From Balamuthia mandrillaris (lineage: Eukaryota): a DNA stretch of 64,000 nt. The notes beneath the pieces are model-generated. The model did no database searches. It was given only the letters and a program-made list of their open reading frames with translations, and was not told where the DNA came from. Below, one piece after another: positions 1 through 64,000 of the stretch. Positions within the stretch are counted from its first letter, which is position 1, and the number at the start of each line of letters is the position of its first letter. Both the position numbers and the translations under genes were made by a program. The stretch covers positions 248,001-312,000 of the forward strand of contig JAVKOQ020000003.1 of the NCBI GenBank assembly GCA_031835245.2. Reading direction: 5' to 3'.

Positions 1-2261
1 GACCAGTTCTTGAGTGCCAGAAAAGCTGGGATGTTTCACAATATTATTCAACAGACTCTGTTGTGCAAAAGCGGCAGCTTCACGACCACCATGACCTAAA
101 ATGGATGGTGGTTAGGATTACACCCGTTTCAAAAGTTAAAGGAATAGACATACAACGTATGTATGAGAAACAAGGAAAAGAAAATAACATGACAGAAGGA
201 TTGTAACAAAGAAAGATTGACCAACCATCAAATACTGCAAAGAAGGCACGAGGAATCGAGTCACTAGCAAGCCCATAATCTTTGTTAACATCTGGTACTA
301 TACAATATTCGTCCTCCATGCTGCAGCGTTGTCCTTGAGTATGGGCGACAGCCACGGAAAACCGCAACCCTGTGTGCCTCTACCAAAGCGTTTAGCAAAA
401 CCAAAAAGGCAAATCAAGAACAAGCAGAACCTTGACGGTTTCAGTTAAAGTTGCTGGCTGCCATTCCGAGCTCATGGCCTGGTTGCTTTCCTGGGTGATA
501 TTTACTGTGACAACAAAAACTACGTATAAGAACTAACATGACAGGAACAGAGGATGCAAAAGGTAAGTCTACCAGATGTACACTTTTTCCACCATTTTGG
601 TGTCTGAATAACTCGTTGACGTGCAGCTAAATGCAAAGGAGAAAGAACATGTTGTACAATCTGGGCTACGGAGCAGTGAATTCCCAAAAGCCACCGTTTG
701 CACATCTCTTCTGTCGTTGCACGAAAGATGAATGGCCGAGTAACGCTGTTCACAACAAAAGCACAGGTGCCATGCTTGGGAGCTGTCCGGATGGAATCTA
801 CCAACGAGAGGGGAATACAACCGTGAATTGGTCGTCGGAACGAAACAGATCCGTCATCTTCTTTAAAGACGAACTCGTCCTCAGACTCAGAGCACCAAGA
901 AGTTGAGGGGGAGGGGGAGGAGGAAGAGGCAGAAGACGAGCCTTCTACAGCCCGAGTCAGTTCACCAGGACGATCAGAAACACTTCGATCTTTCCAATAA
1001 TAGAGCTTGGCATGGTACAACACCACCCAACGTTGCTTCCATTCCTTGTTTTTGCTTCTCTTGTGGAGATAGCCCTCCACATACTGGGACTTGAAATACT
1101 ATCAGGTAGAAACTGCATTAACGAGTGTGTATGCTACTTTAGGGAAAGATGCAACGTACAGGGTGGTAGTCATCATCCTTACGAGGAAGGATAAAGCTGG
1201 TGCCTCGACTGGTTCTAAGGAGACGGATCTTCCGGCGGTCATCACTACCGGCAGAGGAAGGTTGGGTTGAGGGAGGTGGGGAAGCACGCGGTGGAGAGAA
1301 GCTATTGGAGACGATAGAAGGTGGCGGACTGAAGGAACGTATGTTTTCTGTGCTTTCGAACGGATCCTTACTGCTGGAGAAAGGGTCAAAGAGAGAGGAG
1401 GATGTTTGTGCACGCCGAAGGGAGTTGCCGTAAAGCGGCCAAAGTGAAGATGGAAAATCAGCTTTGGCAAAGGAGAAGTTGGTAACACCGTCAGGGGATT
1501 TTGCGTTGTGTGTTTTGCTGGGTAAAATGTTGGGTGCTATTTCTTTCCACTGTTGGCGGGCCTCCTCTTCGAGTTTTTGCAAGACCTCCTCGCTCAGCAT
1601 GACCGAATTGAGAACTGCAAAGAGGTACACAGTCAGAGCACCGTAGACCAAGATTGGTTCAGCTATCAGTTGCTGCGAAACCTCCAAAGTTAATGGTTTT
1701 AACTCCTTTTCAAAGTCAATGCCCAGGGCTACGAACTTGTCAGCGATTAAGTCGTAGAGACCTTCGTGAGCCAATATCCAGTTTTGGCAGAGAGCGGTTG
1801 CAAGTTCCTCTGCTTCTTCGGGTGGTCCCTGCTCCAAGGCTGCTGAGTAACCCTCTACCAGCCGCGCCAAGGGGATCAGAGCGGCCTCTTTTTGATAGTA
1901 TTCCGGAAAGTAGGACAACACGAAGTTGGTGTCATGTTGAAAGTCTCGCTCCAGGTCCTCCCTCGTCTGTTTTGCGCGAGTGACGATTGCTTAGAAGTGC
2001 GTGGTTGAAGCAAGCAGGGAAACACCACCTCTCTTCAAAAGGAACAACAACAACCACACCGCAACAAGAACAAAGTCCAAAGGGAGGGGAAGCCATACCT
2101 CGTGCAACAGCAGAGGAAGCCAAGCACCGAGCAGTTTGACCTTTTCCAGAAAAGTCTTTACCTGAGGAGAAGTCATCCCTGGGAGGGCCAATTTTGTTGT
2201 TGAGGCGGGGCAAATGTAACGCCAGGAGAAGAAAGGCTTGCAGCGGGGTCCCACTGCACAT
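1..2261 (-). CDS. PH-domain PP2C-family (PPM) protein phosphatase, multi-exon, 3' end runs off the window
   Basis: Spliced model joins the ORF at 1139-1921 to the PH exon (donor GTACGT after 1160, acceptor TAG before 1098, giving YFKSQYVEGYLHKRSKNKEWKQRWVVL...WLLGI). PP2C motifs GQRCSMEDEY and FFAVFDG|HGGREAA follow. The start near 2261 is tentative. Confidence 0.8.
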
Positions 2262-2384
2262 CACAGAGTAGCAAGCTGCACCACCCACAAGGCTCCTTCG
2301 TGGTGTTGTTGTTGTTGGGAGATAATTCTAAATGAAATGCCCAGAAGATCTATATTCGTGTCGTCACGGATGGCTACACTTTTG

Positions 2385-2501
2385 CTTTAGAATTGCAGCA
2401 CAGTCCCTGCTCGGCCAAATGGCGAGGCACCACCCACATCATCCAAAAGGAACTCACGAACGACTCGCCTTTTTCTTTAGAATTGCAGCACAGTCCCTGC
2501 T
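2385..2501. repeat. 27-bp exact direct repeat, two copies 90 bp apart
   Basis: CTTTAGAATTGCAGCACAGTCCCTGCT at 2385-2411 and 2475-2501. Confidence 0.85.
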
Positions 2502-2575
2502 TGGCAAGGAACAGGAACCTTTACTACGAAGGGGGCGAACAAAACATGCAGAGGTATCCCCCCCTTTTATTTTGT

Positions 2576-5500
2576 TTATTCTTCCACTTCGGATAATTCA
2601 TAGTGAGAATGCTCCGCGGATCGAGGAACGTGCTCGCTTTCTTCCTCTTCTGGCCCGTTGGTGGGCAGTTGGGTGTAAGAGGGCTCCACTTTGCGACAGG
2701 CACAGAAAGAGGGGAGAGGTAGGATGTACACAAGGCAGGAAATAAACGGAAGGAGAAGCCACAAGTACCACAATGACACGGAAACATTAGCTGCATCCGC
2801 TCGAATCCAAATGAGGAAGACCAGTCCGCATAAGGTTGCCGTGAGAGTAACTGTTGCATGGACAATTGTCCAGATTCGCCCAGAAGTGGCAGCACGTTGC
2901 CTGACTAGCACCCAAAGAGCAAGGAATTGTGCAACGCCTTCCACAATGACGCAGATAGAAGCAAAAGCAACAAAGACGGATGGCTGTATAGGGGCATCAG
3001 GTCGTCCCAGTACAGAAATGAAGAAGGTGACGCCTAACGTGAGCAACACGGAGGTTGAGCGTAGCCAAGCAGTGTGCTGGCGGTTCTCAGCGTCTTCATA
3101 CTTGATTGGAGGGTAGTGCCAGGTAAACAGCAGGAAGCCCAGCCCTCCCAACAAAAGAAAGAGAAAAGAGAAGAAGATAAGGGCGATGCTCCAAGAAGAT
3201 TCAGCTGGCGTCTGCCCAATGACGAAGGGGCTGAGGAAAATGGTCGCTGCAAGAATAGCGCGCTGGGTAAGTCGCCAGCCAAACTTGTCGCGGAGGTGCC
3301 TTGCAAGAAGCACTTGCAGAGCCAGAAGGTTGAGAAATAGCGCCACCAAGAACATGAAGAGGGCGAGGATAGTGAGATGAGCTGCTCCATAAGGCTCGCA
3401 GTAGGAGAGTAGTGAGGATACACTCCACTGAGCGCCTTTCAGAAGGGATACCAAGGCTGATGACGCAGTTATGTCGTCCGAAGCAAAGGCTTTCTGCAAG
3501 GAAGCAGTGATGACAATGCAACCCCATCCAAGTGGCACTGGAGAGCTAGCATACATCCACCAAGCAAAATATCCAGTAGCTGCAATAACGAAGAAAAATA
3601 CAATGACAAACGTGCTGTGGGTATTATCGGTCGGAGCAGAGGGCCAATGGGTGGTGTTGGAGGATATCAGCAGCTTGAATCCGTGTTGTTGATGGTAGTG
3701 GGAGGGGTCTTGGCATAAGAGAGAATGCTTGCCATCTGAGACTACGCGCAACCGCTCGTAATGCTCACATTTGTGTTCATTGTCTATTGAACAAGGCAAA
3801 CGGTCTTGCAACCAAGAAACATCGGTAATGCCCATTCTCACCCAAGCTTCATCACGGCAGTGTATACGTGGGTCGAGGCAGGTAGACTGATCAAAGCTGA
3901 GCGGACCGTGCGGTGTGATAGCACTATGTTGTGGATCGATAGACACTTGGGCATGTAGCAGCCGAAGAGAGGTGCGGGTTTGGGAGAGTAGCATTGCCTC
4001 CGAAGTGTTATGCACCGCCAAGATAGGTGGAGGGGATATGGAGGTGGTGTTCGATAGGTAAACACTGCTGAAGCCATCGTGGAGGTGTACCGTCAGAGGT
4101 AGACTAGTGTTGGCAAGCCATTCTAGCCAAGCTTGATTGGCTAGAATGGGCTTCTTGCTATGGTTAAAGGAAGTAGAAGAAATACCTCGCAAGGAAGTAG
4201 GGCCAAACACAACAGTACGATTGTAGGTTGGTAGGCTGCTGTTGTTGTGCGGCAATACCAGAGGGAAGAAGTGGATAGCGGAGGGATACTCAGCAGCATC
4301 AACGAAAGAAATGTAGGGAAGTCGCATCATACGAGACGATGCGATGCTGACTACCGAGCCATTACAGGAAGGGCCGTGGAAGCGCAGGGCTGTGGAGTTG
4401 TATTCCTGCCAGTGTCCAAAGTTCCACGAGGAGAAGGAGGAGGAGAAATTACTGGAACTTGAAGTAGCACCACCACAAGCAATCTGCACGGAGCTATCCT
4501 TATTACCACCAACAAAGAGGTTGGTGGAGTTGACTAAGCAAGAGCCTCCATGACTGAGCAGAACTTCCAGGTCATCCTCTACGGTCATGAGATTGCCATG
4601 AAGAAGAGTATGGGACCATGGTTCAGAACCAGAGTCCTTGATCTCAGCTGTAACGTTGGGGAACAGGAGCACCAGCCGGTAGAGTGCCCGTTGTTTGCCA
4701 AGGCCTGTTACCTCGGTCTGTGGAGTGCTAACGTTCAACTCGCCGCTGTGCCGAGAGTAGAAAGTACAGTTTGCCTGAACAGCTTGAGGATCTATGCCAA
4801 GCTGCTGGAGCTGCTCTCCAAGCCACCAAGACACCGGCTCCGTTTGAGCAGAGGCGGTAGAATTGACCAATGAGCCTACTTGACGCAGACAGCCGTTAAA
4901 ATATTGGATGTCGCTAAAGGTATAGTTGAGGAGGGTGTGGCCTCCAAGCCCCACTGCAACCACGCTGACATTAGCCTCTACCACACTGGGAGACACGATA
5001 GTCGTTGTATTGATGGCCAAGCTGTTGTTTAGCATGCGCTCCAAACGAAGGAAGGAAGGTGGGGTGGCAGGAGTGCTGACACGAAGGTCGGCATCAGCTG
5101 GAGTGCCTTTGACAGTGATATTGATTGGCTGTTGGGTGCTGAGGGAAAGGTGATCAATGGCAGAGGCCTGCACAAGCAAACCACCCAAAGTCACTCTTCC
5201 CATCTCTGGCAATTCCATTTTTTCTACCAGCATATTGTAGAGAATGGAATTGTCTGGACCATCCACATTTACAGCAAGAATAGCACCAGTGCCACGCAAA
5301 CTCCATACGTTAACATAGGCGGCGTGATCGAGAGGAGTGGGAAGGTTAACTTCCACCGTCCAGTTACGAGCAGGCTGCAGTGGAGGCTCCGATCGGCCTT
5401 GTCCATCTATTACTACCACTGCCTCTGGCGCAATGCCCACAATCTTGTAGGTGGTATAGGAGGCTGGTTCATACTTGTCCACTTGGCCAGGCACCGTAAC

Positions 5501-8500
5501 GTTGATGATGACTACTTGCTCTCTTACCAGAGAGAACAGGGTAGTTGTTGGTGTGTGCTTCCCCTGAGAGAAAAAGCCAGGGGCCGCAGCTAGAGATACC
5601 ACCCCATAGTCATTACTGGCTTGCTGTAGCTGTGATCGCCTCCGTACAAATGGCAAATCTTGCACCTTCAGTTGCTCTAACGTAAGTACAGATGAGGCAT
5701 AAAGCGGGTCAAGGGGTCCAATGATGCTGCCCTGAATGCTTGGTTGGGGTAATTGACTGTCAGTGTACCATACAGTCACATCATCAGAGGCTCGATCGTC
5801 TCCTAGTCGTGCTACCACAGCACGGCAGGGCATGACCAGCGCCAGACTGTCGTTACCAACTCCAAGATCAAAGAAAGCATGAGCATCCACCCCCCTGGCC
5901 AAGCTAGAAACATTCTGCCAGGTGACCACATCACCACCAGGGCCAAGGTTTACGTTCACTAAAGCAGAGTGAACTTGGCGGCCAACAAAGGTATCATCAG
6001 CCCATCCCGTCTCAATGGTGAGATTCATGAAGCCGGAGTAGACAAGCGGACAGGCTCGGCAGGGTTCATCTCCAGGATCAGCAGGGAAACCGACAGCTTG
6101 CATAAGGGTACACATCCAAGAAGACTGGTTGTAGGAGAGGGGAGCTATGCTTCCGTTCTTCAATTGAGAGGCTAGGCAGGACTGATCCAGGTAGTAGTGC
6201 TGCGGAGGGGCCTGTGGTCCCATGCCCGAGTTGAGGATCACCTTCACTGGCGTGGTAGTCACCTTGGATTGGCCGGGCTGAGGTTGGGCAAGGGCAATTG
6301 GGGCTACAATGTCTCGTAGGGGATGAGTGCTGCTCAGCGCAGATTGGACTTGACCAAGTGCCAGCTGGTTGATTGTTCCCATCAGTAGGATGGGGCTATT
6401 GCTGGACACGACGCGCACATTATTGATTGGCAGGGTGATGTTTTCAGAAGCGGTAAGGTTGGAGGGTAGGGTAAAGTTGAACAAATATTCCGTGCCGAGG
6501 GTACCACGGATGACGTTGAGCTCGGTGCCGTTTTGTCCAAATTGGATAGTGACACGCTCTATTTCATCGAAAAGAAGGTGGAAGTACTGTTTTTCGTTGA
6601 TGGTGTCGAACGCCAGCAAGGCGTTTTCTTGAATGTCGAAGCGCAGTGGGCGATTTTCAGAAGCGGCACGGATATGGATGGTGTCGTTCTGGCCACGGTT
6701 AGAACTGCCGTAGATCCACATAGTGCACTCCAGGGAGGAGATCTTGTTATTCTGTCCGATTTCTACCTCATGGTTGCTGCCATTTTGGAGGAAGATGCGG
6801 ACGTCAGACTTGCCATCGCACCCCGTGATCTGTTGGTAAATGCTGCCACCAGGCGCGCCAATAGAGTAGACGTGAATGGAGTCCTCTCGTACAGGCGCCA
6901 CGAGTGAAAAAGAGGAATGTGTATCAGCAGCACCGATGATGTGGTAGTTCCTGTTTTCCACGCTGGTGTGGCGGATCGTGTGCACGTCGTTAGGACTACC
7001 GTTCCACATGACGAGGGAATAAGGTGAGGCCGTTGCTTTCATGTGCAGCTGTTGCTGCGTGATAAGTGTGAAGTTGGCAGTGTCAATGCCTCCTCCGCCA
7101 ATAAGCTGGGTGTTGCCCTGGATGGCCGTCACCGAGGGGACTACGAAGAGGTCGTCACCAGTGCCAGCCAAAGCTCGTAGGGTGGTGCCAGGTGGGTTCT
7201 CTTGGATCAAATAAGTGGTGGGTTGCTCGCGGTTGCCAGCCACCCTCACCCACTGGTAAGAGGGAGGAAGGTAGAGCTGTAGTTGCTGCGTGTCCGTTGT
7301 GGCCTGCACCAAGTGAGTGGAAATGGTGTAGTGTGCAGCCTCCACGGAGATAGCCAGCGTGTCGCTCTCTCCTGTAACATTGATGGGTCGGCGGTCGTAG
7401 AGTTTCAACGCAGAGTCCAGTGTGACGTTGTTGTTGGCCAAAGATTCCAGAAGGGAAGGAGCTGGCACTCCCGATAAGGCATAGGTAACGCCCGCTGCAG
7501 GGCTGGTTAAGTGCAAAAAGCCACAACGCGTGATGCTCACCCCAGGAACAGACTCTGGAGCGACCAAAGTGGGAGAGACCTTGATGGTGGTGGAATCACG
7601 GAATTCGGAGACTATCAACCTCAACCTGGCGTTGTCATAGGGTGGCAGGTTTACTTGTTGGTGTACCACGTTGCCCACTACCCAGGTGAAAGGAGCAGTG
7701 CCAGGATTGCCCTTGTAAGTAATGGCAGAGGCGGTCAGCTTGCCTCTCGACATATGTGCAAAGCCCGAGTTGAAGCTCACGCCACTTGGTGCATAGTCCA
7801 CACTTAGTCCACCGGCAGGCGTCTCGAACAGATAAAACAGAACACCATCTTGTTCAGCAAGGGAGAGAGGAGCTATGGCTCTTCCTTTTTGATGTCGGCG
7901 TGAGCTTATGTACGTTTCTTCTGCCATCGATGAGGAGGATGCTGGTAGCATAAGCGTTGCTGGGGCGTGGGACCGGAAGCCCACCAGGTCCAAATTGACC
8001 TTGGCGTAGGGATCAGAGATGGCAGGGTAGGTAGCCGGCTGGTTTATGATGGGCCATTCGTGGCCCCAGCTCAGCTTGACAATGTCCCAACAGATCTCAT
8101 CAAAGATAAGCTCAATGCAAGCGCGAATGGCCAGGCCAAAGCGAGCACCTAGCGTAACACGTTTGTCTAGGGCTCCCCACCAGCCGTTCAATTTGACGAG
8201 GTAAGCAATCTCGTTGAAGGTGACCCATCCATTGCCGTCGATATCCACGAAGCGTACCTGGCCCGTTAGAGTGAGCGTCAGGAAGGCTTGACCCTCAAAG
8301 ATGAAGATGCCAATGGACACACTGCCAGTGACGGAGACACGAGCTTGAAGGGGCCAACGTTCTGAACCATCGTTATTGCGGGCAGGCAGGGCCAGGGCGT
8401 GAACCACCATGGCAGGGGAACCTGATTTGAAGGCATCCGCCAGGCCACTGTACATGAGGGCCACTTCACCGAAACTGACACGTAAGCTAGCGGATACGGC

Positions 8501-11500
8501 CAGGCCCAGCTCCACTTCTGGCCAAGGCCAGATTGGGATGGACCAGGATAATCCCATTCCAAACTCCAGGTCTGGCAAGGTTACACCAGCCAAAGGAAAG
8601 TCGATGCCCATCATTGCTGATACCAGGTTCTTGGCCACGTTGTCGAACATGTAGAGACGAACACCAAACTTTCCACTAGTGGTAATGCTCGTATAAAAGC
8701 TAGATACCTCTTTTTTGGCAGCTGCGTCCTTGCCGTGGAACTGTAAGCCTGGAGGAGGCAGCGGTCCCGTAAACTTGGGTTCCACTGTCTCTTTCGTGAA
8801 GTCAAGATAAAAGTCTTGTACAGCCTGTACCACGTTGCACTGGTCCTTGGAGATAACCTTGGTTAGGTCCACTATGAGTTCCAACTTACGATAGACGTCC
8901 ACAAAGGTCTCCAGCATCTCTAGCACGCCTTGGTAGTGACACTCGTCGCCGACCTGGCAGAAGAAGAAGAGCACTTGAATTAAGTTGATGTCATTGCCAA
9001 ACACATGAGACAGGCCGGGAATAGGTCGCAAGAGGATACCGTCAGGACCCAAGACTGGATCCAGCGGGTCCAGCAGCTTGCCGATGGTCTGCTCCGTAGT
9101 CACTCTAACTACATTGATCAGCAGACGGCCAACACAAAAATGGATGTCGGAAATGTAAAACTGAGGGGGGGTCAGGTTGTCGTGTAGCTTCCATTTCCAA
9201 CTCAGACCGAGAGAGGCCTGCCAGTGAGGAAGGGCGTCCAGGGCATCTGGTGTGTGGGCTATCCGTTCCGCCAGCTCTCCGCCCAACCCTATCTCTGCTG
9301 CACCGAACAGCCTTACGTCCATCCAAAAATCGGGATTGAACTGGCTATCGACGGCAAAGCGTCCCTCCAGCTTTGTAGCGTTGCTGCCGGTGGTTACCAG
9401 GCGAAGATCCAGGCCGACATAGCCAATATCGCCAGAAAGGCGACAACCATCCGCCACGCTCATGCTCAACGCTCCCGAGAAAACAGGGTCCTCTGGGAAT
9501 CGCAAGCGTACGCCGTGGGTGTAGTTGAAAACCAATTCCACCGTAAAATTCCAACTTAGTATCAATTCCGCTTCGCACAGGAGTTCCAGCGATGCAAAGC
9601 CATGATCCCCCAGGCCAAAGTCCATGTTTTGGATCGGCTTGCGGACCGTGCTACCAAACGGAAGCAGCCACTTGTATTCGTCTGCATGCACATCAGGTAC
9701 TGCAGGGCAGGGTCCTCGCAACACTCCACTTAGTTCCTGGCAAAGGACTTTGGTGAAAGCCTCCAGCACAAGGCTCTCAATGTAGGTTGGGTCAAAACTG
9801 AAATCGTACTTGGTCAACATGTCGTTGGTCATGTTCGTGATAGCCACCACAAAGTTTTTCGTCAATTCAGGTCCAACGAGGTCTCCGATGGCAGCAGTGA
9901 TGAGATCCTCCACGAGCTTGTCCACCAAGGGTAATCCCAGCTTGACCAAGATACCCCCTCGCCCAAGGAGGCGGGAGAGGAAGGCCTGTATTTCGCTCTC
10001 CCAATCCTGCATGAATATCAGCTCTGAAAAGTAATCGAACAACGTATTCTGAAGCAGGGCTCGTTCCAACATCTCTAAGAAGCCTCCTTCGCAGCCCTGT
10101 TGGATGATATCAGGAAATTGCCGACCAGTAATGAAGTCGTAGATGGAAGAGATATTGATCAATAGTCCGCATTTGTCGTGGGACCCGCTGCCCAGGGCGA
10201 TGAAAGCATCCAGGCCGGCTGTACCTGTCAGGCTTAGTGCAAGTGACCCAGAGGGGGACAGCCTGGCCGTCAAATTTGCTGGATAGCCCAGCCAGCCGTG
10301 TGCTTCCGAGAATGTGACAGAAAGAGGGCCGAATGATGCTTTGATATTGCCATCCATAGCGAACCCCATAGCCAGCGACATGCGGGTTGCTTCGTGATCA
10401 AGAGCCAGAGAGACTCCTCCATCATCTTCAAATCGGGCCAGCAGCCGCAATCGCATGTCAAACCCAGTCTGCAGGTTCATGTCGCTCTCAGCTCCGATGC
10501 CAAAAGGAAAACCAGGGCCAAACAGGGCGGACGTATCAAACCGCAGTCGATCCTCAAAGCTACGGTTGAAGAGAGAGACCTGAAGATCCACGGCCAAAGT
10601 GTGAGCATCCACAAGGGCATTAGCGCAGACGTCCTGTCTATAAACGTCCTTCATCACGGCACAGAGCAGAGCCAGGGTGAAGGGTTCTTTTTTGTTGCAT
10701 ACACTGGACTGAACATCCTTCAGCAGGGAGAGCAAACCGGAATCCAGCAGTCCAGCGAACGTGTGTTGGCTCATTGGAAGGAACTGACGGGCTAGCTCGT
10801 TGGTGGTAAGGATGTCAGACAAGTCTTGGGCAAGAGTCAGCCAGCCACAAACAGAGTTGTTCGTATTCAAAAGGCTTTGGAAGGCAGTGATGCTTTGTTG
10901 AGCACCACTGAAGGCCACCTGCCAACTGGCCAATTGTTGAGTAAAATCGGTCAGGTCGGAGAGGGCGGCTAACTTCCAAGTTCCTATGTTGTGCAGCAGT
11001 ACATCGGGAGGCGGAATGTCCATCTTAACAAAGTCCAGAAGCAGATTCTGCAGGCTAGTTGAGCTATTGACGTTGAAGGCTGCGTTGAAATAGTCAAAGA
11101 ACTTGCTACGGGGAGCGATGAGGTGGCCCATGAGCTGGTAGGGAGCTGAGCCCTTGATAGCCACCTGCAGTTGGCTGCGAGCGGAAATCCTACTGCTGTT
11201 CATGGCGAGCACGGCATAGCGTCCCGTGGCTTGCGGTAGGGAGGCTTCCAGGTCGAGGCTCAAACCCATAGAAGTGTTCTTTGAGAGCAGAAGAGCACGT
11301 GCGGGCACATTGGTAGCGTTCTGGAGAGCGGGAACATGGCCCAACGGGTTCATGATGCTTAGCGACAATGGCACCAGCCACCGTACTTCCTCTTGTCCTT
11401 CTTGTGTGGCTGGCAAAGAAACATACCTAAGATCAAAGCGAACTTGAGGAATGCTTTGCAGCAAGGGATCTCCCGGCATTTCACTGACGGTAAACATGGG

Positions 11501-14500
11501 CCGCAATGTTTCGTTAATCTGTGGCAAAACTTCCTGCAAGAGAGCATCTCGCAAGAGCTTTCCAGGAGAGAGGACGATAGAGTGGGTGACGGTCATTGTG
11601 ATGGGCTGTGCAGAAGGAGAGCGCAACTGGGCGCCAATCATCAAAGAGAAGGTATTGCCGGGCGTTGACGGCACCATCGTAGCGTTTATGGTGAAGGGGC
11701 CAGTGCTACTAAAGTTGGTCATGACGGTGATGTTGCCACGGCCGCCCAATGGAGGTACATCTAGCACGGTAACCATGGTGGCTGAAAGGGAAGCCTTAAC
11801 CTCTCCGCCCAGTCGCCCGCCGCTAACGTCCATAGAAATCACATTATCCATGGCATTAAAACGGGAGGTGATCGCAAAGTCAGTCTCGTGTCGGTGGTCA
11901 GCTGCAATACCCTGTTGAATGGCCACAAATTGTTGTGGGTAGACTTGGCGGAGGGCAGGCGGTACCAGCTGTGGTACATCGTCTCGTTGAATGGTAGTAT
12001 AGACAGGGGGACGATAGGCAAAGATGTTGTCGTAGCCGCTGAATACTCCATGTAACAACCAAGATAAGTCCTCCCAGGTGGCGAATGCCGGTACTGTGCC
12101 TGCGGTCCAACGTCCAATAAAGCTAACATTCCCAACGGGTTCAGTTGTAACCTCTAAGTCCCACACCGCTCCGGCAACGGATGGCACCAGAGCAACGGTA
12201 CCACAGGCAGCACCACCCCGATCGGCCACCACAGCAGCCAGAAAAGGATCCAAATGGCACCCTTGAAGGGCCACGTTGAGGCTGTTAGACAGTTGGTCAA
12301 GGCTCTGTGTAAGCAGAGAGTCGGCCTTGCATATGGTCATGGTCCCTTTGTTGATGGTCACGTTCATAGAGAGGGGACCCTGAGGTCCGGACGGGCAGAA
12401 TGGTTGGGACACCACAAGCTGATGTCTCTCTGCAGCTGTGAGAGCGTGTAACCATGGCAACTTGGCCTTCAGCAAGTCCTCGAAGCCGTGCACCTTGCTC
12501 AGTGGTTCGGCCAATGGGGAGAGGGGGACGTTCAAAGCCGAACCAAAGGCCTGCGGTAGAGAACCAAGAATGCCCTCCTTAAGAACAGTAAGGGCAGAGA
12601 GGGAAGAAACCATGGAGCCGCCATCTGCTGCGTTCACACTGATTTGGGGTGGCAATTCTCTCTTAGTCAGGTCTGAGGCTTGGATTTGGACCTTCAACAT
12701 TCCTCCTAAATCAGTAGCCACGTCCATTGTCAGTGTGAGAGAAGAGGAAGAGGGCAAATTGAGCGTGAGGTCAGCGGAGGCTTGTGCCATAGTTCCAGAA
12801 AGCATATTGAAGGTGAAGGGTATGGTCCAGTCAACGTGTTTGGCCCCGCCGTGAACAGAGTACTCGGTAAGGTCCCCGCTGCCTGAAGGGGTGACGGTGA
12901 AGCGGAGGCGCGTGTAAATATTCATGGGGAGTGACAATCGTCGCGTGTCTGTCATAAATTTCCAGGTGGACCTCTCGGTGGCGAGGGTAGCCGTCACTTG
13001 CCTATGAACCAGGATATCCACTCTCAACGCAGAATTGAGGGGGGCAACGGAGGCGAACAGGATGAGGCTTGGGTCGCTGGCGGCCTCCGCCCGGATCAAA
13101 TCACACAGGCTATTGGCCAGTTTCCATCCACTCATTGGTTGAGATAAGGTGGAGAGGGCATTAGCGAGCACAGTGATCACCGCAGCAAAGCTGTTGTTCT
13201 GGCCTGCCATGATACCGAAGTTATAAGACAATGGATACAGCACGTCGCTAGCCCATCTTTGAACCTCTATGTTATGGGCAGCAGCATTAAGGCCTGCCAC
13301 GTAGCTGGAAGGCTGATAAGGCACGTCGATGGCAAGTTCTCCAGTCTCGGTAAGCCCAATAAGCGTTCCAGGAATGATGCCATGCAACGCAGAGGAGACA
13401 CAAGCTTGAATACGTGCAAGTCGTGTGGTATGGTCATAGACAATGTTCGCGCAGGTGAACATGGGGTTCCCAACAGCGGGCCATTGGGCTTGCATGGAAA
13501 CCACCGCCGAAAACACGAGTGGGGTGGAAAGGATGACCTTATCTCCAGAGATAGAGACAGAAGTCGTAAGGTATCCAGAGACTTGGGAGGCCTGTAATAC
13601 AGAGAGAGAGCTGTCTATAGCTGGCGCTTGGAAGCGAGGATCGATGGCGGGATAACGTTGTCTAACTTGGCGAGCCAGCTCTTGGATGGCTGAGTTAGCA
13701 TTTTGTACAGCTAGATCATCGCCGCCGACCGTTAATGAGCCTTTAATATTTGGAGTCTGGATGACTAGGCTCGTTGTGTTGCCGTCTCGGGAGGTGATGG
13801 GACTAAGACCACGCCTCTCTCCGAACCAGCGCAAGAAATCCTGAAGGGATGGTGCCTGGGTTTGTGAGTGATAGGTGGTAAGGAAAGGTTGGAGGCCGGT
13901 TGAGTCTGTGGGGAAGAGGTTCTTGACCGCCTGATTCACCACAGCGACGGGAGTTGTTAACAAGGAGCGGATCTGTTCAAAAAGCTTGCCGATGAAGGCC
14001 AGTTCTCCTGCGGGAAGAGAGTCTAGCGGGAGAACTGGGATAAGAATACCGGCATGGACGGATGAAAACAGGTTGTAGGGGAGAACGCTGTACATCTGAA
14101 CGTTTCCCTTAGAGCTTCCTTCTCTTTCTCCTCCTTTGGCCACTTGTGCTGATGTCTTTGCTGGAAGACGGCCTGGGGCTGGGGGAGGAGAGGAAGAGAC
14201 GGGTAGGTCGCCTCCAGCAATGATGCCAGAGGTAAGAACTGGGATGGTCCTTAACAAATTGGCCGTAGCTGTGTCATCAGAGAAAAGAGCTAAGGTTGGC
14301 CAACCGCTGACAGCATCGGCAGCGGCAGTGGTAGTCAGAGGAGCTATGGCAGTAAGATAGATGCCCAGAAAGACAGATGAGTTGTCACAGCGAAATAGGG
14401 CGTGGGTGTGTGCTCCCATTCCCCTGGCTGTTATGCGCTCCTCCGTAGCAAAGATATCGAGGGTAAGGTAGCTGGACAACGTGTCCGGGAGGAGGAACAA

Positions 14501-15600
14501 GGAAGAACAGAGCGACTGTTGGCTTGCTCCCTGCAATACTGAGGCTGTTACCAGCCGCTCCAGAGAGGTAGAGAGGGAAGTAGGGCATTCAGCAGGACCG
14601 TTACAAGAGGTCCTTGATTGCAACAAAGCGCCTTGTTGGGAGGGACCCTCCCACAAAAGGTCGCCACCCGTTATTCTGATGGAAGTAGAAGGCAGTGAGA
14701 CAGAATCCAAGAAAGCTCCGCGGATGGAAGAAGAGCGTAGAGAGGAAGGAGTGGCGGAGAATTGGGAGAGACGAAGATTTGGGCGAGCGGCAAGGGAAAG
14801 AGTGGCCATTGTGAGGTTCCGCAAAGACGGTTTCACACTAGGTGTGGGTCTATAGAGAAAGGCAGCAGGCATACCGTCCAGCAGGTCTCCATCCACGATG
14901 AGAAGGGAAGCGGCAGAGGGATTGCTGCTGCTGAGATCCGTTTGCAAATCACCTCTCCAAACGAGGGGAAAGCTCGACATTGCCGAAACTGGGAAACTCC
15001 CTCCTACCTTGCTGAGGGTCCCCAATACAATGCTCGAAAATGGAGTGGTAGTGCCAGAGCTTGCTGGAAGCGTTCCATTCACCGTCAAACGAAAGGTAAC
15101 ACTGATGTTCAAGCTTAGAACTTGCTGTTGAACATCCTCGACATGGACGGTAACCGTCCTTCTCAGCTTTCCACCGCTGCCAGACAAGGTGCCATCCGCC
15201 AGACGGTTTGGTTGCAAAGCGTCGTTTGCAATGTCCACCCAACCCGAGTCGTAGGAAAAGGACCGGCCGCTGTTGGAGACACAGTTACTTTGAACCCATG
15301 AAAAGTCGGCTAAAGCGGTTCCCGTGAAGCCGTCTATCCAAGGTACTCTTGCTGTTTGCACCGAAAACAAAAGAAAAAAAAACAAGAAAAGAGAAAGCCG
15401 GTGATAAGAAAAAGATCTAGTAGTGGTGTACGCAAAAATAGAACCAATCGAAGAGGACAAGAAACGACACCTGTGAGGGAGTTAAGGCCTTGGCAGAGAG
15501 GAGGTAATGGGGCAGCCGTAACGCAGCATGCGCAGGCCGCCAACAACAACAATGCCGAAAGTAACGGCCGCGGTTGCAGGGATAAGGGAGCGCCTCTCAT
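2576..15600 (-). CDS. Giant (~4300 aa) surface protein: signal peptide, very large ectodomain with RTX-like repeats and an EF-hand-like loop, C-terminal multi-pass membrane domain
   Basis: A 12.8-kb uninterrupted ORF (2576-15460). A signal-peptide exon MRGAPLSLQPRPLLSALLLLAACACCVTAA starts at 15600 and joins by a probable phase-1 intron ~15353-15470. It has DIDGNGWVTFNE, motifs GTGDDLF, GGGGIDT and GVGNDSL, and about 8-9 hydrophobic segments in the last ~330 aa. Confidence 0.85.
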
Positions 15601-15804
15601 GCTGGCCGTCTTCCGGCTGGAGATAGAGACTGGTAGTAGAAAAGGCACTAGGGCGGTGGTGGTGGTGGGTGCTGCTGGTCAAAGGTATTGCGCAAAGACG
15701 CCAAACTAAAATTTGTATTAAACTAAAAATTGCGCCTTTTGTTTTGTTGATTTCATTCCTGCAGCTGGCCACTCACTACAAACTTCCTGTGCCCTCATGA
15801 CACC

Positions 15805-15845
15805 CCCTAACCCTTAACCCTAACCCTTAACCCTAACCCTAACCC
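15805..15845. repeat. Interstitial telomere-like repeat (CCCTAA/CCCTTAA)6
   Basis: ccctaa cccttaa ccctaa cccttaa ccctaa ccctaa ccc lies in the divergent intergenic region. Confidence 0.9.
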
Positions 15846-15906
15846 AAATCTTCAGAGCAAAACAAGAAAGAAAAGAAGAAATAAGTAAGAAGGAAGGGGG
15901 CGAAGC

Positions 15907-16452
15907 ATGGAGGAAGCAAGCGAACCGTGGGGAGGGGAGGTGGAGTTTTCTCCCGATGAAGATGAAGGACAGCACACAAAGGGTAAAAAAGCTCAGAAGA
16001 AAGCTAGAAAGCTGGCCGCTCAGATAGGGGGCTTCCAAAAGCTGGGCCTTAGCCAGGAGGTGCTCAAGGGAGTGTTGCGCAAGGGCTACCGTCTTCCCAC
16101 ACCCATTCAACGCAAAGCTATTCCTCTCATCTTGAGCGGGAATGATGTTGTGGGCATGGCACGAACTGGTAGCGGCAAGACAGCTGCCTTCGTTTTACCC
16201 CTTCTGCACAAGTTGCAGAGCCACTCAATGAACTATGGAGCTCGCGCCTTGATCCTCTCCCCCACGCGCGAGCTTGCCTACCAAACCATGCGGTTCCTCA
16301 AGGACCTTGGTCGCGGCACTGACCTCCGTGCCTGCCTCCTCGTTGGTGGAGACGACATGGAAGACCAGTTCGCCCAACTGACTCAAAACCCCGATGTGTT
16401 AGTACTGTCTCTTTTCTTCTTCTCTTTCCACTCTTCGCCTCTGCTTCTCTCG

Positions 16453-16501
<49 letters not shown>

Positions 16502-19148
16502 TAGCTCACTATCTCCAATCCACCAACCAGCCTAATAGCAACGCCGGGTCGGTTGTTGCACCACTTGGTGGAAGTAGGAATGAGCCTTAAAACAGTTGAG
16601 TATTTAGTATTTGATGAAGCAGACAGGTAGGTGTTTCTTTCTCTCACACTTGCTCAAACAATAATGGGAGGGGCGTGCATTGGGTGCGTTTTTTATTTGC
16701 TCTAACTTATGTTTTGAAAGATTGTTCGAACTGGGTTTTGCAGAGCAGCTCACACAAATCATGGAGAAGCTTTCTCCCACCAGACAGACCATGCTTTTCA
16801 GTGCCACGCTTCCAAGCAAACTTGTTGAGTTCACCAAAGCAGGTCTAACCAATCCAGTGCTGCTGCGCCTCGACACAGATACATCCATCAGCCCAAACTT
16901 AAAGATGGCATTCTTCACTGTTCGTCCTCAAGAAAAAACGCCTGCTCTCCTTTATCTCCTTAAAACCGTGGTACCACCACAGCAGCAAACTATAGTCTTT
17001 GTAGCCACCCGGTAAGCTCTTTACTTTTGTTTTGTCCCTCTTTTTATTCTTTCTGTTTTCCTTTTCTTTTTAGCTGCTTTTTCTTCTTCATCTTTCTGTT
17101 GTGATTCTCTGCACTCTGAGAGTAACATGTGAGATGGTGTGCCCCAATAGTCATCACTGCGAATACTTGCATGAACTATTGGAACGAGCAGATATTACCG
17201 TGACGATGATATACGGCGCGATGGATCAAACAGCCCGTAAAATCAATCTGCAGCGTTTCCGTCAAGCCAAAGCCATGGTGCTGCTTGTAACTGATGTGGC
17301 AGCAAGAGGCATTGATCTTCCTTTGTTGGACAATGTCATTAACTATGACTTTCCTGCACGAGCCAAGCTTTTTGTTCATCGTGTGGGAAGAGTAGCAAGA
17401 GCAGGCAGAAGTGGCACGGCCTACTCTTTGGTTGCCCCTGAGGAAGTGCCCTTCATGCTTGACCTCCATCTTTTCTTAGGCCGACCTGCGGTCAACAAGG
17501 TGCCCGCTGGCACCACCTATCACGACTCTCAGGTGTACTATGGCAATGTACCGTCCTACCTGCTCGAATCTCAGATTGACTTTACTCGCCAATGTCATTC
17601 CATCCACTCTGATCTGGTTTGTAAACACTTGTTCAGCCTTCCTGCTTTCCTTTGCTTTCCTAGATCAACTTCTGCTCACTATTTATATAGGAGAGTCTCC
17701 ATAAAGTTGTGCAGAATGCGTACAAACAATACGCCAAAACTCGTCCCACCCCATCCGCAGAATCTGTTAAGAGAGCCAAAGAATTGCCATGTGACAACTT
17801 GCACCCACTCTTTGGTATTCCATCTACTGCTGCTGGCCATATAGCCATCCCCTTTTTGTGTTCATGTTCGCAGTTAAGTTTTTGGCTTTAACCAACTGTT
17901 TGTATGATCATTTTAGCACAAGAAGTAAAATCGGCGGAGAGAGCAAGACTGGAGCTTCTGAACAGCCTTAAAAACTTTCGTCCTCCGCAGACCATATTGG
18001 AGATGGGAGATGGTGATGTGGGCAGCGCCAGTAGGAGAAACGCTAAGCACACCTCCAACAAGCTTCGTCACACGGATATCTCAGAAGCCTCTGTTATGAT
18101 GCGCGAAAAACGGTCCCGCCACGATGCCATCATTCAGAAAAAGCAGGAGCAAGTGAAACAATCCAGCAAGCAAGAGCAAACCTTTACAGAAGAACAACTA
18201 GATAGACACGATGCAGAGGTGGATGAGCAGGACGAAACACAAGACCTCAGCACAGACTCATCGGGCAATCCTGAAACAAAACAGAAGAAGAAGAATAAGA
18301 AGAAGAAGAATAAGCAAGGCCTAGGTGGGTGGCTGCCAATGTGTTGTCCCTCCTAATCTGCTACTCAGTGCTAACCAGTACGTCACAACTAGGAGTCAAG
18401 AGTAGCAAGCATACCCCTGCACAAAGCTTCAAGGATGAAGAATTTTTCATGAGCCCATTTCCACAGAACCAACATAAAGAAGACGCGTGCGTGTCTCTCC
18501 CTTTTGATTCTTTTTGCTGCGGCTGCTGCTGCTGCTTCTCCTTTTGCTTTCTCCGAACAACAGGTTCTCATTTTCTTACTATCATTGTTTGGGGTTAGGT
18601 TGAGCGTGAACGTGGGCAGCGAGATGGCAGAAGCCAGCCTGGATCTTCTGGCGGACGATAAACAAGATCTGATGAAACAGCGCAGCGCTATGCGTTGGGA
18701 CAGAAAGAAAAAGAAGTTTGTGCACGCGAGTGCGTTGGCCGAAAAATCCAAAAGCAAAAAGATTATGTTCAATGAAAGCGGAGCAGCCGTTGGCAAAAAC
18801 AACAAGCTCAACAAGTACAAGCAATGGATGGAAAAGACCAAAGCACGCATTCCCGTCGCCGGTGAGAGAGAGGGCACCTTCAACGCAGTCCAGACGGACG
18901 GCCCCCACCTCGGAAAGCGCTTTCGCCATAAGGCTACTTCTGCCTCCTCTTCCGCTGGCGCTTCTTCTGAGCTCAAAACGAAGGAGCAGATGCTGAAGGA
19001 GAGAAAACGCAAAGCCAAGATTAAAGAAAAGCAACAAGGCTCTCGCAAAAAGCGGCGCACCGGTGAAGGCCACTTTACTCCAAAGGCTCTTCGCGCGCAG
19101 CAGGCCCACAGCGCCAGAACCCGAAGCAAAGTAATGATTTACAAGTAG
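15907..19148 (+). CDS. DDX54: DEAD-box RNA helicase DDX54/Dbp10 (60S biogenesis), multi-exon
   Basis: [56 protein letters not shown], and a Dbp10-type C-terminal WDRKKKKF motif. Confidence 0.93.
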
Positions 19149-19282
19149 TAGGTGACCATCTCACAAAAAATCAAAGAGACAGAGAACATAAGAATAGAGA
19201 TAAAAGTGTTTTCTGAAAAAAAAAGTCTTTTGGACGAGATAAAGGGAGGATAAACTTTAAGAGCACAGACCCAGAAGCATGC

Positions 19283-20525
19283 TCACCAGAGGGACTCCCT
19301 CTTCTGTTTGTCAGCACGATCCTTCTTCTCAATTTCAGAGATGATACGTGTGAGCCTTCTGTACTCCTGCATCTTACGGGTGTGGGAGTTGTTGGGATAA
19401 GGCACAGTGGGAGCGAAGCCGGTAAACTCTTGCTCCTCTATCACCAAGAAGCCGTCTTTTCCGGTCTTGAAAACCACTCTGTTGCCACCATATTTTCTGA
19501 GCGTGCCTTCGGGATCTTTTGACATCTCCGCGTCTCGTCTTGCGCGCTCTTCATCGGAAAGATAATCCACTCCTTTCAAACGCTTCTTGATCTTTGGGGT
19601 TTTATCTTCTTTCTTAACGAGCATAGGTTCTTTTCCAATAGTGGCTTGTTCTTCGTGTGGGTGCTCATCCCCTACATAAATGCGGAGCCTCTCCAAGCGG
19701 GCGTACCGAGTTTTGTTTTTGGGTAGCTGTCAAAGCAAGCCATCAACAAATACCCCAATGGCCACACGGAGGGGAGAGGGAGAGGGAGAGGGAGAGGGAG
19801 AGGGAGAGGGAGAGGGAGAGGGAGAGGGAGAGGGAGAGGGAGAGGGAGGGAGGGAGAGGGAGAGGGAGAGGGAGGGAGAGGGAGAGGGAGAGGGAGAGGG
19901 AGGGAGGGAGAGGGAGAGGAGAGGGAGAGGGAGAGGGAGAGGGAGAGGGAGAGGGAGAGGGAGAGGGAGAGGGAGAGGGAGAGGGAGAGGGAGAGGGAGA
20001 GGGAGAGGGAGAGGGAGAGGGAGAGGGAGAGGGAGAGGGAGAGGGAGAGGGAGAGGGAGAGGGAGAGGGAGAGGGAGCAAAAGACACTGACCATCCCAGA
20101 AACAGCCTTAATCAAAATCTTATCGGGGTGTTTTCTGAGCATATGCTTGGCGGACACCTCTTTGAGTCCACCAGGGTAGCCAGTGTGCCAGCGGTACAAT
20201 TTTTGTTCCCATTTCTCACCAGTGAACTTAAGCTTTTCTACATTCTTGACCACAACGTAGTCCCCATTGTCCACTTGTTACGTACATTGCACACAATGTC
20301 GAGAGATGAAAAAAGGCGGAGGAGTGTTAGCATCAGAGCAATGACAGTATAAAGAAGAAGAGCAAGTCTACCGGTCGGAGAATAGATGGGCTTGTGTTTG
20401 CCTTGCAACAAGCGAGCGATCTGTTCAGCGAGTCGACCCACGCGGAAGCCCTCCGCATCAATGACGTGCCACATGGGGTTGCGCGAAAGCGGCTGACGCA
20501 GCATAGTGCTGAAAGGGGAGGCCAT
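19283..20525 (-). CDS. MRPL13: Mitochondrial ribosomal protein uL13m, multi-exon
   Basis: [15 protein letters not shown]...[46 protein letters not shown]. Confidence 0.9.
19769..20077. repeat. (GAGAGG)n microsatellite, ~300 bp, intronic in uL13m
   Basis: Near-perfect hexamer array. Confidence 0.95.
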
Positions 20526-20795
20526 ATTGACGGGAGTTTGCTCACAGAGAATAAGGGTAAACAAAAAAAAACCTACGGGGCACCGCCGGTGGTGGGTGGT
20601 GGCGGTGGCTAAACCCTATGGGCTTTCCTTCTTTCTTCTTTTGCTGCCGACAAGTCAGGTATTTTGTGTAGACATGCTCCCTGCAAACTTTGACCACAAA
20701 AGCTCCGCATTGCCAGCAGGCCTGCAGCCCAAGGGGAAGGACGAAACCGCCTCTACTCATCCAAGGAAGAAGAAGAAGAAGAAGAAGATACCACC

Positions 20796-23700
20796 ATGGA
20801 AGAGCCATCCCTCACGCACCGCAACGGCAACAAAGGTGAGGCGGAGCGCCAAGAGGAGCTGCGCCTGGAGGTGGAGCAAGACAACAGTGCTGGCTGCTGG
20901 CGGAAAACCATGGAGGAGGAAAAGTGGCACTATGGGGACGCGCACTGGCAAGAAAGCTTTGAGAAGCAGTGGCAACAACGCGTGAAACGTTTTCGCGACT
21001 GCTTGAAAACATTGGAAAGGAAAGAAGGTGGGTTGGAGGCCTTTTCGCGAGGCTACCAAAAGCTGGGCTTTATCCAGAAGAAAAACGGCATTCTGTTTCG
21101 CGAGTGGGCTCCCAACGCGTTGCGAGCGTGGCTGGTCGGCGACTTTAACCACTGGGACAGGAGCGCCCACCCTTGTCACAGAGACAACAACGGTTACTGG
21201 TCCATATTTTTGCCGCACAGCGCCGCCACTGGACCGGTGTTGCACCACAACTCAAGGGTCAAGCTCACTCTCTTGCTGCGTAAGAGCGACGGTACCGCTG
21301 AGAAGGTGGACCGCATACCTGCTTGGTCCACCCGAGTTACACAAGAGCAATCCTCCGTTGGACCCCTTTTCAATGGTTTGTTGGACTATTTTCACACCAT
21401 AGCATGCACTGCTCTGCTCCGGAGCTGCCTTCTGCCTGTGAGAATATTCATCCTGAATCACTCCACTCGCTGATGTATACATGCCTACTATAGGTATCTA
21501 TTGGAATCCTCCAATGCCATATGTTTGGAAGCATCTGGTTCCTCCCCGTCCTGCTTCCCTCCGTATCTACGAAACTCATGGTTAGTTCTCTTTTGTTGTT
21601 GTTCTATTACCCTCCTTGTTTGTTCATGTCGTTGCATTATGGTTGCGAACTCATACTTCAACCAACGCAGTGGGTATGGCAGGGGCTAGTCCTGCTGTTG
21701 CATCTTATGCAGGTACGTTACGTGGTGATGGTGGGAGTGGTTATAGCGTCAACCGTGTCTACTTTACTAAGCTTAACCCTTGGAAACGAGCAGAGCCGAA
21801 TAGTGTTCGTTTGTCAATGTAATCAACTAACTGAGGAATGTATGTAGACTTCCGCAAAGCCGTTCTGCCTTACATCGTCAAGCAGGGCTATAATTGCGTC
21901 CAGCTAATGGGTATCATGGAGCATTCGTATTATGCGAGCTTTGGTTACCAAGTTACCAACTTCTTCGCTGTGAGCAGTAGATTTGGCCTTCCAGAAGAAT
22001 TGAAAGCGCTGATCGATGAAGCTCATGGCTTGGGTGTGCTCGTTTTCTTGGACGTGGTACATAGCCATGCCTCATCCAACATACACGATGGGCTCAATCA
22101 ATTTGACGGGGAGGCCTGCCCTTATTTCCGCACAGATGAAATACACCACCCGGTCTGGCAAACGTACCTACCCCTCCTCTCCGTCACGATTGATGGTTTA
22201 ATTCACTGCCCTTTTGTATGTAGCCGTTTGTTTCGATACGGTGAATGGGAGGTCCTTCGCTTTCTGCTGTCTAATGTACGGTGGTAAGCGTCCCGTCTTT
22301 ACTGTTGGCGTGTATGGGAGAGTTATGTATATCATAAGATTTATTTCTCATTCCTTGCTCAAGGTTTGTGGAGGAATATCACTTTGATGGGTTTCGTTTC
22401 GATGGTTAGGTTTGGTTTTGCTTTGTTCCACCTGATCCTGTTACTAATTGTGTTGGTGACGAACCATCCATGAACCACAGGCGTGACTTCCATGCTTTTT
22501 AGAAACCATGGCATTGGGCAGAGCGCTCCTTGGCCCTACCACGTATACTTTGATGAAGAGCAAACTGACGAGAGCTGTTATCTCTATCTGGCCCTGGTTC
22601 GTCCTTCTCATAGGGCTTATTTCTGAATTGTCTGTAACCCTTTGGTGCTAATTTGTCTTTGCTGTCTTCCTTCTTGATAATCCAACACAGGCAAACCATC
22701 TCCTGCATAGTCTATATCCTTCTGTCATTACGATAGCTGAAGATGTATCGGGGATGCCCACACTGTGTCTACCTCCAAACCATGGTGGCCTTGGGTTCGA
22801 TTATCGCTTGGCGATGGGTATTCCTGACATGTGGAACAACCTCCTATGGAGACGGGTAAGTCTATACGCATGTCACCAGAAGATAAAAGAGTAGCTAATT
22901 GTTTGATTATCATCAGGACGAAGACTGGGACATGCGCTTTATGCTTAGTACGTTGTCAGAACGAAGAAAAAAGGTAATTAGTCGACCAAATATTGTTGCT
23001 ATCTTCTCATTCCTTCTGCTATTACTATTTTTTTTTTTCACGAAGGAACGACGGGTTGCCTATGCAGAATGCCATGATCAATGTTTTCAGGGTAGCTCTA
23101 CCATAGCCTTCCGTTTGATGGGAGCTCTCATGTGCGGCACACCTCTCCATTCCACTCTTTACACAATGGTGTGTACATTTACGCTCCACTCTACTAACAG
23201 GGAAGAGGGCATGCACATTGAGCGGCCACTAAGCATTGAGATAGAAAGGGGTCTTGCTCTTCATAAAATGATACGGTTAGTGACTAATGGGCTGGGTGGG
23301 GATAGTTACCTCAACTTCATGGGCAACGAGTGGGCTCATCCAGGCTGGGTTGACTTTCCTCGACAGGGCAACTCCTACAGGTATTTGCTTTTTGTTGTTG
23401 TTCCCTCATCATCAACCTGCGCTTATATGAATTCTCATAAGTTACCAGCACTGTCGCCGCAGATGGGATCTGCTGCATGACTCTAGACTTCGCTACAAGG
23501 TAGCAGGTTGCGTTAGTTGTAGCCTTTGTGACTTATTAATGTTCGTTATTGTATGTACGCAGCAAATGGCGGCGTTTGATCAAGCTATGCAGTCTTTGGA
23601 GGAAAGTTATGGCTGGCTAAACGATCCGTATGTATGTGACACACTTGCCAGTCTTTGTACACACGCAAACTTTTCTTCCTTGCTGATTCCGATAAATACA

Positions 23701-24078
23701 ACACAAAAGTTCACAATACAGGTGTGCGACGAGGTAAGTAAGATAATTGCCTTTGAACGGGGAGGTCTGTTGTGGCTTTTCAATTGGCACATAACGGATA
23801 GCCAGGTGGGCTATCGGGTTGGAGTTTCTGGCAACGCCGCAGCTCCTAAAAAATGGGAGGTTGTGTTGGATACGGATGATGTGGCATACGGAGGCCATGG
23901 CCGCGTTAAACATTCAGTCCCTTTCTTCGCCCAAGCTGTCCCTCAAGGCCAGGCATATCGCTCCATCCAGGTACCTTCAATTCCACCATCCCATTCAATA
24001 TGTTTACTTAATGCCCTGTTCTAGTTATACTTGCCCTGCAGGACGGCCCTTGTGCTGGCCTCCATGGGTAGTGCATAG
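20796..24078 (+). CDS. GBE1: 1,4-alpha-glucan branching enzyme (GH13), multi-exon
   Basis: FREWAPNA...[39 protein letters not shown] (nucleophile Asp), IAEDVSGMP (acid/base Glu), [19 protein letters not shown]. The 3' end is approximate. Confidence 0.93.
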
Positions 24079-24855
24079 GCAGCTTTGTTGTCAGCAGATG
24101 GGGTTAGTCTTAAAGGGGTTATCCATTGTACAAAAAAAAAAAATTGGACCAGTTTGCCTTTTTGTTGCAGGCGCCTTCCATTCCCTCTTCGTCATTCTCA
24201 ATCGAACAGGCTAGCAGGCCAAGTTTGGGTTCTGACTGGACAAGTGTTGCAACTCCAAGACAAAGACAACCACCTGAGAAGGGGTTCAGGACATGCTCAT
24301 AGTGGTCAAGGATAAGCTCAAAGCTGATCATGAGCCTGGCAAGGCACTGCGATTCTACCACCGGAAGTTAAGGCTTTTTTGAAAAGGGTGCTGTTGTTGC
24401 ACACCGGATCGCGTTGGATAACGCTGGAAACAAACAGCAGCTCAGAAAAACCCGCCTCATCAAGCTGAAGCACCTAAGCAAAAAGAACCGCATACCATAT
24501 CAGATCTACAGGATTGAAGACACTCGAACTCCACACTATTCACAGGAGCACCTTTTCCGAAGAAAGCTTGCTGCAAGAACTTGATGAATAGGATGAGGAC
24601 AGAAAGCTCAAAGAGAACTTGTGACTAGCTGGAGGACTTTTGCAATCGCAACCAACTGCCTTTAGGAGTGATCCACTCCAGTAAGAAAATACCTCCCGTC
24701 ACTGAGTTGTGAAAAACCAAGACAACCTCTTCTCCAAAGCCAATGTCTACCTTCTCTTGAACGCTAACATTCTATGATATCTTGATAAAAATAATAGCTA
24801 ACCTCCCTCCTCCGTTCATTGTTGTATGTCACAAAACTTAAGTACCGTGCTGGCC

Positions 24856-25005
24856 CTAGTCCAGGTGATCCATCTCGTCTACTCGCTTTAATATTTTGGC
24901 TTTACTGGTTTCCATTACTTCTCCTGCCAGGAAGATCTCGTCCACCACCGCATACACCTGTTTCATCTGTCAGCCCTCTATATAACGCTCCTGGGAGGGA
25001 ATAGG

Positions 25006-25041
<36 letters not shown>

Positions 25042-25588
25042 TGTGAAAGTTAAAAACAAGATCAAGCTCACACACATTGCCAAAGTAACTGTCGAGAACC
25101 TCCACAAAAAGATGGATGGCCTCCAGCACAGCCAACTCGTTTTCTTCTGGGTCTACACACATGGAGAAAAACAAACCCGCATAGCGCCTGTACACCACCT
25201 TATGGTTACGAAACTGTAATGCGCACAGCAGGGAGTAAGCTTACTAGAACAAGAATAGAAACGACAAAGGCTGGTTACCTCTACGAAGTTGGTGAACTTG
25301 GAGTGTCGAGAGTTCACCAGTCGGTGTATCTCGCTGGCCAGTTTCTGCTTTTCGTCGTTGTCATAAGGCACAAACCATCTGGCCAGCCTCACCTTGCCTT
25401 GTCTATTTTGGATGAGAATATATCGTATCTGAGGAGAGAGAGAGAGAGAGAGAGAGAAACGATCGAAAGAAAAAGAGGGAGAAAGTCGTTTCAAGAAGAA
25501 CAAGGAGCAAAGAACGAGAAAGAAGAGGAAGAGTTGGTAAGTGGTAAATGGAACTGTAAAAAAAAAAGAAGCTGAGGAGAACCACCAT
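24856..25588 (-). CDS. AP2S1: AP-2 complex sigma subunit; first exon is the ATG only
   Basis: [57 protein letters not shown]...DHLD*. Confidence 0.92.
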
Positions 25589-25889
25589 GGTGATGGTACT
25601 CGTTGCTTGCTGCTCGTTTCCTTTCCTTTGTTGTCCTCCTTTTCTTTCGGTTTTGTTTTGTTGCTATTTTTTTTTTGGGGTGTTGGTTTGGAGGGGGTCA
25701 TGCTGGTTTGCAGCTCCCCTCCTGCTCAAGGCGAGCAGTTCTTGTGTGGAAATTTCGCGAAAAAGATAATATGTACCTAATAGATTGGGTTGACCATCTA
25801 TTTTTTGAAGAAATCGAAAAAATTCGATTATCAAAGAAAGAAAGAAAGAAAGAAAGAAGAACGGAGTGCTCTCTTCTCTTGATACAGCC

Positions 25890-27360
25890 ATGTCTTCTGG
25901 CCGCTCTTCCCTTCCTTCACACCTTCAGCAACAAGCAAGTCGCGTCATGTGCGGCCCGGCTTCCGTCTCTTACGTACGGAGGCCTTCTCTTCCTTCCTCC
26001 TTTTATTTAAAAACAAAAACACGTTTAAACTGTAATCACCGACCCACTACCATGCTGTTAATCATGCTAACAGACGTCTAGCGTGAAAACTTCCGGCGCC
26101 TTCAGAAGCATGGCCGTCGACAACACGTTTGACCTTCAGCAGTTCACTGAGGTCATGAAAATCAAAATCCAGAGCTACGACCGAAAGGAAGGCATGTTGG
26201 TGTTTGACCTCATCGGGGTTGACGCTCCCATCGCCAACGCCTTCCGCCGCATTCTCATCGCGGAGGTGCCCACCATGGCCATAGAGAACGTCTACATACG
26301 AAACAACACTTCGATCATTCAAGACGAGGTACTGGCCCACCGCTTGGGCCTTATTCCCATCAAGGTCGACCCAAGGCTCTTCCAGTTCAAAGCACGTTCG
26401 TAACTCCCCGCAACACTTTTCTCTGCCTCCCTGCTGCTATTCTCACGGCTGAATTGTATGTGCAATGCAGCGGAAGACGACCCAACAGACGACAACACGA
26501 TCGTATTCCAGCTGAAGGTGCGATGCAGTAAGGCTCCCGGAGGCGAAAACTTCCAAGACCCGGAAAAACGGTACATAAACGCAAAGGTGTTCTCCAGAGA
26601 CCTCATTTGGGAACCTCAAGGAGAGCAGGAGGAAATATTTGCTGAAAACCCGATCGCTCCTGTTCAAGACGACATCCTTATTGCAAAACTTCGCCCTGGA
26701 CAGGTTTGCCTGCCTCTTCTTCTGATTCTTTTCCTAAAACGAAAAAAAAAAAAAAAAAAACAGGAACTATCAACCTTGGTGTTCTTTCTCACCCTATTCT
26801 TTGATATGCAGGAAATAGACGTAGAGCTGCATTGCACAAAAGGCATAGGACGAGAGCATGCTAAATGGTCACCAGTATCAACTGCGTCGTACCGACTCAT
26901 GCCTGACATACAGCTGATGAATGATATTACCGATGAGAAGGCAGATGAGTTGGTGGCCAAATGCCCAATGGGCGTCTTTGACATAGAAGATTTAGGAGGA
27001 GGTTTGGTCCTCAAATCCCTTCTTCTTGTGCTTCGTTGTTGACTCTTTTCGTTGTAAAGGTGAACGGAGGGCTGTTGTTTCCAAACCAAGAAACTGCACA
27101 GTGTGCCGGGAATGCATCAGAGAAGAAGAGTGGAGCAAGCAAGTGAAGGTCATGCGAGTTCGAGATCATTTTATCTGTACGTCTAATATCGAGCTTCTCC
27201 TTTGCCTCTAAAACTTACACCTAGCCAATTATCAGTTTCTGTGGAGAGCACTGGCATCCTCCCACCAGACGTGTTGGTCAAAGAGGCTATCACTGTTCTT
27301 ATTTCCAAGTGCCAAACCCTCATTGCAGAGCTTGATAAACTGCAAAGCGTGGACAAGTAA
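25890..27360 (+). CDS. POLR1C: RNA polymerase I/III subunit AC40 (RPAC1)
   Basis: [83 protein letters not shown]. Confidence 0.95.
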
Positions 27361-27715
27361 TGAGCTTGATAAACTGCAAAGCGTGCACAAGACAGAAGAA
27401 AGAGGAAAAAAGATAAATAAACAGAAACAGAAACAGAAACGGAGAGAATGGAATAGATGCTAAAGAGTCAAAGAGCTCTTAAATAAAGTCTGTTCTATCT
27501 TCAACGCACAGTTGAATTTGCATGCAGGCAGCTCTTCACACCGAACAAACGACAGTTCAACAACGGCAACTCCTTCACGACAGTGATAGAGGCAACCTTG
27601 CCATCACCCGCCTGGGACTGAGGGTTACCGTTTTTTTCATTGCCAATTTTTCGATTTCCCGTGTCGTCCTTATATTTCATTCTTTGAAGCGAAAATCAAC
27701 AAGAATAAGAATAAT

Positions 27716-29531
27716 ATGGGCCAACATCACGCTAAGCTAGACAAAGGTACCGCCGGCGAGGATTACTGTTTACCTTCAGTTCTCTTAGTTGACAATTGTC
27801 TCCGTTAATCAGAGAAGTTGAACAGAACAAGGAACGAAATTGCTCGGGAAATCGTAACCACTGAGGAAAGTTACGTCCAGAGCCTTGATCTTGCAATCAA
27901 TGTCTTTTTTGAGCCCTTGCTGCATAGTCTTTCTAACGACCGTAGTCCTATCCTAAGCGAGTCTGAAGTTACTGCCATTTTTTCTACAATTAAGGACATT
28001 TTCGCTCTTCACGGTAGCTTCTTGTCAAAGCTTAACGAGCGTTACAGCGAATGGACCGAGAAAACCAAGCTGGCGGATATATTTTTGGCGCAGGTGCGAA
28101 GCTCTGCAAACAAAACCATCTGTGCTGCTGACCCACTTGTGCTTTGTCAACTACAGGTAGACAGCTTTAAAGTGTATACCTCATATGGTATGAAACAGGA
28201 ACAAACCCGTCGCTGTTAACTTTGGTTTTTCCTTTCTGCACAAAGGAAAAAACCAAAGTTTGAACAACTTTGTGTTGTTGTTTTTTTTCTGCCTTTTTCC
28301 CCATACTAATTTTGCTTTATTTTTGGTGTTCCATTGATCGGCTTGATCTTGGCACCGCCTTAGTGAACAACTATGACCTCTCGATTAAAACCTTGGTGGA
28401 ATGCCAAAAGCGAAAGAAGGTCATCCGCTTTTTAGAAGGGGTTCACCATGAACATGCAGTTCTGGGTTTGTCAAACTACCTTATAATGCCAATACAACGT
28501 TTGCCAAGGTTTTAGCATCATGATATCATCTTGCTCTATCTTTCTCTTTCCTCCTTTCAATCTTATTTTTGCTTTGCTTGTCTCATCAGTTCTTCGTTTT
28601 TAGATATGTGCTCTTACTTCAAGAGCTTTTGAAAAAGACAACAAAACAGCACCGAGACTACAAAAACCTTAAAAAGGCTATCAAAGAAATGAAACAAGTC
28701 ACTGCATACATTAATGAACAAAAACGAATGGCAGAAGTAAAACAGCAAATGTTAAACCTTCAAAGCCATTTTGCTGAGCCCTTGGTACTTATTTTAAATC
28801 TTTACTAACAAACAAGAACTAATGAACTAAATTCTTATAATTAGGACTTTTTCTCTAATGATCAACGATTATTGATAACCAAAGGACAGTTTGAATGTAA
28901 AGAATCAAATGCATCAAATCTTTTAATTGTTCCTGTGGTTTTGTCTTTTTTTCTATTTACAGATGTTTTAGTATTAGCACAAGAAAGGTAAACCATTTTA
29001 TGTTTATTTATGTTTTTTAATATTCACAAAAATATAAAATCATTTTATTTTATTATTTATGTTTTTTAATATTCACAAAAACAGACAATCAAGAAGTTCT
29101 TTTTTTTCCAGTTTTTTTCAAGCTCCTTTTTCTTGGCAGTTAATAGCATATGCTCCTATAACTAATGTGGAACTGAATTTACATGATTTATGTCAAGGTA
29201 AATTTCTATAAAGATTTTTTTAAAAATATTAATTATATTTTAAATAGGTGCCATATTGACTCTTAAAACCAAAGAAAGTAATTTCAAAGAAGCAAATACT
29301 ACATTTATTATTAATGTTAAAGATAATAATGTTCAAAGTGCTTTACAAGAATTGAAATATGATATCCTTCCATCACTTCAAAAAAAAGCTAAAAAAAATA
29401 ATCATCATTTTATAGATATTATTCCACAAAATGAAACATTTCAAAAAACAAAACTTGTAAAAGATGATTCAAAAATAGAAAAACAAAAAGAAAAAACAAA
29501 TTTAATACGAAGATATACATTAAAATTATAA
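27716..29531 (+). CDS. Dbl-family RhoGEF (DH-PH), multi-exon; the spliced frame is intact
   Basis: EIVTTEESYVQSL, YLIMPIQRLPR|YVLLLQELLK, PH-like FFLFTDVLVLA. Exons splice in frame from ATG 27716 to TAA 29531. Confidence 0.85.
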
Positions 29532-29764
29532 TTATAATTAAGGACAACAAATAAATATTTTAATAATTTCTTTAAAAGTCTATAAATAAACATCTTATTA
29601 CTATTACTACTAATATATGTTTTATTTTAACTATTTTTAAAAGCTTTGTTGTAAGTTATCCTGAGAGGAAAAAAAAGAAAAAGCAAGGAGAGGTAGTATT
29701 TAAGCTAAAAGAATTATCCAAAAAAGAAAAGCAGAGAATATCAACATAAAAGGATAAAGAGAGA

Positions 29765-30033
29765 TGTTAAAAAGGGCAAATAACATGAACAAACAGGGCC
29801 AAAACGTATTATTCAAAGAGGGAACAAAGGAACAAAGGGTGTCAAAAGAGAAAGGTGTGGTGTGAATGAAACAAAACTAACTAACTAAAAGAAAGAAAGA
29901 AGGAAGCAATGGAATAAATGGAAGAAGTCTAGTGATGTGGCAGTAGGCAATTGGTCCATGTCAGGGATGTTGACAGTAAGAAAAGAAAGGAAAGGGGGCA
30001 ACAGAGTTAATATGTTGAGAGTAATTCTCAACA
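29765..30033 (+). mobile_element. Solo copy of the ~269-bp LTR-like repeat
   Basis: TGTTAAAAAGG...ATTCTCAACA, homologous to 35899-36167, with GAGA on both sides (putative 4-bp TSD). Confidence 0.8.
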
Positions 30034-31594
30034 GAGAAAACAACAAGAAAGGAGAAGTTCAAGAAAGGAGAAGTTAGACATTGAGAAGTTTCCTCAGGTT
30101 AATAGGCAAAAAGGAGAGGTCAATATGAAAGAGAAAAAAAGCTAGTATGTTTAAAAAGAGCAAATCAACTCTGTTTCATAAAAACATTCCTATCACTTTT
30201 TTAAAACATAAAACACGTTCTAAACAAAAAAGGACACTCTTTTTGGAAATTATTTTTGATTTAATAATTGATATATATTTATTAATTATTTTTGAAAAAC
30301 ACTGAGTTGGGCCAAAATACCAGTTTTTATAACATTGCTTAGGATACAAATTGTAAAACCTTCAAAGATAATATGACTGGTGTAGTTCCCTTCAAAAAAA
30401 GCAGTTTCTCACTGGGATGTTGGCTAGAATCAAAAGTCCTAGTCTGTGTTGTACTAGTTAATAGGGTCACTGCACTTAAAAAAAAAATGTAGGTCACTGC
30501 TTTTCTCCTGGTAGAACACGTTAGCTATCAACAAGGCCTTGACCAGCCTTTCCCTACCCTTTCCTTCCTGGTAGCAAGGCCCTTGGAGACTCTATGGCAG
30601 GCCCTTTGCTCCTCAGGGCAGGTCCTTGTACTAGAGTGTGCTCATACTCTCTTACCACTGCTGAGCTCCTCCTGGTCATGGGCAGGGAAAATATAGTAAA
30701 TGCTTGAGATATGGGAGAGAATGTGGCAAGAGCAAGCAAACAAGAGAGAAAGAGAGAGAGAAAAAGAAAAAAGAGAAAGAAAAAATGAGAAAGAGAAACA
30801 AGGAAGAAAGAGAAAAGAACACAAACTATGAGAAGAATGAGGAGTGCTAGTACTACCATCAGCGTCATAGTCATGAAGCTCACTGATGAATGCCATCATA
30901 AAGAAATAAAGGATTGGCAGGTCACTACTGCTTCCATTGGTGTCCAGTTGGATTTTTGTCGACATAAGTAACAGAAAAAAGGGAGAAAGGAAAGAAAAGA
31001 AAGGAAAGAAGAAAACAAGAAACGTGCTTTAGTTGTCTGCTGCCTGCTGCAAACTTCAAGTTGGTGAGGTAATCTTTTTCTACAAGCTATCCTTTTACAC
31101 CCTATCAGCACTATATTGCTGATAGGGACTATTTGTGATTATTGTAAAAAACAATAAATATTTACTTTCCTATTCTAATATTTTATTGCAATAATTTTGT
31201 AAAATATCGGTTTTTCCTTGATTTCTTCCACCAAGCGAACAGGATCCACTGCCTCCCTCAAAAAATCAAAATAGCTATCTGCTTGCATGGTGTCCCTTTT
31301 GTCCATAGGTTCACTCACTTGCCCTGCTGTCTCTATGGTACCAGTTTCTAGGCATTCAAGTTCTTCCCAGTCGTCACTGCTTGAGAAGATCGACATCACC
31401 TACATATTCTTTCACTCTTGTCCTGCCAATGATCAAGAAAGACAAAAACTGCTTCGCAGAGTGCCATCAACCAAATCATCAATAAACACAATAATTTTTA
31501 TTGTCTACAAAAACTTATCAGCAATATATTGCTGATAGGCATGTCACAGTATTTTCAACTTTTTTGTAGACAGGATGAAAAAGGATATGTGGGC

Positions 31595-32130
31595 ACTTTT
31601 GTTTTTCTTCAATCTGCACACATGTGCACACCTCCAACAAATCATTTTCTCTTCCTATCCTTTTCTTTTTCTTCAATCTGCACACGCATGTGCACTTCCT
31701 TAAATCATTTTTTCTCCCCCATTTTTTCGTTTTTCTTCAATCTGCACATGCTTGCACACTTCCTATAAATCTTTTTTTACCTCATCACTTCAGTTTGTGC
31801 ACTTGTTATAAATTATTTTCTCTTCCCCATCTTCAATCTGCGCACATGTGTGCACTTCTAATAAATCATTTTCTCTTCCCCATCTTTTTGTTTTTCTTCA
31901 ATCTGTGCACGTGTGCGCACTTCTAACAAATCATTATTTCTCCATCTTTTTGTTTTTCTTCCATCTGCACATGCGTGCACACTTCCAACAAATCATTATC
32001 TCTTTCCCAGCTTTTTGTTATTCTTTGATTTGTGCACATGTGCGCACTTCCTCTAAGTGATTGTCTTTCCCCATCTTTTTGTTTTTCTTCTTTCTTCCAA
32101 CAAATCATTTTCTTTCAAGTGTGCACACTT
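31595..32130. repeat. Degenerate minisatellite, ~60-bp unit, ~8-9 copies
   Basis: Recurrent TTTTTCTTCAATC-TG(CG/CA/TG)n-CAC(T/C)TC-(C/T)AACAAATCATT. Confidence 0.85.
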
Positions 32131-32677
32131 TTAACAAACGTTGATAATACAAAGCCAACACCTCTTTGACAACCACAAGACTTCATGGGATGAAAGCCAG
32201 ACTAGTCGTTGGTTCTAATCTTTCTTTCAACAGCTCTATTGCCCTTTCCTCTTTTCTTTCACAGGTATCATGACTACTCATTCATGGCACTCAAGCGCCT
32301 GTGCTTACATTTTCCTTTCTCTCCTTTCCTCCTTTTCCTTTCTCTTGGTGTACTTTCAAGCAAAGACAGAGATTCCTTCCTGTTGTCTTTTTTAGAATAA
32401 GTCACACTTCACAAACACTTTAACTGCAAGTCAAGAATGAGAGAGTACTTAGAAAAGAAATGTGTTGATGGAAGCAAAAAAGAAGGATACATTTAATGCT
32501 GCTTCCTGCAATGCAAAAAAAGATTCAGAAGTAACATAGAGAACTGAAGGAAGAGTTTAAGGTTAGCAACTTGGTACTCATTCACTCCAAGATGATGTCA
32601 ATTGGTGAGTCTAAGAAACTTTGATATGGTTAAAAAGGAGGACATCATAAGATTATTAAAATCTGTTCACAAACAAA

Positions 32678-32787
32678 GTAAGAGTAGTAAGAGTACACTA
32701 TATATGTACAATGCTTACTTTTTATGTATTGATTGGTGTTGCACTCAGAGTAAATAAACTTCTTATTACTACTATTACTACTACTTA
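32678..32787 (+). mobile_element. 5'-truncated LINE 3' end with (TAC)n tail
   Basis: Matches the 3' UTR of the LINE at ~40510-40607 (GTAAGAGTACACTATATAT..CAATGCTTACTTTTTATGTA..AATAAA..TTATTACTACT). Confidence 0.8.
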
Positions 32788-33552
32788 CAACATGAGAATA
32801 TTTTCTATCCATTTGAGCTATAACATAAAGTACTGCTAAACTACAACACAAGGGTTTGCAGCCTTGCTATTGTTTTGCTGCCTGCTACGGAAAGCGTTTG
32901 AGTTTAAAGAAATTGAAGACTTCTTTTTACAATGTTTAATAGATAAAATAGTTTCTTATCAAAGTGAAGCAACAGATAAAATGTGTTTATTTTTGCTACA
33001 TAAACCCCTGTTCTTCATATTGATACAAAATTGATATTTGTTTTCCCTTTACAAGCTGTGCTACTCTGGTTACTATTCTATTCTTCCTTATTACCTTAAC
33101 TATAAAGTATACTCTTCTTTGTGTTATTCTTCCTTATGGCTTTAGGCAGTTTGGCTGCTTTGACCTTTGAGCTAAACACTAAGTGGATTCATTAATGTGA
33201 TCTTCTCTTCCTTTTTCCTTTCTCTTCCTTTCTCTCTCTTTCTTCTGCTTCTTTGCTTTCCTTTTCTCTTATCTTCTTCTTTTTTCTTTTCTCTCTTGTC
33301 TTTTGTATTTCTTTTTATCTTTGTCTCTATAACTCCTGTTATCACTTCTTCAACAAAAAATACAGATTTTCTCATTGTATCAACAAAGGTTGTGCATGAA
33401 TTAACTTTGTCAATGGGGAAGAAAAAATGCAGAAAAATAAGGCACTGACACGCAAGAGCACTGAATTGATTGATAGTCAGGAGAGGAAACAGGTCCTACA
33501 TCAATAGATGGATCTGGCCATGAAGGAATGTCTTAGACTGGGGACCCTAAAC

Positions 33553-33652
33553 AGTAGTAGTAGTAATAAGAAGTTTATTTGCTCTAGGAGCAACACCACA
33601 CTATATAAAAAGTAAGCATTGTACATACATAGTGTACTCTTACTGCTCTTAC
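33553..33652 (-). mobile_element. 5'-truncated LINE 3' end with (TAC)n tail
   Basis: Reverse complement of the same 3' UTR and tail. Confidence 0.8.
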
Positions 33653-34161
33653 TCCCTCATCCTCAATGCCTTCCCAATTGTTATGTCCCCTAAACAGTAA
33701 TCGTTGGTGGAAGCCTGCTTTGCAACCCATGCAAAAAGAGGCAAAGATCCCCGAATGTTTTGTCAAAGGGGACAAGTTAAATCAGTTTTTGGAGGAAGCG
33801 TTCAAGTTGGCAGTGGAAAAGTATGGGCACCTGAATACTACCACAAGTTTCCCCCTTCCCAAAGGGCTAACCAAAAGGAGCAGGATGACAGAGGTGCAGA
33901 GGATCAGCATAACTTGGTAGTAGATTTGCCCTGCTGAAAGGAAGGGACCAGTGTTGTGCCTGAGAGGAAGATTGATTTGGACTCAGTCAGTGTGGATGAC
34001 ACTAAGGTGTGAACCAACTGTTAAGTGGCACTGCTGTTTGATTGTATTAGCAGTGTTTCTCATGAGTGTAGTAAGCTCTTTGAGGCAGGTGTACTTTCAC
34101 TTGCAGTGATTGTATGATTCAGGGACCTGATTGAATCTCTCAACTAGGAGATTAATAATCT

Positions 34162-36167
34162 TGTTGAGAATTACTCTCAACATATTAGTTCTGTTGCCTC
34201 TTTCCTTTCCTTTCCTTTCTGTTGACATCTGCAACGTGGACCAATCACCTGCTGTCACATCGCTAGGCTTCTTCCTTTTATTTCGTTGCTTCCTTCTCTC
34301 TTTCTTTTAGTTAGTTAGTTTTGTTTAGTTCACACCACACCTTTCTCTCCTGACACTCTTTGTTCCCTTGTTCCCTCTTTGAATAATACGTTTTGGCCCT
34401 GTCCATTCGTGTTATTCATCCTTTCTAACATTTTCACTCCCTCTTTTGTTAGAGTGAAGCATAGAGGTTGTGGTCCAGCGAGTCCTCAACTAGTTCATTA
34501 ATAGCACGGCAGTACTCATAATAGCTGTCAACATCATCACACTGCAAATAAGAAAGAGTAGCAGAGGGACCAGGAGGGGAGCCAAAGTGGATAGCAATAG
34601 CAGGAGGGTCATCATCGTTATCATCATCATGCACATTGTTGGGAGGGTCGTCATTGTTGTAACCAGTAGTAAGGGCGAATAGGCCAGATGAGTTCTTGTT
34701 GGTCTTGTTGGGGCAAGAAGATGCAAGGTGACCTTGTTGCTTGCATTTATAGCATGTGTGTTGCTCAGCAGTAGACGTGGAAGAAGTTGGTTTAGAAGGA
34801 GGAGGTGAGGTAGTAAAAGGCAATGGAGGGGCGCGTGTGCAAGTTGGATGGCCTGCAAATTAGCTTCCATAGCTATCGCAGTAGTAACAGCTTCATTGAA
34901 GTCATTGGGCAGGTTGGTAGCAAAAGCAGATGCTAAACATAGTTGAAGGTCCTTATTAAGTGCATTACACAGTGTAGAGGCCAGAAAGTCCGGTGGTGGT
35001 GGCAAAATAATCTGATCACACATCTCCAAGATTTTCTTGCTGATAGAACAGACAGACTCCGTAGGGCCAGCTCATAGGCAACAGAGCTTTTTGTAGGTGA
35101 CAAAGTTTGAGCTTTGTGGAACAAAATGGTTAAAGAAGATTGCTTTAACCGAGGTCCATGGAGTTCTGGGGAGATCGAGGTGGGAGAGAGCCCAGGCTTT
35201 GGCAGAAGGATTGACAATGCTCGTGATATGGGCTTTGTACCAACATTCTGGCAGCTGGTCGTCCTGCAAATGGAACTCGAGGGCACAGATAAAGGTCAAT
35301 GGGTTGGAAATCTTCGGATTGTCCAGGTCAAACTTGGGAAGATCATGGAGGAAAGATCGGTTCTTGACAGAAGGGGCTGAAGAAGCAGATGAAGAAGCAG
35401 TGTTGCGAGGCAGTTGACGTGGGGCAAAGGCAGAGGCCAACACTAACAAGGAAGCTGAGAAAGAGGTGGACTTGGGCTTCATGGGTGTTGAAAAGATCAG
35501 GTCATCCTCCGCACAATCTTTTTGGAAAAGAGTCTGTTGCAATGGCGGATTAGATGTCACAGAGAAGGGAACAACAGAGGAAGTAGGGGCAGGAGGACAG
35601 GAAAAAAGAGGGAACTTCCTGTTCTCTAGGTCATCCATTGCTTGTGAAAGTCATTCGATTTTGTTGCCAAAGAAGACTGCTTTCTTCTGGTGCTCTTCTT
35701 TTTCTTCCGGGGTTGATGCCATGGCGGCTTTTTCAAGCTCCTCCGTGGCATGAATGTGGGTGTTCTCAAGGGCGGCTCAAAGGCGTTCCAAATGCTCCTT
35801 GAAGGTGGTTGGGGAAATCGTCTCAGATTTCTTGTTCTTGGCGTCCATCACATCTGAGGGGAAATCGCATGAATAATGGTTCTGGTTGTCAAAAAAAATG
35901 TTAAAAAGGACGAATAACATGAACGGACAGGGCCAAAACGTATTATTCAAAGAGAGAACAAGGGAACAAAGAGTGTCAGGAGAGAAAGGTGTGGTGTGAA
36001 CTAAACAAAACTAACTAACTAAAAGAAAGAAAGAAGAAAGCAATGGAATAAAAGGAAGAAGCCTAGCGATGTGACAGCAGGCGATTGGTCCACGTTGTAG
36101 ATGTTGACAGAAAGGAAAGGAAAGGAAAGGGGCAACAGAACTAATATGTTGAGAGTAATTCTCAACA
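34162..36167 (-). mobile_element. gag-only retroelement bounded by inverted ~269-bp LTR-like repeats, 4-bp TSD ATCT
   Basis: 34162-34430 is the reverse complement of 35899-36167. ATCT occurs at 34158-34161 and 36168-36171. The interior holds a disrupted gag. Confidence 0.85.
34449..35848 (-). pseudogene. Disrupted gag with CCHC zinc knuckle
   Basis: CYKCKQQGHLASSC (CX2CX4HX4C), capsid-like AKAWALSHL..PWTSVKAIFFNHF, in-frame TGA stops and frameshifts. Confidence 0.8.
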
Positions 36168-37041
36168 ATCTTATGGTGGAGGAAAAAGGAAGTGCAAAAG
36201 GTACCAAAGGCGGTCCTGCTCCGGGTGCCCATTATCAACAGTCATACATGGAGGTGGTTGGATCTGCTCCTCAGTGTGACCAGATTACTGTGAAAAGGAA
36301 TTTCCCTCCAATGGTAACTACATAAGCGCACTAAGCTTGGAATACTGAGGAAGAAATGGCAAAAGCTTAGTGCACTTATGTAGTTACCATTGAAGCACAC
36401 TAAGCTTGGAATACTGAGGAAGAAATGGCAAAAGAACCAAAGGACAACTCAAAACATTCCTGAAACAGAGTATGACTAATTAATATTCACTTTACTTCTC
36501 CCTGTATATGGTACTGTATATAACTTCAATCAATATTAGAGGAGGTATAAAACATAAAAAAGATAAACTTGTTCAGATGATGACCAAACAAGAATTTGAC
36601 ATCCTTTGTTTCATAAGAATGTAACTGTATAAATTTACCTTGAGCTGAAGGTCTTCCTTGGAAAAGACAAAGGGAACCATAGCATTTCCAGCTAAAGCAA
36701 GCTCATGACAAACTCCATGCTTGCAAGCAAACAATCCAGAAAATCTCAACCAGCACTGCTCAAAACCAATCCATCCATTCATTTGTCTGTCCTCTACATT
36801 CTTGGGATAAAGTCACTAATATATCCTAAATCACTCTAGTAGTCTCATAACTTGTAATAATCTACTAATGCACCTTGCTTACAAGTATGCTTCCTCTGGT
36901 TCTTCCTCTTCCTTTCCCTCTCCTTCCTTTCCTTTCTCATCTTCAGCATAATTTTTACCAACACACTGAGTGGTCTCTGAGGAGCACCAGGTACTGTGGA
37001 TGACCTCAAGGTCGCCTTGGCTATGATTGAGAAGAGAATAC

Positions 37042-39075
37042 TGTTGGCAACTGCCAACATAACCAACTCTTTCTTTGTTTCTTTCTTTGTTCCTTTCTTC
37101 TTTTCTGTCAACAATCTCACGTTAGCTATCATTGATCTTTTATGTCGACACATAGCCATTCTGAAGATCTTTCTCCTGCCTTGCCTGGAACTTTCCTGAG
37201 CCTAGAACTTAAGAACAAAGAAACCAAGAAGTCACTCCCCAACCCCGAGCCTCTTTCCTTCCTTGGTTGCCTTCTCAACTATAAATACTTTTCCCACAAC
37301 CAAGAAGAGGCAAACAAACAAACAAAGAAACAATACACTCACAAACACACTTGTTCTCTTCTTCTCATTAAATATGTTTGGCTCCCATCTTTCTCTTTGT
37401 TCCTGTCTTGGTTCTATGCTCAGGTTCTAACATTTTTTTTGACAAGTCAAACCATTTGATGATGGAAGCTTTGCAACAGACACAACAGCAACAGCTGCAA
37501 AGCATGGCAACAGGAAACACAAATCAACTGCCACTGCCTATTTTTACTGGTAGTTTGTTATCCATAGATTCTCAGCAAACAACCACACAACAAATCTTGG
37601 CACTTCTGCAGCAGCAACAACAGCAACTGCAGCAGCAACAAATACAACTGCAATCTCTCCTTCAACAACATTGTCCACCTTGATGGTGCTTCCTCAGTCA
37701 TTCCGAGTCCGACCAGCTTCTGTTTCTTCATCCCCATCTCCCTCTCACATGTTCATGCACAACATGTTCCATGGTGCTCCTTTTGGCATCAAGACAGTTC
37801 CCATGTGTATGCAGCATCTGATGACCGTCATTCTCAATAAACTACACAATTGTTCTGCCCACTACATCAGTGATTGTCTAGTGCATACCAAGTCATCTTC
37901 TTCTCTTGATGATCATATCCACTTTGTGCTAGTATTTCTGCTCTCAATGATGCATGCCTTCATCTTCAAACTGAGAAATGTCATTTTGGCTTTACATGCT
38001 TGTTGGATTCATTGTTTCCTTCACTGGCTTCACCCCTGATTGGGACAAATTGTCTGCGCTTTGCTCCTTTCCTACTCTTACTACTGGAAAGCAATTGCAA
38101 TCCTTCCTCGGTTTTGCCAACTTTCTACGGCCTTTTATCCCTTGTTTTGCATGCCTTACAGCTCCTCTTGACGCTCTTCGATATGTCCATGATCTCTGAC
38201 CCTTCTGAACTACTGATTGTCAAGCTTCTTTGGAATTGATGCCTCCCAGAATGGTGTTGGTGCTGTTCTCTACCAAGAGACCCCAGACTAGCAACATCGC
38301 TACATTGCCTTTGCTAATTATGAACTCAATGATGCCCAGTGCAACTATCCAGCTACAAAACATGAGCTCCTTGCCGTTGTCTTTGCTCTTCTGCAATTTT
38401 GGTGCTGGCTCTATGGTCACCACTTTACCCTTTTCACCGATCACAAGGCTCTCACTTATCTCTTCACTTCCAAGCACTCCAATTATATGCTTAACAACTG
38501 GGCCTACATCATCCTTGAGTCTTCGACATTGTCCATGATCCTGGAATCAAAATGATCCTTGAAGACTGCCTCTCTTGACTTTATCTGAAGAATTTTTGGG
38601 AAGAGATGGTTCGGCTGGTCTAACCAGGCTGATAATCCCTCAATCTGCAAAGACTCTGACTCCTAAGACCTCCACATCTTCGTCTTCCGCCTTGTTTGCA
38701 CCTGGGTCATCTTCCCTCTCATCTTTTTTTCAGATTGAGCTTGATCAGTTTCCTCCTTCTTCTCTGTCAAAAGATCTCTCCACCTTTATCAAGATGTTCC
38801 ATGATAAGACTGCCCCCTTGTTGGAACAATAACAAGAACTTCTTCAAAAGTTTCACTCTGAAACTCATGAAGGTGCCTCCCATATCTTCAGTCGAATTTG
38901 GAATGAAGGATACTTCTGGCCTTCTCTTCACTCTGACTGTCACTTTGTCATGCGCTCTTGTAATGCTTGCTGATGCTTCAATGTGGCTAAACATGGCTTT
39001 CATCCTTTGAAGACCATTGCTACTACTTATCCATTTGACCACATTGCTATCAACCTCTTCGGCTCTCTTCCTTGG
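37042..39075 (+). mobile_element. Decayed Gypsy-type LTR retrotransposon (5' repeat 37042-37432; RT-RNaseH-integrase order), truncated by a LINE
   Basis: RT: GAPFGIKTVP, KQLQSFLGFANFLRPFIP. RNase H: DASQNGVGAVLYQ, NYPATKHELLAVVFAL, FTLFTDHKAL. Integrase: HSETHEG...YFWPSL..C..C, PFDHIAINLFG. Confidence 0.88.
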
Positions 39076-40607
39076 AGGTGACTCCTTCCAATAATTGTCA
39101 ATAGTGCAGGGGTTGTCAAAGTTAACATCCTTGAACAAGCAGGTGGTGGAAGCCCATGCTCTGTGGCTGAGAGAAGGAAAGAATGATCAAAAGACCAGAG
39201 CAGATTTTGTGGAACTCAGGAAAAGGTTTTTTGAAGTTGTGAAGAGCCAACAAACAGGACTGGATGAAGTGGAAAAGACAAGAGAACATCAAGGAAATGC
39301 AGAAATGGATTGGCAACATGTGGAGAATAGTGGCAAAGCATAGAGCAGAGCCCAAAGCTGTTATTAAGCACTGTGGTAGCATAGCAGCCTTCAAGGAACA
39401 TTGGGCAAAGCTGGGAAGGAAGGATCCTTCCATCAGGAGCTCACATCTAGAGGAAGCAGGTCTAGAAGGACCATCTTGGTCTGGCAGCAACTGGCTTAAG
39501 GAGAGCTTTAATCATGCATGGAGGAAAAGATTGAAGGTGGGCAAAGCAGCTGGAGGGATAATATCAATGGGGAAATGATGAAGTATGGAGGTAAACATGT
39601 GCAAGATGCAACTTTTGCCACTGATCAAGGCCATTGAGAACCAAGGCGTGTTTTCCAAGGAGTGGAAACAGGGGGTAGTTATCCCCTTGCATAAGGCAAG
39701 AGATCCCCAGAACCCAGCAAACTATAGAGGAATTACTCTCCTATAAGCAGTAATTCGCCATGCTGAGAGGCAAGATGGGCACTTTGAGCTTCTGGAAGAG
39801 ATTAGCCAAGCAAGGAAAGAAGAAGGTGAGAAGAGAGAAGGTGAGAGAAGTGAAGAGATGAGTGACATTGAAAAGAAAGCCAAGAGGATGAGGACCTTAA
39901 CTCGAGTAGCCAAGGCAGAGTATGCAGTTGAAGGAGAAAGAGGAACAAGAGCATGGCTTTGGCATAACTTCTTGACAAATGGAAGATGTTTGGTTGGACA
40001 ACAACAGAGCTTAGTGATTACCAACCCAAGGAAAGAACGATTGATGAATGCTATTTGCTGTGGTGGACTGCTCATTGGAAAAAAGTGGGGAGCCATTCAA
40101 CAGTCTGAAGAGGACAGTATGTGCCCTGCATACAATGCTGAGGAAGAAACAGCAGAACACTTCCTATTAAGGTGTCCAGATCTTTGGGAAGATTGTTTCA
40201 AAATCTGGAATGTGGACAATGGTGATGAAGAACTAGTTAGGAAGCTAATTATAGAAGACTGTACAACAAAGCTCCTGTCTAATGGAAAGAAATGCAACAG
40301 AGCTCAAGAGAGAGAACAATGCAAGCAAAGTTGTAAACGAGTTTGGAGATTATGGACAGCAAGAGCAAGTTGGAAGCATGGACGTTCTTCTGTATTTTAT
40401 CAATCTTTGGAAGTAATGTAATAGGAAGGAAAAGAGAAGAAAAGGGAAAGAAAAGAATAAATGGATGATACAAAGTTAGTCTGAAAGCTCATGAGGACGA
40501 GAGAGTAAGAAAAGTAAGAGTACACTATATATATACAATGCTTACTTTTTATGTATAGGTTGGTGTTGCTCTCAGAGCAAATAAAATTCTTATTACTACT
40601 ATTACTA
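39076..40607 (+). mobile_element. Decayed non-LTR (LINE) element: RT N-terminal fragment, C-terminal zinc finger, (TAC)n tail
   Basis: EWKQGVVIPLHKARDPQNPANYRGITLL, CPAYNAEEETAEHFLLRCP, and AATAAA followed by TATTACTACTATTACTA. The 5' boundary is approximate. Confidence 0.85.
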
Positions 40608-41265
40608 GTAAGCTATTTGACATTGTTGAAGTGTGCAAACATAGGAGAATGGTTGCTCCTTACTTGAAGGAGTATGAGTGGCTGTTCCAGAAAGGTGTGA
40701 CTATAGAAGGGGTGACCCAGGGTTCTTTGTTCAAGAGTGCTTCAAGGAAAACTTCAATCAGATTGGTCAAGGGATGAACTAAGACTAGAACAAAGAGAAA
40801 CTGTCCAAAGTAGTGGGTATTATTCAAAAAAGTCCTGTATGTCTTCATCTTCTTTACAGCTGGCTATTCCCTCAACTTGGTATTGTCTATATTATTCATG
40901 TGGAAGAAAGCTTTATACAGCTCCAAACCTAGGCATCAACTATGGCCATGATTAGATACCTATTTAACTGTTGGTTCCTTAGATGATACTAAATATTTAT
41001 TATATATTGTGTCAGTAACAGAATGCCAAGAGCTAGCCTATTCAAGGACAGTAAAAGCCAATTGAAAGTCTTTCTATTCATTCACCTATCCATCCTTTAC
41101 AGTCTTAGGATAGAGCACCATAGTTACCTCATCAAGGAAATAAAGATAATGACAACAACACATTGTATGAGCATCTTTTCTTCTTTGTCATCTGCATTGG
41201 TTCTTTAGTGCTGTGGCAGAAGAAGAGAAGAGGAAAATTAAGCTGTGGAAAAGTAAGAGTGAGCT

Positions 41266-41426
41266 GAGAAGGAGAAGGAGAAGGAGAAGGAGAAGGAGAG
41301 AGGAGAGAGGAGAGAGGAGAGAGGAGAGAGGAGAGAGGAGAGAGGAGAGAGGAGAGAGAGAGAGGAGAGAGGGAGAGAGAGGAGAGAGGAGAGAGGAGAG
41401 AGGAGAGAGGAGAGAGGAGAGAGGAG
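41266..41426. repeat. (GAAGGA)n/(GAGAG)n microsatellite at the island boundary
   Basis: Purine-only array. Confidence 0.9.
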
Positions 41427-41859
41427 AAAACCAGAAAGGCTTGTTAGGCCTCATCGAGGGACTCGTTCCGTCTCGGCTGCGGGGAGGTCACTGAGTGGGG
41501 CAAAGAGGACATCAACGATAGGTAAGCTGCGCCACCGGCTGGATCGCATGCAGAGTAGGCCGTTCGCCTAGTCGATGCAGCAGTGGCCTCGTAGCACCAT
41601 CTGTTGGCTCCTAAACGCGGGAGAAGGATGACGGAGAAGTTCCTGAGGAGGGGGAGGGGGCAGCGGTAAGTGGCACATGAATGGGTGAAACATGCAACCA
41701 CATTTTTTTTGATTGGGGGGGAGGGGGGCGGGATTAAAAAAATTGGGAAACAAGAAGAGGAGGACCTGCAGCAGCAGCAACACCAGTGAAAACCAAACAA
41801 CAACAAGCAGCAAGTTGGTTGGTTTGTAGGGCCACGCACGCACTGACGTTAACGCAGAG

Positions 41860-43287
41860 ATGGAAGGACCAAGAGGCGGAGGAGGAGGCTCCTTTGCCCC
41901 TGGTCCTGCTGCTGGCGGTGGACCCTACCATGGCGGAGGAGGAGGAGGCGGAGGGCATCACCACCACCACCACCACCAGGCTCACCACCAGTCAGAACGG
42001 GCAGCCTTGACCTCTTCCTCGGGAGGAGTAAGCAGCGGAGGAGGAGGTAGCGGCAGTGGAAGAGGCGGTGGAGGCAGTGGTGGTGCTGGTCTGGCTAAGA
42101 GGGGAGGAAGTGGCAGCGGTGGAGCGGGCGGAAGAGAGGGAAAAGTGATACGGGGCTCTGCTCCTGACGTTTTTACGAAAATAGCGGACCTTCGGCCCTA
42201 CATGAAGAGCATCAACTGTTTATTTATTGTATTGGAAAAGGGTCTCTTGCTCTTGCTCTTGCTCTTGCTCTTGCTCTTGCTCTTGTTCTTTGCTTTGTTT
42301 TTGTTTTGCTCTTGTTTTGTTTTGCTTTTGCCTTGCTCTTGTTTTGCTCTTGTTTTGCTCTTGCTCTTGCTCTTGCTCTTGCTCTGCTCTTGCTCTTGCT
42401 CTGCTCTTGCTCTTGCTCTTTGCTTTTTCTCTTGCTCTTGCTCTTGTTGTTTTGCTCTTGCTCTTGCTCTTGCTCTTGCTCTTGTTTCTCTTGCTCTTGC
42501 TCTTGCTCTTGCTCTTGCTCTTGCTCTTGCTCTTGCTCTTGCTCTTGCTTTTTCGTCTTCTTTCTGCGTTTTCTTCTTGGGCACTAACCAGTTGATTTTG
42601 TTCTCCTTGAAAAGGTGCGGTCACTAAAACCAAAGAGAACCACACCATATCTGATTGTCTAGTAGCGGACGGCAGTGCAGCCATCCGGTTGTCTTTATGG
42701 GACAGGCAAGGGGAGTCTCTTCAACCTGGCGACATTATAAAGCTTTCTGGCGGGTTTGTTACCCATTTCTTTCCTTCTTTTACGCTTATTAAAAAAACTA
42801 ACTGTATGTACAATGGGCACGTGATGGTTAGATATTGTACTCTGTTCAAAAATTCTTTGATACTTTACTCGGGCCGTCATGGCCACCTGGAGCGTGTAGG
42901 AGAGTAAGGATTTGCCTCCATGTTTCTTTGACCTTCTTATTGTGACTGTTCTCCGCGATGGCGTTGGATTCCCTTTATTTTCTTCTTATGAATGCTCTCC
43001 TTTTATAAAAGGTTCACCATGTTGTTTGCAGAGGCGCCCAATATGAGCATGCTGTCATGGGTAGCTACCAACCCTAACAATCCCAAATCTCTGGTACGGG
43101 GCTTTCTCCATCTTCCATGAATAGTGCCTTGTTTTGTTTGTTTGTGTGTTTGATGAGTGACTAATCAAGGGTGGATGGATAGGTGCCAGTGATGCCTTCT
43201 CCTCAAGGAATGCCATCCGGAATGGGACCAATGCATCCCCAAGCAATGCCTCCCCACGCTGGCGGCCGGATGCAACAAGGCCCCTAA
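41860..43287 (+). CDS. SOSS complex subunit B / NABP (OB-fold ssDNA-binding protein) with Gly/His-rich N-terminus
   Basis: KIADLRPYMKSINCLFIVLEK|GAVTKTKE...LVADGSAAIRLSLWD...LQPGDIIKL..|YCTLFK...RVGE|FTMLFAEAPNMS. Confidence 0.85.
42244..42549. repeat. (CTCTTG)n intronic microsatellite
   Basis: Fills NABP intron 1, starting right after the 5' splice site. Confidence 0.95.
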
Positions 43288-43577
43288 TCGCCTTTCTATT
43301 GTACACGTGAGAGAGAGAGAGAGAGAATGGGAGACGAGAGAAAGGAATAAATCCACACAACGCACGTGCTTCAGGGAAGAGTGAACCGTAAAAACAAAGA
43401 GCAACCACACACACACAAAGAAGAAAACCTGACGTCGGTTGGAGAGGGCTATCAGCTCCCTCTGCAGGGCAAGCCTAGGTGGAGACTGCAGTCTATCCCA
43501 GGAAGAACTGCAGTTGTAGAGGGGGGTGCGAAGAAAAGAAGAAAAAGAGGAGGGGTGTTGCCCGAAACACGCCAAAG

Positions 43578-44434
43578 ATGGCGGTAAGGGAAAGCGGTGC
43601 TCAGCTGCAGCATTACAGCTATGGGGGAAAGCACTTCGCAGTGCCCTGCTTTGAACCTGGATGCGGCTCCTCCTTCGTGCCAGATGGAGAAACGGCGACC
43701 CTCTCTTCCGATCTGAGCCGGTGTCTCGCCAGCCACAACGAAGCTGTCAGTCCTGTCGAAGACGACGACGACGAAGGCAACCAACAGACAATCAAAGAAA
43801 GCAGCAAAGACCTGCACGACAAACGGCGGCGGCACTGCATAACAACGTTCTGTAGCTTTCACTCCATTTGGGATCACCGACACTTTGAGGAAGTGCACGC
43901 CCCACTTATCGTCGGTCGGGTACCAAAAGAACACCAACACCTCTTTTCCTTTGCCTCTCCTTCTTCTTTTTCGTCTTTTTCCTCAACTTCTTCGTCTTGT
44001 TTGGTGGCACCTCTACCAAGAACGTTGGACATGCCCATTAAGTTTCCGGGAAGCAATGAATACAGGGTCCCTGCCGCTTTGGAACGGTTGCTTCCTATCA
44101 TTCGACAGATAGCTGACATGGAACATACTTTTATCTCTCCTTCTAATCTTGACTACTACTGCTACCTTACTGTTGATCAGGGCATCGTTCAACCTGGACA
44201 CACCCAACGGCACCCAGGTTCGCCCGCACCCTTTCTCTTCTCTGTCTCTGTCTCTGTCTCTCTGTTTCTCTGTCTCTCTGTCTCTCTGTTTCTCTTTCTC
44301 TTTTCTCTTTTCTCTTTCTCTCTTTCTCTCTTTCTCTTTCTCTCTTTCTCTCTTTCTCTTTCTCTCTTTCTCTCTTTCTCTCTTTCTCTCTTTCTCTTTC
44401 CCTTTCTCTTTCTCTTTCTCTTTCTCTTTCTCTT

Positions 44435-44465
<31 letters not shown>

Positions 44466-44494
44466 TTCTCTCTTTTTCTTTCTCTTTCTCTCTT

Positions 44495-44525
<31 letters not shown>

Positions 44526-45128
44526 TTGCTTCTTCTACGATGGTTTCGATAATCATCTTGAACAACAGGGTACCATGTGGATGGATTTCAAGGGAGTAGG
44601 GTCGACCCAAAGGTGATGGTGAATCACACCTATGTGGTTTCTGACTGCCTACCAACTGTATTTTGCTTGCAACGGTGGGAGGTGGAGCAGCTAGACCCCA
44701 CCAAGCACAACTTTTTTTTAGAGTTTGACCGACAGGCACAAGAAGGGAATGCCTGGCAGGCTGACCCCTTTGATATCGTTTTGCTAAACGCCTACACAGT
44801 GCACAAAGCGGCCACCTTGCCTTCTTCTTCTCCTCCGCTGGCGCGCACCTTTCTTCGGCTCTCTTACTCCGTGCGTGTGTTTGATAGGTAATATGACACT
44901 TTCTCAGTGCTTCGTGCGTCCGTCCTTCCCTCTTGGTTTTGGTGTTTGTACGCTAACGCAATCCTCCATAAAAGGCTTGGTAATGCGCACAACCCGCTTT
45001 TTGACTATAACTGGGAGATGGTGCCAAGAGATACACAATCCACATTGTCCCTTCGGCAACAACAAGAGGAGAATGCGGAGGAGGGAGAGGAGAAAGGAGA
45101 AGAAAGGGAAATAAAGATAATGCCGTAG
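43578..45128 (+). CDS. Putative 2-oxoglutarate/Fe(II)-dependent oxygenase, 3 exons
   Basis: YLTVDQGIVQPGHTQRHPG|YHVDGF (HxD), distal YTVHKA (His), RTFLRLS (2OG-binding Arg). Exons splice in frame. Confidence 0.65.
44240..44530. repeat. (TCTCTG/TCTCTT)n intronic microsatellite
   Basis: Pyrimidine array in intron 1 of the oxygenase gene. Confidence 0.95.
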
Positions 45129-45422
45129 GAGAATGGCCTACTTACTCCTCTGCAAGCAAGCAGCAGGAGGGGGAAAAGGGAAGGCAACTCGCGAGAAAAT
45201 TTAATTTAGAAATTCGGCGCTCGAGGGTCCCCTGAGCGACGGGTGACCGCACCGCGCATCCTCCCATCCTTCTCCCTTCCCCCTCCACCCCCCTCTCTCC
45301 CTCTTATCACACACTGGTCAGAACACACACGGCCCTTTAGTGCTCCTCCAAGCAAGCTCCTCTTTGTTGCGCTTTCTCCTTGCAACTTATTTATTTGAAC
45401 CAACAACTACAGCGAAAACACA

Positions 45423-46118
45423 ATGTCCGACGAGACCGCACAAACCCAGACCACCGAGGTGGAACAGAAGGAAGAAGAGAAGATCAAGATCGAGGAGGGT
45501 GATGATGAAGATATGCCCGCCTTGGAGAGCGCCACTGAGGCTGCCCCTGCCCCTGAGGGCGCGGAATCTGCCGAGGCCCGCTCCAAGAAACAGAGCCGCA
45601 CTGAGAAGAAGAGCCGTAAGGCCATCGCTAAGCTTGGCATGAAGCCCTTCCCTGGCGTCACACGAGTGACCGTGAAGAAGGCTAAGAACGTGAGCATCTC
45701 CATTCTGAATTGCTTTTTCTTTATTGTCCTTTTCCCCTCTTCTTTGCGTGCTTACTCTGCATTTTCAAATGTATAATATCAGATCCTCTTCGTTATCAGC
45801 CAACCTGACGTTTTTAAGAGTCCCAACTCTGATACCTACGTTATCTTCGGTGAAGCCAAAATCGAGGACAACCAATGGGCAGAGACCGCCAAGCAGTTCG
45901 AGAAGCAAGTTGCTGAGGCTGAGGCTGAGGCCGAGGAAGGTGGCAAGGAAGCTGCTGGCGCCGAGGCTGGTGCGGAAGAGGTTGACGAAACGGGAATCGA
46001 AGAGAAGGACATCGAGCTGGTCATGTCACAGACCACAGCGACGCGAGCTCAGGCAGTGAAGGCCCTCAAGAAGACCGAAGGCGATATTGTGAACGCTATC
46101 ATGGAGTTGTCAATGTAA
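45423..46118 (+). CDS. NACA: Nascent polypeptide-associated complex subunit alpha
   Basis: [48 protein letters not shown]-like DIELVMSQ...[12 protein letters not shown]. Confidence 0.95.
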
Positions 46119-46397
46119 TAAGTTGGGGGTCCTTCGTGGCACCTTTTTGGAGGAAGCAACAACAAACAGCAATTGCCGTAACCTTGTGTCTGTGCCGTAA
46201 AGGCATCACTCCCTCCTTCCCCGTTCTTGTTGTGGTTGTTGCTTGTGCAGTCTGTGATGAGAAACGTTATCATCCCATATTGGGCGGTTAACTGTCTGTG
46301 GCTGGGAAACTGTTTTGGTGACTTGCGAGGTTGGCCTCTACCATGTCTCTTAACTCCTCGTTCTTTTTCTTCATCTCTCTCGCTCTCTCTCTCTTCC

Positions 46398-46432
<35 letters not shown>

Positions 46433-46728
46433 TTGGGAAGGGGGCTGTGCAGTGGTGAAGGGTTCGAACAGACGTTGCCTGCTCTGACTACTCTGTAACG
46501 AAAACGAGGGGTCATATCAGGGCATAGTTTGTGGGCAGCCGCTTCCGTTTCCCTTCAGCAGCAGCAGCAGCAGCAGCAGCACTGTTGGCGTAGGTAGTGC
46601 TCGAGTTGTTACGCTGGGCGGGCGGGTGGTGGTTGTGTAAGAAGCTTTTGCTGTTGCGTTAAGTGGTCAGCTTCTGCTGTGTTGATTGATAGTGGTTACC
46701 CACTACACGTATCTCTTGCAACACAAAA

Positions 46729-47954
46729 ATGCAAAGCAAGTACAGGCGAGTGGAAAAGCCAAGGACTGAGTTTAGCGAGATTCAAGAAAATGAGCTTAGG
46801 ATTACGACACAAGGCAAAACAAGAAACTTTATAGCTTACGCTACCATTCTCTTTAAGGTTTGTACACTTTATTGCTCCTTTTTGGCAATGGCTGGATGGC
46901 AGGTCTCAGACTTTTGGTGTGGCTTCAGGAAAAAGGAGCCACTGAGATCGTGTTGAAAGCAATGGGCCGTGCCATCAACAAGTGCGTCACAATAGCCGAA
47001 ATCATAAAAAGAAGAATCGCTGGACTTCACCAAGTTACCGTCATTGGCTCCACCGACATTACAGATGTCTATGAACCGCTCGAAGAGGGTTTAGACAGGT
47101 ACTTTGGCCCGTTCGCGGCAGTATGACACGTGCTGGCAACTTGCACAATATGCTAACTGTGCGCATGTAACAGGTTGGAAAACACTCGCCATGTTTCTTC
47201 CATTACTATAACGCTCTCAACCAATCCTCTTGATAGTAGTGCCCCTGGGTACGTAGTGCTTTGTCCTATGGTCTCAACTTACTTCTGACTTGCATTCAGA
47301 TATCAGCCACCAATCCCAGAAGAGTTGGTGGTGGAAGACCAGAGAGCAGCCGTCCCAAAGCCTTTGGTAGCACCTGCAGCAGCCGGAGGAGTAGGGGGAG
47401 TATTGCGCGGTGGTAGTGGTAGGGGCAGAGGCAGAGGAGGACGAGGAAGAGGAAGAGGACGGGGCAGAGGAAGGGGAAGGCCTTCTCCTCCCACCACGGC
47501 CACGGATACGGCCCCAACCCCGCCTCAGCCCGTCAGTGCTGATGCTGGACCAAGCGGCCAGCCAGAGGCTGCTGAGACATCAGCGACAAGCGTAGGAGGA
47601 ACTACAGCTGGGGCAGCTCCTTCTGGAACTCAAGGAAGAAGCAGGGGTTATCTCAGAGGTTATCGCAGAGGCAGAGGACGCGGCAGACGGCCTTTCAATG
47701 GCAACATTGAAGCTACAGAACCCACTGCACCACATCCTTCAGGAAGAGGCGTTGGTGGCTTTGGCGGAGGAAGGGGCATGGGAAGAGGTGGCAGAGGAGG
47801 GCGAGGCGGTAGAGGCAGAGGTAGAGGAGGGAGAGGTCGGGGTCGTGGCCGAGGAATTGCACACCCCTCTTCTGTGCCAAGTGGAGGTGAAGCCTCAGCT
47901 CCTTCGACAGTAACATCATCAGCTGTGGAACAAGCAAGTACCTCACAACAGTGA
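46729..47954 (+). CDS. Alba-domain (RPP25-like) protein with RGG-rich tail
   Basis: ENELRITTQGKTRNFIAYA, VLKAMGRAINKCVTIAEIIKRRIAGLHQ, YEPLEEGLD, RHVSSITITLS, and RGRG repeats. Confidence 0.9.
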
Positions 47955-48104
47955 GCAAGAAAATCATAGGTCTAAGCTTCATCAATGGAAAAGAAAAGAA
48001 AAAGAGACTAGATTCGGCGTGATCTTGGTTGGCGCCGTCTTAATGCTTTATTTTCGTTGTTGTCCCATTGATCCGCTTGATCTTGGCGCCTGCGTCTTAG
48101 CACC

Positions 48105-51100
48105 TCACATGACAACCTTTTTCTTTTGATTTTTGCGCTGTGCGCGATTGTGCTGCAGCCGACCCGTCTTGGAACCCGTCTTGGCTGCACTAACCAGATT
48201 GGAGAATTGGGCCACAGCCTTGTGCTTACGCCGTTTGTTCAAGTTCTTGGGGTCCAATGGAAGGTAGGCATACGGTTCGAATTTGCCTTCTTTCTTGACA
48301 TCCCCGCCTGCCTTACTGGATTTGTAGTTACGGCCGGTGTGAGTTCCTTCTGGATTGGCTGCCTTGGCCCGTTTGGTTGGTGTCTTGTGGCGCACGCCCT
48401 CGCTTCCGTCAGGCCGCTCCATGGCCGCACGCCCCCGCTTACCGCCAACCTTGGTGGGTTGCTCCCCATCGTTGGCGTCTGAGGATGATCCCGCCGCCGA
48501 TTCCTTCTTTTTCTTTTTTCCTTTGAAACCGTCTTCTTCAGGTTCCATCACAATCATCTTTCCTTCTGCGTCGTACTCAAAAACAATTTCGTCGTCAGAA
48601 CTGTCATATCTCTTCTTGTTTGGGTTTGTGGAAACCACGTGTTGCAAGTGCCGCGGGTCAAGAAAGTCAAGAGGAGCGTCGTTTTCATTTTCCAAAATCC
48701 AAGAGGGAGTGTTTGTTGGGCGCTTTGCTTTTTCTTTGCCCTTGTCCTTCTTGTCCTTCCCTTTTTTGCCACCTTCATTTTCTTCGTCTTGCTCTTCATC
48801 GTCGTCATCTTCTTCCTCCTCTTCCTCCTCTTCATTTTTCTTTTTTGTTTTCTGCATGTGCGAAGTATAAGAAAAAGAACGTTAGTGCTAACGCAGATGA
48901 AGATATTTAAATTGGCGTGAAATATATATATATACCTTCTTTTGGTCCATGTCCTTGCGCACGCTAGTGAAGAGCTTACGGTGCTGCTCTGGTACCAAGC
49001 TAGAAACTTTCTCTACTCTGTTTAACGAACGACAGAAAAGTTAAGTATTGCTGCAAAAATAATCCTGGCCTCTGGCAATAACTCACCCAAACCGCCGAAT
49101 CAAGCGCTCCAGAAGAATCTTAACTTTGGACCTAAATCTGTTCTTCGCATCACCAGACCATGTCATCATACCTGGGATCTGTAGTAGCAAGGTAGTTTTG
49201 TTTGTTAACGTGATGACTATAGCTGCAAAATAAGGTAAAATTAAAAAATAAAATAAACGGAAGAATTGTACCAAGCTAGTGAGGTGAGGCTCCAATAGAG
49301 AAGAAGGTACTGCGGAAACGGAAACTTTGAGAAAACCAAGAGCAGCTTTTATGATTTCTCGGCTACGAAGAGATAATAATAATACCACACTTCCCACAAG
49401 ATCACTAACGAATGCCGCTTCCAGTTCATCTAATGTCGTCCACTCAGATGAAGCAACAGAGAGAGAGAGAGAGAGAACGAGCGAAATTACTGTAATGTAC
49501 CTTTGAAGTTGAAAATGAGGCGAGAAAGTGCAGTGAGAGAAGCGCTCATCATGTGAGTGGTAGAACCAGCCAGACCGGCCACCACCATCTTGAGAAATGG
49601 TGTGGCATTAAGTCTGGGCATAGGAACCAACTTCGGTTGCAAGCCATTACGGATCATTTCTGCAAGATGCTTCGAGTGAGAAAGGTCGCTTTCGCCCTCA
49701 GCATTCATTGCCTCCGAAGAAGAGGGATCAGCAGCCAGCTTCTGAGCCATTTCGATGTCATGATTCTTAACGGCAGCAGTCAGGGTAACCGCGAATGGAT
49801 CCTCCGGCTCGTATGCAACGCACATTTTACCTGCCATCTCCACCAACAGATCGAAGGCAGCGTTCCTAGTCTTTGCATTGGCCTCTTTTATGCACATAAG
49901 CACTTCTCCAAGTAATGATGCGATGAAGGTTTCGGCCTGCTTCCTTTGTTGACCTTCATCACTCACTGCTATGGGTGTTAAGTAATCTGGCAAATGGCGG
50001 ATTATATGTTGCATGCAACGAAGTCGAAGCTAGAAAGAGTTGTCAACACAATATAACCGAACAGAAGGAGTAAGGTTTTTTCTTTGAGACTAGTATGGTT
50101 ACTTTTTTAGCAGCAGACTCGCAAGTGGCAATGTCACGGCTAAGCACTGTCTTCAGTTCTTCAACATGGGACAGGACCCAAGAAGGGTGATTCTTGCACA
50201 TGGACTCGGTCACTTTGTAACATTTTTTGTGCAACTTGGCATCCTTTTCCTGTTGAAGAAGCGTTTTTCAGTAAAGTCGTGTTTTTGGTTAGTTGATGAC
50301 GCAAAGGACTGAAACATACCTCAAGCTGCGTTTTAGTGATCCGCCACAATAAGTTAAGGCTGTCCTCATTGAGATGTGGAACAAATTTGATGGCCATTTC
50401 TGTCAGAAGAATGCGACGTTTAAGCGCAGCAGCAGAGGTCGCCTCCGATTCCTTTTGCTGCTTTCCGCTCTCCAACAATTTTTGTATTACATTCTTGAAG
50501 AATGTGTTTACCATCTTGTTTTTTAAACATGAATGGTAAAAAATTAGCTTGGAGTAAGAAAAGATCAAAGGAGGAGAAGAAGTTACTGGTTTCGGAGTGA
50601 TCACAAGGAAAGCATGGATGGTATCACCAACGCTGGTTCGCAACTCAGGAGTAATTTCACTACCAAACAAGTTGAACAACGTAGGTAAGAAGTTTCGAGA
50701 AAACCCAGCAATGGCCTGAAGGGCTGCTTGAGCATCATCTGAAGATAACTTGGTTTGGCTCAAGAAACTATTTTCTTTATCGTTAGTAGAGGATGTTTTG
50801 CAGCTTAGAGCAGAGGAAGAAGCATAAGGGATGTGCTCCTCCAATGCGCGAAAGTTGTTAATGAGGGTTTGGAGTCCGGTGCATATGACTGAGCGGAGCT
50901 GTGCCTCATTAGTAAGACCCTCTCCCAACGTCTTGGCTATTTTTTTGAAGGACTGAACGTATCAAAAGAAACGTAAGTGAGGAAGAGAAAGTAAGAAAGA
51001 GGAGGTAGCATGCATACTTCTGGAATATCGGTGGGTAGTATGCAGAAGCTGGGAAAGAGATCCCAAAGTTGCATATAAATAACTTCGGCCTCTTTGGCAT

Positions 51101-53363
51101 TTCTGGACATTCCCTTCTGGTGGGCAGCGACGGCTCTCTCCTTCATGCTGTTGGTCAGGGGGAGAATGTCGGAAATGAAGAAACTCAACTGTGCATGTTT
51201 TGTATACTCTTTCAATATGGGAAGTAACCACGCATTTGGTTGTTCTTCCGCCGAACTTCCAAGCAAATCTAGTTAGAAGGAAAGGAGGGTGAGAGAGAAA
51301 ATACAAGAGGAAATACCTTTGGTCGAGGTTGAGAGGGAGGATTTGAAGAAAAGCAGCGGGTCCTATAGCAGCGACTGCAGCACCTAACGAGCTCTGAAGC
51401 TCCGAGTTGAGCTGTTGTTGACCTGCATCATCACTCTCAGAGGTTTCAGCGGTATAGTAAATCGTGGCAGCTCCACGTAACAGTGGAAAGGCCAAAATGC
51501 TGTTCTCAGGCTTCATCTTCCCAAAGAGAGAGGGAAGGACTGGCAAGAGGTATTTCCATTGAGAGTTTTGGATGGTGGCCTCCATTCCTACCACCAGAGA
51601 TTCGATGATACTTCGAAGGGAAGAAGAGCTGACAGCACTTGCGCCACCGCTGCGCTCCTCCAAAGCAGCAGTTGTCCCTCTTTCGATCATGGACTCGGTG
51701 ACGCAGCTTCGCAGCAGCTCTTTGAGAGCAATGGATGTTTTCTTCAGCACTTCGACATTGTCAGAAAGGAGGTTGTTGACCAAATACTTCACGGAACAAG
51801 GAAGGAAGTTGGCACAAAGCACTTCATCCAATCTTTATGGTACAACAAGATTAAACACCATTTATGACCATCACAATCAAGCGAGGAGAAAAACAGGTAG
51901 TAGAGTGTACCTTTGTAGTTTGAGAAGACCATTCTTCAAAAGATTAATATGGAGAAGAGTAGGTTCCACATCATGGGCATTGGGTTGAGTTTCAGCGATC
52001 CCCTGTTCAATTATCTAGTTCAGTATGTTGTTATTAAAAAAAAGGAAAAGACGCAGCATACATTGAGAAGTTGAGCAACATGAGCGGCACTAAGATTATC
52101 GTCATTGCTTCCTTGGAAAAGATGGGCGAGGCATTGCATTCTATTTGTAAATGATATCGTGTAGACATAACGCATAAGATAAACCTTGGAAAACAAAAAG
52201 AGAAGAAAAACAAAAAAATAACTTACGCATGAGAGCGAGGTATGGGTCCCATGCTAAAAAGTTCTAACAAGGCAACACTCAATGGTTGTACTGACTGAAA
52301 GATTGTGCAATTATGCACATAGAAGAGAGAGAGGAAGAAAAGACGGTCAGACTATAAAGAGTAGAATAGAAGAAGTAAAAGACTAACCGAAGAAGGGAGG
52401 TAGGGCAGCAGTGACTTAAGCAAGCCCAAACCATACAGCATGAGCTGGCCACTCTTCTTCATAGCCGCCGCAGAGGCGTCATTCGAAGCTTGCTGCAAGA
52501 AAGACAAACAAAAGTGATGTGTGGCATTATAGGCCTGTTTTCCCAAATGTCCTTTCGTGCCGGAGGAGGAAGAAGAGGAGGAGGCGAAGAGGGCGGTAAT
52601 AGCCTGCTGGGCAGCTTGTCTCACTTTGGGCCGCTCGTCCAGGCACAGTCCCAACATGAGTTTGAAGGGTTCCATGATAGTAGGTCCTTGCTTCCATGCT
52701 GCCTTCTCTTGTGCTGCCAACAACTTCTCCAGACATACCATCAACTGCACATACAAAAAAAAAAGCGTTTGAACAACGAGAAGAGGGAGAGAAAGCGAAG
52801 AAAAAAAAGAGATGAATTTATGCAACACGAGCAAAGAGCATTGGCGTACAGGTTTCAGAACGGGTGGTTCTGTGATTTGTGCTTTGAGCAGAGTCTCAAA
52901 GGTGTGGGCCATGTCCCTAAACTTGGTCCGAAGCACCGAAGTGGGCACTCTGCATGAAACCAACTATTATTAGACCATTTTTTTGCATGCACCTGGAGAG
53001 GCGCTGAAGAACGTACTCAGGTATAACCAAGCTGAGAAGGTAGGTGAGAGAGGCCAACAGTTTGGCATCAGGAGTTTGTTGGGAGAGGTTCTCGGAGAGG
53101 GCCTTCATGAGAAGAGCAAAGTAGGAGGTGGGTGTAGGGCTCTCTCCTTGGTCCTGCACCACCTCCGTCATAGCCTGAAGCACGGCGAACCGCTGTAGCT
53201 GAACCTCGTTTCCCTTCTGGCCATGGCGATAGACCTCCTCAAAGACTTCCTCGACCGTTCTCCGAGGACGTCCGGAGGTGCTTCCGGCGGTGGCGAGGAT
53301 CTGCTCTTTGCTGCTTTCGATCTCAGACACACTTTGACGAAGGGTATCCAACGCGATATCCAT
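48105..53363 (-). CDS. RRP12: RRP12-like ribosome biogenesis protein (HEAT/NUC173), multi-exon
   Basis: TPTSYFALLM, DERPKVRQAAQ, AWLLPIL, QLWDLFPSFC, RSREIIKAALGFLKV, C-terminal YKSSKAGGDVKKEGKFEPYAYLPL. Confidence 0.92.
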
Positions 53364-53684
53364 GTTGGTTTTTTTTTTGGGGGGGTCCAAAAGAAAGAGG
53401 AAGAGAAAAGCCGAGCCGAAGAGAGCTTCACGGGTGATTTGTGCTGCTGCCGATAGGAAGAAGAAAGAAGAAAGCCCGCCCTTCTTCTTCCTTTCTTCCT
53501 TTTTTCCTGTCGACACCATTTCGGAGTACGGCCCCTCAGGCAAACTTATTTTTCCCATGACGACATGGCATAGTGCGCCTCTTCGGGCAACTGTGAGGGT
53601 TATGAAATTGTTTGTTATATTTTTAAATAATTTTTTGGTTTTGTGATACTATAATATACACACAAGTCTAAAGTATCGACGAGC

Positions 53685-55994
53685 ATGAGGGGGAAACGGG
53701 CATACACTCAGCCAATCAACGCTCTTAGGGACAGTGTACGGACTTGGGATTTCCTTCCTGCGAGCTTGCTTGAGAAGACTGCCAGCCAGCTCTACTCCCC
53801 TTGGGAGGAGCTTCGCTACGAAGCCCTGGATGTGCTGTGTAACTATACCGCTCGTCAACTTACCCAAGGGGAGGTGCAGCGACTCCAACTGGAGGATGAG
53901 GTTCTGGAGACAAGACGAAAGTGGTTAACAGGAAATAACTCCTCCTCTCCTCCAGCTCCCAACAAACAAAGACAAGCGCGAACCTATCGTGCTGTATTGC
54001 ACGCTTTGGAAACGAGCGCAGCGAAAAGAGGAGAACTTGCATGGACCAGGTCGGTTGCCTTCCTCAACCATCCCAGCCCAAAGACTCGCTACAAGGCACT
54101 TTCATTCATCAACGTGATGTTGCTGCTCAGTCTTACAGTGGAAAAGGAGGCGGATCGGGGGGAGCATACCATTCGAGCCTTGCTGTCGGCGTTGGCACAA
54201 CAAGGAGTCTTTCAGATAGTGGCTGACACGAAGAACCACCCCTGCACCCGTTCTCACAGATACCAACACCAGATCTCACAATTTGAGAACATTTCTGCCA
54301 TCTCTTCCTTCAACCCTCAGCGCCATGAAGACGCTATCTCGCTTTTCAATCTTTTTCCTTCTTCTGCACTCTCCAACAGAGTTAGCGTTGGGTTTCTTAG
54401 CGATGAGGACGATCAAGAGGACCAAGAAGAAGCAACCAACACGCACCAGGACCGTCGACCTCAACCGCCCTCTTCAGTATTGAGCCTAACGGAGAGCATC
54501 AGTGAGGAAGAGGGAGGATACGACTCCGCCGTAGGTTTGATCAATGCACAGAAAAAGCCCAACAACACAAGCACTAAGAGAAAGACCCGCCGAAGAGGCA
54601 ACACAGAGGATTGGGATAAGCAAGAGAACACGATGACCTCCACTGCTTCAACGAGCGGGAAGGGTCAGCAATCGTGCCACAGAGGTGGTAATAGGCTTCG
54701 CCATAAAAGAAGTTGGAGTTGGGGGGCTCCTTTTCGCATTGTGGACAAGTCCACGTTGTTGAAGAAGAAAGAGGAAAACGGTGCGAGCAACGAGCAAAAT
54801 AACAAGGATGAAAAGAAGAAAGAAGGAAATAGAAGGAGAGGCAACGCCATCAAAGAATATACAACGAATAACATCAAGGAAAGACAACCACCGCCGCACC
54901 AACAAACACTGCCAACGTCTTCAACTACAACTGCACCCATCACCACATCTACAGCCAACAGCAAAAGAAAGAAAAAGAAGGAGAAGAGGAAGAAAGCGAA
55001 GGTGGGAGGCAAGGGTAGCGTACAACAAGGACTACGGCTCTCTCCTTTCTCAGTCTCCAACGATGCCATTAACTACCGCACCTTCTTCGAGGCTGAGGAA
55101 AGGAGAGAAGTGGAGGAGACGAGAAGAGCTTGGCTGAAGGACAGGGAACGCACCCGCCTCAGAATGCAGGCTGAGATGAAGGAAGCGGAGGAGCTTGGGC
55201 AGGCCTCTCTTCGGCGGCGCAGCCATCACCTAGAGCGCTTCTTTGGGGAGAGCCACGTCAACTGGGATGTACTGCAGCGCAATCCTGAGCTGGCTGCTAA
55301 CCAGTTTGCTACCCAGCCTCCCCACGTCAAGCTCTTCAAACTGAATCGTCTCTTTGGCGGAGGAGTTCCTCCTCTTCATTCCCCTTCTGCTTCGCCCTCG
55401 GACTCTGCTTCTTCCTCTCCCCCAACGTCTTCCTCGCCGCCACCAACAGCTTCCTCTGCTCCTTCTTCTTCTTCTTCCTCTCCTTCTTTCTCCCTCATGA
55501 AAACACTCTTTGGTGGTGGCAGTGGTAAAGGTGCAGGAGGCGCTGGAGAGAGAGAAGGCCAGTCCCCATCACCCCCAATAGATCATAGCGGCGGAAACGC
55601 TGCTGTACACCGTTATGACGAGGATGAGGATGACCGATACAGGAGAACCTCTGTGGACATACAGAAGGACAGCTTCCCTTTGTATTCGTCGTCATCCCAA
55701 TGTTCCTCTGCCTCTGCTTCGGAAGATGAAGCGGAACTACGCAAAGTGGAGGTAGAGAAGGCTGGCAACAATGCAGAAGGCTGGGAGGAGGAAGAAGCAG
55801 AGCAACACGAAGAGGAGGAAGAGGAAGAACAACGACAGAGACAGGAGGAACAGGACGAGAGAAGAAGGAACCTGCGGTTAGCTCGGTTTTTTGGAGCTCG
55901 TGTGGATGAAGCTCGTGTGACAGAGCCACGCCGTGTTCCTGATGGATCGCCTTCGTTGATAGCTACTTCGAGTAACCATCTATCTAAAGGATAA
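53685..55994 (+). CDS. Intronless 769-aa uncharacterised protein: helical N-terminus, low-complexity C-terminus with LxxFFG-like repeats
   Basis: Long open frame from ATG 53685 to TAA 55994. No family recognised. Confidence 0.7.
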   Translation: MRGKRAYTQPINALRDSVRTWDFLPASLLEKTASQLYSPWEELRYEALDVLCNYTARQLTQGEVQRLQLEDEVLETRRKWLTGNNSSSPPAPNKQRQARTYRAVLHALETSAAKRGELAWTRSVAFLNHPSPKTRYKALSFINVMLLLSLTVEKEADRGEHTIRALLSALAQQGVFQIVADTKNHPCTRSHRYQHQISQFENISAISSFNPQRHEDAISLFNLFPSSALSNRVSVGFLSDEDDQEDQEEATNTHQDRRPQPPSSVLSLTESISEEEGGYDSAVGLINAQKKPNNTSTKRKTRRRGNTEDWDKQENTMTSTASTSGKGQQSCHRGGNRLRHKRSWSWGAPFRIVDKSTLLKKKEENGASNEQNNKDEKKKEGNRRRGNAIKEYTTNNIKERQPPPHQQTLPTSSTTTAPITTSTANSKRKKKKEKRKKAKVGGKGSVQQGLRLSPFSVSNDAINYRTFFEAEERREVEETRRAWLKDRERTRLRMQAEMKEAEELGQASLRRRSHHLERFFGESHVNWDVLQRNPELAANQFATQPPHVKLFKLNRLFGGGVPPLHSPSASPSDSASSSPPTSSSPPPTASSAPSSSSSSPSFSLMKTLFGGGSGKGAGGAGEREGQSPSPPIDHSGGNAAVHRYDEDEDDRYRRTSVDIQKDSFPLYSSSSQCSSASASEDEAELRKVEVEKAGNNAEGWEEEEAEQHEEEEEEEQRQRQEEQDERRRNLRLARFFGARVDEARVTEPRRVPDGSPSLIATSSNHLSKG

Positions 55995-56100
55995 TATTAT
56001 TAAGAAAAGCACTGTTAGCAAAAGAAAACGTTACCTCATACAACGATAATGCCGTAAAAAGTTGTCTTTCATAAAGAGAGCAACAACAAAATGAGCATTA

Positions 56101-57116
56101 TCACTGTGGAAAAGCTCCTCTACCAAGCCATGCTGTCGCTGGATGGTTATAGCGTCTCTCCTTGTTGAGCGCACTAAGCTGTTGCAGATCCTCCGCGGAG
56201 AGCTCAAAGTCAAATATGTCCTTATTGGCCAGGATTCTCTCCCTCGACACGCTCTTTGGGATAACCACCATGGGCCGCTGCAGGCCCCACCGCAGCAGCA
56301 CCTGGGCCGGCGTTTTGCCGTGTTTTCTCCCTATCTCCTCCAGCAGTGGCTCTTCCATAAGCCGCCTGCCCTCGAAACGATCGCTCCATGGATTGCCTGG
56401 TGAGCCTGTTTTATTTGTTTTTATTAGAAAAAAATGAACTGAAAAGAAAGCAATAGAGCGAGAAGAGGGAAAGAGAGAGAACCAAGTGAAGTATGAGCAG
56501 TGACAACGATGCCCTTGCTCTGACAATACTCAAAGAGGGGCTGGCGAGTGTGATAGGGATGCGTTTCGTACTGGTTGACCGCCGGCGGGATGGAGCACAC
56601 CTTAAAGACCTCCTCCAGGTGCTCCTCCTCAAAGTTGGAGACGCCAATGGACCGGACCAAACCCTCCTCCACTAGACCCTCCATGGCCTTCCACGTCTCC
56701 GCCAGCGGCACTTGGATGACCTGCTCGGCCGAGACGGCCTCCTTGATGCCATGCTGAAAGGACACAGGGAAATGGATCAAATAGAGGTCTAGATAGTCCA
56801 GCTGCAAGTCTTTAAGAGTCTGCAGGCAGGCCTCCCTCACGTGCTCCTTCTTGTGGCAGTCGTTCCAGAGCTTACTGGTGATGAAGAGGTCCTCCCTACG
56901 GATGGAATGGCCGGAAGAGAAGAGCTCGTGCAGAGCGCGACCGACCTCGTCCTCGTTGAAGTAGATGCTGGCGCAGTCGATATGACGGTAGCCGCCCTCC
57001 AGCACCGCAACCTTGACGGCCTCTCCGGTTTCGCCTTCTTTGGCGAGCCAGGTGCCGAGGCCGAGGGCCGACATATCATAGCCAGAGTTCAAACGCAACG
57101 TGGTGCTGCTCTGCAT
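56101..57116 (-). CDS. Aldo/keto reductase, 2 exons
   Basis: LGLGTW, GYRHIDCASIY, REDLFITSKLW, LDYLDLYLIHFP, VRSIGVSNF, AQVLLRWGLQR...IPKS. Confidence 0.95.
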
Positions 57117-57230
57117 CCCCTCTTCTTCTTTTCTTTCTCTTTTCAAGAAGAAGCAGCAGGAGGCAGAGGTATATATTATTTTTTGAACAAGTTTTCTCCA
57201 TTTTTGGATGCTGACGCCTTTTTATGGAAA

Positions 57231-57257
57231 ATGACGTCATAGTTATACGAGGGGTCA
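57231..57257. promoter_or_regulatory. CRE-like palindrome ATGACGTCAT plus GAGGGGTCA in the AKR/FHA divergent promoter
   Basis: Perfect 10-bp palindrome in a ~220-bp divergent intergenic region; function is inferred. Confidence 0.4.
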
Positions 57258-57336
57258 CTTGAAAAAGACCAGAAAAGAAAGAAAGAAAGAAGGCAGGCTG
57301 CCGAAAGAGGAGCACAGGAAGAGAGAGAATCTAGCA

Positions 57337-58867
57337 ATGGAAGGTACCCGCTTTCTCTCGTCTTTCTTTATTTTTCTTTTGTTTCTTCTTCTTTTCTGTT
57401 AACGTAGCAGTTATACTTGTTCTTTCTGCCCCTTGCTTTGGTAGACCTAGATGAAGAGATCCGTGCGCTGCAGCAACAGCGAAAGCTGCAGGATGGAAGA
57501 GCGGCCACCTTTGGCAAAGCCGGCGACTTTGACTCGGACATCTACGGACAACACGACTACGTCTCCTCCATTAATGTTAACGAGGACGAAGACGAGCAAG
57601 CCTTTGAGGACTCACGTCGGCAGGGCTCTTCCTCCGTAAGGCGGTTGGTTGGCAGCTACACTGCTCCAAAGAATGTTCTTCGCGACATTCCCACTGACGC
57701 CGACGCTGATGTATGTTTACTCCTATTTCATTCTCTCTCTCCCTCTCCAGTTCTCTTCCTCTTCTCTCTGACATTATTTCATAAGCCATTTGCAGAGCAT
57801 CGTGTGAAGAAGATAGTGGATAGAGAGAACGATTACAAGAAAAGACGGTTTAAACGGCAGTTGTCACCACCAAGGGATGGCTCTCGCTCCTATCGTGAGA
57901 TCATGGCTGAGCAAAACCTGGACAGGGAACATGAGGTTAATTTTTCTCTCAGTCAGTGTTCTTTTTTCGAAAGAGTTCAACAGCTCACGTTCCTCTTATC
58001 CGCTTTTTTTTATTTTATTTTGCTCTGTTCTTATGCCCTTTTTACCAGAGAGTACTGCAACAAGTGGAAAAAAAGAAAAAGGAACAAAAGGCGGAAATGG
58101 AGAAGCAGATGAAAGAAAGGAGGGAACAGCTCAGAAGAGAAGAGAAAGAGCGACGCAAACTGGAAAAAGAAAAGCGGAAGGAGGAGAGGCGGAAGAGAAA
58201 ACGACAAAAACGAGGAGAGGACGACTCTGGCGATAGCAACAACGAAGAAGCTGAGGTAAAGGAGGAAGAGGAGAACGAGGAAGATGATCCCAGAATGGCT
58301 GCTTGGCGGCATAAACAACCACCAGAGGCTCGTAAACCGGAGCAGCGGTACGTGCTTCATACATTCAAAGCCGGAACCATCCTTGGAGGTACATATCTTA
58401 TCTCTTTTGGTGTATTTCCTCCCTGTCACAAACAAAGCTAAGGTTGATCAAAAAAAAAAAAACAAAAGATCCAATCCCAGTTCACAAGAAAAGCGTGTAT
58501 AGATTTGGAAGAGATGCAGAGCTCAATGATATTGTAACAGCTCACGAAAGCTGCAGTAAACAGCACGCTGTTCTTCAGTACCGAGAAGTGGAGGTTTCTA
58601 CTGACGATGCTAGCGCTGTTAAGCAAGTCCGGTATGTGTCTTCTTTCTTGTTTCTTCGTTCACATATAAGTTTGCTTGCTTATTTTTTTTAACACTCCAT
58701 GGAAAAGACCGTTCTTGATGGATCTGGGCAGCACTAACGGAACAAGTTTGAACGACAAAAAGGTGGAAGCCAATCAATACCACGAGCTAAAAGAGGGAGA
58801 TGCCATTAAGCTCGGCTTCAGCACTCGTTCATATGTGCTTCAACTAGAACGTTATCGCAGAAAGTAA
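57337..58867 (+). CDS. Chimeric splicing-factor-like protein: SF3B1-like N-terminus plus SNIP1/Pml1-type FHA domain, 6 exons
   Basis: SF3B1 N-terminus-like: DLDEEIRALQ..FDSDIYG..YVSSI..SYTAPKNVLRDIP..DPFAEHR..IVDRENDYKKRR..LSPPR..RSYREIMAEQ. SNIP1 FHA: PPEARKP, FGRD, HESCSKQHAVLQYR, MDLGSTNGT, GFSTRSYVL. Confidence 0.8.
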
Positions 58868-58912
58868 TCCGCTGTTATCACTAATATCATTCAACAAAAC
58901 AAAGACCGAAGA

Positions 58913-60509
58913 TCAACTGAGAAGATGGGAGAGTTCGATGCCAGCAAAGATGATAGCTCCAAACCACTTGTTGGCGACAAACTTAGCCATGCAGTCCTTC
59001 CCATTGTTGATGTCTAGGGTGAGGAGCTGCCAAGCCAGATGAGCAGCGCCTAGCCCTGTGCCGAGGTAGTAAGGCCACGCCATACCGGAGGCCATGCCTG
59101 CCGCTACTAGCCCTGCCACCGTCCCGCCGCTGAACAAGGATAGCCACCGCTTTGTCTCTGTGCCAAAGAGCAGCGCTGTGGACTTTACTCCCGCCAACAA
59201 GTCATCTTCTCTATCCTTTTTATTTTAGGGTTCATTGGAGATCAGAAAACGAAAGGGAAAGAGAAAGTGGGGGCGAAGAAAGAGGAGAAGAAGAACAAGA
59301 ATACGAACCTGATGAGCATAAATGGTGTCGTAGACAAGAGTCCAGCAAATGCCAGCAGCGTAGAGAGGAAGAACGGCGGGCAAGTAAAGGCTCCCGGTAA
59401 CAGCAGCCCATCCCATCAGAACGCCATAGTTGAAGGTCAGACCAAGGAAAGCTTGCGGCCAGTATGTGACCCTCTTCATAAGGGGATATGTTCCCACCAA
59501 CAGCAGGGAGGCCGTTCCTAACGCAATGCTGCAATAATTCAGCATTCGTTCGGTGTTGTTGTTGGTGGCGCCAGTGAGATAAGAAACGAAACCATATCAA
59601 AAAGAAAGAAAACAGAAAGAGATAATGTGAACCATGTGTTGTTAAGGGTGAGTAAAATGGCAAGCCCTACGGAGAGTTGTCCAGCAAGGAAGGCAACCGC
59701 CTGCTTTTCTGTGATGGCTCCAGATGCCAGCGGACGTGTTTTTGTGCGTGCCACCTAGTATTGTTTTAACCAGAAAAAGAAAGAAGAGAAGGGAACAATG
59801 GAGAGAGGATGAGAAAAGGCAAGCTGAGAGGAAAGCAGAGAGAGAGAGCAAGCGAGAGAAAGGAACGAATGAGAAGAAAGGCCAGGTTTGCCTTGGAGTC
59901 AATATTACGATCAGCGAGGTCGTTGACGGTGCAGCCAGCGCCGCGCAGCACCAACGAGCCAACGGCAAAGGTCAGCAGCAAGGGCATCTGCAGGGCAAAG
60001 TTTGGAGTGGCCATAGCTATTCCCCACCAACCCGGCCACAGCAGCAGCCATGTGCCGATCGGCTTGTCCAGCCGCACCAGGTTGAAGTAGGGTTGAGCTT
60101 TGGTGGGCACGTACTTTTCTATCCATGAAGAAGCAGGAGGAGAAGAAGAAGCATAGATGGAGCGTAGGGAAAAGAATGGGGAGCGCTTTTGTTTGCGCTT
60201 TTCATCCTTGCCGTTGGTTGAGGGAGGAAGCGAGGACGGCAGGAGCACAGAGGAGGTGGAAGAAGCAGAAAACAAAAGACGTCTGTGCGTGTGGCTAGAA
60301 GCTCCGCTTAAGGAGAAGCGTTGCAGGAACAGAGGAGAAGGAGGAGACAGTGCCGCTGGTCTTGTGCGCAACGGCAATGAGGAGAACCCCTTACGAAGGG
60401 CGTGTCCCGAGAAAGACGCGGATACGTGAGCTTTCCCGAGAAGATTCAAGCCACCGCTCCGCTGCAAGCTTAACATGCAAGACACCGCGAGGGGTGCTCT
60501 CCCTGCCAT
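58913..60509 (-). CDS. COQ2: 4-hydroxybenzoate polyprenyltransferase, mitochondrial
   Basis: [78 protein letters not shown]. Confidence 0.95.
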
Positions 60510-61219
60510 GATTACCGGGTAGGGGCCTGTGCTTCGGTCCCCTTCTCTCTCACAGCCCAACCTTCTTTCCCGCCAAACAACAGCAGCACGGTTCCGATGA
60601 TCGAACCGAACGTCCAATCGGATTTCATATATCGTCATGACGACACGAAATTAGATCATTAAAATTATAAATTTAAATGCCTCCTTAGAATTCTAAATTT
60701 CTTCTCAAATAAAAAAAAGAGTGAAGAAAAAAGAAAAGCAGAAAGCAACATCCATCCAACAAAAACGACGTTTTGGGAATCACATCTACCTCCATCTTTT
60801 TTTTTAAAAAAAAAAACAAAACCTTCGCGTTTTGCCTCTTCTGCGATTTTAATTGCAAGATCTGCAACAAACTCGCAAGAGTGGCTTCCACCGTTTTCCC
60901 CCAAAGATCAAAATTTTCCTGCGTTAATCTCCGCGGAGCAACCAAGCCAATCCCTCCTTTTTGATCGTTTGCTTCACATTTGTTTATTTTTTGTTTATTT
61001 TTTAATTTTTTTTTCTTGTCGTTGGCCACAACGACGGGTCATCATTGCTCTACGCTAAGAAGGTTCGCCATCATAAGTATTTATTTTTTATTTTTATTTT
61101 TTGTATTTGAAATTATTTTTTCCAGCATTATTATTACCTTGCACTTTGTCTTTGTTGCTGCTGATCGTGTCATCGCCTTTTTCTTCAATTATTTTTCAAA
61201 ACCAACCAGCCGATTGGGA

Positions 61220-63479
61220 ATGGAAGCAGCATCCGCTGCTGAGGAGGTTGGGGGTTCAGCAACAAGGGAACTTTTCTCCAAATGTGTTGTGGAGGGCGCC
61301 CGAAGAGGAGGCAACACAAATGCTGGCAACGGTGCCCAGCAGGAGGCACAGGACCCGGCCTCTGACGACAAGGAAGAAGGGGACGACGAAGAGGTGGAGG
61401 AAGAATTGGAGACCCGGGGCCATCAACAACACAAAGCAAGGCAAACTAAACCGAATTTTACCACAACAACGACAACGACAGAGGAAGCACAAGGAGTGAG
61501 CGAACAACCACAAGAAGGAGGCTTTTTGGCGGAAGAAGGAGAAGAGGTGGACGAGGAAGGATACTCCTCACAGTCACAGCCTGCCCCTGTTTTTCGACGG
61601 TTGGTCTACACTTCGCCCACTGCTGAAACTATCACCGTGGAATGTTCCGACGAGGAGGTCCTCGAGATAGAAAAGTCCATTGCTACGCGAATGTCTGTAG
61701 CTATTCGCAAGCGATTAGGTATTTTGTCTGCTCTTTCTTGTTTGGAAACAAACCTCAGTTTGTTGTTATCTTTACACTCCCTACTTACTTACTTTGATAC
61801 AGAAAATTTGGGTCCTGATGCCTCGGTGTTGCATTTGGACAACATAACGGGTCGTGCTCTGGCTAAGGTGATGGAATATTGCTACGTCCACACGGTGCCT
61901 GATACCATTCACATCGACCTCAAGACGTGGGACGATAGATTCGTCCGACTTGACCCTGGCACTCTTTGCGAGCTTGCTTCTGTAAGTATTGTGAACTATG
62001 CTTGTTCTCGTTAATCGTATTCTTCTCGTCGTTTCTTTTCTGTTTTCTCCTTTTTATCTTGTCATAGTTGTCAACTCTCTGCTTTGCCATTTTCTTTGTT
62101 TTGGGTTACACGCAACTAATTATGTGGTGGAACTACTTTGTTAGGCTGCATATCATCTCGAAATCAAGCCTTTGGTGGATCTTACCTGCCAAGCTATTGC
62201 ACAGTTGCTGAAGGGAAAGAGTCCAGCTGAAATCAGGCGGACGTTCAACATTCTCTATGACTTCAGCCCTGAAGATGATGGTGAGTGTCCGACCATTTGT
62301 ATTAGTATGATCTCTACTTATTTACTTTTTATAACATTAGCGCCTCCACCAACAATTCGAGATAAGCTGCGGAATAAACTGTGTAACCCAAAACGAAGAG
62401 AAAAGCCAAAAAGCAACGCTCCAGAAAAAGAACCCGTTGGTAAGTTTCTTTTTTTATTTTTCGTGTTGACCTCATCCCTTGTTTATTTTTTCCTAGTGCT
62501 GAATGTTTATGAAGACACAAGGTCTGTTGATGAACTCGTGTCGTTCATCAATAACGACAGCAAGTCCGGACGGAACAAAAAGCCTGCAGGAAAGGCAGGC
62601 AAACGGGCGCGACAGCGAAGAAAGAAGCAAAAGAAATTGGGTCAAGAACAAAAGGCACAACAAACACAGAACGGCGGTACCACCAAATCACATCCTGGCA
62701 GTTTGCGGAGTTCGCGGGATCGAGACCACGAGAAAGAGGAGGAAGCTCACAATGGCACCTCCACACGACGTATGCTATCTAGCAGTGCCGTTCTGCCTCG
62801 GCAAAGCGGATTGGACCAAGATTCATCGTTCAAGAACGCTGCTTCGCGAGTGCGAACGGACGACGATAACCATTCCTTGCAACACACAACTGACTATGTA
62901 CAGACAACATCTCCTCATTCTTCTCCTCATCACTCTTGTAAAAAAATCGAGCAACAAGCATCTCCAAAAGGTTCGTTAACAAGCGAACAACAGCAACTAC
63001 AGTGGGAAGACACTGACAGCGACAGCAGCATTTCTGAAGAGGAGGACGAGGAAGGAGGCTTGGATAACCAAGAATTGCTTCAGATCTTAGGATTCAACCC
63101 GCAACACCCCACCAGCAGCAAATCCATACAGAAGCTCAACCGTACTAGAGACCATCTTAGTGGCGAGGGCGATGCAGACGGCAACGGAGACGGGCGCTCC
63201 TCCGGTGAGTGCTCTACGCCCGTTGCGCTGGAAGAGGACATTTGGACCGAAGAGGAAGATTTGGATGATATGGACCCGGAACTCAAGGCACAGCAAGACA
63301 AAGAAGTGGAAGAGTTTAGAGTGCGATTAGAACAGATCAACCAGACAGTATGCTACTCTCTCCTCCTTTATTTTTTCTTTTATTAATCTTTTCTCTCTTT
63401 CGCACAGACACTAAACCGGTCGCGGATATCTCTCCCCACAACATTATCACTGGCCTTGATTGACAGTCTACGCAGCTAG
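61220..63479 (+). CDS. SKP1-like protein, type II (long C-terminal extension)
   Basis: LAKVMEYC, WDDRFVRLDPGTLCELAS|AAYHLEIKPLVDLTCQAIAQLLKGKSPAEIRRTFNI, DTRSVDELVSFIN, DKEVEEFRVRL. Confidence 0.88.
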
Positions 63480-64000
63480 TTTAGTATGTCGTTGGTAGTG
63501 GTTGGTGGTGGTGGCGACGGTCATGGTGACAGCTGGTCAGCAAAACGTCATGGAGCAAGGACTTGTCTTGCGCATTCCAACAGATTTTTCATAAAACAAG
63601 GCACATTCCCTCTTCACCAGGTAACACAACCATACTTTGCTTGCTCTTCTACTCTTCCATCAACTGACTTGGTGCTTTTCACGCGAACCAAGGTCAAGGC
63701 AGATATTACAGCCGCTCGTGAGGAGGGGAGCTTGCTGCATTATTTATTTATTCATTCCAACGGAGAGAAGAGGTAAGGACGAACATCGCGGAAGCAGCCT
63801 TTTGATTTCTTCCTGGAGGCTGCGGACCTTTTTTCTTTTTCACCAAAACCTTTTCCTCCACAACAACGAGAAGAGAGAGCACTGGAGTACACATTAATAG
63901 CAGAACGAACGAAACAATAACATTTTTGAGTCAGCCCTGTGTTGCAGGTTCTCCTTTCTCTCTGCGTCACGCTAAGGCCTTCCATCCCTGCATCAATACC

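Follow-up and report, generated by a model that had tools for sequence, protein, structure and literature searches.

We identified in Balamuthia mandrillaris a gene for a 4,301-amino-acid protein that belongs to an old, unnamed protist family of giant multi-pass membrane proteins. Its residues ~1540-2480, including a DxDxNG loop, are homologous to part of giant bacterial RTX-repeat proteins. The gene lies on the minus strand of the window, the 64,000-nucleotide stretch of contig JAVKOQ020000003.1 analyzed here. We give about even odds (roughly 0.5) to the protein being a cell-surface receptor for adhesion or contact, stiffened by calcium, that cycles through endosomes.

Gene structure and locus

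The minus strand is stop-free for 4,301 codons at 2576-15481, the runner-up stop-free run in the window being 779 codons. The protein is encoded by two exons, with its start ATG at 15600, and is identical to B. mandrillaris QOT17_000772 (KAL6079658.1; P0002); the start and exon junction of that NCBI model agree with those predicted from the sequence. The gene elements are as follows.

15471..15600, minus strand: exon 1, 130 nt, with the start codon and the predicted signal peptide, aa 1 to ~29 (splice phase, hydropathy peak at aa 12-30, NCBI model)
15352..15470, minus strand: sole intron, 119 nt, GT..AG, phase 1 (predicted joint, from sequence; matches NCBI model KAL6079658.1)
2576..15351, minus strand: exon 2, 12,776 nt, aa 44-4301 and stop (open frame, RNA reads, spliced contig set)

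An earlier note had described a protein of ~4300 residues with a signal peptide, encoded almost wholly by one 12.8-kb exon among spliced neighbors, and this description was borne out. Exon 2 is covered by RNA reads and by a spliced contig set, and every indel listed for it from other isolates is of 3 nt. The intron joint (15470-15352) did not appear in the reads; repeats at 15358-15396 were skipped in read matching. The gene is transcribed, with a depth of ~1-3x in the Balamuthia RNA sampled, and it is under purifying selection among isolates, the 38 listed changes comprising 22 synonymous and 16 non-synonymous ones (dN/dS ~0.24). The gene is probably single-copy; flat DNA contig depth in run X1 argues against near-identical copies only. 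The neighbors are spliced eukaryotic genes (joints at 1098-1160, 16397-16531 and 16624-16719) that encode the Pfam domains PH, DEAD/DBP10CT, CBM48, RRP12 and Skp1.

The eukaryotic family

A profile of aa 1501-2600 searched against 1.84 billion clusters matched 248 of them at E<=1e-3, with 77 passing the stricter cut of E<=1e-30. Family members are 3.7-5.5 kaa long, have a common layout and are without a Pfam model. Five of the ten that we looked up are named, from Naegleria lovaniensis, N. gruberi, Salpingoeca rosetta, S. infusionum and Acanthoeca spectabilis; most members carry no species name, and for these "eukaryotic" refers to composition and layout. The taxonomy of the best matches, which the earlier note had proposed as a check, is eukaryotic: they fall in this wide, unannotated family, and bacterial homologues are present too.

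Identified homologues include S. rosetta PTSG_02609, N. gruberi NAEGRDRAFT_52947, N. lovaniensis C9374_011231 and the EukProt entry m51a1_g10786, whose prefix we take to be that of Mastigamoeba balamuthi. A table in the PMC7971027 supplement lists Thecamonas trahens AMSG_05791, known here from that entry alone, as the best match to the S. rosetta member. All five are annotated as hypothetical and have no Pfam family. The protist homologues are collinear with the Balamuthia protein at 20-27% identity and have the same signal peptide, core and stalk. Collinearity among the long members runs along the ectodomain, each N-terminal segment being matched in 22-27 of 27. Most long homologues also share the Cys-rich segment and the membrane module. 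Both Naegleria records, unlike the Balamuthia protein, are without the module, and the records of five members of at least 3,700 aa have no complete one.

10982..15349, minus strand: aa 45-1500, N-terminal part of the ectodomain, conserved among the eukaryotic members, with no bacterial match (segment matches in long members; hhalign against bacterial flanks)

A word-based search for shorter relatives found none among 7,994 candidates, and tblastn of two segments of the protein against plasmids found none. Pattern scans from a family alignment gave 98 pattern matches in genome contigs and 182 in metagenome contigs, of which 0 were confirmed. Among openly accessible texts, judged from titles and the starts of abstracts, no paper on the family was found. 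The term "ptsg02609" occurs in 0 of the main texts searched, the four supplements of PMC11934334 gave no match, and "QOT17", "adhesin" and "RTX" do not occur in the main text of PMC10471605.

A bacterial module in the core

The block LDPLDPVL..RPIPGLS..TLPDLEFG..DIDGNG had been likened to giant calcium-binding RTX-type proteins, and reciprocal profile searches with decoys upheld homology.

8042..10858, minus strand: aa ~1542-2480, module shared with giant RTX-repeat proteins of bacteria, built of helices plus long antiparallel strands (reciprocal profiles, hhalign, model from aa 1830)

A profile of 77 eukaryote-type rows, with P0109 left out, recovered all 18 bacterial-type proteins, with scores of 64-185 bits for these and <=4.1 for reversed decoys. 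The reverse search, with a bacteria-only profile, matched aa 1950-2432 of the Balamuthia protein at 109.6 bits, and hhalign against the bacterial proteins aligned aa 1542-1725 with a probability of 96.8. The claim of a bacterial-looking ectodomain thus holds for ~940 of ~3,900 residues; aa 45-1500 and 2481-3950 gave no match in hhalign against the bacterial flanks (probabilities <=0.5 and <=1.5, respectively).

The homologous ~940-aa module of helices and long strands occurs in giant secreted proteins, labeled calcium-binding or RTX toxin-like, of Intrasporangium calvum (P0162, a "calcium-binding protein" matched at E 2e-18) and Rubripirellula (P0164) and in the metagenomic P0112, P0140 and P0146. 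In bacteria the module closes with a D-P-N-x-D-G-K loop, after which come Gly/Asp repeats, and PF00353 is present in 13 of the 15 bacterial-type proteins scanned; the Balamuthia protein, unlike these relatives, has no canonical RTX arrays after the module. The bacterial proteins also differ from it in being Cys-poor and Asp/Gly-rich, with many canonical nonapeptides and no multi-pass anchor, and they carry variable extra domains (S8 peptidase, FG-GAP, SdrD_B). Within the phylum of one carrier, an actinobacterium, 3 of the 401 sampled genomes had a protein of this kind. Proteins with the D-P-N-x-D-G-K module, a class that we define here, have no Pfam family of their own. The family offers a first handle on this large, uncharacterized group of bacterial giant proteins.

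As a lead only, one Atlas match (0.90) connects the core with a cyanobacterial hypothetical cluster.

Calcium-binding motifs and predicted fold

All nine strings quoted in the earlier note are present in the protein: AGTGDDLFVV at aa 2772, GGGGIDTANF at 2795, TGWADDTFVG at 3158, LGPGGDVVTW at 3179, LGVGNDSLAL at 3206, the DxDxNG string at 2413, LDPLDPVL at 2137, RPIPGLS at 2152 and TLPDLEFG at 2301. The predicted calcium-binding features are the following.

8210..8245, minus strand: DxDxNG loop DIDGNGWVTFNE, aa 2413-2424, EF-hand-like ligand pattern, strand-loop-helix, predicted Ca2+ site (alignment and model)
6452..7849, minus strand: predicted parallel beta-solenoid stalk, aa 2545-3010 (modeled part), carrying two GxGxD turns, at aa 2772 and aa 2795 (pLDDT, fold match 6sus)
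5783..6010, minus strand: four further GxGxD-type turns in a second cluster, aa 3158-3233 (sequence and family conservation)

The DxDxNG motif by itself is within chance (25 of 200 shuffles have one), yet it aligns to a conserved loop, in support of the loop reported at ~8208-8246. Conservation is high in the bacterial rows (n=19; D1 17, G6 19, E12 17), and the loop is degenerate in about half of the eukaryotic ones (n=54; D1 30, G6 29, E12 27). Relaxed xGxGxDx[hydrophobic] turns number four, where shuffles give 0.47 and none of the 200 has as many. There are no strict GGxGxDx[LIVF] matches in the protein and no canonical tandem RTX nonapeptides, the turns being spaced 21-27 residues apart instead; the four relaxed turns are separated by 23-27 residues within each pair. 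The aspartates of the second cluster are conserved in most of 20 long members (D3163 in 20, D3184 in 18, D3211 in 17, D3233 in 18), which is suggestive of Ca2+ as part of the fold.

The structure model, which begins at aa 1830, has an overall pLDDT of 85, and aa 2545-3010 are mostly above 90. This segment is predicted to fold as an RTX beta-roll-like solenoid. Its best fold match among 48,161 chains is 6sus (RTX blocks IV-V; Z 12.7, rmsd 4.0, 216 residues aligned), at a Z score where repeat proteins may share merely a common arrangement, SufD-type beta-helices scoring 10.4. The RTX resemblance that had been read from the GxGDD motifs therefore stands for the predicted solenoid and falls for the canonical tandem repeats. 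No internal repeats were found by BLAST, and profile comparison gave weak similarity only inside the stalk (probability 62-76). Pfam and NCBIfam scans of the protein returned nothing above cut-off, PF00353 being absent; no recognized ligand-binding, hydrolase, toxin or acylation domain was found in Pfam-type scans. The family alignment had no match by sequence in the PDB, and a search of a viral fold library gave nothing meaningful.

The core (model residues 114-657) had no confident fold match when modeled together with the stalk. Its sole matches were weak, to beta-barrel and bridge-like proteins (Z 6-7; LPD-3 at E 0.11). These matches, and a modeled core built from long strands and helices, could be taken to indicate a beta-sheet groove that carries lipid or polymer and moves this cargo into the membrane together with the multi-pass module. 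We regard this as very unlikely; such matches do not rise above background and have large rmsd values, and the bacterial relatives lack the membrane module.

Membrane module and cytoplasmic tail

The Cys-rich juxtamembrane segment and multi-pass membrane module described earlier were both found.

3713..3880, minus strand: Cys-rich juxtamembrane segment, aa 3868-3923 (five cysteines, at 3868, 3875, 3897, 3905 and 3923)
2702..3610, minus strand: multi-pass membrane module, aa 3958-4260, eight clear helices, likely nine (hydropathy; ninth from the family alignment)
2576..2701, minus strand: predicted cytoplasmic tail, aa 4261-4301, with the YxxPhi-type sorting motif YTQL at aa 4269-4272, nt 2677-2666 (motif scan)

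A C-x-x-P-x-x-x-C pattern in the Cys-rich segment is conserved in the family alignment. The membrane module is shared by the long members, 28 of 28 leave-one-out scores lying above reversed and shuffled controls; it had no match in Pfam or among PDB sequences, and aa 3801-4301 had no usable Atlas match. The many N-glycosylation sequons claimed for the protein number 64 against 28 expected and are densest beside the membrane. Cytoplasmic tails across the family are enriched in sorting motifs: of 23 tails, 7 have [DE]xxxL[LI], against a shuffle mean of 1.6 and with none of 1000 shuffles as high, and 12 have YxxPhi, against a shuffle mean of 6.9 and with 7 of 1000 shuffles as high.

Proposed role

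The signal peptide is predicted to direct the N-terminal part of 3,900 residues into the secretory lumen, where it would be glycosylated and disulfide-bonded. From aa 2545 onward a beta-roll-like stalk is predicted, with about nine helices as the anchor. The DxDxNG loop and the GxGxD turns may be sites for lumenal or extracellular Ca2+, whose binding would stiffen the stalk; the stalk would hold the bacterial-type core and the N-terminal head off the membrane to touch a surface or prey. The tyrosine and dileucine motifs of the tail could then let adaptor complexes retrieve the protein. Adhesion or contact is a candidate role for the family.

Two published datasets show higher expression of the S. 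rosetta member in cells attached to a surface. In the first, PTSG_02609 has a log2 ratio of 5.4 for attached over colony cells and 8.4 for attached over swimming cells (PMC4054682 supplement), an effect carried mostly by a single one of the three attached samples (FPKM 12.7, 0.96 and 0.36; PMC4054682). In the second, the thecate over swimming ratio is log2 4.8 (padj 6e-4), with a base mean of only 7.7 (PMC12572184 supplement). Thecate-up genes number 1,410, and the PTSG_02609 signal is therefore non-specific (PMC4054682). The earlier suggestion of prey or surface sensing or adhesion gains from this upregulation, the role itself being one that we infer.

The protein could instead reside in the membrane of an endosome, lysosome or food vacuole, with its glycosylated part lumenal, holding or processing ingested prey material. 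The acidic dileucines and dense glycosylation suit a lysosome or food vacuole equally well; the YxxPhi motifs also speak for this reading, and the named eukaryotic carriers are all known as phagotrophs. We nevertheless consider this location unlikely: the S. rosetta member is strongly biased to attached cells, though swimming colonies feed too; the long RTX-like stalk suits outward reach; and domain scans found no hydrolase domain. A role in anchoring or scaffolding a secreted coat (theca, cyst wall or glycocalyx) at the membrane, in place of receptor function towards outside surfaces, would fit the upregulation in thecate, theca-secreting cells and the short tail without a signaling domain. 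Expression is low for a structural part in both S. rosetta and Balamuthia, and the family is kept in lineages whose coats are chemically different; a scaffold role seems quite improbable to us. For the adhesion or contact receptor, the expression of the S. rosetta member in attached cells makes the idea directly testable, and knockouts are possible in S. rosetta.

Origin and significance

The eukaryotic rows fall on one side of a long branch with a support of 100 in two trees, both without an independent root and open to artificial joining of long branches. A long-stemmed single eukaryotic group fits one very old acquisition, and we infer that a single bacterium-to-eukaryote transfer may have been fused to the anchor before the split of Discoba, Amoebozoa and opisthokonts. 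Later transfers between eukaryotes may also have spread the gene. Because a wide and old eukaryotic family already has the membrane module, any transfer and fusion would long predate Balamuthia. The earlier proposal of a horizontally acquired adhesin fused to a eukaryotic module is thus supported in its bacterial homology, whereas its best matches are eukaryotic and the transfer would be far older than this lineage.

A recent bacterial import into Balamuthia itself would explain the nearly intron-free 12.8-kb exon amid spliced neighbors as well as the bacterial homology of the core. However, every bacterial protein scores far below the full-length relatives from Naegleria and choanoflagellates, the S. 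rosetta gene is also intron-poor (2 introns in 14 kb), exon GC (0.51-0.54) is similar to that of nearby coding DNA, and cysteines are conserved family-wide against 0-1.4% Cys in the bacterial proteins. The family data rule out such an import unless all of those records are contaminations, and we hold it to be extremely improbable.

A broader scenario, possible but doubtful in our estimation, is that the last common ancestor of eukaryotes, or a close lineage, acquired a giant calcium-binding surface protein of bacteria and joined it to an anchor of nine helices bearing sorting signals. The result would be an overlooked ancestral receptor for adhesion and prey contact, kept from Naegleria to choanoflagellates in surface-feeding protists and lost in animals, fungi and plants. 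Surface and prey recognition in protists and the receptors of early eukaryotes are open questions with few candidate molecules, and this family spans Discoba, Amoebozoa and choanoflagellates with a demonstrable bacterial module. B. mandrillaris is a human pathogen, and the protein is a candidate surface antigen, without a tie to disease here.

Comparison with known systems

Adhesion GPCRs and the fungal Pkd2/Flc-type TRP-like proteins combine a large ectodomain, a Cys-rich juxtamembrane segment, a multi-helix anchor and a short tail, and the Balamuthia protein resembles both in these features. Adhesion GPCRs have 7 helices, whereas the Balamuthia protein has 8-9, and no GAIN/GPS, 7tm or TRP Pfam match was found in it or in 17 relatives scanned. 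The 9-helix module of the Pkd2/Flc TRP-like proteins (PF06011) has a similar helix pattern by eye alone, with no Pfam match to this type at E<=1 in the Balamuthia protein or at E<=0.1 in 13 relatives.

EF-hand loops follow the 12-residue pattern D-x-[DN]-x-[DN]-G-x-[VIL]-x-x-x-E, to which aa 2413-2424 conform. EF-hand proteins are helix-loop-helix and usually paired, whereas the model has a single site in a strand-loop-short strand-helix arrangement, and the protein had no EF-hand Pfam match.

RTX proteins are defined by tandem nine-residue GGxGxDxUx repeats, type I secretion directed by a non-cleavable signal at the C terminus, and a parallel beta-roll fold with Ca2+ as an integral part (PMC6891781). 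The Balamuthia protein has none of the tandem repeats and, in place of type I secretion, an N-terminal signal peptide and C-terminal membrane helices encoded by a eukaryotic gene; the beta-roll fold is present in its predicted structure. With RTX adhesins and beta-rolls such as CyaA blocks IV-V and the serralysins, it shares a predicted beta-roll-like stalk with Asp turns and a very large size, and RTX beta-rolls supply the top structural matches to its model.

Gene model and transcription

The giant gene encodes QOT17_000772, annotated by NCBI as a hypothetical protein of Balamuthia mandrillaris, which agrees with the product that we deduced from a short first exon and one long frame.

2576-15481, minus strand: open frame of 4,301 codons; all other frames in the window have 779 or fewer
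ATG at 15600, minus strand: exon 1, 130 nt, with a signal-peptide-like segment, from the sequence
Between exon 1 and the long frame, minus strand: predicted GT..AG intron of 119 nt that joins both in phase

An earlier note had described a protein of about 4300 aa with a signal peptide, encoded almost entirely by one exon, and the gene structure bears this out. All nine motifs that it quoted occur in the product, and the many N-glycosylation sequons it remarked on number 64, against 28 expected. The flanking genes are ordinary eukaryotic genes and are spliced.

The giant gene is intact, and its transcript level is low. Most of its exon is covered at about 0.5-3x in three RNA runs (3-5% sampled), a signal that carries no strand because the reads map to both. 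Contig set X8, which we guess to be RNA, contains spliced joints in the adjacent helicase gene; it spans the greater part of the exon, and its depth is zero in the bins on either side. No splice joint of the giant gene itself was seen in the sampled RNA runs or X8. A first set of 40 listed changes (103 more lay beyond these) held 38 within the ORF, 22 synonymous and 16 non-synonymous (dN/dS about 0.24), with no stop among the 38. Among those listed in a second set (216 more beyond), 34 further in-ORF changes comprised 20 synonymous and 14 non-synonymous, with four repeats and one same-codon pair left out. All indels in the ORF among the changes listed are 3 nt long.

Six head-to-tail telomere-like units (CCCTAA/CCCTTAA; 15805-15842), the sole such array in the window, lie in the head-to-head gap of about 300 bp between the giant gene and the DDX54/DBP10-like helicase gene, and may be an interstitial repeat or else act in the promoter in the manner of a telo-box. 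Elsewhere, stop-interrupted frames at 34490-35650 (minus) and 39747-40421 (plus) resemble, by eye, remnants of gag and reverse-transcriptase zinc-binding sequences from decayed retroelements; Pfam gave no match in the two frames scanned. At about 28000-34000 the sequence is AT-rich (GC 0.31-0.37); a gene that looks RhoGEF-like by eye ends within this stretch, which also has an imperfect tandem repeat near 31,400-32,000.

A family of giant protist proteins

A three-row profile of aa 1501-2600, searched against 1.84 billion clusters, matched 248 at E<=1e-3, of which 119 also pass 1e-10 and 77 pass 1e-30. Among the best 150 of the 248, which we inspected, the top matches contain cysteine, and many span 3,700-5,500 aa and have 5-8 hydrophobic segments at their C-terminal end. 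From aa 45 to 3944, between 18 and 27 of the 27 long members match each segment of QOT17_000772. Homology extends to the membrane module in 28 members, for which each leave-one-out score exceeded reversed and shuffled controls, some narrowly, with an underlying alignment that had contained the left-out row. Five of ten members looked up belong to Naegleria lovaniensis, N. gruberi, Salpingoeca rosetta, S. infusionum and Acanthoeca spectabilis. EukProt record m51a1_g10786 is also a member, its prefix presumably denoting Mastigamoeba balamuthi. Pfam had no family above cut-off in QOT17_000772 or 17 relatives scanned. Judged by sequence, QOT17_000772 is one of a wide family without a name, and from the want of names and Pfam models we infer that this family may be missing from animals, fungi and plants. 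In supplementary entries of PMC7971027, the S. rosetta member has two introns, its best match in Thecamonas trahens, and empty alien-index cells.

The public models of Naegleria records P0013 and P0017 lack the membrane module; in P0017 the Cys-rich segment abuts tail-like sequence, suggesting a gene-model error. Two other family records have, by eye, a lipase-like N-terminus (P0059) and a formin-like C-terminus (P0060), probably from read-through of adjacent genes by the gene caller.

Bacterial homology of the core

The bacterial-type matches are Cys-poor and Asp/Gly-rich, and 13 of 15 scanned carry RTX repeats. They rank below the Cys-containing eukaryote-type family that supplies the top matches (best bacterial E with the three-row profile 4.7e-13); examples with names include Intrasporangium calvum (E 2e-18) and Rubripirellula (E 6e-5). 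A 77-row eukaryote-type profile, which holds no RTX region, scored all 18 bacterial-type proteins at 64-185 bits (reversed copies, 4.1 at most). Reciprocally, a bacteria-only profile aligned with aa 1950-2432 of QOT17_000772 at 109.6 bits, with LDPLDPVL, RPIPGLS, TLPDLEFG and DIDGNG falling on conserved bacterial motifs, and hhalign paired the bacterial upstream part with aa 1542-1725 (probability 96.8). The DxDxNG loop is near-invariant in bacteria, degenerate in about half of the eukaryotic rows and of full pattern in Balamuthia. The likeness to bacterial RTX-type proteins proposed in the earlier note therefore holds for aa ~1540-2480, but aa 45-1500 and 2481-3950 have no match within the 700-aa bacterial flanks. 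The observation behind the proposal is real, and these alignments indicate a bacterial link that is real, though partial.

In module trees, the eukaryote-type rows (47 in FastTree; 22 in a quick IQ-TREE run, LG+G4) are set apart by a long branch (support 100); the trees have no independent root, carry a warning of long branches meeting, and exclude short rows, two insertion-bearing rows and one near-duplicate. Because module architectures vary across several bacterial phyla against one fixed eukaryotic layout, transfer would have run from bacterium to eukaryote. A recent bacterial import is exceedingly improbable.

A module copy also occurs at residues ~4625-5315 of P0109 (6,758 aa, ENA), behind a Cys-rich, eukaryote-looking N-terminus. 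It scores 295 bits against the bacterial profile, above the family's scores, and neither tree places it within the family; it may represent a second, separate acquisition. Twenty Intrasporangiaceae-like genomes encode the Intrasporangium-type giant protein, with 67-86% identity. Among 21 bacterial loci (L001-L021) its match lies at about 10001-20560 in most, with a signal-peptide-like start, so the RTX-repeat proteins of these monoderm bacteria likely do without type I secretion.

Predicted structure

The fold of aa 1830-3020, predicted from 43 rows (four bacterial), had a pLDDT of 85 and a pTM of 0.65. Residues 1830-2490 were modelled as a mix of helices and long strands, and none of 48,161 chains matched this part with confidence. 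Residues 2545-3010 were modelled as a parallel beta-solenoid, a beta-roll-like fold of the kind that the earlier note had called for, and the best of the 48,161 chains was the CyaA RTX domain (Z 12.7, rmsd 4.0, 216 residues), followed by serralysin rolls (10-11) and SufD helices (10.4). Scores at this level may mean just a common arrangement. Aspartates in a second cluster of turns, beyond the modelled stretch and conserved among 20 long members (D3163 in 20, D3184 in 18, D3211 in 17, D3233 in 18), point in the same direction as an RTX-roll reading of the solenoid. Relaxed GxGxD turns number four, against 0.47 in shuffles (at least four in 0 of 200), a pattern count over the protein found no strict RTX nonapeptides, and DxDxNG by itself is not significant against shuffles. 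That the protein forms a cargo-carrying groove seems very unlikely.

Possible function

The most likely reading, to which we give a probability of roughly one-half, is a surface adhesion or contact receptor. Such a protein would enter the secretory route and become glycosylated, Ca2+ would stiffen its stalk, as PMC6891781 describes for RTX rolls, about nine helices would anchor it in the membrane, and its cytoplasmic tail would mediate retrieval.

Supplementary entries of PMC4054682 give FPKM values for PTSG_02609, the S. rosetta member, of 12.7, 0.96 and 0.36 in attached cells, 0.017 in swimming cells and 0-0.52 in colonies, and its attached-cell lists include the gene. In supplementary data of PMC12572184 it is about 22-fold up in thecate cells (log2 4.8, padj 6e-4, base mean 7.7). 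The thecate-up pattern is common to 1,410 genes (PMC4054682), which counts against its functional weight. That the protein serves to anchor a theca or cyst coat is a decidedly doubtful alternative.

Acidic dileucine and YxxPhi motifs are adaptor-binding sorting signals. Among 23 family tails (those under 15 aa and one near-duplicate left out), acidic dileucines occur in 7 (1.6 expected) and YxxPhi in 12 (6.9 expected); the Balamuthia tail carries YTQL. These putative signals fit a cycling receptor and a vacuole resident alike, and a food-vacuole membrane protein, which they would suit equally, is a possible though unlikely reading.

Literature searches of main texts and some supplements found no published work on the family; the present analysis contributes homology to bacteria that holds in both directions, a model of the beta-roll, the expression of one member in attached cells, and the motifs in the tails. 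QOT17_000772 is like the RTX adhesins in build but differs from RTX proteins in having neither tandem nonapeptides nor type I secretion, and for these reasons we do not regard it as an RTX protein.

Follow-up and report, generated by a model that had tools for sequence, protein, structure and literature searches.

A gag-only Ty3/gypsy-type copy with one inverted LTR in Balamuthia mandrillaris: a likely rare copying slip

Results

Organisation of the locus

The window analysed, a 64,000-nucleotide stretch of Balamuthia mandrillaris DNA numbered from its first letter, contains a unit spanning 34162 to 36167 in which two 269-bp long terminal repeats (LTRs) face each other around a broken gag gene. 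The component features, together with a further LTR of the same family lying some way to the left, are as follows.

29765..30033, minus strand: solo LTR belonging to this family (86-89%), flanked by a GAGA duplication of its own, from repeat and flank comparison
34158..34161, no strand: left copy of the target-site duplication (TSD) ATCT, from flank comparison and empty-site contigs
34162..34430, plus strand: 3' LTR, 269 bp, in inverted orientation (sense strand of the family on the plus strand), from repeat comparison
34162..34182 and also 36147-36167, no strand: 21-bp hairpin with an 8-bp stem at the LTR start, also present in the solo LTR
34431..34433, minus strand: three extra A's (read on the gag strand) between the polypurine tract and the flipped LTR, the complement of the T tract behind the 5' LTR
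34434..34447, minus strand: polypurine tract (PPT) directly after the gag stop, joined straight to the LTR start in contigs from run X9
34449..35848, minus strand: gag of Ty3/gypsy type as judged from its relatives, broken by three TGA codons and one frameshift near 34827, without pol
34707..34757, minus strand: CCHC zinc knuckle (zf-CCHC, PF00098)
35891..35898, minus strand: T8 polypyrimidine tract where a TGG tRNA primer-binding site would be expected, with the LTR/T joint also found in runs X1 and X9
35899..36167, minus strand: 5' LTR, 269 bp, in the normal orientation of the family, with the corresponding joint (34434-35894) present in contigs
36168..36171, no strand: right copy of the duplication ATCT, from flank comparison and empty-site contigs

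Inverted arms were detected at 34155-34434 and 35895-36174 with 94% complementarity, and direct comparison of the LTR pair proper (34162-34430 versus 35899-36167) gave a gapless alignment with 255/269 positions identical and TGTT...AACA ends, thereby bearing out an original prediction, made from the letters of this DNA, of two opposed repeats of ~269 bp bounded in this way. All 14 differences between the LTRs are transitions, seven of them at CpG, and the T/A state is split 6 to 8 between the two copies, a pattern that fits LTRs which were identical when inserted. When the solo LTR is taken as reference, 11 differences are private to the flipped LTR and two to the 5' LTR.

A match between 4-bp flanks would be expected by chance in about 1 in 230 cases. 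Contigs from four public sequencing runs (X1, X3, X5 and X9, from four studies) were aligned to positions 33650-35898, a span that contains one LTR, and the unoccupied site, consisting of the left flank, a single ATCT and the right flank, was recovered from two of the four (nine of the contigs listed for X1, one for X9). These empty-site contigs establish that the ATCT duplication is real and that the unit represents one insertion into a host repeat; they also argue against the coincidence that would have undermined the predicted duplication at the outer ends. The insertion target (33650-34157 and 36172 onward) is itself highly repeated, with many variants and a very high summed contig depth, a figure not taken as copy number.

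The same data bear on the proposal that the inverted arrangement is an artefact of assembly at a repeat-rich locus. The inverted inner junction is bridged by none of the 32 contig pieces listed out of 3062, and the flanks are repeats of very high depth, both of which speak for such an artefact. Against this, the arms differ at 14 sites in a transition-only, biological pattern, the joint coincides with the last position of the PPT and shows 1 nt of homology, and the two flanks are adjacent in the empty-site contigs, which together make an artefact very improbable.

The outer 21 bp had likewise been predicted to form a hairpin, and the 8-bp stem found there had no counterpart of comparable strength in any of 20000 shuffled LTR starts. 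The presence of the hairpin in the solo LTR marks it as a family trait. A metagenome scan with the 21-nt hairpin returned one match (L001), the surroundings of which were by eye unlike an LTR, and which was taken as chance.

The gag gene and its relatives

The internal gag with a CCHC knuckle anticipated from the letters was confirmed (PF00098, E 1.2e-5), albeit with a broken reading frame. Its stop is directly followed by the PPT, so that the element holds no pol. All six protein matches of the read-through gag were named hypothetical proteins of Balamuthia mandrillaris, the best full-length match (P0002) being an intact protein of 465 aa, 85% identical and ending in the same last residues as the gag; a second 465-aa member is present in its cluster. 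Single-sequence fold prediction of P0002 was poor (pLDDT 48.8), and the Retrotrans_gag profile matched the intact relative only at E 0.19. Gag residues 160-390 were grouped by Atlas with Retrotrans_gag, Ty3_capsid and CCHC clusters. Among 13 gag relatives, hand-picked from 150 listed relatives for their capsid-region matches with long ones favoured, six carried an rve integrase and five a chromodomain, while a tyrosine recombinase was found in none of them, nor in the element itself. Judged from the capsid and CCHC clusters and from the integrase-bearing relatives, the gag is of Ty3/gypsy type.

A search for a long gag-pol fusion, a weak test in which 7989 candidates were scored, gave none. 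A candidate relative of a helper element is P0020, a gag-protease protein of 713 aa that carries the name of this species and is 32% identical to the gag. Viral contigs yielded 13 pattern matches, with no relative of the element among them.

Orientation of the LTRs in other copies

Evidence on the arrangement elsewhere in the family came from contigs that leave the aligned span at its informative ends. Among the 24 loose ends listed of 319, two X9 contigs aligned at the PPT continue, at the place taken by the LTR end in the window, into the reverse complement of the LTR's 17 initial nt, and in one X9 contig aligned at the LTR start (34162) the LTR is preceded by the PPT; the loop letters in these contigs confirm that the orientation is direct and that the other arm of the hairpin has not been mistaken for it. 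A direct junction of PPT to LTR start is thus present, among the rows listed, in one of the four runs, X9, which comes from another strain (word share 0.09). In 13, 11 and 5 of the contigs listed from X1, X3 and X5, respectively, diverse DNA follows the LTR end at 34430 (agreement 0.44-0.47). An inverted family would keep that LTR end facing inward, and the diverse host DNA found there consequently fits 3' or solo LTRs. The solo LTR at 29765-30033, complete with its own TSD, points the same way: a solo LTR is explained by recombination between direct LTRs, not between inverted ones.

In other copies of the family the LTRs are therefore direct, and the reading as an inverted-LTR family is mostly not supported, given the direct copies in X9, the inner ends that abut host DNA in X1, X3 and X5, and the solo LTR with its duplication; direct repeats in other copies are what the original prediction had itself named as grounds for giving it up. 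Two points of that prediction stand: a gag-bearing retroelement with inverted LTRs was inserted here in the manner of an integrase, and it is neither DIRS nor Ginger. Inverted architecture as a property of the family is not supported. A narrower version would have the inverted form recur or propagate as a sub-lineage with LTRs resembling terminal inverted repeats (TIRs), either through a copying route of its own or by being moved whole by an integrase. The precise ends and the true TSD would suit such a form, but the direct junctions, exposed inner ends and solo LTR in the family, the decay of the gag, and the want of any internal copy of the termini comparable to the internal complementary region (ICR) found in DIRS elements (longest shared word 9 nt) speak against it, and it is considered unlikely.

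The inner junctions

The joint between the LTR and the T tract (34434-35894) was represented, among the 15 joints listed of 26, by two contigs from X1 and one from X9. A second joint, 34434-35832, in which the 5' LTR is joined ~60 bp further in, was seen in one contig each from X1 and X3 and is another, internally deleted copy of the family.

A tract of the same kind occurs in a second family about 1 kb to the right of the unit:

37143..39080, plus strand: decayed Ty3/gypsy element of another family, with remnants of reverse transcriptase, RNase H and an integrase zinc finger; the left boundary is a guess

Pfam matches to this neighbour comprised RT_RNaseH (2.9e-20), Integrase_H2C2 (4.5e-7) and RVT_1 (4.5e-5), and the same leader of LTR end, T8 and GACAA is found at 37429-37445, which suggests, on sequence grounds, that T-tract priming may be common to the gypsy families of this amoeba. 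A search with its RNase H gave one pol match, unnamed. For the Skipper elements of dictyostelids, passages of PMC5006619 describe a polypyrimidine tract that replaces the primer site, with priming left unexplained. The recurrence of the 5' LTR/T8 joint in X1 and X9, the T8-GACAA leader of the neighbour and the Skipper precedent together identify the 5' LTR as the normal one and the 3' LTR as flipped.

The other inner junction differs between X9 and the window. In X9 the PPT is followed by the LTR start, while in the window it is followed by AAA and then the reversed LTR; the extra AAA is missing from the direct junction. A purine tract had been predicted directly before the 3' repeat, and it is present as quoted, except that its last three A's have no place in the X9 junction. 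A reversed LTR preceded by A's has the look of the complement of the joint between the 5' LTR and the T tract. Self-priming of the T tract was also considered and rejected, the longest complement inside the element being just 7 nt.

Discussion

A possible origin of the flipped LTR

The account somewhat favoured here is that the unit is a decayed gag-only Ty3/gypsy copy, the 3' LTR of which was flipped by one slip of reverse transcription before insertion by a borrowed integrase with a 4-bp duplication. In the course of events that we infer, an A-rich primer would sit on the T8 tract and serve as template for a short T tail, plus-strand strong-stop DNA would be made up of the LTR and this tail, and the full-length plus strand, after the second jump, would halt at the end of the PPT. 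The terminal A of the halted strand could then pair with the T tail of the displaced plus-strand strong-stop DNA, and mutual extension would yield, with no further event, a product in the order LTR, T8, gag, PPT, AAA and reversed LTR, each end of which would be precisely the start of an LTR. With CA at both termini, this product should be acceptable to an integrase, presumably that of a helper element; the integrase of Ty1, according to PMC2939329, inserts foreign DNA ending in TG..CA with a TSD. The flipped copy would thereafter be a dead end, since the direct R repeat on which the first strand jump depends would be missing from its RNA.

Evidence for the slip comes from the three extra A's, which match the T tract when complemented. 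They may alternatively be a PPT variant of the subfamily present in this strain, which would remove the main clue to a route through reverse transcription. Furthermore, private differences are skewed 11 to 2 toward the flipped LTR, which could mean that this LTR derives from another copy and would count against the slip.

That skew is also what might be expected of a different donor copy if an element with direct LTRs had integrated normally and its 3' LTR had later been replaced in place by an inverted one, through template switching or gene conversion at TGTT/AACA microhomologies. Replacement of this kind would retain the TSD and contiguous flanks, and could exploit the fact that the LTR ends are imperfect inverted repeats, with PPT-A|TGTT complementary to AACA|T. 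It would, however, require two precise switches, and the three extra A's present would not be expected from a switch within the 5-nt homology; it is accordingly regarded as doubtful, though worth serious consideration. Taken together, the readings in which the copy is a one-off are judged highly probable.

Priming by fold-back of the terminal hairpin, as envisaged in the original prediction, is disfavoured: resolution of a closed hairpin should flip its loop, and the 5-nt loop has at both ends the same orientation as in the solo LTR.

Comparison with known systems

The features expected of Ty3/gypsy elements are present in the form of a Ty3-type capsid gag with CCHC, TG..CA LTRs, a 4-bp TSD and a PPT before the 3' LTR. 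Direct LTRs are lacking in this copy and are found in the family (contigs joining PPT to LTR start, in X9 only among the rows listed).

Of the systems described in passages of the cited sources, the Skipper-type Ty3/gypsy chromoviruses of dictyostelids and Protostelium (PMC5006619) resemble the present element in their CCHC gag, a polypyrimidine tract after the left LTR, an amoebozoan host and a chromodomain, the last found in several of its gag relatives (5/13). They differ in that the present element is without pol and has an inverted 3' LTR, whereas Skipper LTRs are direct, and in that the Skipper tracts bear a characteristic C according to the text of PMC5006619, whereas here a pure T8 is followed by G. 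The TR-GAG and other gag-only non-autonomous LTR retrotransposons of plants, as portrayed in parts of PMC13570524, share the order LTR-gag-PPT-LTR and the lack of pol, but the element described here resides in a protist, shows no protease remnant, lacks a tRNA primer site and has one flipped LTR.

Inverted termini invite comparison with two further groups. DIRS-1, in the relevant passages of PMC7192593, has inverted terminal repeats flanking a gag-like gene; by contrast, the LTRs here are alike over their whole length and accompany a true 4-bp TSD and a PPT, and no internal complementary region was found (longest word shared between terminus and interior, 9 nt). For Ginger1 and Ginger2/Tdd, sections of PMC2836005 describe 4-bp TSDs and TIRs that have TGT ends and a length of 40-270 bp, an outline that the present unit matches in all three respects, its inverted termini being ~270 bp long. 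Its interior, however, is gag only, with no integrase-like DDE transposase between the repeats, its target is not CCGG or CCGT, and there is no sign of cut-and-paste. That the unit is a non-autonomous member of either group is extremely improbable, since in addition to the missing recombinase, transposase and ICR it possesses a PPT, a T8 tract and a Ty3/gypsy gag, and its family shows direct junctions. Literature searched by titles and the openings of abstracts, with few subscription journals covered, returned no inverted-LTR gypsy copy, only work on DIRS and unrelated subjects. Seven listed papers name Balamuthia mandrillaris together with a genome and a retrotransposon, the latter word occurring one to three times in each.

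Significance

The flipped-LTR copy is likely a rare copying slip rather than a new kind of element, and a single event of this kind is a curiosity, though it offers one useful clue on priming. The priming of polypyrimidine-tract elements is open according to passages of PMC5006619, and two features point to an A-rich primer: the AAA at this junction and the pure T8 tract found in two of this amoeba's families. The copy also illustrates that inverted repeats of ~270 bp, accompanied by a clean TSD, can come to bound an LTR element, which is the arrangement from which Ginger1 is proposed to have started: the authors of PMC2836005 suggest, in the section concerned, that the Ginger1 TIRs were possibly derived from two LTRs in opposite orientation.

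A bolder conjecture, and a long shot, is that T-tract-primed, Skipper-like gypsy elements repeatedly yield integrated inverted-LTR copies that form a lineage, with the A stub recording oligo(A) priming on T8. If true, a recurrent inverted lineage would be a living route from an LTR retrotransposon to a TIR-bounded element, as postulated for Ginger1.

Other features of the window

Several observations concern DNA outside the unit. To its right, a short inverted repeat at 36306-36395 has 33-nt arms 24 nt apart. A LINE-like remnant at 39100-40610 (plus strand) was recognised by eye from its translation, with a Pfam reverse transcriptase match absent on the piece scanned; its ~110-bp tail recurs at 32677-32783 and 33553-33665 as mutually inverted copies. 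To the left lie a tandem array of ~64-bp units with a palindromic TGCACA/TGTGCA core (31597-32102) and an inverted repeat of 24-nt arms 391 nt apart (31101-31124 with 31516-31539). Finally, an uninterrupted open reading frame of 4301 aa, with likely membrane helices at its end, occupies 2576-15481 on the minus strand in a region that is otherwise intron-rich.

Follow-up and report, generated by a model that had tools for sequence, protein, structure and literature searches.

Gypsy elements of Balamuthia mandrillaris and their relatives may prime reverse transcription with their own polyadenylated RNA 3' end

Introduction

In the Skipper elements of dictyostelids and Protostelium a pyrimidine tract replaces the tRNA site, and the primer is unknown (Spaller et al., 2016; PMC5006619). 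The accessible part of that report mentions that no LTR region complementary to the tract was found, judges simple poly(A) priming unlikely owing to a characteristic C, and names a chromodomain behind the integrase as the defining trait of chromoviruses. How reverse transcription starts in Skipper-type elements was thus left open in 2016. Other elements prime with the 5' end of their transcript, as given for Tf1 and Tj1 in the available text of one source (PMC4600332) and predicted for Tcn1 in that of another (PMC6317226). The portions of PMC3601003, PMC5633606 and PMC11485995 that were available contain nothing on priming by a 3' end, and our literature search, which lay outside subscription journals and missed part of the spellings of poly(A), returned no proposal of 3'-end or poly(A) priming.

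Here we describe two elements in a 64-kb stretch of Balamuthia mandrillaris DNA (the window), together with a set of relatives, and compare them with these systems.

Results

The window contains two decayed Ty3/gypsy LTR retrotransposons, element A (36167-34162, minus strand) and element B (37042 to about 39078, plus strand). An exon nearby shares 100% identity with a protein of Balamuthia mandrillaris, which identifies this amoeba as the host. A first-pass annotation had pointed out that both carry TAACA-T8-GACAA-N4-AACCATT with equal spacing, and a pattern search of both strands of the window confirmed this, with two matches of identical spacing at 37428-37456 (plus) and from 35903 (minus), against about 2e-9 expected in 128 kb from base composition. 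The predicted primer-binding sites, T8 followed by an anchor read as GACAA, lie at 37433-37445 (plus) in B and at 35886-35898 (minus) in A; neither has the TGG that starts a tRNA primer-binding site, as the same annotation had stated. A tRNA gene scan of the window found none, and Rfam gave no match at the T-run sites, its single match lying far below the cut-off on an unrelated hairpin. The length of the T-run differs between copies, being T9 for B in five public X3 contigs, and the inverted LTR of A carries extra T's. At position 35886 most X3 contigs (18 contigs, depth 981/1004) have C on the plus strand and thus read T8-GACAG, so that GACAA does not hold as the family sequence of A.

The 5' LTR of B (TGTTG...TAACA, 37042-37432, 391 bp) is the only LTR of this copy, and 17 X3 contigs pass into unrelated flanks exactly behind 37432. 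Its U3 terminal hairpin at 37042-37059, noticed earlier, indeed folds with seven pairs. Further on follow a TATA-like box, the putative promoter (37280-37287), and ATTAAA, a predicted poly(A) signal (37367-37372). Behind the T-run site, AACCATT and an ATG at 37459 lead into a glutamine-rich N-terminal remnant, probably gag, that has no Pfam match (37450-37680). Domain and tblastn matches agree with the claim that B carries reverse transcriptase (RT), RNase H and integrase in gypsy order: the frameshifted C-terminal half of RT (37764-38181; RVT_1, E 4.5e-5, below the Pfam cut-off, and tblastn), a broken RNase H (38238-38584; RT_RNaseH, E 2.9e-20), and a truncated integrase with its H2C2 N-terminus and the start of the core (38704-39078; Integrase_H2C2, E 4.5e-7). 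The copy is nevertheless wrecked. A large deletion has removed the protease together with most of gag and the N-terminal half of RT; reading frames are broken, the YxDD position reads YISD, the integrase ends near 39078 and the 3' end is lost. The integrase is cut by the remnant of a high-depth repeat (39079-40420), which we take to resemble a non-LTR RT by motif; its part at 39747-40418 has no Pfam match. In the public contigs the LTR depth of B is far above its internal depth, and families A and B are both covered far deeper than single-copy DNA, depth being no copy number.

Element A starts with a 5' LTR of 269 bp (35899-36167, minus) that opens with a hairpin of eight pairs. Its predicted RNA 3' end (35926-35947, minus) consists of AATAAT at 35947-35942 and CTGTC at 35930-35926, the latter ending 22 nt behind the start of the signal. 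A broken gag without pol (34700-35850, minus) includes a CCHC knuckle at about 34707-34757 (zf-CCHC, E 1.2e-5) and gives weak matches to gag proteins from the same clade (E 7.7e-11 at best). It is followed by a polypurine tract (34435-34451, minus) and by a second, inverted LTR (34162-34434, plus). The element is flanked by a 4-bp duplication, ATCT, at 34158-34161 and 36168-36171, and empty insertion sites are present in other copies of the host repeat in public contigs. That the LTR ends at TAACA is established, without recourse to the T-run, by a solo LTR of the same family (29765-30033, minus) that has a 4-bp target duplication of its own; the T-run thus starts at the first base behind the LTR. 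As expected for Ty3/gypsy, A and the solo LTR have TG...CA LTRs and 4-bp duplications, and A a polypurine tract.

The inverted repeats of A, previously regarded as a trait of the element, appear to be peculiar to the window copy. In other copies the purine tract abuts the start of the LTR (X1 contigs show the joints 36167 to 34440 and 36160 to 34434, and X9 has matching loose ends), and family A therefore has ordinary direct LTRs. The inverted arrangement is probably one aberrant product of reverse transcription, and its junction is confirmed by none of the contig pieces listed. Three extra T's stand between the inverted 3' LTR and the purine tract, yet the 4-bp duplication is clean; possibly, plus-strand strong-stop DNA changed templates, and integration then used two U3 ends. 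Contigs of other copies of A pass from the purine tract to the CCHC region with no pol in between, and the family appears to be gag-only. The two LTRs of A differ at 14 positions, all of them transitions, and CpG in the two window elements is 0.43 and 0.24 compared with 0.66 in a host gene.

The LTRs of A and B had been described as dissimilar outside the shared motifs. This holds only in part, since their global alignment scores 79 against 45 +/- 9 (maximum 71) in 300 shuffles and their U5-side ends align; sequence comparison supports a shared lineage of the two elements, as had been proposed.

Several other repeats and frames occur in the window. The palindrome TGTCGACA or CpG-decay forms of it are found at 29968, 30957, 34220, 36102, 37106 and 37143, and thus occur in the LTRs of families A and B as well as in one other repeat, possibly as a site for a host factor. 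A 12-nt word common to both LTRs near their start (region 37102-37113) resembles a decayed form of this palindrome; as a partner site for the anchor it was rejected, there being no poly(A) signal. The repeat that hosts A contains a long near-perfect hairpin at 36303-36398 near the insertion and is the part with the highest coverage in the RNA runs X14 and X15. Three repeat copies of about 110 bp, in both orientations and ending in (TAC)n, lie at 32677-32779, 33553-33665 and 40492-40606, and a tandem array of units of about 64 bp with a TGCACA-type palindrome at 31597-32102. A minus-strand frame that stays open for 4301 codons (2576-15481) has no Pfam match at E 0.01.

The best protein matches of B are gypsy polyproteins with a chromodomain, about 45% identical to it across 400 aligned positions. 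PF00385 is found in its best-scoring relatives; the integrase of B itself is cut off. An alignment of 30 of these matches led to 80 metagenome loci (the best 80 of 419) and five loci from a viral collection. Automatic calling of LTR ends by terminal inverted repeats was noisy, with the T-site ranked top in fewer than half of the loci, and boundaries were therefore curated by hand. This was done in 42 of the 85 loci, mostly with the T-run as guide; the other 43 were too short, duplicates, of unclear ends, or distant viral matches. The curated relatives are diverse (median pairwise amino-acid identity 38%, with one of 630 pairs above 80%). In a tree without an outgroup, and with six loci left out for low coverage, named proteins of Rhizopus and Absidia nest among the relatives (support 96 with L081); the place of B is weak (support 69 in one tree and no resolution in another, likewise without an outgroup). 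Named Skipper, DGLT-A or Tf1 proteins are absent among the matches listed.

A CA followed by 0-2 nt and then T6-9 stands at the LTR end in 38 of the 42 curated relatives, which is not an unbiased rate, as the ends were chosen mostly with the T-run. Of four relatives whose ends were set independently, T6-7 is seen in three and GT4 in one; their anchors measure 3, 7, 2 and 7 nt. The T8 of A and B directly follows CA, and a spacer is lacking in 34 of 40 elements. A TGG near the LTR end was seen in none of 44 elements (the 42 curated relatives and both window copies). Five loci (L021, L025, L033, L063 and L066) have a G before a shortened T-run, or in L021 no T-run, and four of them keep an anchor of 4-7 nt at the predicted site. 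The bases after the T-run show no consensus across 40 elements, which makes GACAA a local sequence; T8-GACAA-N4-AACCATT, proposed as a conserved signal of the lineage, is not supported by the relatives.

The terminal hairpin fared better as a lineage feature. A perfect hairpin of at least five pairs from the first LTR base is present in 18 of 42 relatives, compared with 1.3 in shuffled and 3.4 in swapped sequences, and the same test at the opposite LTR end gave one of 42. A hairpin or inverted repeat at the LTR start was noted in L001, L003, L005, L008, L011, L019, L022, L027, L034, L038, L045, L047, L052, L063, A and B, with many compensatory changes; in many cases the final A of the purine tract can lengthen it.

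A different regularity emerges when the anchor is compared with the LTR of the same element. Complementarity to the anchor in the last 100 nt of the LTR averages 4.6 nt for an element's own anchor and 3.2 nt for those of other elements (reached in 0 of 2000 swaps), and in a first survey of positions the complementary site ended about 20-30 nt behind the poly(A) signal. In eukaryotic mRNAs, cleavage takes place about 10-30 nt downstream of the hexamer, frequently with an A as the next base. An AATAAA or ATTAAA located 35-150 nt upstream of the LTR end is present in 26 of 41 elements, and in 21 of these an anchor match of at least 4 nt ends 17-32 nt behind the start of the hexamer, the interval of 17-32 nt and the list of variant hexamers having been set after a first look at the match positions. 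Swapped primer sites gave a mean of 2.5 matches of 26 and a maximum of 9 in 3000 draws, and the intervals just before and after gave 2 of 26 each. Allowing variant hexamers, 29 of 35 elements match, with 26 different 4-nt anchors among the 29. Misses thus amount to 5 of 26 with the standard hexamers and 6 of 35 with variants, besides six elements without a hexamer. Three previously unused loci with clear ends, kept as a hold-out, have anchors of 5, 6 and 6 nt, each then followed by A; two hold-out loci with unclear ends do not show such a match.

The next LTR base behind the complementary site is A in 20 of the 21 matches. T-run and anchor together measure 10-15 nt, most often 12 (10 of 21), and their lengths are anticorrelated (rho -0.57). 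Only 0-4 A's are templated after the matched site, compared with T5-9 in the T-run, and A6 occurs anywhere in the LTR in only 4 of 40 elements. The predicted primer duplex of about 12 bp has a median of -10.5 kcal/mol. Additional pairing with R upstream of the site is enriched (-8.0 versus -5.5 in swaps, 0/200); pairing with U5 (-7.3 versus -7.5) and a U5-leader stem are not.

A and B themselves follow this pattern less well than most relatives do. In A, CTGTC is the exact complement of the majority anchor GACAG, giving five matching bases at signal +22, but the next base is C and not A; a second match, GCTGTC then A (36078-36072), is without a poly(A) signal. B fits partly, with two candidate partner sites at 37385-37407 (plus): CCATC at +23, the expected distance, aligns with the CTGTC of A but now pairs at only two bases, and TGTC at +41 matches at four and is followed by T. 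The depletion of CpG and the transitions-only differences between the LTRs of A make decay a plausible cause of this poor fit.

Discussion

On this comparison of sequences, the lineage conserves not the sequence of the bases behind the T-run but their ability to pair with the poly(A) site predicted in the same element. The first-pass annotation had suggested that these elements prime without a tRNA, by an oligo-A RNA or by themselves, and had raised the element's own transcript ends as a possible partner of the motif; the T-run and the match of the anchor to the cleavage site in 21 of 26 relatives lend support to both ideas. Because the anchor complement sits at the expected cleavage site, the most likely primer is the 3' end of the element itself with its poly(A) tail. 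We propose, with a probability of roughly two in three (0.68), that the T-run and anchor are bound by the polyadenylated 3' end of the element's own RNA, which would prime minus-strand DNA without a tRNA.

In the proposed mechanism, the RNA would be cut at the anchor-complement site and tailed, after which the last 4-7 templated bases and 6-9 A's would pair with the anchor and the U-run, with a looser helix beyond the duplex of about 12 bp. Surplus A's might be removed by trimming or by RNase H, or might loop out. RT would then extend the 3'-OH across U5-R, so that minus-strand DNA would grow from the RNA's own 3' end, and strand transfer could take place by folding back onto the 3' R next to it. 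During plus-strand synthesis the primer would be copied, so that T-run and anchor would be rewritten in every cycle and the anchor would stay matched to the cleavage site. The gag-only element A would borrow Pol in trans. Three raw RNA runs, of which 3-5% was read, cover the LTRs with a few reads; ends or tails did not pile up in them, and they are too thin to place either.

The same primer sequence might instead act in trans, as a short R-poly(A) RNA from a 5' or solo LTR that is packaged like a private tRNA, or as a second genome copy. Every LTR has a promoter and a poly(A) signal, the LTR depth of B far exceeds the internal depth, a short tailed RNA needs no circularization, and all covariation results fit equally well; sequence cannot tell cis from trans, and this reading, which we regard as rather improbable, overlaps with part of the 0.68 given to the element's own 3' end. 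Somewhat less probable again is that R at the 5' end is the partner of the anchor, an interaction that would hide the 5' poly(A) site or shape the leader, while another A-rich RNA such as host mRNA tails serves as primer. R is present at both RNA ends, the pairing reaches beyond the anchor, and RNA structure is known to occlude the 5' poly(A) site in retroviruses. However, this does not account for a match that lies directly against the T-run, stops at an A and adds up with the T-run to about 12 nt, and a helix of 4-7 bp alone is weak.

Self-priming by the transcript 5' end would suit a chromoviral lineage, being described for Tf1 and Tj1 and predicted for Tcn1 in the accessible parts of the respective sources (PMC4600332; PMC6317226), and the duplex would be of similar length. 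The complementary site lies behind the poly(A) signal, though, and in B some 100 nt downstream of the TATA-like box, and the LTR has no A-run beside it; the A's 3' of the anchor complement can only stem from polyadenylation, which argues against this route and makes it very unlikely. Least probable of all is a host tRNA, tRNA half or other small RNA, the default primer of Ty3/gypsy elements: besides the missing TGG and the lack of Rfam matches at T-run sites, each of the diverse anchors matches its own LTR, and this covariation largely refutes such a primer.

Priming by the element's own 3' end could apply well beyond the window. Whether a large chromovirus lineage, in amoebae, early-diverging fungi and other microbial eukaryotes, uses its cleaved, polyadenylated 3' end as a 12-nt primer, with minus-strand DNA as a covalent extension of the genome RNA and the first-strand transfer as an intramolecular fold-back, seems to us evenly balanced. 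The pyrimidine tract has already been published; the covariation of anchor and cleavage site and the priming model it implies we did not find in print. The covariation names the primer and predicts the exact RNA cleavage site for each family. If the model is true, 3'-end or poly(A) priming would join tRNA priming and Tf1-type 5' priming, retrotransposition would be tied to the control of tail length, and it would be explained why finders of tRNA-based primer-binding sites miss these elements.

When compared with known systems, the inverted terminal repeats of the window copy of A recall DIRS-1. In contrast to DIRS-1, A has TG...CA LTRs, a 4-bp target duplication, a polypurine tract and no tyrosine recombinase match, and other copies have direct LTRs; A is thus not a DIRS-1 element. 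Like Tf1 and Tj1, as far as the available texts describe them, the elements would use no tRNA but their own RNA, here as a predicted primer, in a short duplex right behind the LTR. The Tf1 primer, however, is a 5' transcript end, fully templated and released by cleavage, whereas here it is a predicted 3' end consisting mostly of untemplated poly(A); the primer site is not fully complementary to templated sequence as it would be in Tf1/sushi elements. As in Skipper, A, B and most of their relatives have a polypyrimidine tract instead of a TGG primer-binding site. Compared with the accessible part of the Skipper report, the tract reaches beyond Amoebozoa, the clade including named proteins of Rhizopus and Absidia, and a complement to the tract, which was not found in the published Skipper elements, emerges here if the tail is taken as the source of the A's.

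Follow-up and report, generated by a model that had tools for sequence, protein, structure and literature searches.

Results

The window analysed here is a 64,000-nucleotide stretch of the Balamuthia mandrillaris genome, and the gene under study lies on its plus strand at 57337..58867. It has six exons (57337-57343, 57445-57710, 57786-57935, 58049-58388, 58469-58631 and 58708-58867) separated by GT..AG introns, and its 361-amino-acid product is letter for letter the NCBI protein P0001 (B. mandrillaris QOT17_000792). A second Balamuthia entry, P0002, matches it in 352 of 362 alignment columns and is probably an allele or haplotig of the same gene. The protein opens with a module like the N terminus of SF3B1 and closes with a SNIP1-type FHA domain, and we refer to it as the chimera. 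Spliced joints for introns 2-5 were observed in RNA reads and contigs, as well as in a run belonging to another study; intron 1, which had no joint among the RNA splice joints listed, is supported by the annotation and by low read depth over exon 1. Another run (X18), carrying the label of another organism, had too little coverage to be used.

The original prediction placed the transition between the two parts within one exon. We found the SF3B1-like helix ending at about 58090 and the PPEARKP motif at 58319-58339, both within exon 4. Spliced RNA contigs from two studies (X8 from study P5, 57521-58380, and X7 from study P4, 57521-58341) join the SF3B1-like exons to PPEARKP, which confirms the proposed single transcript, and a genomic contig (X1) covers 57129-58467. 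Both flanking genes are on the opposite strand, so that there is no same-strand neighbour with which a gene model could have been merged. The single-exon junction and the spanning contigs largely refute a gene-merge or assembly artefact.

Upstream, an aldo/keto reductase gene (56031-57115, minus strand; Pfam E 2.9e-40), one intron of which was seen spliced, stands head to head with the chimera gene, the start codons lying about 220 bases apart. Downstream, a gene for a UbiA/COQ2-type prenyltransferase (58913-60650, minus strand) converges on it with only about 45 bases between stop codons, so the 3′ untranslated regions probably overlap. The window also contains a Skp1-family gene (60965-63386, plus strand) with POZ and dimerisation domains and long low-complexity extensions at both ends, whereas canonical Skp1 is short; a 779-aa open frame with low-complexity tracts and no Pfam match (53655-55994, plus strand); and a tract at 28001-34000 with a GC content of 0.31-0.37, compared with about 0.45-0.53 across most of the window.

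A PDB search aligned chimera residues 2-155 with human SF3B1 9-180 (E 2.3e-13), motif by motif as originally noted and with similar order and spacing to the N-terminal region of SF3B1/Hsh155 (human aa 1-190). The first helix (aa 2-18; 57340..57491, spanning intron 1), which is also a helix in the AF2 model, corresponds to human 9-25. Residues 23-49 (57504..57584) correspond to human ~30-62, a segment modelled on PRP8-RT (PMC13332222). The core of the transferred module (aa 74-155; 57657..58090), with its YTAP, DPF, DRE..Y and SPPR motifs and RSY..IM helix, corresponds to human ~88-180. The match as a whole takes in the part of SF3B1 that contacts PRP8-RT as well as residues 121-177. Scored against a profile of 22 true SF3B1 N termini, most of which came from searches seeded with the chimera protein itself, the chimera reached 128.6 bits; none of 200 sequences made by shuffling its first 160 residues scored above 4.3. 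Exon 2 alone gave no significant PDB match, and two word-index searches with the N-terminal part, too insensitive to show absence, returned only P0001 among 709 candidates and two fungal-type SF3B1s among 531. The AF2 model (pTM 0.43) is confident for the FHA domain and a long helix only and is uninformative on how the two halves pack.

Unlike SF3B1, the chimera has no ULMs, TP repeats, SF3B6-binding region or HEAT repeats, an absence that was already noted for the TP/ULM and HEAT repeats and that bears up here: a motif count over the whole protein gave no TP dipeptide and no RW[DE] motif, and Pfam matched FHA-type families only, with no match for the N-terminal module, the SF3b1 (p14-binding) domain or HEAT repeats. 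A charged helical and acidic linker (aa 156-229; 58091..58312) leads to the FHA domain (aa 230-356; 58313..58849), which PDB alignment and Foldseek assign to the SNIP1/DDL subtype and whose Atlas matches are FHA/SNIP1 clusters. Its best PDB matches were the FHA domains of DDL (Arabidopsis DAWDLE; 2.8e-38) and human SNIP1 (5.8e-32), well ahead of kanadaptin (3.7e-12) and NIPP1 (1.5e-9), and Foldseek with the AF2 model ranked DDL and SNIP1 chains first (DDL, 52% identity and 1.2 Å rmsd). The predicted succession of PPEARKP and a SNIP1-type FHA domain therefore stands, and the lead-in is itself common to the chimera and the RES subunit SNIP1/Pml1/DAWDLE (PDB 5z56_X, 3vpy and 3elv).

The three phosphothreonine-binding residues of SNIP1 (K265, K301 and R365) are kept as K248, K285 and R349, whereas human E366 is replaced by S350; residue identities were read from per-position alignment columns, and human positions were taken from PMC13194972. 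Glutamate occupies the E366 position in 13 of the 16 other family members with a residue there. Two further differences lie ahead of the domain. The N terminus is an SF3B1 module in the chimera and a low-complexity region in SNIP1. SNIP1 also carries, just ahead of its FHA domain, a KPSFELSG-type motif. In yeast Pml1, the alignment to this motif begins at residue 28, within residues 22-42, which bind Snu17 (PMC4515762). A profile of this RBMX2/Snu17-binding motif scored above 10 bits in 61 of 70 SNIP1-type ORFs (25 of the 61 having built the profile) and found no match ahead of the chimera FHA domain. The chimera is not an SF3B1; it is SNIP1-like but fails to show one defining SNIP1 feature.

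The fusion had been taken as a one-off, and this did not hold. A HMMER scan with chimera residues 1-150 gave 169 matches at E values up to 0.001; among the best 150 of these, 18 of the 149 other than P0001 have a related C-terminal FHA domain (two of them truncated), and the remainder are SF3B1s or fragments. The nine chimeras with a species name come from Discosea (Paradermamoeba), Evosea (Phalansterium, Planoprotostelium and Pelomyxa), Dictyostelium firmibasis and Acytostelium (which we take to be Evosea), Paratrimastix (Preaxostyla), Trimastix (presumably also Preaxostyla) and the green alga Chloropicon primus (Chlorophyta); the suggestion to look for the same fusion in related protists thus proved fruitful. 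Three family members derive from transcriptome assemblies. All 19 members share E105, Y108, R115 and Y127 in the module and K248, G268, R269 and S284 in the FHA domain, and a profile of 12 amoebozoan-type members, built without Balamuthia, gave its three best matches to DDL, SNIP1 and human SF3B1 10-207. Databases name family members 'hypothetical', 'FHA domain-containing' or 'Smad nuclear-interacting protein 1'. The RBMX2-binding motif is missing in 16 of the 19 (17 of 20 rows with the second Balamuthia copy) and is kept only by two Chloropicon-type proteins and P0059 (16-25 bits), where the presence of the full SNIP1 motif indicates that the fusion is SNIP1 itself. The gene at this locus is a real spliced fusion of an SF3B1 N-terminal module and a SNIP1-type FHA domain, transcribed as one unit, and it belongs to a conserved family.

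Ordinary SNIP1 genes lack the module, as only 1 of 80 metagenome loci fetched by FHA patterns carries it. On the SF3B1-N profile, 69 of 70 SNIP1-type ORFs scored at most 0.6 bits, and the exception, L020, is itself a fusion; the ten loci with no ORF fitting the pattern were left out of the motif and profile counts, though the scan for the module did include their reading frames. L020 (552-1736 in an 11-kb metagenome contig) is an intronless Chloropicon-type fusion in a single ORF that has retained the RBMX2-binding motif of SNIP1 and has no PRP8-anchor-like part. Three fragments (P0099, P0026 and P0083) carry a linker of the Balamuthia type, and P0099 apparently reads through an intron placed as chimera intron 3; this intron and the shared linker suggest close relatives with the same gene.

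A separate SF3B1 does exist in Balamuthia (P0186, 1162 aa), with a first ULM at aa 69, 17 TP motifs, an SF3b1 domain and HEAT repeats, but the full-length protein that was to be checked for was not what we found, as most of the N-terminal module is absent. P0186 residues 7-39 align weakly with human SF3B1 31-62, a segment of which the chimera holds its own copy (aa 23-49), and the protein scores 26 bits on the SF3B1-N profile compared with 128.6 for the chimera; missing are the first helix and the whole region that corresponds to human ~63-187, including the counterpart of chimera aa 74-155. P0186 and the other SF3B1 entries described below come from a HEAT-region search confined to proteins of 365-1164 aa (120 of 2,104 matches covered). 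This range was guided by the SF3B1 of D. discoideum, which we took to be short; it is biased towards short proteins, and any additional Balamuthia SF3B1 of greater length would have escaped it. In contrast to SF3B1/Hsh155, the module sits on a separate polypeptide: the segment kept on the chimera is gone from the annotated Balamuthia SF3B1, a reciprocal loss. The split is not clean, with a PRP8-anchor-like motif in both proteins. Balamuthia SF3B1 kept the PRP8-RT anchor, and the lost part includes helices that likely adjoin SNIP1.

This internal gap recurs in the SF3B1 of Acanthamoeba castellanii (P0159, 1114 aa; 23 bits) and in P0158 (32 bits). Many other short SF3B1 entries are truncated gene calls whose start lies within the module; in the three separate entries P0186, P0159 and P0158, however, the front motif is kept and the middle is missing, which 5′ truncation cannot bring about. 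Eight further SF3B1s, P0168 (which we assign to Physarum by its label) and seven others, have no module (below 0 bits); a HEAT tree, made by a quick method and with a weak backbone, places them in its amoebozoan part. A further module-less SF3B1, P0272, is placed elsewhere in that tree and may be a truncated gene call. The Flabellula SF3B1 (P0156; Tubulinea) keeps the full module; between it and the ULMs (aa ~160-270) lies an RS/RD-rich insert that resembles the usual low-complexity N terminus of SNIP1. Balamuthia is the only named species from which we have both a chimera and a trimmed SF3B1: the SF3B1s compared include none from Dictyostelium, Pelomyxa, Chloropicon or Preaxostyla, and the named chimeras none from Acanthamoeba or Physarum.

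In a tree of the N-terminal module, a starred clade (97/90) unites 12 amoebozoan-type members, the two Chloropicon-type sequences are placed with SF3B1 modules of the plant type (92/95) and the Preaxostyla pair stands apart, while the placement of Balamuthia is left unsettled. This tree needs five changes but does not exclude a single clade (p-AU 0.17; the bootstrap had not settled). The FHA tree, which left out the truncated P0138 and P0141 and in which near-identical SNIP1 rows were thinned, needs four origins and marginally rejects a single clade (p-AU 0.041, a borderline value given long branches and a simple model). Together, the trees suggest several independent origins of the chimera.

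Discussion

The proposal that SF3B1 and SNIP1 act together, the Rosetta-stone logic behind the original prediction, agrees well with recent work on human splicing. The human SNIP1 FHA domain binds phospho-SF3B1, reading pairs of phosphothreonines through K265, K301 and R365 (PMC13194972). SF3B1 30-62 and 92-100 have been fitted on PRP8-RT in an early activation state using AF3, crosslinks and density, residues 121-177 are visible and ordered in pre-Bact-1, and SNIP1 sits at the interface of SF3B1 394-430 with SF3B6 (PMC13332222). RES contacts the flexible N-terminal helices of SF3B1 in Bact-I, which are disordered once RES leaves (PMC11283556), and the SF3B1 NTD wraps SF3B6 and loses structure as PRP2 removes RES (PMC10208982). 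TP phosphorylation is conserved in trypanosomes (PMC13278848), and in a study of the LECA spliceosome SNIP1 and SF3B1 are two distinct ancestral groups (PMC9887622). Balamuthia likewise has the reader domain and a TP-rich target (17 TP) of the CDK11/phospho-SF3B1/SNIP1 axis (PMC13194972 and PMC13332222), but the N-terminal module, which in the human axis is in cis on SF3B1, is here in cis with the reader.

The account that we favour, and hold to be reasonably probable, is that the chimera is the Balamuthia counterpart of SNIP1, predicted to bind phosphorylated SF3B1 and to supply its lost N-terminal helices in trans during spliceosome activation. A CDK11-type kinase would phosphorylate the TP repeats of SF3B1, and the FHA domain of the chimera would dock on them at the B to Bact step. 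The attached segment, equivalent to human 88-180, would then occupy the place beside SF3B6, HEAT repeats 1-2 and PRP8 that is held by SF3B1's own helices in human pre-Bact/Bact, and the 30-62-like motif may take or share the PRP8-RT site. The covalent link to the module would replace the RBMX2 contact as the second anchor of SNIP1, and the module would depart when PRP2 clears the RES site. The front-end module of SF3B1 would in this way arrive only after SF3B1 has been phosphorylated. S350 weakens the counterpart reading, as it occupies the position of E366 and the human E366G change weakens binding; with no RBMX2 motif, the chimera may not belong to RES at all.

The missing motif also speaks for an alternative that we regard as rather unlikely, in which the chimera is an extra, specialised paralogue: canonical SNIP1 would still build RES with RBMX2 and BUD13, and the chimera would be an adaptor that supplies the module earlier, docking on PRP8-RT before or during phosphorylation. 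Such a paralogue would fit the loss of the motif in 16 of 19 members and the long branches of the amoebozoan FHA domains, but it sits poorly with the full SNIP1 motif of the Chloropicon-type members and P0059, and the amoebozoan profile still puts DDL and SNIP1 first among FHA domains. The original prediction offered 'tether or decoy', and it is the tether that our results favour. A decoy or brake would compete for phospho-SF3B1 and the PRP8-RT site and slow or proofread activation, and it could draw on the two predicted spliceosome-binding modules without a RES-assembly motif and on the anchor-like motif present in both SF3B1 and the chimera. We nevertheless consider it improbable: the segment that the chimera keeps has been lost from the host SF3B1, so that a working replacement in trans fits better than mimicry, and the chimera is conserved across Discosea and Evosea.

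DAWDLE, which provides the best FHA match, has a small-RNA or transcription role. A comparable function of the chimera outside splicing, with the SF3B1 loss as unrelated trimming of the kind seen in yeast Hsh155, has in our estimate a very small probability. According to PMC13332222, budding yeast lacks the conserved SF3B1 N-terminal region, so loss is possible without a hand-over; against this, the SF3B1-derived residues are strongly constrained across the family, and the known contacts of the segment are spliceosomal. Finally, merged gene models, a chimeric assembly or wrongly short SF3B1 models, which the many truncated SF3B1 calls and the unlisted intron 1 joint might suggest, have a negligible chance of explaining the data, given a junction inside one exon that RNA and DNA contigs cross, family members from transcriptome assemblies or, in L020, one intronless ORF, and the same front motif with missing middle in three SF3B1 entries.

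Returning to the chimera as a SNIP1 counterpart, its history may have begun when a duplicate of the 5′ portion of an SF3B1 gene was joined to SNIP1 in place of the original N terminus; SF3B1 would then have lost the region equivalent to human 63-187, or in other amoebae the whole module. A piece of SF3B1 was likely passed from one part of the spliceosome to another. More tentatively, and with more doubt than conviction, SNIP1 may have acquired the module on three or more independent occasions (in Amoebozoa, Preaxostyla, Chloropicophyceae and perhaps the P0059 lineage), each time with loss from SF3B1. A constitutive part of the U2 snRNP would thus have become phosphorylation-gated and dissociable, and RBMX2-based RES assembly would have been replaced in most amoebae.

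We found no description of an SF3B1-SNIP1 fusion in a literature search that covered neither most subscription papers nor bioRxiv supplements, and no mention in Balamuthia omics supplements, for each of which one searchable file was covered and larger data files may exist. The N terminus of human SF3B1 is disordered, and its contacts with PRP8-RT, SF3B6 and SNIP1/RES have been described only in structures and biochemistry from 2024-2026. A natural split that moves the human-equivalent 63-187 onto a phospho-reader provides independent evidence from evolution for a joint action of this segment and SNIP1 in spliceosome activation, and the chimera carried by a Dictyostelium species makes the segment separately testable. 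In much of Amoebozoa, automated labels such as 'SNIP1' and 'FHA protein' conceal an architecture of another kind. The case shows that parts of a core spliceosomal scaffold can be redistributed among subunits, and Balamuthia is a pathogen whose splicing factors differ from human ones at this point.
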